Shown piece by piece: positions 1-45,382 of a DNA stretch of 45,382 nt. The position numbers and the translations under genes are program-made. How positions within the stretch are numbered: the first letter of the stretch is position 1; each line of letters starts with the position of its first letter. Below the pieces are notes generated by a model. It did no database searches. It saw nothing but the letters and a program-made list of their open reading frames with translations, and was not told the origin of the DNA. The DNA is from Nemertoderma westbladi. Taxonomy: Eukaryota > Animalia > Xenacoelomorpha. The DNA lies in NCBI GenBank assembly GCA_032718475.1, contig JAUCBJ010005517.1, positions 1 to 45,382 on the forward strand. Reading direction: 5' to 3'.

Positions 1-423
1 ATAGGTTGTTGTACACGGAAGGCGGGATATGGTAACTAAAGTCCCGGTCCTTCCCTAGCTAAACTATCTAACCTAACTAGCACCAATATGATACTGGGAT
101 AACTGACTGGTATGATTACTGGTAACTGGTTATATTGCACGGTGGCCTTATTGCTGTACCTAATCGATGCCTTTCCCCCCTCTGATTGGTTGATATCCCT
201 GTTGGCACCCTTTGGAGTGTTTCCCTTCACTCCTCGTGTTCTCTCTCGGTTAGGGGTTTGGCCCCTGACCCTCCATTGTGTGTTTCTCCTTCCCTTCCCA
301 CTTTATTGGGGTAACACGAGGTTGATATTGGTAATCAACCTCGTGCTCCCAATATTGCTTAATGGCTCACTCTATGGGTTTGTGTTAGCGGAATTGGATA
401 AGCTAACAATCAACCTTATTTTT

Positions 424-1074
424 GAGGTTAAGCGACCTGACTACACCATGTCCTGGAATGTAGTGTCGTTATTCTGGTACATGGACCCCCCCCCCCCCCC
501 CCCCCCCCAAAATTTGTCTACAAATCTTAATGAGATTGCATGAAATTTGAAACAGAGATAGTTTCACCTCCCGACCACTGACTGGGTGAGCCAGAATTTT
601 TAATTTTGCTTTCAATCTTTAGCTACAAGCGTTTGAAAAAGGTGTCTCCAGCGATATTACACCAGTTACACCGCAGTTATTCTTCTACCTTATTATAGTG
701 ATTTGATGGTACTATTAACAAAATGTTCCAGAATATGGGTCTATTTATTAATTAAATACTGTCGACTAAATGGCATGCCGCGAAAAATGTAACTTCCAAT
801 TCCCATATCTCAGCTATTTCCCAACCAAACTGAAATGTTTTTACATTTCTGGAATCCTTGCACTGCCATCTCGCTCTCTAATGGTACCAACAAATCACTA
901 TATAGTACGGGCTGTGGCGGCGTTAAGCTAGTTAAGGCGTTAATAAGGTTGAAGAATGACTGCCGTGTAACTGGTGTAATATTGACGGAGACACTTTTAT
1001 CAAACGCTTGTAAATGGAGAATTAATAATGAGTAGGGATAATACAGTCCGAGTGTCCGAGTTCGCTCGACCTAG
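424..1074 (+). mobile_element. Non-autonomous Helentron/Helitron-type interspersed repeat (family A), copy 1
   Basis: 444-740 aligns by eye with 14995-15260 plus 15582-15600. It ends TCGCTCGACCTAG|T, and a degenerate inverted match (GAGGTTAAGCGA, 9/12) lies at 424-435. No coding capacity. Confidence 0.5.
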
Positions 1075-1270
1075 TAGTAGTAGTAGGGATAATACAGGCT
1101 CCAGCCATGGAATACTAAATATACACGGGAGGGCAAATGTATCATACCCCTGGAGGCAATCTTTTTATTTTATAAAACGATATATATGGAGTTTGAAATA
1201 AGAATATAATTGAATTAAGTAGTGTTAACAATTTGTAATAAAGATTATATATAAATGTAATATTTTTCAG

Positions 1271-1450
1271 GAACCCGATATCAAAGTGAAAACGCAAGTA
1301 TCGTTAACTGAGCAAGTACTGCTGTCTGGGGTCACAGCAAACTGTGTCGATAAATCCAATCTGGAAATAACAAAACTACTTCCCAAACAAAGTCACAAAG
1401 TTAGTTTGAGTAACAGAGAGATTAACACAATCATACCTTCATCGTTCTGA
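1271..1450 (+). CDS. Possible terminal coding exon of an upstream gene (EPDIKVKTQ...IIPSSF*), unknown product
   Basis: Strong acceptor TATTTTTCAG at 1261-1270 followed by a 59-codon open frame ending TGA in AT-rich DNA. No recognisable homology. Confidence 0.25.
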   Translation, partial: EPDIKVKTQVSLTEQVLLSGVTANCVDKSNLEITKLLPKQSHKVSLSNREINTIIPSSF

Positions 1451-2154
1451 ATATGTTTGAACTGGTCCTGGTCCATCCCTAACTACCGTCAATGTAACTC
1501 CAGGTTACTTAGTATCGCTCCATTCGCACCTGGTTATATTTGAGATTACGTGACGTGAATTCGACAGAATAAGGGAGATTTATCGTGCCACTTTAAATCA
1601 ATCGTGTACTGATATTTTTTATTTATTTTATTTATAAAGCATTTTCAGAGGTTTTTATTTTTGCAATAATCATATATGCTGTTCGCGTAGTTCATATTCA
1701 TATTGTTTTAGTTATATTTAGTGTAATCATGTAAAATCCCACTGTATGGTTGTATATTTGTATATTATTTATAGTCAGGCCTACTTTATATATAGTGTAT
1801 GTATTGTGCAGGTACGGTACGTACGTACATAAACATCAGTCGTCATGGTTATGGTTGCTACTCAAATGGAATATTCAGGGAATTTCATTTATTCTAGAAA
1901 TGTCAGGGAATTCATTTAAAAATTGACAAATTATGGAAAATCCAGGGCTGTTGATATATACAGGGCGGCATGTGTCATAAGTGAAAATGTGAAATTTTAA
2001 ATCTCACCTCTCTTCGCTCGACATTTTACTTATTCATTGATGTGTTTACCGATATATGTAAAGGACTCAATAATTAATGTAGGCCTATACAGTATGGATA
2101 ATGTAAATTTTTGGAATATAATAAAGGCATGAAAGATGTTAGTTTTAAGATAAC

Positions 2155-3710
2155 CAGTGTCCTTTAAGGTCGGTCTCAAGAAAGTCATGGGCTCTCCACC
2201 AACTTATTATTTCAATGAGCCCGCCAAAGCACAAGATTGTATAGACGATTGCGACTCCGTCTGGTCCTGACGGCGAAAACAATATCCTGCATAGCGGGGG
2301 CGGCTATGTTCAAATTTCAATCTTCTGTGGACTAATGGGAAACCCCAGATGCTGTATAGTGTCTGGTTGGAAAAGAGTTCATTGTACTTGAAACAGTGAA
2401 TCATTCATGCGTATGTGTCATCTAGTGATTTTGTGTTTTCAGCTGTAGGCCCAGCCCGGATTCTCATATAGGAGAACTGGTTCTATTGTTGTTCTAAATA
2501 ATGTAGGCCTATTCTATGTGACTTCCAATTAATTCATGGACGTGATGACATGAATATGAATAACCTATATAATAATGATTTAATTTAATAATTTTGATAA
2601 TTATTTAATTTTGATTTAATAACATGACTTTCGGACCCAGAATTCCAAGTATCACAAGTCATCCACATGCTCAAGCACACCATCCTTTGAACCAATGCTC
2701 ATAATTCAGAAATTTCCCGAGGACTGACGAATTTTGGCTTTCTTTGAGTTAACAAAATTACCGACAATAGAAGCTGTCTGCACTAATGATCTGAGGAGCT
2801 CTCTATAGTTCTATAGTTAAAGGTGTTGGCTTGATTTTCTTGACTTCTGGAGCGAGTAGTAGGATGTGTTACCATCAGACCATATTTATTAAGATGATCT
2901 AAGGATATGGCGCAGAACATAATCCACCTCAAATATGATTATGACTAATAATGGTGCAAGCATGTGACTATGACTCATCATAAAACTTAAAATGGTTCAT
3001 GTGTCACCAGTAGACATTAGATACAGATATTGTCGAACAATCGTATAGTGACTTGATTTCTACAATAATTTCTTCAGCAATGTAATGCTATCCCTGTCAT
3101 TGTTTAGGGGCTTCTCAAATCGGCCTTCCTACCATTGTGGAGGCGATCCTTTAGGTTAAACCTTAACCTTTGTTGTAGGTTGGCTTTTCATTCCCTCCCA
3201 TTCAGCAAGTTGATGAATTTCCATTCCTGGATTACCTGTTGGCATCGGGGGTATTGATGGTGACAACTTCGATAAGCTCGACTGTAGATTATCAGAGTTT
3301 TCCGAGTCTGGGACCTAGATGCAGCCTTAACTGCTGCTGTAGCCACATCCTTGGCCACCTTTCGATCCGGGACTTATTATTTGCCTTAGTGAGATCCTCT
3401 TGGCACTTCCAGTTTTGTGGTTGGTCCAAGGTGCCTTTTTTACTGTTCCGAGGGAGTTTCTGCCGCTGTTGATGGCACTAATAACCCTGTGCTCTGTTGC
3501 CTCAGAGGTAATACGTATGCCATACCATACGTACCCCATACGTATGTTGCTCAGCTATAGCATGGGTACAGGATCTCACACTGGGCTTTTTCAATAGACA
3601 CTAGACAGGTACAATCTAGACGTGGCGTGGCAAATTTATTAGTTCTGCTAGCGCGGGGACTAAGTCTTACCTTAACCACAATAAGGCGATGATCAGTGTA
3701 GATGAGAGTA
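2155..3710 (-). mobile_element. Heavily decayed, internally deleted RTE-clade LINE copy
   Basis: Collinear nucleotide similarity to 16270-18365 (e.g. AAGTCATCCACATGCTCAAGCACACCATCCTTTGA; GGGACCTAGATGCAGC). ORF 2207..2404 is paralogous to ORF 16193..16540. Confidence 0.85.
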
Positions 3711-4129
3711 GTTATTATTCATAATCATAACGTGTTCACTTTTTTATTTTTACTCTGGTACGTCTTCATTGTTTTACCATTTCGATACTTATTTATTTAG
3801 AGTATAAATTTAATTTATAGAAAAAAATAAACGACAGATGCGAAACTCAGAATTAGTTGTTGAGTTTCATGTGGTTTCAGGCGTTTGGTGCTAGTGATAC
3901 CCTTTACTCACTACTGCACTACTGACTTTACACGCATTGTTTTATTATTTTTAAGAACGGTATCTAAATAACTTACATATACAAACCCTATTGTTAGTCT
4001 CTTCAAAAATAATTATATTTTTTAAATAGTAGAATTTAAGATTTAGAGACCGTAATTTTAATTTTAGACAAATTTGGGTAAATAAAAAAATTAGCCAAAG
4101 ATCCCGTTTTACCTTATGGAACATTTTAA

Positions 4130-5247
4130 GAGCACGTGTTTGTCAAACTTTGGACTATTAAGCTTATGTACCTCTTCTGAGGAATTGGTTCAACAGAATG
4201 GCGTGAAATTGGGGGCGGGGAATTAATAAATCTCTGGTAGCAGAATAAATAACAAAAATTAATTTGATCACCAGAAATTTTCTAAGTGAAAAATTTTATT
4301 TTTAAAAAGTGAAAAAAATAATTATTTTTGTCGTTTTGGTTCAAGAGAAACAGGTGCATGAGTAAAATATATAAATGAAAAATGCAATTCTGAGATAATG
4401 GCAATTAAAATTGTCAAGATGTCAGTTTTAACGTTTGATGAATTCCAGACTGTCAATCTGTCTGTTTATAGGACAATCTGTCCGTCTGTCAGTCAATAAT
4501 TATGGAAACACACCACCGAACTGAAATTTAAGTTATAGGGGTTTTTCTGGTCGGTGATTCCATTACCGATGTTAGTTTTATCGTTTGAAGGAATCCAGAT
4601 TGTCTAACTGTCAGTCTGTCTGTTTATCAGACAATCTGTCCGTCTCTCTGTCGAAATTTAGGAAAGACACAACCTCGCTAACATTTTAGTTAAAGGTATT
4701 TTCCTGGTCGGTGATTCCATTTCTGATGTCAGTATTCAAATATAATTGCTTTGTGTTGGCCTGTATCTATATTGGTCTGTCCGTCAAAATATAACAGACA
4801 GACAGACAGCCGGATGGACAATCTAGAATCTTTTAACCTTTAAAACATACATCAGAAATGGAATCATAGACCAGGAAAACCCCTACAGCAACATTTCATT
4901 CATTATTTTTGACTGCCAGACAGGCCAACAGACAGGCAGACATAGAGACAGATAGACATGCAGGCAGGCAGGCAGAAAGACAGACAATCTAGAATACATG
5001 AAACATTAAAACTTAAATTAGAAATGTGATCACTAAACAAACAGGAAAAATCCTGTAGCGAAAATTTTACAAGGCGTGTGTTTCTTTAATGTTGTCTGAC
5101 TCACCGACTGACAGGCAGACTGACAGCTATAACTCGAGAACTAAAAGAGATCTCGCTATGTCGTTTTCAGTTTTGAAGTCGTCATTCATTTTGATCCAGA
5201 ATCCGTAAAATTGATTTTTTTTTTATTTTTATCACAAACACGTGCCC
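4130..5247. mobile_element. Non-autonomous TIR DNA transposon with internal direct and inverted ~155-bp repeats
   Basis: Termini GAGCACGTGTTTGT / ACAAACACGTGCCC (13/14 inverted match), flanked by TTAA and TTAG. The internal unit (GGTCGGTGATTCCATTTCTGATG, CTGT microsatellite) occurs forward at 4420-4735 and reversed at 4790-5060. Superfamily uncertain (Kolobok-like if the TSD is TTAA). Confidence 0.65.
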
Positions 5248-5942
5248 TTAGTCTAATGCTCTGTAATTATAATTAATTATTATCATAAACCATTTCCAGT
5301 TCGTTGTGGTTCTCAAACATTATCACATTACTGTGTAGTAAACACGGTGGCTGAAACTAGTTTATAAGACCAATAAGTTTGACTTTGTTGATGATTTCTT
5401 AACCTTTTTTATTGCAAACAATGCATCATACTATAAAATGGCGAAATTTATTATCAACAAAATTATCGTGTGCAGTTTTTCAACATCAATCGTTTTGCGT
5501 TTTAATGTTACAATTTGGAAATAAAATTACTTGGTTTTGTTTCAAAGTACGTTACAGTTAACGTAAGTAAGTTGCACTCTCTTAGCTCGTTTGTGTACCA
5601 ATACCAAAACAGTTACAAACAAGTACAGTAAAAAAATTGTTATTTTACGAGAGAGCGAGAAATGCAATCCGTTATAAATATTGTCATGTTTTTTCTTATT
5701 GTTTTGATTTCGTTTGTCAAGATGTTGTTGTCAAGGTGCCAGGTTCATATGAAGCCATATTACCTCTGTATGAAATATAACTAATTAGGTAATAATATTA
5801 TATATTGTTTAATTGTGTTTGTACTGTAGGAAAAGTAAATTTATATTATTGATCTCCAACTTCTTCGCTATTATTGTTTGTTATGAAAGTTGTTGATATT
5901 AAACTGACAGACCACTTTCACAGTATGATATTGCGTTGCTTT

Positions 5943-6070
5943 TTGAGCGAGCCACGATTTTAGTGAGCCTTGGCATATAGTTTGTTCGGCCCTATGCGGA
6001 ATTCTCCGACTGTCTGTCCGACTGTTTGAACTTCAATATATCAGTAACGGTCAATCAGTGAAACTTGTTT
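5943..6070 (+). mobile_element. 5' fragment of Helentron-associated (HINE/DINE-like) family B
   Basis: GAGCGAGCCACG...GAGCCTTGGCATA...CTGTCTGTCCG...TGTTTGAAC matches the starts of the copies at 26166 and 39745. Confidence 0.55.
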
Positions 6071-7245
6071 TAAGTTGGAGTTCGTGTAAAAGCAAAAAAT
6101 ATTAGAACTGTATTTTATTCAGAAGGGTTTCACATTTACCGATTAAAGCTTCAAGTTTCGCCACTAAATAATGCCTATTTGGTCCGTATCGGTATTAAAC
6201 AAGTCTAAGGTTCACAAACATTGTGTATGCGAAGTATCGTGAGTATCCACAACAACGTCTTAGTACCGTACGGAATAAGTAAATAAATGGAGATAAAACT
6301 CATGGTGAGGGGTCATCATGACCGTAACACACTGTTGGTTAGGCATCCTGCAATCCGATGCAATCTAAATTCATTCCACTCCAGGGGAAAATCGACGCAA
6401 ATAACAGCTGATTAATCCAAAAAATAAAACTAACCTCTTCTATTGACTGTAAACTGTTATCTTTTCTTGTTTTGGTTAGAATAACATGATATATTAATTC
6501 GCCGAGATGGGATTTGCGTCAAATCCCCCAACCATTGTTTATCGGTTGAACAACTGCATAACTCGAACCATCTTTAACATGCGTAAGGAAATTAATCCCC
6601 CCCCCCCCCCCCCCCCCCCCGGTCTACCTGGTATCCCCTTCTAACACGGAACACAATGCACTACTCATTAGCTCTAATGACTCATTAAAGTCATAATACT
6701 AATTAGTCCAATATTTTACCCTTATATCAATACAGTCTAGATAACATTACTGGTAGGCTTTAGCTACTGTCTGAGAATGACATAATAATATATGTCATTC
6801 TATAGGTCCCTCCAGTTTGGCACGATTGCCACGGAGCCTGTTGTTTAGAAGGTCGTATGCGTTGGATAATTATTATTTCCCCACCCCGTATCAGGTAAAA
6901 GCAGCATTGTCCTGCCGGGTAACGTTTTTTCATGAATGTTCAAGTTGAACTTACGCCACTTGCCCCAGTTTTGTTTCACATAATACACCGGGGTAGTGGC
7001 GATTAATAGCGACCAGGAATACAGCACAGGAAGGTTAACGGTTGGAAAGTCGGGAAAGGCAGTTGGAAAGGCAAAAACATTTCCAGCTATAAACTGAAGT
7101 TATTTATGAAGATAGATACTAATAAATGTATATTTACATGAATAATCAATAAATACAAATAATGTTATTACTGAGTCGGGATGGTTCGTGTCAATATTAT
7201 TATTAAAAATATTTACGTTGAGCAGAAAATACGACAGTTTGAAGT

Positions 7246-8061
7246 TTAGAGCATAAATGGAATGTCATTGTTTTTCTCCCCCAAACCGAAGTAACAGTAA
7301 CCAAACTTTGCTGTGTTCGGAATGTGGTAGGCTGTTAGCCCAGGCCAGTAGAGACTTCGCAAGGTAACCTGATGACCTCTTTCTTCTTGTAATGCCCAAG
7401 ATCCCTTAGGTATATCCTCTTCTATGGGATCCAAGAAGTCGATAGCTGGCTCCAACTTTTCCCGTTCCATTAAACTCTTCTGGGGTAGGTTAACGGCTTC
7501 TCGTAGGTGGAGATATGAACCGAGTTTAACAGCGTCTAATGGCGGCAGACCTTGGAAGTTTACGTTGTTCACAACGACCCCTTTGGCATTCTTGGTGAAG
7601 GCGCCACGAGGGGCTATCGCTCCATCTTGGATAATACCCTCAATAACAGCAGCTAATCGGTCTTCTTCTCTCAGTACGATGGTCTCCTCTGAAGGTATTC
7701 CGTTGGTCTCAACTTGATCGATCTGTTCGAACTCGTACGACGGATCCCCAGAAAATCGACCTTTTACTTTCAAAGACTTCGCTCGAATATCGTCCGTAAC
7801 TTGCGGCATCAGGTTCCAGCTGGCGCAGTCAAGGCTGTAAAAGTTTTTTCTTCCGCTTAGTTGGTCTCTAATAACGCCCTGCGCGATGAAATAATCGTCT
7901 TTAACGCCCATAATTTTGCCCCAGAAATAAACTTGTGTAAATTTATTCTGGCTCCGTAAAATTGGTAGAGAGGTTTGCAGTGCTGTCTTCTGCTCTGGTG
8001 ATAGGCATAGACCAGAACTGGACACGTACGATTCCGTTAAATGTAAATCTTCACCGTCCAT
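7246..8061 (-). CDS. RSPH9: Radial spoke head protein 9 homolog, single exon, 271 aa
   Basis: Full-length intact ORF with family motifs: SSGLCLSPEQKTALQTSL, FWGKIMGVKDDYFIAQG, GRFSGDPSYE, EEDRLAAVI, PRGAF, FLDPIEEDIPKGSW, LRSLYWPG, YFGLGEKNNDIPFML. Confidence 0.97.
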   Translation of the reverse strand: MDGEDLHLTESYVSSSGLCLSPEQKTALQTSLPILRSQNKFTQVYFWGKIMGVKDDYFIAQGVIRDQLSGRKNFYSLDCASWNLMPQVTDDIRAKSLKVKGRFSGDPSYEFEQIDQVETNGIPSEETIVLREEDRLAAVIEGIIQDGAIAPRGAFTKNAKGVVVNNVNFQGLPPLDAVKLGSYLHLREAVNLPQKSLMEREKLEPAIDFLDPIEEDIPKGSWALQEERGHQVTLRSLYWPGLTAYHIPNTAKFGYCYFGLGEKNNDIPFML

Positions 8062-8252
8062 TATTGTTTAATAATGATGTATGATATATAATGTAGAATA
8101 TTTGATGTTATTATTTCACAAAAATCCTATACAGGTTCTGAAATAGTTGCCTTTGTTATTCCCAATCAGTATTTACACTTTATTCTCAGTAACAATCCAC
8201 AATCAACCAACTCGGTAGTTTGTTGTGGGTTGCCGTTCCTAATGTTTATGGC

Positions 8253-8266
8253 GTTGCCAGGACAAC
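8253..8266. promoter_or_regulatory. RFX X-box upstream of RSPH9
   Basis: GTTGCCAGGACAAC closely matches the X-box palindrome GTTGCCATGGCAAC and lies ~190 bp upstream of the ATG of a motile-cilia gene. A forkhead-like TGTTTAT is adjacent at 8243-8249. Confidence 0.7.
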
Positions 8267-9000
8267 GACTGGCTGTTGGATAATTTAATTTGGAAACTAT
8301 TAAACTGTTATATTATCTTGGCCCATGCTATAATGTATAATTTTAATGAAATATACTTCATATCCTATATTTTAATTAAGACTAGCCCTGTATAATTTTT
8401 TTAATCCCTATATAATTTTACATTACTTTTATGCATTTTTTACTCATTTGCCCTGTTTATGTAGGCCTGCGTAACGTATTAAAAACCTTCTATATGACAT
8501 TTACGTACGGAATAATGTGATACAAACCATTTATTTACATGGCTATAAAACCATCCCATTGGCCTCTCACTCAATACTGTATCTTGTAGGGAAATCTCTG
8601 ATAATACAGCATAACACGAGTGGGGCCTCCGTGCAGCAAAAGCTGCATGCCATCTTAGCGAACAATTAAAAAAGTTGTTGTATATACTTGTTAGGCCTAT
8701 TGTAATTAATCTTGGCTAATTCTAATTAATCTAATTATTATGGCTTCCGACACACACCCACACACACCCCCCTAACAGCACACAGACTTTTAGAAAACGG
8801 CCATAGTATAATTATACATTTATTATAGGGAGGGATCTAGGGGTCTTTACCTCGAATGATAAGTTTATTTTACCGAAAATAACTTATCTTTTATTGGCGC
8901 AATTGTAGGACTAATCCCATCACATGCGTACTTTTTAACCGGGTAGTGTACAAATTTAGGAATCGCGTAATTTTTCTTGAAATTAATATCTCATATCTCT

Positions 9001-9050
9001 CCAAACCACGTACGCGTTTCGACCTTACTGGGTCTCATCAGCGTGGTGTC
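9001..9050 (-). ncRNA. Minimal type I hammerhead ribozyme, copy 1
   Basis: Reverse complement reads ACCACG CTGATGA GACC-CAGTAA-GGTC GAAA CGCG TA CGTGGT, giving an intact core, stems I and II, palindromic stem III and a GUA cleavage site. Confidence 0.92.
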
Positions 9051-9110
9051 AGATTCGAACCTTGGACCTCGAGGTGGAAGCCGAGACAACAACCACTAGG
9101 CCACAGGTTC
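9050..9110 (-). promoter_or_regulatory. tRNA-Gly(TCC)-derived Pol III internal promoter head fused to the hammerhead
   Basis: Minus strand: A box TGGCCTAGTGG (9103-9093), anticodon-like arm CTCGG-CTTCCAC-CTCGAG, B box GGTTCGAATC (9061-9052). Confidence 0.75.
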
Positions 9111-9330
9111 TTTAGATATGGAGTATTAATTTCAAAGCCAGCTGCCATTTTAATAGCCCCTGAATTTTATTATTGATAGTAACAATGTGTTGGCAAGTTG
9201 TGTTTTTCGAGGTGTTTGTTATTATACATTTATTATAGGAAGGTATCTAGGGGTCTTTACCTCGAATGATAAGTTTATTTTACCGAAAATAACTTATCTT
9301 TTATTCCCTTTTTAGTCCCAGGTTCGGATC

Positions 9331-9381
9331 CCACACCACGCTGATGAGACCCAGTAAGGTCGAAACGCGTACGTGGTTTGG
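9331..9381 (+). ncRNA. Minimal type I hammerhead ribozyme, copy 2
   Basis: Stem I CCACACCACG (9331-9340) / CGTGGTTTGG (9372-9381); CTGATGA 9341-9347; stem II GACC/GGTC; GAAA 9362-9365; CGCG; predicted cleavage after A9371. B box GGTTCGGATCC lies immediately upstream. Confidence 0.93.
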
Positions 9382-10833
9382 AGAGATATGAGATATTAAT
9401 TTCAAGAAAAATTACGCGATTACTAAATTTGTACACTACCCGGTTAAAAAGTACGCATGTGATGGGATTAGTCCTACAATTGCGCCAATAAAAGATAAGT
9501 TATTTTCGGTAAAATAAACTTATCATTCGAGGTAAAGATCCCTAGATCCCTTCCTATAATAAATGTATAATAACAAACACCTCGATAAACACAGCTTACC
9601 AACACATTGTTACTATCAATAATAGCATAATTATAACATTTCGCTGATGATGGCTCGCAGTTTTCACTCACCCTAAATAACATAACGACCCCCTCTAGCG
9701 ATCACTCCGGGAAAGTGTTAGAGTTACTCATTCAAAAAATCATACAACTTGAAAGTTTGCGATGTTTGATTAAACACATTTAGTGTTCATGTAATGCCCA
9801 GTAATAGAAAAATATGATTTATATGCCAAAATTATCGAGGAAGAGGCTGGTGACACAAAAAACCTGTAAAATATTAATTTTTATAATCAAATTTTTAATA
9901 ATATGAATGTATCTTATATTATACACTGCGTGTAGAAACTGCGTAGACGCTATCATATATAGTAAACTGCGTTTAAAAGTGATCTTATCTCAATGTCTGA
10001 TGTAAATTTATTGATAAAACTATACCGGTTCCTATTACATTTTAGTGAAACTTCAATTGAGAAACTTCCGTTATACAGCTCTTCAGTGTCAAACTCCACC
10101 CACAATAGAAATAAGTACCAAAAAATTCGATAATAAGATTTCTCGCCGTAACGTTCTCGTGCTGGCAACAGCACCGAAAAATACTATTTTGATATACCTG
10201 GTGCAACTCAAATATATTCCATCGAAACCAGAACCCCCAAAAACACTTATTGCGCAAAATTCAGGTTCAAACAATCAATTTATGAATTGACAAATTTCAA
10301 AATATGGTACTTGCACCAAAATTTGGCACCTGCCGAAAAAAAAACAATTTTGAAATATCTAGCTTATTTAATATGAATTCCATCTAATTGCGAACACCTA
10401 AAAATCAGTCTAAATAAAAAATAGAGGCGTTAGTAAGTTGTATGTTTATTGACTTAAATGGTTTTCCCACATGAGTTAATTTATATACACGGCACAAATT
10501 GAACGACAACGGTAATAGACTGTATGACAGTCAACCGCAAAAACATCGAAACATCATTCTAATCCACTGCATTAAAAATACAGAACATCAAACAAATTAT
10601 AACATCAAGTACAGTAGAAGCTATTTTAAGTTTTACGAGAATAGATTTTGAGCATATTATTATTGATAAAGCTACACAAATCATATAAATTATTCTTCAA
10701 TTGAATAAATCAGATAATGTATTCATATCATGAAAATCGATGGGACTACTGTCGCGCACATGCTGCGAGAGCAGGCATTCGAGAAGTACAATATGCTGCT
10801 CAGATTGAACTGAAATTCGGTCGCAAATACAGA

Positions 10834-10939
10834 CCCTGTCTGAGTGTGGGATTCTACTCCAACGGCCCTTTTCTATTTGCTGATTGTGGGACTTTAGTCG
10901 AACCCCGGTGAAGGCTAACCGAGCCGTAGATAGGCAGGG
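10834..10939 (+). other. Predicted multibranch RNA structure of unknown identity
   Basis: CCCTGTCT/AGGCAGGG closing stem (one G-U), GAGT/ACTC hairpin, ACGGCCC/GAGCCGT stem enclosing GAC-TTTA-GTC and GGT-GAAGGCTA-ACC hairpins. It is a GC-rich island in AT-rich DNA. Confidence 0.45.
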
Positions 10940-11140
10940 ATAAAAACTTTCACATTAGAGTAAATTGGGTGCGTTAGAATTCAGGTAAGTTAGAAATTGA
11001 CCGGTAAGTTCGAAATTTCGAGGCTAAATCTGGTTTACCTTTAATGCAATCTATAACAAGTTAATTCTCATACCGGACACTATATATGCAAAATTCTAAA
11101 ACGCAACTAAGTTTACCTACCAGGGTCTCTCTACTAGTGG

Positions 11141-11323
11141 CTAACGACACGGTATCATCCATGAATAAAATAATATGTATGATGCCCAGGAAAATGTTTT
11201 ATAGGCCTTGCGCAACATTGCAACCATTTGGTTAACATAAATACTAAATAACAAGCCACTAGATGGCGCACCTTGTCTGACCAATAGGTTTTTAGGAATA
11301 GTCGTAAAATTTCCGATTCCCAA
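11141..11323 (-). mobile_element. Short non-LTR reverse transcriptase fragment (different family from the RTE copies)
   Basis: VRQGAPSSGLLFSIYVN is the RT QG..SP.LF motif. A shifted frame gives LFMDDT (YADD-like). Confidence 0.7.
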
Positions 11324-11329
11324 CTACTT

Positions 11330-11410
11330 TTGTTTCAGAGTTATAACAAAAAAACCACGTGGGGTCATATTGAACCCCCCCCCCCCCCCCCCCGGGTTTA
11401 ATAGGTTTAA
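11330..11410. mobile_element. Possible terminus of a piggyBac-like MITE
   Basis: GGGGTCATATTGAACCCC, poly-C, then CGGGTTTAATAGGTTTAA, which resembles a ...GGG|TTAA end. No partner terminus found. Confidence 0.3.
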
Positions 11411-11419
11411 AGACGTCAA

Positions 11420-12966
11420 CAAAGGTAATAAATAGCTAGTTGTCTGTCTGTCTTTGTTGATAACTCTTCGATTATCCTTCTGAGCGCCAGAATGTGCCCC
11501 ATGTCCCACCACCTTTACGGAACCCATTTTGGTTCCCATGTAACAGTTTTTCAAAAGGATCCCTGATGCGATTTAATAGAATTCCATTGTATACCTTTGC
11601 AGCAAACGAGATCAGCCAGATTCCACGAAAATTTCCATAACTTGTTACTTTAGGTTGACCTTCTTTGGGACTGGCCTCAACTTATTTATTTTTATTTCTT
11701 GGTTCCAAACACTCACAGTAATTTAAAGACCCCAGGGGGCACGCCATCTACTCCACTGGCACGATTGCTCTTGATGCTCTTTGCTGCAGTCTTGATTTCT
11801 GCTAAGATGATGTCACCAATGTGGGGATATCTGTGAGTAAAGACTCAGATACACGATGTACCTCAAAATTATCAGGGAATGCCATGCTATTAGCCATTGT
11901 TTATAAGCTTCTGAAAGTGGGCCTTCCAACCATTGAGGCGTTAAACTAGAGATTCAGCTTTAACCTTGGTGGTTGGTTGGCTTTTTCTCCCAGTGAGCAG
12001 GTTTATTGATTGCCATGCCTGCTATTATCAGCAGGCAATCAAAATAAGTCTTAACTTGACCACAATAATGGGGTGATCACTGGAGAAGGTTCGAAGCGTA
12101 AAATGCTCTACAGTCTTGTACAGAGCTCCCGTATTTCCTACGAAACAGAATATGGTCTATCTGGGACTTCCAGAGATCGAGATGGAAGCCTGAAGATGGA
12201 CGGAATTTCGGTTAACACTATCGCTATAGACCCAGGGCGATGTAGGTGATTGATGCAGACTTACATTAAAGGAATCCCAGGAAAGTTAAGAATGCATGAT
12301 GATCCACTCCATCAATAGCTGCTTGTACTGAGGATTGTGGTAGACATTTTCTACCTCCTTTACTGGGGCAACACTAGTTGGAGAATAGCACACAATCAGA
12401 ACCACCTTAGGAAGTCACCTTAGCCAGTCATTCAGAACATGAGAAGTGGCAACGGATGATGAGGCTATTTTGTCCAATGCTTCATGTGCAGTAGGATTCA
12501 TCAATAGACCAATTCCACCATTACCACTATCATCTACTGGTGCGAGGGCGAGTCGCCAACCGACCCCCATTTCCTTAATCAGAACCTCATCAATCTGTTC
12601 AGTCCGCATTCGGTGCTCTTGAAAACCCACTTTGCTAGGGGAAAGCTTATCTGCCAGGGCAGTCAGCTCGCCTTGTCGCATTGATGACCTGAGTGTTAGG
12701 GTGTTAACTGACGCTAGTCAAAAGGCAGTCTAGTAACTTGCCTCAGGTTCAGCAATGGCTTGTTTGGTCGGGGTGGAACATGAGAGTAGCCTCCAACTCC
12801 AGAATCCCCCCCCCCCCCCCCCCCTCCTTCTTGGTGATCTAGGGTTTGGGACAGTAAGGTCTTCAGGAAAGGTACTCACAGAATTGTTGGCCGCTCTCTC
12901 TCCAGTAGGGGGTAAGACAGGCAACCGGTCAGGAGATAACTGACGCCTGTGAGTCCAATTGTGTCC
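11420..12966 (-). mobile_element. Decayed, internally deleted RTE-clade LINE copy (5' region, APE endonuclease, start of RT)
   Basis: ORF 12415..12681 (MRQGELTA...GWRLALA...GNGGIGLLM) is nearly identical to 18705..19001. 12840-12966 matches 20809-20936, showing the empty site of the solo LTR. Confidence 0.9.
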
Positions 12967-13535
12967 AATACTTAAATTATTATACTGTACATAAATAATT
13001 ATACATTTACATATTAGAAAACATTTATGTCACACAAAAATCTGAAACATCTTGGATCCAGCGACCCAGCTTATCTTTTATCGTTATGGGTCATTCGTAT
13101 CCGTAAATGTCCTTCGGGAGAAAGTACATGCATACTAAACTTAATTAACTTATCCGGTTAATTCTACCAAAAGGGAATGGGAAGGGACACATAAATTTAC
13201 TGCTACTATTATTATTTCTACAACAGTTATGATGAGGGGTGGGTGGGGGGGGGGGGGGGGGGGGTCAGTCCTGACATTCAAGTAAGTTAATATATTCCAG
13301 GACATATTGAAAACGTGTAGAGCAGTTTAGGCCTAAACATATTTCATAATTCAAACTTCATGCAACCGAGTTCCATCATAAAGCTAACGTAAAACAACCA
13401 ATCTTTCTCCAGTGTTTAGTAATTCTATATACGGAGGGATGAACATTTAACGAATATCTGAATAAAGATTACGCGCTGTATTTTTCCACATTTTATTTTT
13501 CTCCATATCTATTTCTAATCACTTCTGTCAGAGTC

Positions 13536-14115
13536 TTAATTCTTTCCCAAGCATCTCTTGAACATAGCAACCATGGACTTCTTCCACTGCTTGTTTAAAA
13601 GAGAATATATGAAGAAATTCACGTTTCCATTTACCGCAATACAAATTGTGGAAATACTCGAGAGGATTGACAAAGTAGCTTCAGAGAGACTAGAACGGGA
13701 GGCCAAGCCGTAAACCGTTAGAAATGAGGGCAGCCAAAACAGCATCCACGTTAAACATGTCACCAACAGCATCAACGTTATACTCTTCTCTACATCCGCT
13801 GATTGAGATTTATCACCACGTTTCTTCATTCTTATGACCAACTTAAAGATGATGATACCGTTGAATAGAAGCAGACTACCGAACGCAATACCGAGTAGAA
13901 GCTTGAATCCCAAGTAACACCCGCTTCTCATTGTCATATCGTACAGGCAATTATAGACCATCGTGCCGTTTACCGACTCAATATTGAGCTTGTGATTTAG
14001 AGAACATGGGATCGCCGTCAGGGCGGCCCCTATCATACTCGCGACAATCCCCAATGTTGTTATGACCGAGGCCAATTTCATCTTGTAACTAACTGGGAAA
14101 GATACGGCAACAGCC
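13536..14115 (-). CDS. Class A (rhodopsin-like) GPCR, exon 3 (end of TM3 to TM7 and C-tail)
   Basis: Acceptor TTTCATTTTCAG, phase 2. Encodes (R)AVAVSFP, TM5 LFNGIIIFKL, TM6 WMLFWLP and TM7 NGNVNFFIYSL. In frame with ORF 13536..14081. Confidence 0.88.
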
Positions 14116-14294
14116 CTGAAAATGAAACAAGAATGATTTGTGATTTCCGGCTTGTTAATTTTTGTTTATTTATAAAAACGCAATAAAAAAAAAAGCGACC
14201 CACGAAGTGGTAGGCCTATCTACAACCGTAAAAAAAACGTGGTAATATATCGCAGGAAGTGTTTGCTTTGATTATTTATAACAATAATATATAA

Positions 14295-14536
14295 GCAGCA
14301 GCTTGGTCTAGTGGATATATTCCTGGGCTTCAATTTAGGAAGCCCTGGTTCGATCCCAAGATGGGGCAGCATTGTTTGGGCATACTGCTTTAAATGCTGC
14401 AGCCTAGTCCAACTCTTGCTTTCATCATTCACTGGTTGATGAAAGGGAACCGATTGTTTTAAAGAAACGTTTAATATTAAAGTTAGAAAGGATGGAAGGC
14501 AAAGCGCTAACCAGTATTCTTCCATCATCCATCCAT
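14295..14536 (+). mobile_element. tRNA-derived SINE with a probable Nin/Deu-type central domain
   Basis: A box TGGTCTAGTGG (14304-14314), B box GGTTCGATCCC (14347-14357). CCAACTCTTGCTTTCATCATTCACTGGTTGATGAAAGGGAACC resembles the Nin/Deu core as I recall it. Confidence 0.6.
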
Positions 14537-14994
14537 GTTCTAAATTTTTTGTAACCTTACAACCTTAGTATGGGCCGGTTTAAGCACCAGCATTGTCACT
14601 GCAGTTCAGCTTAGGTCTGTATACTGTATTTTAGTACTTTTTATTAGAAAATATGGAATGCGTAGGAGAAAGTCTTATCACATACAGTACCAACCATCTA
14701 TAATATGATACTGTCCATCCCAAGGCCGCCTGGGGCCTTGGGTGTAAATGCCAAGGGGTGTAATTTTTTATTAATATAAACCTTATAGTATTTCTGAACT
14801 CTATTTTTTTGTACGTGCTTTGAGCTTTTTAATATAAAGGATAATTACTTTATTCCCTCTACATGGCATTATGTACTGTATAATGTAATTCCGGTAAAAT
14901 TTCAAAAACCTTTTACTCATTAGATGGTTAAATGTAGTAATAGGCTACAGTATAAAGTTACATTTCAATGGCATAATGTCTGTTGTATTCAGTA

Positions 14995-15640
14995 GACCAT
15001 GTCTTGGAATATATTATCGTATTTCAGTGACACGCCCCCACCCCCCAATTTTTTTTTATTAATCTTAATGAGATAGCGTGAAATTTGAAACAGATAGTTT
15101 TTTACCTCCCTCCTCCTCCTTGCTGGGTGAGCCAGAATGTTTAGTTTAGCTTAGCTACAAGCGTTTGAAAAAGGTGTCCTCGGCATTAGCTCACCAGTTA
15201 CACCTACAGTACACTGCAGTTATTATTTTTCAACCTTGTAGTGATTTGTTGGTACAGTACCAATGGCCGTGCAAAGATTTCAAATATGTAAAAACAGTTC
15301 AATTTGGTTGATATATTTGCGTTCGAAAGTTGCATGTATTTGCTTCCTATGCAGGCCATTTTGCAAGCAAGCAAACAGTCGGCCGAAGCCGGAGGCGATC
15401 CGAAGGCTCCTCTTTCGATAGCCGAGGGTAGGGGTGGCGCTACTCCTGTCCCAGGCCATTTCAGTCTACTGTATTTAATAAATACACCATATTCTGGAAC
15501 ATTTTGTTTATCCCATAAGTAGCTGGGCAACAATGCAATGACTCGTTAAGGATACTATAACGTAGCTATTCATACATATACAAAATGTTCTAGAATATGG
15601 TGATTTTATTTAATAGCATTAAATAGCCTCGCGCTGGTGA
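14995..15640 (+). mobile_element. Family A repeat, copy 2, interrupted at ~15260-15580
   Basis: Shares AATCTTAATGAGAT..TGAAATTTGAAACAGA, CTGGGTGAGCCAGAAT and TAGCTACAAGCGTTTGAAAAAGGTGTC with 520-650. Similarity resumes at AAAATGTTCTAGAATATGG (15582). Confidence 0.7.
15362..15462 (-). mobile_element. 3' fragment of a SINE with (TTGC)n tail
   Basis: GGCGATCCGAAGGCTCCTCTTTCGATAGC...TAGGGGTGGCGCTACTCC resembles, from memory, the conserved 3' half of widespread metazoan (Meta-type) SINEs. GCAAGCAAGCAA is the tail. Confidence 0.45.
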
Positions 15641-15956
15641 CATATTTGAAAGTGAGACATATTTACGATGTTATTGTTTCTATTGTTTATATTTAGTACC
15701 GACTATGTTATTTAGTGCAATTTGTGAAGTATTATGTGTTGTAATTTACGCCTGTTTAGGCTGTGGGCATATATATATATAAATATTAAATAAAATGCTA
15801 CATTAAAAAACGAATCATCTAATCACCAATGTAGAGTACTCTTTGCCCAGACACTATGCAAGGTCATATGTTTCGAGTCTACTGTACATTAGATATACAG
15901 TCTTAGCACTCAACGATTGCACCAAACCGATTCTTTGCTAGGCAACTTAAACCTAC

Positions 15957-16096
15957 CTGTCAATCGAAATAACGACGATGATAAAAATAGGGAAATACAT
16001 GGTAACAGCGTAGGTAGAGTTCTCAAAGTTACAATTAAAATGTTTCCATTGGTATGTATCATTTAAGGTTTCAATGTATACTCCAAGCTTGACAAC
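15957..16096 (-). CDS. Class A GPCR, exon 2 (end of TM2, ECL1, TM3); absent from the ORF track
   Basis: Acceptor TTTCTTTCCTACCTAG, donor AG|GTAGGT. 140 bp encoding VVKLGVYIETLNDTYQWKHFNCNFENSTYAVTMYFPIFIIVVISID(R), with the conserved TM3 Cys and DR motif. Phases 0/2 fit both neighbouring exons. Confidence 0.88.
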
Positions 16097-16164
16097 CTAG
16101 GTAGGAAAGAAATGAAACATTTGAATACTTTACAACAGTAGGCCTACACTCTCTAGCTTCTAGG

Positions 16165-19100
16165 ATCGGCATGCTGCATTGTAACTGCATTTTTAAGAAT
16201 GCTTTGCCGGTTTGTCGACAAAATTGCGCCGCCACAACATGACATTTACTACATCATCCGCACCTTCAAGGCCAGTGTCCTTTAAGATGCGTCTCAAGAA
16301 AGTCATGGGCTGTCGACCATGCTTATTCACTCCATGAGGCTGCCAAAGCACAAGATTATGCACTGGCTGGTCCTCACGGCGAACGCAATGTCCTGCAAAG
16401 CGGATGCGACTTTGTTCTAGTGTCAAGCTTGGGGGAACCAATGAGACACCTCCAATGTTATATAGTGTCTGGTCGGAGATGTGTACATTGTACTTGACAC
16501 AATGAACCCGGCGCAGCATTCTTGTGAATGTGCCATCCAAAGATTTGGTGTCCTCAGCAGTTAGAGCCCAGCATGGACTCCCATTGAGGAGTACTGGAAG
16601 TACTGCTGCTCTAACTAAATAATTGAACCTTAAGTTTCCGATTAATTCTCTGTGACTTCCAAATCCTGGAAAGCCTATTCAAGGCTGCCCATGCCTTTCC
16701 CTTACGTATTCGAAGGTCCTCACCTGATTTCCGGATCCATGATCCCAGGTATCAGAAGTCATCCACATGCTCGAGCATACCATCCTTTGAGCTTATGATC
16801 ATCCGATCAGAGACTTGCTGAGGACTTTCAAAGTTAACTGTCAAAATTTTGGTCTTTTTGGAGTTAATAAAAAGACCAACACTAGAAGCAGCCTGTTCTA
16901 ATGAGCCGTTGGGCTCCCTCTAGTGATTCTGAGAGTACTCCTAAGTCAAAAGCAAAGTCTAGATCAGTTAAGTATTTGGCAGGATATCCTCTATTTCTGG
17001 AGCCAGTAGGTGGAGTTACCATCACCCCATCATCATTATGATGATCTAAGGACATGCGTAGAACATAGTCAACCACAATTATGAACAAGAATGGCGCAAG
17101 TGTGTCTCCCTGAAGGACTCCCCATAACACTTCTAATGGTTCTGTGTCACTGTCAGCAGTAGACACAAATGTTGTTGAACCATCGTATACTGATCTGATT
17201 GCTGCAATAATTTCATCAGGAATCCCATATAATGAAAGTATGGTGAACACGTGAGCGAGAGACTGAATCAAAGGCCTTGAAGAGGTCAACAAGGATAACA
17301 GCCAGATGCCTATCTTTCTTTTTTGATTACTCTTCAATTATCCTTGGGCTCCATGGTCCCACGACCTTTACGGAACCCATTCTTATTTCCACGGAGCAGT
17401 CTCTCAATGGGATCCCTGATGCGGTTTAATATAATTCTATTGTATAGCTTTGCAGCAAACGAGATCAGTGAGATTCCCCGAAATGAACCCTAGAGTGTTA
17501 GGTTGCCCTTCTTGGGAACTGGCACCAACTTATTTGTTTTCATTTCTTGTGGGACTCTTGTTGTTCGGTACATGTCTACTATGATGGGATAGATGAGCTT
17601 TAAACACTCAGGTATTTTAAAGACCTCAGGGGGGACACAATCTAATCCACTGGGACGATTGGTCTTAATGCTCTTTGCAGCAGCCTTAACTTCTGCGAAG
17701 GAGATATGGCCAATGGAAATATCTGGGAGTACAGACTCAGACACTTTTACTTCTATAAAGTTATCAGACAATACCCTGTCATTATTGAGGAGCTTTTCAA
17801 TGTGGGCCTTCCAACCATTGAGGCGATTGGCTGGTGATTCTGCCTTAACCTTGGTGGTTGGTTGGCCTTTCCATCCAGTAAGCAAGTTGATTGACTTCCA
17901 TGCCTGGGATGATTGCCTGCTGTCGTCGACATCATTGATGGCACCAACCTGTTGGTTTATTAACTCCTGTAGTACTGCCTGTTCAGGGACCTAGATGCAG
18001 CATTAACTGCATTCCTGGCAGCTGTGGTCTGTTTGAGTCGGGACTCTTTCTGTGCCTTATAAAGGTCATTTCGGCACTTCTGAATTTTGTGGTCAGTCCA
18101 GGGGGCCTTTTTCCTGTTTCGAGGGTACATAGGAACTGTTTCTGCAGCTGCTAACTTAACTCTTCTGTGAAGGCAGTATATCCCTCGCAGTGATCTGCCG
18201 CCTCAGAGGCAAGAACTTCATACCTGTTGCTCAGCTGTAGTGTGAAGCTGGATCTCACACTTGGCTGTTGCAACAGAGAGGACTAGTCATGCCGCGGCAA
18301 GGCAGATTTCGTGTTCTGCTAGCACGGAGACTAAGTCTTACCTTTAAGGTGGTGATCACTGGAGAAGGGTCGAAGTGTAAATGCATTATAGTCTTGTATA
18401 GAGCTCCTGTATTTTCTACGAAATAGAATATGGTCTATCTGGGACTTGTGACGACTGGGTCCAATATGAGTCCGTAGCTTTCCAGTTCGCTTCTTGAACT
18501 GGGTTCCAGCTGAAAACAGTCCATTTCCAGAGATGAAAACCTGAAGATGGACGGAATTTCGGTTAACACTATCGCTATAGACCCAGGGCGATGTAGGGGA
18601 GTGATACAGACTTGCATTAAAGTCTCCCAGGAATGTTAAGAATGCATGCTGATCCACTCCAACAGTAGCTGCTTGTAGATTGTGGTAGAAATTTTCCACC
18701 TCCTCTACTGGGGCAACACTAGTTGGAGAACATCCTGAACACCTGAACATGAGAAGTGGCAAGTGATGCGGTTAGAGATTTGGTCTATTTTGTCCAATGC
18801 TGCATGTGCAGTTGGATTCATCAATAGACCAATTCCACCATTGCCACTATCATCTTCTGATGCGAGGGCGAGTCGCCAACCGCCCCCCATGTCCTTAATC
18901 AGAACCTCATCAGTCTGTCCAGTCTGCATTTGGTGCTCTTTAATACCCACTGTGCTAAGAGAAAGCTTATCTGCAAAGGCAGTCAGCTCACCTTGTCGCA
19001 TTGGGGCCCGAGTGTTAGGTTGTTAACTGAGGCTAGTCTAGTGACTTGCCTCAGATTCACCAATTGCTTGGTTGGTCGGGGTTGAACATGAGAGTAGCCT

Positions 19101-21470
19101 CCAACTCCAGAATCCCTCTCCCCGCCCCCCTCACAATCTGGCATCCCTAGTGACACAGTGTAATGGATTTCTCGTGCTTCTTGGCACGATAAGCACCTAA
19201 AACGGCTTTGTATCTCTAAAAGTTCCAAGGGGTGCTATACTTTCCCTTATTGTTTTGGTTCCCGGCTGATATGAAATATTTCCCACAAGAACACGGTCCT
19301 TCAATGACTTGTTATTTACGAACGTCCACAACCCTTTAATATAGTGCAAAAACACAGTGATTTCTGTTCTTCCCAAGATGTATATTGCTCCCTTCTGGCA
19401 TATAAAAATATTGTACTGTAACACCATAGAAAAACCTCTGGGATGAGGAAAAGAGGAGAAGCCGGGTGAGGGATGCTTTGGGTCCGTTAGGATCCAAAGT
19501 ATAGCCTCAAATTAATCAAACAATCCAAAATATACAGAAAAATACAGTGTTTTTAGTCGTTTCGTTATGCTGAAAAATACACTGAGAAAAATATAATCAA
19601 AGTCGTAAAAATAATCTATGGGCAGTGAAAAAGTCGTGGAAACAAAGGTCGTAGAAAATCAGAGTTATGGGAAATCGTAATAAACTTGGTGCAACTTCAC
19701 GCTATTGGAACTTGGTGATAGTGTGCAGAACACCAGTACCGTGTGAGTCCAAAACAGGGGTGGGACCGATTGGACGCAAACGGTTAGCTGTTACTTTGCC
19801 CTCAAAACTATACCGTCGATCCCGGCGAGCCTGGGATGAACTGTATAGAGTGCACAAGCACTACTACCGTAACTGACAGAGTCGAAGGGAAACTGCTACT
19901 TTGCCCCCAAAACTAAATAGTCGGTCCTGAGACGAACTAAGTAGCCAGTGGACAGAGTGCGCGAGCGCTCTGGGGCTAGTTAGCCAGCGAAACTCAGTCC
20001 TAGGCGGAATCGTCTTACCTTCCCAGCAATCGCGAAACCGCTAAGGCCGGCCTGGGAACAAACCTCCGAGCACCTCTACCTCGGAGCAGAGCTCACTTTA
20101 AGGCTAGTCAGCCAAAACTCAGTCCTTGGCGGAACCGTCTTGCCTTTCCAGCAACCACGAACCCGCTAAGACCGGCCTGGGAACAAAGATGCCCTCTACC
20201 TTGGAGAAGAGCCTAGTTTAGCTGACGAGGTGGCCAACTATAAGGCTGGTTTTTGGGACTGACTTTTCCATCCAAATGTGGCCCCTTTTAAACCTGGTGT
20301 GGGGTCAATATGAAGTTGACCTCTAATTATCACCTAAACACAGTTTGTCTTTCCTGTGCAGAGAATTTATGTTCAGCCCATGTAAATATAATTAATGCGT
20401 GGTTGTTTGACTGACCCATAACCGATTATTGATGAACGGCAATAGAGTTTAATGGTTATCAATTATTCATTTGTTAATAACTAGGTGAGAGTAATAGGTG
20501 GGGGAGGTTGGCATACTAAGGGGCCAATGAGAGAAAGGAGGGAGGTTGTGTAGCGATCTCCTTCATTGGATTTCAGTGATTTGTAGGGGTGTAACCGGCA
20601 ATATTGGTTGGAGTTTGTGGGTGAGGCCGGCTAAGGATGTCTGGGATGGAAATATGTCGTAATATTGGATATAATCAGAGATAAATATTACGGTGAGAAA
20701 GGGGGAAAGGGAGTAATTGTGTAGTGATTATTGTATTTTTAAATCACAGTCACGACGGAGTGTATTTTTTATGTTTGCCTACGGAGGCGCGAAAAATCGA
20801 TTACACAAAGGGTTTGGGCAAGAAAGATCATCAGGAAAGGGACTCACAGAATTGTTGGCCACTCTCTCTCTCCAGTAGGGGGTGAGACAGGCAGCCGGTC
20901 AGGAGATAACTGACGCCTGTGAGGCCAATTGTGTCCGGTAATTCCACTGGCCTCTAGTGGTCGGACCTCCGCATTGCTAATGTAATCCATAGTTGGGGTT
21001 GGGGGTGCTTTTTTGCCGAGTCAGCTCTCGGGGCAAATACCACACCCTGGTTTGCCATTCCATAGGGTGGGTGTCGCAGTGGAGTCAGATATTAGACCCA
21101 TCACCCATAACTACTCTGACGCACATGACCCACCATTGGCTGTGTAGCTCATCCGCTGGGCCATGCCCTGTACCCCTGCTGCCAGGTACAGGTCGCAGTG
21201 AAGTGCACTCAGAGTGGACATGAGAACACTCTACTCCTGACCAGCCATTGGTAGATCCCCATCTGCCTAGCCAGGCCATATACCCCTGCAGCCAAGTATA
21301 TGGGTCCTTAATCCAGGACCAAGGGTGTCCTTATCCAAGAATGAAGGGGGTCCTAGTTACAGGACCATAATTGCCCTAGTAAGAGGGTAGGTCTATGCAG
21401 CCACAGGTGGCACCTCCTTTATGCTGCATGGAGGTGGCAAGTTTTCTTGATCAACGACCTGACCTGATAC
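16165..21470 (-). mobile_element. Near full-length, frameshifted RTE-clade LINE (APE + RT) in GPCR intron 1, split by a solo LTR at 19159-20805
   Basis: APE motifs LGDFNA, SQIDHILF, SSDH. RT motifs KLVPVPKKGNL, GVLQGDTLAPFLFIIVVDYVLR, TDLDFA(D)DL. C-terminal RIRFAGHCVRRE. GC-rich structured 5' region at 20806-21470. Several stops and frameshifts. Confidence 0.92.
19159..20805. mobile_element. Solo LTR (1647 bp) inserted into the RTE LINE
   Basis: TGTAATGGATTT...AAATCGATTACA (TG...CA, 11/12 inverted match). 5-bp TSD CACAG/CAAAG (1 mismatch). The uninterrupted paralogue at 12780-12966 lacks it. Internal ~125-bp tandem duplication at 19975-20215. Confidence 0.8.
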
Positions 21471-21803
21471 TAGCTAAACAACTGTACAACTTTAAAGTAG
21501 GCCTACGATAACTACTGTAGGCCTGTAGTTAGATTTATTCTAAAATAATGTTGTTATTTTTTATTTCATATGTTTAAAAAATACGAGAATTCCTGAACAT
21601 ATCAGTAAGGCCAAGATGTACAGTATGGGGTTGATACTATGTATGTACTACAGTATGTAGTGAGGTCTACTCTACTGGAACTGTTAGTAAATGATTTGGA
21701 TATACAGATGTGGCGTATCCATTTAGCAAACAAGTTACAGTATTTGATCTAGGGTTGATTCTGTCAGGTAATTATTCGTTAAAAAATAACAAGACAAACT
21801 CAC

Positions 21804-22013
21804 CAAAGCCATTACAAGTGAAATGGAATCGCCGATTGCCAGGGCGACAATCAATTTATTATGAGCACTAGTCAGAGACGGCGTTAAGGCTACCGTTGAT
21901 ATGACAATACCGTTGAGAATTAACCCTGTAGGTACAAGTATAACTCTAATCATTAGGGCAGCCTTATTAAAGCCCTCAACATTATCCCAATCATAATTTA
22001 GGGAACTACTCAT
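21804..22013 (-). CDS. Class A GPCR, exon 1 (N-terminus, TM1, TM2)
   Basis: ATG at 22013; TM1 GLILNG, TM2 LAIGD. Consensus phase-0 donor TTG|GTGAGT at 21803-21798. Spliced CDS is 210+140+580 = 930 nt = 309 aa. NFFIY and DR.xAV..P motifs suggest the FMRFamide/sex-peptide-receptor-like or chemoreceptor-like group. Confidence 0.88.
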
Positions 22014-22811
22014 GATGAAGATTGGTATAGTGCCCCCTGTGCTGGGTATTCGGCCTTACAGAAAATCGGCCTACTTCCTAAGCTGACCTCTGCGCGCTTA
22101 TATTCTTTCCTCACACAGATCCGAAGTTTATGCTTTGCTATGTCAACTGGTAAAACCTGCACAAATATATTTTTACAAGAACATAAAATCCAAGAAAATC
22201 TTGTCCCCAGTTATGGTTAAAAATAATGAGATAACTAAAAATGTTTCTCTCCTTATCCAATAGAAAACGAATTTAAAAATTCATATAATATCCGGATTTT
22301 TTTCAACCAATCCCAAATGAAAATATTTGGTTGGTTTTCTTTGGAAAGTCACCATACTGCCATAAACTACGGAAATTAAATGCGATTAATCAATTCTTCC
22401 CCCTTGATTATGTCTGAACTTTCCTAATTCGCAATGATATGATACTGCATGTGCATCCTCTAGTACAGTATGAACGAACCCCTTGGAAGCTGATCATATA
22501 ATAAGTTTCTAATCATTGTGCACAAATTAATTGAAATACAGCAGCACCAATCACAAACACAAGAGCGTATCCGCATAACGGCATGGTCTAAACAGAAAAA
22601 GTAACAATAAACTAACAAAATACCTTGGGATTGTCCCTATTTCCCAACACACTGGGCTTTACTTTGTACACGTACTGTACATGCACCTGTACAGACACAC
22701 ACTTGTACAACCCCCATTCTGGGGACCGTTACTGTATTTATATTGATCGGTTCTGAAATATTGATTCCCATATAACTTCTTTAATCTTATAATTTTTATT
22801 GGTGTTACATT

Positions 22812-22882
22812 ATATGTAGCTGAATGGTTAGAGCGTCAGACTTCCAACCTGAAGGTCACCATTTCGATCCCACCTGGACGTC
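22812..22882 (+). pseudogene. tRNA-like pseudogene or SINE head
   Basis: TAGCTGAATGGTTAGAGCG (A box/D arm), TCAG..CTGA anticodon-like stem, degenerate B box TTTCGATCCC. No acceptor stem. Confidence 0.55.
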
Positions 22883-23199
22883 ATTGCCGACTTTGCAAAA
22901 TCTGCGCCCAATAAATGTTATAATTCTTTAATCTTTGTTCAAATGGAATTATTTTGCCACCAATAGATATTCCCACCGAGATACTGTATAATTGATTTTT
23001 TCAAGGAATCATGTCTCTACATTACTAACGGTCGAGTTACCCTGGGGAGATGTGAGAATAATCAAAACACGAAATCACGTGAAAACGCCTTAAATATTAT
23101 AAACCATATTGGGATTCCGAACTAATTCAAATTTGTAAATTGTATACCTTAATGGAGAAGTTGTTTCTTAAAGCATCTAAGTTAAGGGAAATTTTCTCT

Positions 23200-25297
23200 A
23201 CACAATTGAAAGCTTCCAAGACAGAGTTTTATAGACGCCGGACGGCCTTTTGATAAACCCTTGCGTAGTAAGAAGCGGCGATATCGATGGGAAGTTCTAA
23301 GTACTATAGAGGAACTCAACACTGGTGACCCTAATCAATTTTGGGAGCACCTAAGACGCTTGGGGCGAATAAATCGAATTAAATTCCTTCGGAAATTTTA
23401 CTAGAAGATGGTACATTTTCGATTCGAATGATCCAACTGTTGTGAATGAAAACTGGCGGCGAGATTGGGATTTTCTGTCCCCGAGACTCGCGAGTATTTT
23501 GAGCGAGTCGCAGATCAAAAAGAGGAATTGGAGTGGGTAATGTAATGAACTCTCCATACTTTGAGCCGGATAGTAGTCTACAGTAAATGTTTCATTTTCT
23601 CGGGGCAAGGTAGAATTTGCAATCAGTAAACTGAAAGTTAAAAAGGCGGTGGGGGTTGATTCTATTCCGAATGAGGTGTTACAGCATACTTCACTGTTAG
23701 ATTGTATTGTTCTCTTAGTTAACAAAATATTTCAACCAAGTATAGTTCCCACAATCTGGAAACAGGCACTTATTAAGCCTATTCCTAAAGGTGTAATGAA
23801 AGATTTAAGGTTTCCCTCAAACTATCGCAGTATTAGTTTGTTGTCTTGTTTCAGTAAACATTTTACATCTACTGTATATTAAACATTCGGCTGCTCAAAT
23901 ATTGTGAGGAAAATCATTTTTTAGCCGAAGAACAAATTGGTTTCCGTGTTGGTAGATCATGTGAAGACCATATTTTCGTTATTCATTCCATTATTAAACA
24001 TCATATCGAAAGGAAAGAATCAACTTCTGTAGCTTTTATAGATTTTTCAAAAGCTTTTGATTGATTGTGTTGACCGAAATCTGTTATTACATGTATATAG
24101 GTTGTTACTGTGTCTATAGGTATAGGTGGAAACATATACCGGTGCATTACATCTCTATTTTTGGGCACAGTATCTTAATTATAAATAATTCTAGAACGGC
24201 GTGGTGTTCTACAGTAGCTGGTGTCAGACAGGGTGACATGACAAAATGTCACCAGTTCTGTTAAATATATTTATTAACCCTTTAATTGAAGAAATTGAAT
24301 CTTCCGGTATTGGTGTTTGATTAGGAGATACTGTACTTTAGTGTCAATATTAACATGCAGAATTATGTAGCTTTATTAGCTTCCAATGAAAATGATTAGC
24401 AATTACAGTTGGATATTTTGTCAGGCTGGACTTCAAAATGGGAAATGACGGTAAATTAAACGCAATAATTTTTATTGTCCGTTTAAATCACTCAAAATCC
24501 AACGTACAGTAGTACATTTTCGGGCAGCTTATAAACCGGTCCCTAGTTATAATTTTTCGGTGTCGAACGGTGTACAGTACTGAAATTAGCCAAAGAATAT
24601 ATAAGTACTTCGGGTTTGTTTCAGGATCAACACTTAACGTATAGGCCTACTAAGGGTATAAATGTGCTGTCTGAGTCAGCAAAGCGGGCATTTGGTGCAA
24701 TTGTATCCAAGTCATATAAAGTACTGTAGGAGGCTTCCTGTTTGACACATATACTACATTGTTTCGCTCATGTGTTGCTTACATTCTATATTACTCATCT
24801 AGTGTTGGTGTATGGGGTAGCACTACCGGCAAGGAGGTAGATAAAGTCTAGATACGGATTATGCGCAGCTTTTTGGGTTGGGGCTATTCTCAACATCGTC
24901 GATGTTTAGCTCTAGGGAGCCGCTGGAACCGTATTAGATAACAAAAATTAATTTTAAGAAACGTTTTTCATTTGCTAGACCTGGGTGGAGTTTATTGTAA
25001 TAGAGAATTATGTAATATGGATTTACTTAATAAAAGGTTCAGTGAAAATTTATCAGATCTGTGGTGTGCAAAGCTCCCGGGTAAGCTAAACTGCGCGTAC
25101 ATACAGACACTTTAAATCGCAATTTGGTACTGAAAATTACGTCAAATCAAGTAAAATATAGCGTTCTGAACGGTCAGTTATTGCACTGTTTGGTGTGGGG
25201 TTTTGGCACGGGCAATTGAACTAGGTCGAACGAAATTAGGAGGAACGTCTATATGTTTATTATGTAATTCCGGAGTTATTGAAGACGAGCTTCATTG
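23200..25297 (+). mobile_element. Decayed L2/Crack/Daphne-like LINE ORF2
   Basis: Across shifting frames: KAVGVDSIPNEVL, WKQALIKPIPKG, NYRSISLLSC, EEQIGFRVGRSCEDHIF, AFIDFSKAFD, GVRQGD, and a C-terminal IELGR...CLLCNSGVIEDELH zinc-finger-like motif. Confidence 0.88.
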
Positions 25298-25555
25298 TAA
25301 CCACCACCACCAGGACTGGTATGCTGCATTGCAGCTGCATTTTTAAGAATGCTGTGCCGGCTTGTCGACAAAATTGCGCCGCCACAACTCCCTATCACCC
25401 ATGACATTTTCTAGACAATCCGCATCTTCAAGGCCAGTGTCTTTTAAGATGCGTCTCAAGAATGTAATGTGCTGTCCACCATGCTTATTCACTCCATATG
25501 AGGCTGCCAAAAGGCAAAAGATTATGTAGTGGCTGGTCCTCACGGTGAAAGCAAT
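25298..25555 (-). mobile_element. 5'-truncated RTE LINE 3' end with (TGG)n tail
   Basis: Near-identical to 16170-16390 (LRRILKDTGLE...WRRNFVDKPA.HS*). CCACCACCACCA at 25301-25312 is the short tandem-repeat tail typical of RTE. Confidence 0.88.
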
Positions 25556-26165
25556 GACGAGACAGTTAATATTTTGCGGGGATAGGCCTACATTTGTTAG
25601 AAAAATACATTCTGCGTCATCAGTCAAGGCCGCTTTCCAAAAAGAGTTTTCTTGATAAACCTGAAACTACTATAGGTCGGCGGACAATGGAAATGATTAC
25701 CACCACCATTCCCGATTCTCCAAGAGGAGAACTAAATAATTAAGATCGTTTTGTTTGCGGCGTTTCATACTCAGATATACAGCAGCACTTTTTAAGGAAA
25801 AAGTAACCATCTGAATCTGTTCATAATAATAAAATAAAAGTTTGACAACAATAATCGTTCTCGCGTTCTATTTAAACTACCAAGACTTTTTTAATCTATG
25901 TATCACGATAAAAGTAAAACCCTGCAAGTATTTCTCTAGCTCGTGGTCAATCTATCGTAACTGTTGTTTGTGCATACATAATAGCCTATACGAATCTACA
26001 GTTTTGGCAAGATTAATTTCGAGGCTTAATAAAGCAGATAACCTTGTAAATCAATACTACGCATACACACATACATACAGTACGGTACTGTGTACATACA
26101 CCAAAGCCTGCGGCTATTATAAAGTTACTAGAAACTGTTTATTCCTAAGAGTCGTATCATTGGTA

Positions 26166-26462
26166 TGGAGCGAGCCACGAAGTCCAGGTGAGCCTTAGCG
26201 AACGGGTATAGGCCTAATTAGTGGACCCGTCTGTCCTCGTCGTCGGTGGAAATGTTTGAACGCTAATAAGTCGGTCAATTTTTCATGAAATGGAACCAAA
26301 CTTACTACACATGTAGTCGATCAAATTTTTAGAAATTCCACAGAGAAACAGATTTATGTAGTTTATCTGTAAACCGCTAGGCGGCGAATGACTAGATCCA
26401 CTAATTGTACTTCTACGCAAAGGCTCATCTGGACTTAGGTGCTGCGCGAAGCCCCCGCGTTG
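26166..26462 (+). mobile_element. HINE/DINE-like family B, short copy
   Basis: GGAGCGAGCCACG start, AAATGTTTGAACGC...GAACCAAACTTA core and GTGCTGCGCGAAGCCCCCGCG end are shared with 39745-40750. Confidence 0.65.
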
Positions 26463-26652
26463 GTGTACCATATGGGCTGCGTATGCCGTGCAGTTCAATG
26501 GATTGAATCGTTTATGCATTGAATGGGTTTCCAGGATTTGTAAGTCATTGACTGTATAATACGTTGGAAACTTAAGGCTCGATAATTTAGAACAGCAGTA
26601 GAAACCGTACTCCTACAGTATGATATAAGAGTCAATAATATGGGCTCTAACA

Positions 26653-27066
26653 AAGGCGACCATTACTAACAGGCCTTACAGCCAAGAACTGCTGAAAAGT
26701 GCAGGATTAGCGCCGGACTACAATTCTGCACTGGCTGACTGGCAGACTGGTAATACTGGAATACACGTGTATTGGTGTATGCCCTGTACTTGTATATTAT
26801 TAAACTGTATCTGTATCTCTACTACTGTAGCAGAGCAGCTGCGCAACATGTCAGCTTTATATTAATTATTATAATATACGATTTAAAAATAAAAAATTAT
26901 AAACAACGATCTAAAGTAGAGTGTTGTAATTACCGAAAATAATGGTAAATATGTGATACTTGAGTTATCTACGGTGGCTGATGTGGCCAATTTCCACCCG
27001 GGTGGAAACTACAGTACTTACTATCCAGTTTTTTGGGCATCATGGCCTGTTAGTAACGGTCGCCTT
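26653..27066. mobile_element. Probable MITE with 23-bp terminal inverted repeats
   Basis: AAGGCGACCATTACTAACAGGCC (26653-26675) vs GGCCTGTTAGTAACGGTCGCCTT (27044-27066), 22/23 inverted match. No clear TSD. Confidence 0.5.
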
Positions 27067-27833
27067 GGCTCCAACCTTCTAATTGCAGAGGCAGTTAGAG
27101 GCTCTAACCTATTCTCTGGCGTAGCAGGCACTGTATTTATTAAACAGTACTGTTATTGGTCAAATAATTGGGTGAGTATAAAACAATGACCAAGGACTCA
27201 AGACCTGTACAAAACACATGTGTTAACTTTCGTGTACTGTTTTGGTTCCCCCAACACGCCTCTGAAAGGTAACCTGCTCCTTTAAATGGCAAAGGTACGC
27301 TTCTGCGACCAAACGCGACTTTACCTGCTTGTTTGTTACAGAAGGTCTTTCTTATGTACTCAACCCAATTAATTACCAGTAATTGGGTTGTTTTAATTAG
27401 GCAGTAAAATGTAAAAACAACACAATTATGCATAATGACATATACTATAGTTAATGGTTGAATGAAAAATCCGGGAGTAATAAGTTAGTTCATGAGTATT
27501 TGTCATGAATGCATTTGAATGTAATGATTATCATTTTAAGTAGTGAATATTTTGTTTGTCATAGAAATACTAAGAAACTCGTCAACACACCAACTCATTA
27601 AAATATTGTTCCCATAAAAAAACATGTATTGGAGCACTTCGTTATATTGAATTTAATTACCGTGTCCGTATACTTTATATAGTACTACAGTACAGTAGGC
27701 CTATACACATTGTTATTTAATTATACTTAATTGAATAAACAAGTTGCTTGATGCGGCAGTTTTAGAGATTCTTGGGAAAGTCAAAGGAATTTGAGTGGTA
27801 CAGGTACTTGCAACACTAGCACCAGCCACACCA

Positions 27834-29340
27834 GGTTATGGTGCGTTAGGTCCTGGCGCTTTAGGTCATGTTAGCTTTAGGTCCGTAGCATTAGGTCCTG
27901 GAGGGAAACTCGACGCAAAACCCACCTTGGCGAATTAATATCCCGCCTCAATGTTAAATTCTCAATTTAGGGAAAGGAGCAGGTTTCAGTGGCACGTTAT
28001 TCATGTTATTTTAAACAAAACAATAAACTAAACACAATAGAACAGGTTACAGTTTTATTATTGAGAGTTATCAGCTGTTATTTGCATCGAATTTTCCCTG
28101 GAGAGGCAGAGAGGGATGCATTTTTATTGCGTCCAGTTCCCCCCCCCCCCCCCCCCCCCCCCCCCACCCCCTTGCAAACCCTTTCTACGTCGATGCTCTT
28201 TCAGCACATTTAATAAAATTTAAGAAATTCCACCAAAAATATTTTAATTTAATTTTTTCGCCAAAAAAAAAATAAAATAAATGCAATCCTATTGTTTTAT
28301 AGGCATACCAAATTTAAGATTATAATTGCAATTTTGTCCCGATTGAGTGCTAAAAATGTCATTACAAAAAAGTATGTCAGCGAAAGTGGGAATTGAACTC
28401 GGTACTTCACTCGGTACTACTACTGTACAGTACTAATAATATATATGCGAATAATATGCTAATAATATGCAATAAGGCAAACCACAGTTGCAAACCACAT
28501 ATCCAATATTGGTTTATGTATAGTTATTAGTTCAGTAGTTAAGCTGTTAAGCGGCTCTCTACAGTACTACCAGTCTACAGTAAGTTCTATTTTCAACTGA
28601 GTTGAAATTTCAACTTTATTTTTTATAATTCAACTTTTTATTAAAATTCAACTTTTGGAGAAGAGTTTAAAATTCAACTTTTTTTTCAAATTCAACGTTT
28701 GGAGTAGCTTTGGAAATACTGAAATATGGAATTGGAATCCATTACTGGCAACTGGTATTCGAATGTATAATACAGTAATTATGACATACAACGGTAATTT
28801 AATACATTTAATAAATTCCTGTAGTATTTCAGCTAATTTGCAAATGTAATCACTTAAAATGTTTTTAAAAAAAGTGTTCCCGACGGTGAAAGTTTTTATT
28901 CCATCCAATAATCTATAAAGTTGGTGTGTTCACTTTTGGGTACAAATTTGATCACTATTAAAATATTAACCTGAAGTGAGCATGCTTTTTCCAATTTATT
29001 TCCCTAATTAATATGGGCATCGCATTAGCATAGGCCCTATTGAAAAGTTTTACATGTACGCCGAACACGTTCGGCGCAGCACTAGACCTTGCGCCAGGAG
29101 CTGTCGCAGAAATGTGCTACACCGGCGCAATGAGCAGGAAGGGTCGGAGCAGAGATGTGCCACGCCGGCGTAGCCGGCGGAGCACTGGTAATTATAGAGA
29201 TGCTGCGCTCGGCGCAGCAGGCGTCGTCGTCGATTACCGGCGTCGTCGCTGCAGAAAGTGACCCGGCGCCGGAGCAGGGATCAGCCCAGCACACGCACAC
29301 CCGGCGTACATATTTGCCTGGCGCAGAAATCAGCCGAACC
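27834..29340. mobile_element. Possible Mutator/foldback-type element with repeat-rich arms
   Basis: GGTT...AACC ends; left arm TTAGGTC x4; internal TTCAACTTT array (28590-28700); right arm GGCGCAG-type repeats. TAGCACCAG is present at 27817-27825 and 29341-29349. Confidence 0.35.
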
Positions 29341-29600
29341 TAGCACCAGGCAGACAGTCTGGCAGTGAGACTGAGACAGCACGACACAGCGACAGCAGGC
29401 ATGCGTTCATTAGACCAACAGCACAAGAACACAACACAATCAGTCAACAACAAGAACAACTGGCCATGCAGCCATGGAAAGCATGGAAACTCACACTGGC
29501 TGACTGCAACTGGTCATTTATTTACATATTTAACTTTATGCTATTATGAAGAAGGCAGGTTACGGAGCCCCTAAGGGGACATTAAAAATAAAACAAAATT

Positions 29601-29820
29601 CTAACACGAACTTCGTCTTACTAACACGAAGTTCGTGTTAGTAACACGAAGTTCGTGTTAGTAACACGAAGTTCGTGTTAGTAACACGAAGTTCGTGTTA
29701 GTAACACGAAGTTCGTGTTAGTAAGACGAAGTTCGTGTTAGTAAGACGAACTTCGTCTTACTAACACGAAGTTCGTGTTACTAAGACGAACTTCGTCTTA
29801 CTAACACGAAGTTCGTGTTA
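29601..29820. repeat. 11 tandem copies of a 20-bp palindromic unit (STAASACGAASTTCGTSTTA)
   Basis: Directly visible with no spacers. About 3.7 more copies at 30547-30621. Confidence 0.97.
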
Positions 29821-30024
29821 GGGAGGAGGGAAATTCAAATTACAAGGGTGGTATATTGCAATCCAATCATGTAGGTAGTACATGTACTGTATAAGGACTG
29901 TCTTATAGTTCATTATCTTACAATACTGATAGTATTGGTAATTGTGGTACCGGTTTCCTTCTCAGTTTCTTTATTAATTTTATTAGGTTCCAATAGGTCG
30001 TAGGTCATTATTTTGTCGCAAATA

Positions 30025-30387
30025 ATGGCTGTAATGGAACGCAACGAAGTCATCAAAACGTACTTCGATTTATCATATACTTACAAGGAAATTAGTTTTG
30101 TGTTGGAGAAGAATCATAATATCCTTATAGGAGTTCGCCAAATTAAACGCGTTATTAATGCTATGGGGCTTTCGCGTCGTGTATATGACGACTTAGACGA
30201 TGTTTATTCATTTATTCAACATGAATTGAATGGGTCTGGAAGACTTTTGGGCTATCGTATGATGCATGCAAAGTGTAGGCTACATGGTCTCAGGGTTTCG
30301 CAAGGAAGACGTGCGAGTGATACTCACGCATTTTATTTATTAATTCTTCTCGAATACCTCTATTCTTCATGTATTCAAACATGGTAG
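30025..30387 (+). pseudogene. N-terminal fragment of an IS3EU-type transposase (Clr5-like HTH region), no catalytic core
   Basis: IKTYFDLSYTYKEI..L...H.I.I..RQIKR....GL.RR and GSGRLLGYRMMH......GLRV match the N-terminus of this family. Similarity is lost after ~30320. Confidence 0.75.
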
Positions 30388-30879
30388 GGTTTGCCGTACC
30401 GGTACCATCCATTATCGTTACTGATAAATAACAGTCCTTAGTACATTGGCCCTAGTCAGATAGTGCAGTAGACCAGTGATGCAGTAGTGGTACCTATATG
30501 ATTGAAATATAATACCATACCCTAGAAATTTGAATTTCCCTCCTCCCTAACACGAAGTTCGTGTTAGTAAGACGAAGTTCGTGTTAGTAAGACGAAGTTC
30601 GTGTTAGTAAGACGAAGTTCGCTATCAGCTGATTAGTCATTATTGCTATTGGTCAGTCAGTTTATTTATTTACATATTGCTGTATTGTATAAGCTATATT
30701 TATATTATATTATACTGTATTACATGTATTTGGATAGAGACACCGCTGTCATAGAAGCGTATAAATAAAACTGCACATAATAAAACAGGATAAAGTTGAA
30801 CAATGAATAAAACAAAACGACTTATACTATGGCACTATTCAGCTATTGATAATGAAACAATTTATTAATGACACACAGG

Positions 30880-31720
30880 CCTTACTGGCTGACCGGCTGA
30901 TCTAGAGGCTAGTGGAATGGTGTAACCATTGGAAATTGCAGTTCAATGACTCCAAGTGCAAGGTCATGCATCTAGGTTCTAGAAATCCCCAAGCAACTTA
31001 CACAATGAATGGACGTACACTTTTTCGGCAACCGAGGAACGTGATTTTGGAATTACATTTACACCAGACTTGTCCTTCACAACTCACTGCACAAAGACTG
31101 CAGCCCGTGCCATGCGAGTCATCCATTTAATACGAAGAACTTTCACATTATTTGGAAGCTCCGATGTTTACCCTCTGACCCTGTTATACAAATCCCTTAT
31201 TCGGCCTCTCCTTGAATACGACACAGTTGTTTGGTCGCCATATCTCCAACATGGTATATATTGATCGTCTTGAACAAGTACAACACCGTGCCACTCGCCT
31301 TGTACTATCGCTGGCGGAGTTGTCATATGAAAACCGACTACGTGCAGTCTAACTACAGACATTAATATATCGGCGTGTTCTAGCCGACCTTATAACAACA
31401 TACAAGTTTATCAACGGGATTGACAAAATTGAACGAAGTAATTTCTTCCAGTTTCTCTCCAAACTCCACCAATGCTCAACACGAGGCTCTTCCTTGGCGC
31501 TGTACAAAAGATCGAACTGTAGGACTCAAAGGAGGTGCAACAACTTTGCAGACAGCGTTGTAAACATTTGGAATCCTTTACCATAACCGGAAAGTGTTGT
31601 TAATGCACGTAATACCCTTGGTACTCCATGCTTGAACACATTCAAAAATAGACTAGACTGCGAAGTGTCCCTTAAAATTAATTGTTAGTGATACTCCTGT
31701 GCGCCAAGTGGCAGTATCGA
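30880..31720 (+). mobile_element. 5'-truncated, decayed CR1-clade LINE 3' end
   Basis: WCNHWKLQFNDSKCKVMHLG, LYKSLIRPLLEY..VVWSPY, LEQVQHRATRL, SYENRL, RRVLADLITTYK, VVNIWN.L, NTFKNRLD. Confidence 0.92.
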
Positions 31721-32901
31721 AAGCGATATCTTTCGGATATCATTTCGGATACAACAATATCTTTATTAAAATCTAGCTACAGAACCTAGTATTTTCATTT
31801 TTTCAATCCCAAAAAAAACATTTTTTTGTGTTAAATTTTCAAACAGTGTTTTTTTATGTTTAATTGTTGTCCTATTTTTTGTAGTTAATTTACTTTGCAT
31901 GTTTTATTTCAGCAGTAATATTTTACCTATGCGACATACCTACGGTACCAAATTTATGTTACGTATAAGGCTATGGTTGTATCCTATAGAGTATTGTAAA
32001 ATTGTCCCTTATTAATATGTTTGCCTTTAGTACAGAGTACACTAAGTTGTTGAAGCCCTTGAACCTAAGTATGCTTTGCCGGTTTTTAATTTAATTTTAC
32101 TGTAATTTTATTTTTTTTAGTTTAACATGCAAGAAATAATAATTATTAAGATCATATAAAGTTTAATATATTTATTCAAATATCCAAATAATTCCCCATA
32201 CTTTTATTTTGGTATCTTATTATTACTTGCTATGGAACATAAGTTTGTCGAATTCGAATACAATATCATGCAGTATTTAAATGAATACATGTCTCCTGTA
32301 GGTAACATCAACTCAAGACAGGGGAGGGGGGTGGGGTTGGGGATATGTTTCATTACATACATATTTCATTCATTACATATGTACAGTATACTATTTGCAG
32401 CTGCAGTATTATAGATAACAGAATAAACTACAGGTAACTGTACACGTACAGTGCATAGGCAGGGCATGGGGCATGGGCCTAGGCAGTAGGTTAAAATCTG
32501 TTTGCATAACGATCATCTGATCATGTTACGATCGTTTTACAGTTTTACTCATTCTACGCTGACATGGCTGCATGGCTATGCCTTGCAGCCTTGATCTGCT
32601 GATTGCCTTATGCCATTTACGCCCCGCGCCATACCAGCCATACACTACGTGTACTGTACAGTCTGACAGTGTACATATACTGATATATACAGATATACAG
32701 CACATATACGGCTGAACGGTTAGACAGAAGCCTACCTTCTGACCTTTAGTCTTTCTGTCTTTAGAACACGCAAACACAGTAGGCCTACAAGTACAGCAGT
32801 TAAACGCTTAGGCCTAGCCCCAGAGCCCTGTCTGCCTGTAGCCCTAACACCTGAACACTGTAGTAACTGTAACAACATGCCCATTTGCATTCAAATTCAA
32901 C

Positions 32902-34482
32902 ATGATATTTGTTATCTTATTATCAATGTTTGCTGGCGGTGTTCTTGTGTTGCTACTTCAAGGTTTCTTATACCTAAAGTGGATTGAATTAACCGAGAAA
33001 GATGCCAATGTGCCTCTGGAGCAGGAATTCACCCCGGTGACCATATCCCAAGAACTAATAGATTCCGTCAATGAGGACAAATCGGAGACATGCGATTGGC
33101 TGAACCTGTTAGTATCTTTCGTTTACGACGAAATGAAGGACTCCTTGAGGGTGAGACAGTGGGTGAGCAGACGTCTAGACCTGGAAATCAAACAATTCCT
33201 AACGAAGAAGGGCGCCAGCCATTTGATTGAACAGATCCTGGTTCAGCAGTTCAACGTTGGAGAGTATTTGCCTGTATTCCACGACCTCAAGGTAATTAAG
33301 GTTGGCCCACAACTGGAACGGAACTCTGTCCCCAGCGAGGTGGAGTTATCCGGGTTCGTGGTTTACACCGGGGGATTCAACGTATCACTACGAGTCGACA
33401 TGGTTCTCGGTAAGACGGCCTACTTGTACGTCAAGTTAGCCCACTTGAAGGGCCGATGTAAGCTGCGGATGTCCAGACATCCCTTCACCTACTGGTCATT
33501 CTCCTTCCTGGAGGAACCCGTCATGGACATTGATGTACAGTCCAGCTTTCAGGGAAAAGGTTTGTCCAGGATAACCTCCCTGATTGTAAACCAGTTCCGA
33601 CGGACTGTAAAACGTAAACATACGTCGCCAAACTTTAAGATCCGCTTTAAACCGTTCTTCCCTCCGGATCCTCGTCCAGTTTTGGATCCGAATCCGATGG
33701 AGCGGATCTCCGGACGACCGCTCGGCTACGGCCACTGGATCGTCTCGTTGGTCTCGTGTTCCCGCGTTCCCGTGGAGCCCTCCGACCAGCTGCTCTACTG
33801 CGCCTTCTACACCGACTCCGAGGCGGACGAGGACCAACGGGGTTCTTCGATCAAGTGGAAGTCCTTGACCGCCGCGGTTTTCCGCCCGTCGGATCGACCG
33901 CTGGGTATCGGATTCTCCACGGAGGTCGTCAACCTGAGGGGCGACCGACGCACGCGATTGGTCATCTCCTACATCTCGGACGACGGGCCGGCGGCCGGGG
34001 CCAACCTCCGGAAGGGGGACGTTGTCACCGCCATCGACGAGGTCGATGTGTGGACCCCTCGGCAAGCGGCAACCGCGATGGCGGCTTCACAGCGGAACCG
34101 CATCGTGTTCGCGTTGCTCCGCGCGCGGATGCGGGTTAAACCGAACCGGTCGGAGACCGGGGGCCGGTCGGAAGGACGGCGTATGTCGCGGTTGGCGGTC
34201 CCGGAGCCGGAGCCGGAGTCGGATGGGTCCGAGATACTCTCCGAGGATTTTATCAACATCACGGTTCAGATGCAGGACCTAGCCGAGGGGCGTGTGGAGG
34301 ACGTAGATGAGCTGTCTGAAGCTGCTGTGATGGACGTGGAGTTTCCTCGTGGAATGGGGAGGGAGGATGAGGTCCCTGTGGGAGTAGGGAGGGAAGGGGA
34401 GCATCTGGAAGGTGGTAGGAAGAGCGAAGAACTCCCTGGAGTTGATGGGAGAAACCAGAATTCACCAGGAAGTGAGCAACAG
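32902..34482 (+). CDS. PDZD8: PDZ domain-containing protein 8, exon 1 (TM anchor, SMP lipid-transfer domain, split C2 N-part, PDZ)
   Basis: N-terminal TM helix; SMP (ETCDWLN...PFTYWSFSFLEEP...KRKHTSPNFKIRFKPFF); PDZ (PLGIGF...GPAAGANLRKGDVVTAID). Donor CAG|GTATGT, phase 0, after 527 codons. Confidence 0.95.
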
Positions 34483-34729
34483 GTATGTATCTAACCTATA
34501 TAAAAAGTACCTGTATAAAAACTAACCTATACGTGTGAGTGTAACTGTCCAGTGTCCAAAAAATGATACCAGTTAAAGTGATCTTTTAAAATTCTGCTTA
34601 AATAATAATTATTGGGGCCTTTATATATAATATAACTTGTGGGATCCGCTAATATTTAAAGATATCCGAACGACAATGAATGATAATTAATTAGCTTTAC
34701 GACGCCACATTTGTTTACTAATACATACA

Positions 34730-35532
34730 GGGTACTGGTCGATTCGCCCCTCGACCTTTTCGCCCCGAGTCGATTCGCCCCACATTTTAGTGGCATATGG
34801 AACTGGGGCGAATCGACTTGGACAGTTGACTGATTCGCCCCACCTTCCAAGTCCATTCGCCCCAGATAATATTATTGAATGTTTTACGAATATTCTATTT
34901 AGGTACGATGATATTAGAAAGTGCAATATTGAAATCTTGTTACAAACATTTACCCTCGATTAGGCCTATGCGTTTTTTTAGATCTTCAATCTATTGCAAT
35001 AAATTACAGTAGAAATCTTTGTTACAAACACTTTTGAACCTCGATTACGCGTAATATTTTCTCAAGATCTTATAATGTGAAACAAATTGATATCCAAATT
35101 CCAAGCAAGCAACTCAAACAACCATAACAAATTTAAGCAAATGCAAATGTTGTTTCTGTCTACTTCCTTTTAAGCTTCAATATATTGAATCACGTGACTC
35201 ACATACAACAGTGACAACTCTCAAAGGCAACACTTGTGGCTCGACAAAGGTTCGAACGGGACCTAGAAGCATACATAATGAATTACATGTGAAACAAATT
35301 GACATGGTGAACCTCTGGTCATCATCTGGTACTTCTGCACTTTCTAATTTTCTACCTAAAAGAATATTGGTAAACATTCAATAATATTATGTGGGGCGAA
35401 TGGACTTGGAAGGTGGGGCGAATTGGTCAACTGTCCAAGTCGATTCGCCCCCAGGTCCATATGCCCCTAAAATGTGGGGCGAATCGAATCGACTTGGGAC
35501 GAAATGGTCGAGGGGCGAATCGACCCGCACCC
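34730..35532. mobile_element. Mutator-like MITE with ~150-bp TIRs in the PDZD8 intron
   Basis: 34730-34882 is the reverse complement of 35375-35532. TIRs are built from GATTCGCCCC motifs; GGGT...ACCC ends; flanks ATACATACA / ATACATGTT share 6 of a putative 9-bp TSD. Confidence 0.85.
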
Positions 35533-35588
35533 ATACATGTTCTATCCAAACAAATTGCAATGTTAACCTTAATTTTGTTTTATGATAA

Positions 35589-35662
35589 AATGTTCGAGTG
35601 AGTTAATATGTAATTATTTCGGAAGAATGTTCGAGTGAGTTAATATGTAATTATTTCGGAAG
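35589..35662. repeat. Perfect 37-bp tandem duplication
   Basis: AATGTTCGAGTGAGTTAATATGTAATTATTTCGGAAG x2. Confidence 0.95.
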
Positions 35663-36631
35663 ACAATGTTTCTAGATAGTGTCCCTGGGCTCCATCGCGC
35701 TTTATAGTTGATGAAACATGATCGAATAATACAGTACCGGTATTGTATTTTAATTTTACTAAGTATCTGGACTATATAGTATCTGGACAGTATATGGACT
35801 ATATTTAGCACGATATATTAATTTGTATTTTATTTTGTATCTTTATATACCCAATATCTAAACATATGTGATAATATTATTTCATAATGGTGTTACATTT
35901 TCACTAGGTATATCTTCGGCCTGCCCCTTCTATATCCGAGTTGGCCATTGACTTATAGAATGAGCAATTTTTATTTATTTTTATAATTTATTATTGAAAA
36001 TTTTTCAATAAACATTAAACAATAACAATAGTATGTCTGTTGGGCCGTCTGTATGTTAATACCATACTGTACTGGTACTGCTAGTTTGTGAATTAAGGTT
36101 GGTGGAAAAATGTTTTTCTTCCAATCGTTGGGTAAATGCACCTTTCTCAAAAGGTTCGTTTAGGTAATCAATTTTTTATAGTTAAAATATTATTAGGCCT
36201 ACTTAGATGAAATTTAGGGACTCGTGTCTTTATGGTAAAGAAAAGACCAACTCTTTATATTTCTATTGTGCTGATGGTGATATTATGGTCATGCGTACCG
36301 AAATCATCTCTTTAGTGTAGTGGGTCTAGCTTCAAGGTGGTCTAGCTAGACTCTAGATACTTTCAAAACGAGAATAAAAAGAGATTATGTATCGAGATAT
36401 TCTACAAGCAGGTTGGAATTACCTACTCAGCATCCCCAGTAATTCGATCATTGCGATTCAAATGACATTCTTGTTATTCTATTATTCTTGATCCCGTATG
36501 TTCATTGGTAGTATTATTTAGCATTCCTCTCGACTCGTCGAAACTTCTTAAAGATCCTTCTGCGATTCCCGTTATTATATTTACTTTATTGGAGTTTAGT
36601 TGAGTGACTGTTACACACTTTACTGTTACAG

Positions 36632-38248
36632 GTGGAGGATAACAAACCGACGCTGAGGAGACGGACATCCCAACCAACAATCCGGACACTGACAGACTCG
36701 GAACCGGACGACGACGCCGAGGATACCTCGATAGAGTTCCTCGCGGTGCCTCCGGACCGACGGGACTGCAAGTCGGACAGCGAGTTGCAGTCGCCCAGTC
36801 CCGCGGATTCCCAGTCCGGGTCCACACTGCTGTACGACGAGACAGTCCAACTGTCCCGCCCCGTCGCCGCCGCCCCCAACCCCCGGTGGATCTCCGAACA
36901 GTTCTCCTTCTTCGTCGACTCGCCGCGTTCCGAGTTCCTCAACGTCTCGCTCTGCGTGAAACCCGAGCGCGGCGACGATTCGATCCTGTGCAAGTGCGGC
37001 GTCTCGTTGCCGGAGGTGGCCTACTACTGCGGCCTCACTGTCTCCAACGTGCACCAACAGCGGGTGCCCTGGACGCCGTGCGCCCGGCCCCCCTCCCGTC
37101 CGCCCCCCAGCGCCCCCCACCCCCTCGCCGACCGCCCCGGCTTCCAGACCTCGCTCTGTTACGGCGACGTCGTCCTCCGCTTCCGATACGACCCGAGTGT
37201 TTCCGCGGCCCCGGTGATCCGTCGACGCGCGAGCGGCAGCCGGAAGCGACGCCGTCGACCGATACGCTCATCGACCTCCCTACTCGCGTCGCACACCTTC
37301 GCGAGCTACACCTTCCGACAGCCGACCAGTTGCGAGTTCTGTCTCAAGAAGATCTGGACCCGCGCGGGTTTCCAGTGCGTCCAGCCGACCTGCGGGTTTG
37401 TCTGCCATAAGAAGTGCCGCGATCGCGCCTTGGTGACCACCCCCTGCACCGCCGCTTCCCAACCCACCCCGATTCACTCGGAACAGATCAGCCCCTCCGC
37501 GTTGCTAAATAACGAGCGCAACCCGTCGGCCCCGCCTACTGTCCTCGTCTCGGACACCTCGGACGTGGCGGATCTTTCCGAATCGTCGGATATCCCGGTC
37601 GCGGAACCAGTCCGGAAGGCGACCCCGCCGTCCCGTCCGGATTCCGGCTCGGCCGGCGCGTCTCCTGCTCTCCGACTGAAGTTATCCCGGAACTCCATCC
37701 AACAGTCCCTCAATAAGTACATTCCCTCCAACTTCGATCGGTTTCTATCGAGGAAGTCTACGGCCTCTCGTCGGATTCCGGACTCCCGTATTCAGGACGC
37801 ATCCTCCCGTAGGCCGGACACGGCCTCCCGTATCCCCGACACAGCATCCCGTATGCCGGACACGGCATCCCGTATTCCGGACGCGGCCCCATCCACCGAC
37901 TCCGCCTCCCTTCGGATCCCCTCGTTGCGTCCCGACTTCCGTAAGATTTCCCTACCGTTATTCCCGCATCGCGACGGTAACTTTCTACACCGGAAGGGTT
38001 CGTTACCGGAAGCCGTGGGCGTAACCGAGTTGCGACAACGCGGCTCGACTCTCTCGGTTGCGACGGAGGCGGACGGCTTCGATGCGACCTGTAAGTCTAC
38101 CTCGTGCAACTCGCTAAGCCAATCGCATCGCGGCGTCGAGCAACGTCACTCGGTTGCTGGGCAACCCCTAGTCAGTACGACCACTGTGATTGGTCGACCG
38201 TTGGATCTGGCCGATGTCCCGACAGAGTTGAACAGTGATACTGAGTGA
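36632..38248 (+). CDS. PDZD8: PDZD8 exon 2 (split C2 C-part, C1 zinc finger, disordered Ser/Pro/Arg region); may end at 38244 and splice onward
   Basis: Acceptor TTTACTGTTACAG|GTG, phase 0. PRW..EQFSF...FLNVSL...YGDVVLRFRY; C1 HTF...CEFCLKKIWTRAGFQC...CGFVCHKKC...C. The TGA overlaps a consensus donor GTGAGT (38245-38250). Confidence 0.93.
   Translation: MEDNKPTLRRRTSQPTIRTLTDSEPDDDAEDTSIEFLAVPPDRRDCKSDSELQSPSPADSQSGSTLLYDETVQLSRPVAAAPNPRWISEQFSFFVDSPRSEFLNVSLCVKPERGDDSILCKCGVSLPEVAYYCGLTVSNVHQQRVPWTPCARPPSRPPPSAPHPLADRPGFQTSLCYGDVVLRFRYDPSVSAAPVIRRRASGSRKRRRRPIRSSTSLLASHTFASYTFRQPTSCEFCLKKIWTRAGFQCVQPTCGFVCHKKCRDRALVTTPCTAASQPTPIHSEQISPSALLNNERNPSAPPTVLVSDTSDVADLSESSDIPVAEPVRKATPPSRPDSGSAGASPALRLKLSRNSIQQSLNKYIPSNFDRFLSRKSTASRRIPDSRIQDASSRRPDTASRIPDTASRMPDTASRIPDAAPSTDSASLRIPSLRPDFRKISLPLFPHRDGNFLHRKGSLPEAVGVTELRQRGSTLSVATEADGFDATCKSTSCNSLSQSHRGVEQRHSVAGQPLVSTTTVIGRPLDLADVPTELNSDTE
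37762..37888 (+). repeat. Coding 21-bp tandem repeat (ASRIPDT-like, ~6 units)
   Basis: ASRRIPD SRIQDA SSRRPDT ASRIPDT ASRMPDT ASRIPDA. Confidence 0.9.
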
Positions 38249-39744
38249 GTAGCTGCTCCTGTTTCGCCAACCACACAATATTTTTAGTCATTACGTTACT
38301 GGTTAACGTGCCATATAGTCAATGTTGGTGCAACACACTAGTGGAATGCCTTTTGTGTTAGAAAATATCCACATATCTTCACTACAAAGTACAAACATTA
38401 TTGCAAACAAATAAGGCGAATCAATTCGATGTAACTTTAGTAGTAAAAATAAGTTCATTTTAAGTTGCTTTTATAAAATCAAAGAAGAATCTAATTTATT
38501 TTGAGTCATAAATTGTTTATCACAGTTATTACAATTTTAATTAATTCGATTAAAATAAATACCATTATTAATATTAATTATAATTAATAGTAAATTAATA
38601 ATTAAATCAGAGCGATTAATAATTATCATTATGATTTGTTGTTCAACTCTTCTACTTACATAAATGTTGCTGCTAAAATCAGTGTGGATTTTCTATATAT
38701 AATTAACGTGATGTTTATTGTTCCTATAATATTCTACTAAACGGGCTGTTGTTGCTACTTTACGTCGCCCTGTTCTACTTGTATCGGATCACCTGACCAT
38801 TCCACCTGTCTTTACTCTCATTACCTCTCTGGATCACAAACTCAGGTTTTTTCAAACATTTAACAGCTATTATATCTGGATCTTGTTGTTTTCGATAAAC
38901 ATTTAAAGTTCAACTTGGATAAACATAATTTTTCGCAGTAAATCCGCAGTAATTTATTTCGCTCCTTTGTCCAAATCTTTGGCTCAACGCAAAGTGAAAA
39001 CGATGCCTTTCCTTTTCATTATTAATCATTATATTATAATAATATTTATTATAACTTATTATAAAGACTACATTTTTTATTATTACAATAGTATATTTAT
39101 TTACATAAGTAACATACCATTTTTGGTTAGATGGTAAATTATTGTGTTTATTTCGATTCACAGGTGTGAATTATAGTAAACCTATCTGTACTTTTCCACA
39201 TCGGTGCTTTCTATCTCTTGCGTATTGAATATTATTTCTGGTTTTAGATATTATATTAATTAATTATTTTTAATTCGCCATTTTTTATATTCAAAGTATC
39301 TAAATATTCTCATCGATTTTATGCAAAAGTTCGAGGCGAATATGTGATTTTATTTGGCAAATGTTATAATGGATATTTATTTATCTCATATTTGGGATTT
39401 GTTTTTGGTGATTTTGACAGCGCGACACTGATAAATATCATTGGTAACAAAATTTCTTTTAAATGGTGGTTTCGGTTTATAAATTAATATTGTTTAGTAT
39501 ATATGTGGTTGGTAGGTAGAGAAGAGACAAGAGAGTCATATGTAGATATATCGATATGTATTTGCAATGTGATGAGTAATATAAGATATATACAACCTCA
39601 ATTAATAATTAACCCTGAGAGATCGCAAAGGCAAGGCACACATTCCGCATGCAATGCTATGACATTTCGTATCACCTTTGAAATGCTTTTACTTTTTTTT
39701 GCTTTTACATTTTGCTTCAGTATTTACAGTGATTATTATATGGT

Positions 39745-40750
39745 TGTGGGGCGAGACACGTAGTCGGCGAGCCTTGGCATACGGTTCATATAGGGCAAAT
39801 GGGGCATGTCCGTCTGTCTGTCTGTCCGTCTGTCTGTCTGTCCGTCTGTCTGGTAAATGTTTGAACGCGAATTTCTCGGCATCGCTGGTTCGGAATTGAA
39901 CCAAACTTAGTAGGTAAGTAGTAGAGAGAAAGTTTAGAAAGTTTGTAAAGTTTGGTGAAAAATCATGCAGTCTGACGTCAGCTACGACAGATTATGTGGT
40001 TTTTAGAAAATGTTAAATTTCTCGGGAACGCCTCATTTTCCTGAGCTGAAATTTTGGTTGCTTGTAGAGAATCATGAAGTCTATCTTTTACGAAATTGAA
40101 AAGTTAAGACATTTAAGTGGGGATCCGCTAGAGACTCCGAAGTAATGACATAGGCCTACCGGTACGGTAGGCCTACTGCTGTACTTATCAGTAGTGATTA
40201 CGAAATTGCAGTATAAAACTTTAATACCTTCATTGGCCCGCTCGTTACCTCGAGCGGTGTTGGCTGAGTGGATAAGGCGTTGGACTAGCCATCCAATGGG
40301 ATCTTCTCGCGCTGGTTCGAATCATATCTCTGGCAAACTTATTTTGCACGTTTTTTATATTAAATTCTTTAAAGCCAACAACAATTACTAGAATTAAACC
40401 AACTTTTATTACATCATGCAGTCTATTAGAAATTTAGAAATAATCTGAGTTTTTATCAAAATAAGACTGTCGGACACTCGGTACCGGTAGTTTCAGACTT
40501 TTGATAAAAACTGAAATAAGTCGTTCAATCAAATGATGAATTAAACCAAACTTGTACGTATGCATGCAGTCCATTAAAAGTTTGGAAAGTATCTGAAGAT
40601 TGGTCAAAAATAGGTCAGTCGGTACCGGTGGTTTCAGACTTTTTATAAAAACCGAAATAAGTCGGGCAATTGCAGATTAAATTAAACCAAAATTTGTACG
40701 TATGCACTCTCGTGCTGCGCGAAGTCCCCACGAACGTGTTGTCTCGTGCT
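39745..40750 (+). mobile_element. HINE/DINE-like (Helentron-associated) family B, long copy with central tandem repeats
   Basis: Subterminal inverted repeat CGAGACACG / CGTGTTGTCTCG, (GTCY)n microsatellite at 39808-39851, ~145-bp tandem units at 40392-40707, GC-rich 3' end. Confidence 0.75.
40254..40335 (+). pseudogene. tRNA-Ser(AGA)-derived pseudogene inside the HINE-like element
   Basis: TGGCTGAGTGGATAAGGCG-TTGGA-CTAGCCA-TCCAA-long variable arm-GGTTCGAATC. The T-stem and acceptor stem are broken, and the loop reads AGC. Confidence 0.75.
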
Positions 40751-41342
40751 ATTAACACATTCCGATTAGAATCCGCATAGCTATGCTTCTTACTTCACAA
40801 AATACAACTAAAAGAATTAGCCCAGTTTGGGACAGTGCATGGAATTTACTATGACACTGTATCGCACGAGAAGGGGGTACAAACTCACATTGAGTGATTC
40901 TCGAATGTCCAATAAAATATTATCTGCTTTTTTTGTTTAATTACTGCAATATCAGTATCATAAGCTTGTAGTGTATTAGTTAATTCTGCCTGGGATAATT
41001 TTGATTTATTTTATTTTGGATTTAATAAGTATCGTTTCATCTCCATATCCAACACAGTGTCACTATTATATATTTTGTGTTATATTTATTTTCCCCCACT
41101 GTCTGTTCTGTAATGTATTATTATGTATATTATATGTTAATGTATTAATTTGTTTGTATTGTTGGTGCTATGTGCTAGTGCTATATAAAATTACTCATTC
41201 CATTCAGTAAGTTAAACAATTATTATTCTAAATCTGAGGCCGAGGTACAGCTTTAGCGATTATCCTTTTTATACAATGATGTACATCATTTTGTTACATT
41301 ATGTCAACTTATCGGTTTTTTTAATTCTTATAAATCACATAA

Positions 41343-41897
41343 GGGCCGTGCCCAAATTTTGCAATTGCAATTTTGTGACAATTTGTGACATGGGGGGGGG
41401 GTTGCTATACTTGTGGCGTCACAATAGCACTTTGGTGAACAAATAAAATGCATAAGACCAACATCAAAAGCCGTAAGTGAAATCTAATTAAGTAATCACG
41501 AATCGAGGTGATAAAGTGTTAATTCTAAGTGGCGATAAAGATGAAGAACACCACATTGACTGGGTAGATAAGGACGAGGTAGAGTGGGACCCAGGAAATG
41601 GCACAATAGTAGAACCTGGTGCACTTCTGGTGATCGATGTCGAAACTCAGATGTCGTCATTCCCACGGGAGTGAATATGTGGGGTGTCTTCCTTGTTTAG
41701 TTATTGTGTACGCTGAATTAATGAAGTATTAACATTTAGTATTCATAACATAATAATTTCAAATTTAACATTTTTTATTAACTGTACTGGGTATTTTTTG
41801 TGACGTGACGTGGGAGGGGTGGGGGGATTTACAAAATTCGTGACATAGGTGGGTGGGGGGTTGAAAAAAAAAGCGTGACATCATTTGTGCACGGCTG
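41343..41897. mobile_element. PIF/Harbinger-like non-autonomous TIR element
   Basis: TAA|GGGCCGTGCCCAAAT vs ATTTGTGCACGGC. Repeated TGTGACA/CGTGACA plus G-run subterminal motifs at both ends. Confidence 0.55.
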
Positions 41898-43647
41898 AAA
41901 CTTGTTGTAATGAATATTGGAGAAAGAAAAATTAATTTAAATTTATGCAATTAATTGCATTTACTCCAAAAACTGTGCAGTAATCATTCTCGCAATTAGC
42001 ATATACAACAAGGCGTTCTATACTCAAGGCCTGGCCTGGCATTATTCTAGGCCCAAGAATTAGTGAAGATCGCCTTTTTAATATTTAGAGCAATATCTTT
42101 AATAATCCCCCCCCCATCGCTTCTTAAATTCTAAATTTTAGTTGGTTGGATGTGATGACTATAAAGTTCATAAAAATTGATAAAAGGAATCTCTGGAATT
42201 TTTAACATGATGTTGCCAAGGTAACCACCGGTTGAGTAATTACGAAAAATCTATTTGATTATTTAATTTGTTTACAGACAGTTGCCATGGTACAATGTCT
42301 TACATAAGTAACTTTAGATAGAGTCTTTGATTCAATAATTTACAAAATCATGTGCTTATAATGAAAACTGTCCAGTCGTAGCGCGCGTGTCGTTACCATG
42401 TTTTTCTACATTCCAGAATATAAAATTGCATTTAACTTGATGCCCCTTGGACAGTAATAAAAAATATAGTAAAATAAAGAAAGTAGAGTAAACAAAAAGT
42501 AAAATATATTTTCAAACGATGGCATGCTTACATGGCAATTATAAACATATTATAATGTCAAATAATTTTATAGATTTATATCGTCTTTTTCCACATCTTA
42601 CTAATCAGCTACGACGGAACTTTCATCATCTTGAATTACGAGCGCGTTTAGTTAAAACTTTGCACCATATTACCTTGCCAAGCAATTTATAATTTAAGAA
42701 TTATTGGCGAAAATATCATTAAAATATTGCGGTAAATACGAAAAAAGGTCATGTGTTCAACGTTCTTAACCAGGACGCTTTTAAGTTGGCGTAATTAACA
42801 AAATAATTATGTTATTCTATTTGTTATTAATAAATGTATGTAAAACTAACAATTATTATGTTTGTCTGTTTATTATTCGTGGATTTGGAGGCGGTAAAAT
42901 TGACTATAATTATTATTAATTAGAAGAAATATCCTAAACTGTTTTTATTTATTTATAATATCGTGCATCCTAATAGCATTTTGTTTACGTATTTAATTTA
43001 TACGTCTCGTTTACATACGATAGTTTTTACGTCAGCTCAAACCCATACATAACACCCCATTCGACCGCATACAATCCACTCTCCACTAAACATGCTACTA
43101 ACTACCTGTGTGGCTTTGTTATATCCAATACAGTATGAACAATCTTCCAGCAATGTTCGTTTATAAAATCGTACGATTACAACCAGAATAATTGTCCATA
43201 ATGTTGATTATTTTAATAGAAAATTGAATTATTATTTTACTAGGTAGGTGATGGAGCATCAGCATAGTGTATCTGTATATTATAACTTAGAACTGTGGCT
43301 AACTTTTCTACGGTAGATAAGAATGACTGGGTGAGAATTATTGTTTAAACGGGATAAACTTTTCGGGATTTTCCGGGATTGTTATTTTGAATTAAATTTT
43401 CTTAATGTTTTCAGTATATGTGGCAGAGGGTGTATGAAAAGGATTTTATACAAATTTATTTCACTCTGCTGGAAATATTGGTGAGATAAAAATTATATTA
43501 AAATTAATATATATATTTGATGCTAAATTAAAGTATGTTCTACTTTTATAAGCAGCGGTTAATTTTCGATTATACCTATTGGTGCCTAATTACCAAGGAA
43601 AAAAGTAGAATCTACATCATAAAAGTAGAAACAACTTTTCTAGAAGA

Positions 43648-43935
43648 GGTCTTACTTTGCGTAGTGGTTTGATCCGTTGCCATGAATTCACATCTCTTAT
43701 TCCGGTGATCGCGTGTTCGAACCCACATGGGTGCCAAGGATGTTTTTATTTCGGCACGATCAGCACATATATCCCTGCATCCTAGATTGGCCTCCACATA
43801 AGTACTAACTAAGGTGGTTTCCTCTGGGCTGGGGGTATATATCCAGGGGGACCACACTGGAAATAAGTCGTTAGACTTTCTGCGTAATCCATGGCCTTAC
43901 GGTTGAAGGAAACTTTTAACTTTACTTTACTTTTT
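43648..43935 (+). mobile_element. tRNA-derived SINE with L2/Crack-like 3' end and (TTTAC)n tail
   Basis: A box TTGCGTAGTGG, B box GTTCGAACCC. GGGACCACACTGGAAATAAGTC..GACTTTCTGCGTAATCC resembles L2-group 3' ends as I recall them. TTTACTTTACTTT tail. Confidence 0.65.
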
Positions 43936-45382
43936 ATTCCAGTTTTAAATGTTTTTAGTTTTACGGGTGTACCAACACTTTAAATCGTTGTTAAACCGTT
44001 ATCGTTAAATCTTGTGAATCTGGCCATAATCTAAAGTAATATATTCTGTGTAGACTGTCATATTATTTCCAAAATTTAGATCTCCCTGTAGCTATGGATA
44101 CATAATATACCTGAAATTTATCCATCTCCAGGGTAAAATCTACTAAAATATCATCTGATTACTCCAAAACATAAAACTGTAACCCGTTCTATTGACAACG
44201 TAGTACGTGTATATTCATAATGTTTTGGTTAAAATAACGCGCTTCTGTAACCTGCTCTTTCCCCTTAGGTCATGACTTTCAAAGGCTCAATGTTCAGATA
44301 TACGTTTACAAGAAAATCTACCTAAGCAATAATCATTATTAATTAATTATTGGTATTATTTGAATATATTTACACGATTGCTTATTTAGCCTAATCTCTT
44401 TAACTGTGCTATATATTATCTTGGCCATATTATTTGCATGATGTTAATTTGCAATAATTGTTTTCGGATAAATTGGATATATATTATTACAATCTTTAGC
44501 GTATTTATATTGTATATTTTGTTATATGTTGCGACTACTTATTGTATTTGTCATGTGTATATGTGCTTTTAAACTAATTTATTAAAAGTCATTGTTTTCC
44601 GAATTTTAATACCGGTGCAAACATTATTTTCAATGGATCGATTAAACGTTATATAAGTTTTGAATTTTTTATTTTCTTTGTCTCTCGTAGGACTGCACCT
44701 TCTCAGCATTCAGTTCAATATATTTCATTTAACAACCTTCTCACCATTCCGTTCAATATATTTCATTTAACATTTTGCTGATGGATGTCAGAACTAATAA
44801 AACTACTTCAAAACATTCGGACAGTCCGCGGCCCACCTTGAGTGTTACTGGAACGAGTGATGTCCCCTTTCAACAATCTCATAGAACAGTTATATTGTTA
44901 TTTTACAGCTAGTTTTATATTCTGGCTGCCGACACATACCTACATACATACCCCGAAACATTTGGAAAACTACTACTACTACTACTAAATTAATATGTCT
45001 TCCAGGCTTCTCTTATTTGGAAATCTACCTTGGAGTCTGTTTTGCTTCAAGCTGTTTTGTTCCAACAAGCATAAAATGTTACAAAAGCATGACAATTGCG
45101 GTGAATGATGAATGATTTCAAGAATAACCTTCAGTCGTCTGTCTGACATTTTGTCGACGAATTTAAAGTGAAGTAGTACTTTTGTTTAATTAAATTAGTA
45201 TATGTTATTGGGGGAGGTCGTGTCGACTATGGTTGAATGGGGTATAAGTAAAGCTGTGTTATCGCTGGTCAAATTATATATACGTTTACTAGGGAACTAG
45301 GTTAAACATTGTTGGGAGCGATCGAATTGTATTGATTGTGTACCGGATGTGACTGCGATTGCATACGCGCTCGCTATAATAT

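Follow-up and report, generated by a model that had tools for sequence, protein, structure and literature searches.

The window analysed here, a stretch of 45,382 nucleotides from Nemertoderma westbladi, contains a short insertion in which hammerhead ribozymes adjoin a tRNA-like sequence, and it raises the question of what this element is, how it could be transcribed and which enzyme moved it. The last two points are open steps for animal retrozymes as a group: regarding transcription, a review describes these elements as seemingly without a promoter (PMC7761336, available part), and as for mobilisation, Penelope has been proposed from co-occurrence and similarity, as given in those parts of the literature at hand. 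The preferred reading, with a probability of about 0.72, sees here a non-coding repeat of 410 nt, present in many copies and inserted back to back; it is likely a non-LTR retrozyme with its own promoter, which a reverse transcriptase/endonuclease of the Penelope type likely moved in trans. The overall design is not new, as it is known from blood flukes; nonetheless, one 410-nt unit combines a candidate internal promoter with a full Penelope insertion signature, and both open steps are therefore testable on one small construct.

Layout of the insertion, its target and its family

The insert (8817-9621; Table 1) consists of two arms placed head to head between the copies of a 14-bp, AT-rich target-site duplication (TSD), which are identical at 13 of 14 positions, a match equalled in 0.08% of random 40-bp stretches of the window. 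The long arm runs through an 85-bp end repeat, the tail, the spacer, the tRNA-like head, the hammerhead, the body and the end repeat again; the two copies of this direct repeat are 83/85 identical at a spacing of 410, which bears out the circularly permuted 410-bp period proposed in the initial annotation, and the 57-bp spacer that it placed here is present (9167-9111). The tail terminates the plus arm (9572-9624) and is absent from the end of the minus arm; the 3' ends of the two arms lie 53 nt apart within the unit, on either side of this A/C-rich segment. The inverted arms match over 257 nt (8811-9067/9315-9571) with 7 differences (97% alike), and a second inverted match pairs 9168-9305 with 9487-9624. 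The right junction is spanned by one contig of run X3, a different sample (9573-10074, 2 differences). The unit has 39% GC and no Pfam match in its reading frames, and only 1.2 units, with one ribozyme per strand, occur in the window. The earlier description as a non-coding, tRNA-headed, permuted element is upheld, and the 14-bp TSD, the one-sided tail, the head-to-head arms and a family-wide closed period are added to it.

Table 1. Features of the insertion (positions in the window; strand of each feature).
Feature	Position	Strand	Description
Left TSD copy	8803..8816	+	14 bp; last 6 nt common with the end of the minus arm
Right TSD copy	9622..9635	+	First 3 nt common with the end of the plus arm
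Long arm	8811..9305	-	495 nt, 1.2 monomers
Upstream copy of the 85-bp end repeat	9221..9305	-	Recurs at 8811-8895; sets the 410-bp period
Tail	9168..9220	-	53 nt, A/C-rich (A or C at 39/53)
Spacer	9111..9167	-	57 nt
tRNA-Gly(TCC)-like head	9041..9110	-	A box 9103-9093; anticodon-like loop 9080-9074; B box 9061-9051
Hammerhead, canonical type I by helix sizes	9005..9047	-	Putative cut after 9011
Body	8811..9004	-	Hairpin near 8888-8858 with the single T4 run (8879-8876) found in the sense monomer
Filler	9306..9314	.	9 nt at the head-to-head junction of the arms
Short arm	9315..9624	+	310 nt, comprising mutated B box, hammerhead, body and tail; the 5' truncation falls in the T arm
Second hammerhead	9335..9377	+	Same as the first; cleavage predicted after A9371

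As for the target, the insertion lies in a sequence that is itself a repeat, other copies of which connect position 8816 to the right flank. Contigs that leave after 8816 into right-flank-like sequence number 21, 23 and 15 in runs X1, X2 and X3, and those that join 8816 to 9648 number 2, 1 and 3, with short sides of 22-26 letters; the contigs joining at 8816 are empty paralogous sites rather than an allele. The target repeat family, at 8614-8668 and at 8779-8816 plus 9636-9680, has raised depth and shared loose ends; the two copies are inverted, about 110 bp apart, and a 10-bp AT palindrome lies at the insertion point.

Regarding abundance, 2232 (X1), 3947 (X2) and 1708 (X3) contigs lie on the stretch. 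Relative to the median of the flanks, the depth summed across head and spacer is raised about 3000-8000 times, a value that is not a copy number, and it amounts to 0.66-0.77 of that of the body; head and spacer are therefore regular parts of the family, and the possibility entertained at first, of other copies without the head or the 410-bp period, is not borne out. The sole contig of a fourth run (X4) is 441 nt long over 8818-9257, that is, one period plus an overlap of 30 bases, and would correspond to a closed loop of about 411 nt as it appears with 31-letter words; such a loop can arise whether the source is an RNA circle or DNA units in tandem. Because this run bears the label of another organism and its RNA nature is a guess, the contig was used for the period only.

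The letters carried by the insertion also bear on its template. The letter common to all three copies of the 85-bp repeat (8848/9258/9534) is carried by 5-24% of the depth, and that common to both arms (9202/9590) by at most 2.5%; sharing of such rare letters by end repeats and arms indicates one template lineage for both arms. Divergence among the three end-repeat copies does not exceed that between the arms, which is equally compatible with a circle and with a homogeneous array. At least 12 contigs of run X1 exit into unrelated flanks at 9169, a preferred end among the matches listed, from X1 alone.

Ribozyme, tRNA-like head and fold of the unit

Both hammerheads match the Rfam model Hammerhead_1 with 26 bits (E 0.0033 in a 4.5-kb search), below its gathering score of 34, and a scan of the whole window at gathering level gave no hammerhead match; the two intact cores claimed earlier (9001-9050 minus, 9331-9381 plus) are thus recovered at a sub-gathering score. 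Every core base is present in both, and only these two of the six core-motif matches in the window form hammerhead helices, as judged by eye and, within 7000-11500, with Rfam. Helix I has 6 bp and helix II 4 bp, with pair probabilities of 0.75-1.0; in the minus hammerhead they are formed by 9047-9042/9010-9005 and 9034-9031/9024-9021, helix III being weak and palindromic with 1-2 bp, and a 5-bp distal extension of helix I (9053-9049/9004-9000) recruits the end of the B box.

These sizes, together with the weak palindromic helix III, are those of the canonical retrozyme type and replace the label "minimal" given at first: according to the available part of PMC4209133, the minimal Penelope hammerhead has a long helix II (7-8 bp), a short helix I and an extra base before helix II, and the hammerheads of metazoan pLTRs are mostly minimal or atypical. 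By its helix sizes, the ribozyme would fit the canonical, dimer-dependent metazoan type I (PMC4209133, PMC7229834, accessible portions). An axolotl ribozyme with a similar helix III is cut at 6% as a monomer and far better as a dimer (PMC7229834), and only one of nine Xenopus retrozyme dimers was cleaved in vitro (bioRxiv 10.64898/2026.07.22.740005), both values coming from the portions of these sources at hand.

As for the head, it is considered tRNA-like because it has A and B boxes and because it aligns in register with a phage tRNA-Gly-TCC, anticodon loop included, at 37/47 columns. The boxes were called with a strict and a loose pattern for Pol III promoters, and the strict pattern was drawn up with the site already seen; it has one match in the window (9103, minus; pair 9103-9051) and none in 200 shuffles, and the loose pattern has two window matches and 2/200 shuffles. 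Regarding the alignment, none of 5000 shuffles was as good and the head was the best of 3626 stretches of the window, the reference tRNA having itself been selected as the best match, with E 2. Phage records matching the head are mostly from Pseudomonas phage (16/21, E 2), and all 15 among the matches listed fall on tRNA-Gly. The initial annotation had proposed a comparison with tRNA models and had fused each hammerhead to the B box of a head; neither ARAGORN nor Rfam, even at E 10, recognises a tRNA in the head. The A and B boxes of the minus arm are intact, and in the plus arm the B box is mutated and the A box is missing. The predicted fold of the head is a rod, with the 5' strand pairing with the T arm, and not a cloverleaf.

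The ribozyme base C3 corresponds to tRNA position 72. Scored with 24 distinct viral tRNA-Gly(TCC), the segment 66-72 is among the top 2.6% of the 7-mers of the window, and scored with 23 other tRNAs it is among the top 10%, with two of its matching bases dictated by the ribozyme core; a tRNA homology extending past the T arm may be suggested by these ranks, but only that. The 3' strand of helix I, tried as the 5' strand of the tRNA, reached only the top 21% and was discarded.

The element is likely read by Pol III. The majority letter of the family at 9051 restores the B box. As evidence against, Pol III could terminate ahead of the tail, at the one T4 run that the sense monomer contains. Depletion of T runs as a sign of Pol III was not found against shuffles (P 0.53 and 0.51), and 19% of 132 GC-matched stretches of the window have as few.

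As regards the RNA, a 22-bp stem pairs spacer positions 9135-9114 with 8998-8977, just past the ribozyme, and in the predicted cleaved monomer it would join both ends. With the family-majority letter at 9051, 9063 or 9113, a Watson-Crick pair replaces a wobble or a mismatch, and the one at 9088 removes a wobble from the predicted rod, so that three of the four letters tested improve pairing. The fold of the whole monomer is moderately better than that of shuffles (z -2.5 to -2.9), and a stable fold or stem-loop in the tail is not supported (z 0.37 and 0.77).

Proposed life cycle and its alternatives

In the life cycle proposed for the retrozyme, Pol III would start at the head of a unit within a tandem array and pass the single T4 run into the next unit; then, with helix III formed between the palindromes of two neighbouring hammerheads, cleavage would set free a 410-nt monomer carrying the promoter at the 3' end. 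The 22-bp outer stem and helix I would keep the ends of this monomer together for a ligase of the RtcB type, and RtcB circularises retrozyme monomers in vitro, according to a source available in part; the lone hammerhead of the circle would cut poorly, and the circle would persist. A Penelope-type protein would nick both strands of the AT-rich target 14 nt apart and prime on each strand, at two internal sites of the RNA 53 nt apart, to give one cDNA of 310 nt and another of 495 nt, longer than one unit, the two being joined with the 9-nt filler. Because one arm exceeds a unit, extends beyond the putative Pol III start into upstream sequence and runs across an uncut ribozyme, a circular or multimeric template is needed, with the circle slightly favoured over an uncleaved multimer. 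The present copy is probably a dead end, since it has one ribozyme per strand and private changes in both B boxes.

Mobilisation by a Penelope-type enzyme is likely because of the head-to-head arms, the partial tandem, the one-sided tail and the 14-bp TSD: Penelope insertions have a partial tandem, an inverted truncated copy, a one-sided tail and a TSD (PMC3846280, PMC8557442, available parts), and the Penelope link of the initial annotation gains support from this match. The dependence of animal retrozymes on Penelope has already been proposed, as the accessible literature has it. With AT-rich DNA as target, the purified Penelope protein of the anole makes nicks in both strands and extends each of them, initiating internally at two sites that flank the tail (PMC11167929); in vitro it initiated without homology (PMC11167929), whereas the arm ends overlap the TSD by 6 nt and 3 nt, which could be chance in AT-rich sequence. 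A Penelope ORF (telomerase-like RT plus GIY-YIG) was not found among the 120 frames of the window compared with Pfam, which gave LINE-type remnants only.

A more far-reaching version is less likely than not, namely a self-promoting retrozyme of independent origin whose RNA circle, made by Pol III, is copied by a Penelope enzyme that rolls round it and primes on both target strands. Here the hammerhead would have been joined, in register, to a tRNA-Gly at its 3' end, the 3' acceptor strand becoming helix I and the B box doubling as the distal helix. If true, the element and Sm-alpha would together represent a class that recurs, namely SINEs driven by Penelope and replicated through circles.

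There is only a small chance that the unit is instead the pLTR of an autonomous Penelope element with a tRNA-type promoter, and the insertion two of its 5'-truncated ends. The geometry of the insertion is indeed that of Penelope ends, and a branch bearing an ORF may exist beyond the loose contig ends listed; however, the arm upstream of the head runs at the 410 period into its own tail and not into an ORF, the frames of the element match no Pfam family, the dominant path closes on itself, as in the X4 contig, and the canonical ribozyme differs from those of most metazoan pLTRs.

Smaller again is the chance that a satellite spread at the DNA level, with promoter and ribozyme as passengers and the inverted pair as a repair product or the insertion of an extrachromosomal circle. 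In its favour, unequal crossover can expand tandem retrozyme arrays (from a partly available source), the filler at the inner junction resembles end-joining, and the case for the element has been built from DNA sequence; the 14-bp TSD with empty paralogous sites and the recurrent 3' end with unrelated flanks fit target-primed insertion better, and the family letters that preserve the pairing of RNA helices fit selection at the RNA level.

A tRNA SINE driven by a LINE, with a captured hammerhead and a 5' inversion by twin priming, is very improbable: the window has LINE remnants with RT and APE-type domains, and twin priming of LINEs can yield a TSD with an inverted arm, to which those seen here could be attributed, but neither end of the insertion has a poly(A) or simple-repeat tail, the ends of the LINEs of the window are unmatched by the element, both arms span the same part of the unit while one exceeds its length, and the arm sequence upstream of the Pol III start would not be available from a linear SINE transcript.

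Relation to known elements and surroundings of the insertion

The retrozyme reading places the element closest in design to the SINE-like hammerhead repeats Sm-alpha and Sj-alpha of Schistosoma, which in the available parts of their descriptions have A and B boxes and a hammerhead in tandem units, and in which cleavage leaves the promoter 3'-terminal on the monomer (PMC6765202, PMC2576457); Pol III is part of the Sm-alpha design. Like them, it has a tRNA-like A/B-box head followed by a canonical hammerhead and is very abundant, its units may stand in tandem (1.2 units in this copy), and its promoter would likewise become 3'-terminal on cleavage. The head of Sm-alpha derives from tRNA-Gln(TTG) (PMC2770079, available part), while the present one is Gly(TCC)-like, a difference of description and not of alignment; in addition, the Penelope-type insertion signature found here is not reported for Sm-alpha in the accessible parts of PMC6765202, PMC2576457 and PMC2770079. 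In a weak RSPH9 tree, built from this one gene with FastTree only, host and trematodes do not cluster. Because the tRNA differs and the host stands apart from trematodes in this weak tree, the element is not Sm-alpha proper, and it is probably of independent origin; since the head tRNA is not that of Sm-alpha, the sequence suggests that the fusion of tRNA and hammerhead has arisen more than once. As to the undescribed family that the initial annotation considered possible, the design is already known from Sm-alpha and Sj-alpha. In the parts of the literature on tRNA or Pol III with hammerheads or retrozymes that were available, no tRNA-headed hammerhead was found outside schistosomes; subscription papers, preprint supplements and Repbase/Dfam may list some.

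As for metazoan non-LTR retrozymes, the element shares with them a repeat of 150-450 bp, a type I hammerhead, no ORF and a GC content below 50% (PMC7229834; bioRxiv 10.64898/2026.07.22.740005), as well as a TSD longer than 4 bp, a self-paired monomer and many copies with no LTR, following the portions at hand of these descriptions; it thus has the testable features of the group, a full dimer not being seen. It differs from the retrozymes of the above-mentioned review, as far as this is available, by its A and B boxes. Circles have been shown for the retrozymes of coral, mussel and axolotl, according to partly available sources, and are predicted for this element. The same preprint, in its available part, defines active copies by two consecutive ribozyme units, and the present copy does not have them.

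With Adineta Pen2a and anole Poseidon PAc the element shares a partial tandem plus an inverted 5'-truncated copy, an optional tail at one end, an AT-rich target, a TSD near 10 bp and two internal ends (PMC3846280, available part; PMC11167929). Unlike Penelope-like elements, it has no ORF, its tail is of 53 nt instead of 30-40, its hammerhead is canonical and not minimal, and its boxes are of the tRNA type instead of a TATA/Inr-like promoter; the tail of the anole element is a stem-loop, whereas here it is A/C-rich and unfolded.

A pattern of B box plus hammerhead found 46 loci in metagenome contigs, none of which resembles the element by blastn: four of them form 6-bp/4-bp helices without an A box, and two have an A box without hammerhead helices. 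The exact core pattern occurred in no viral contig. The metagenome loci L009, L011, L018 and L043 (match at 1501 or 210), unrelated to the element by blastn, have in common a type I hammerhead that is well formed, with helix III longer and the A box missing.

Regarding the surroundings, an intronless RSPH9 frame lies at 7249-8061 (minus strand) and forms a long branch; its identity to named animals reaches 57-58% at most, and its place beside another protein may be a long-branch artefact (FastTree). The insertion is about 740 bp upstream of the RSPH9 start, its long arm in the same sense as this gene, and read-through across the element would yield a 257-bp hairpin RNA. A second tRNA-like pair of A and B boxes at 14300-14370 (plus strand) lacks a downstream hammerhead and probably heads a further SINE. 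Several LINE copies in decay, which retain fragments of the RT and APE types, occur at 2154-3702, 11407-12822, 16162-19130, 23354-24061 and 25312-25666. Arrays of a 20-bp near-palindromic unit at 29601-29821 (11 copies) and 30547-30621 (3.7 copies) adjoin an ORF with a weak HTH_21 match (30004-30384). Finally, two very long, GC-rich open frames at 32848-34491 and 36608-38245 (plus strand) have MMM1/SMP, PDZ and C1 domains and belong to a gene that we take to be PDZD8-like; their length suggests that the genome is intron-poor.
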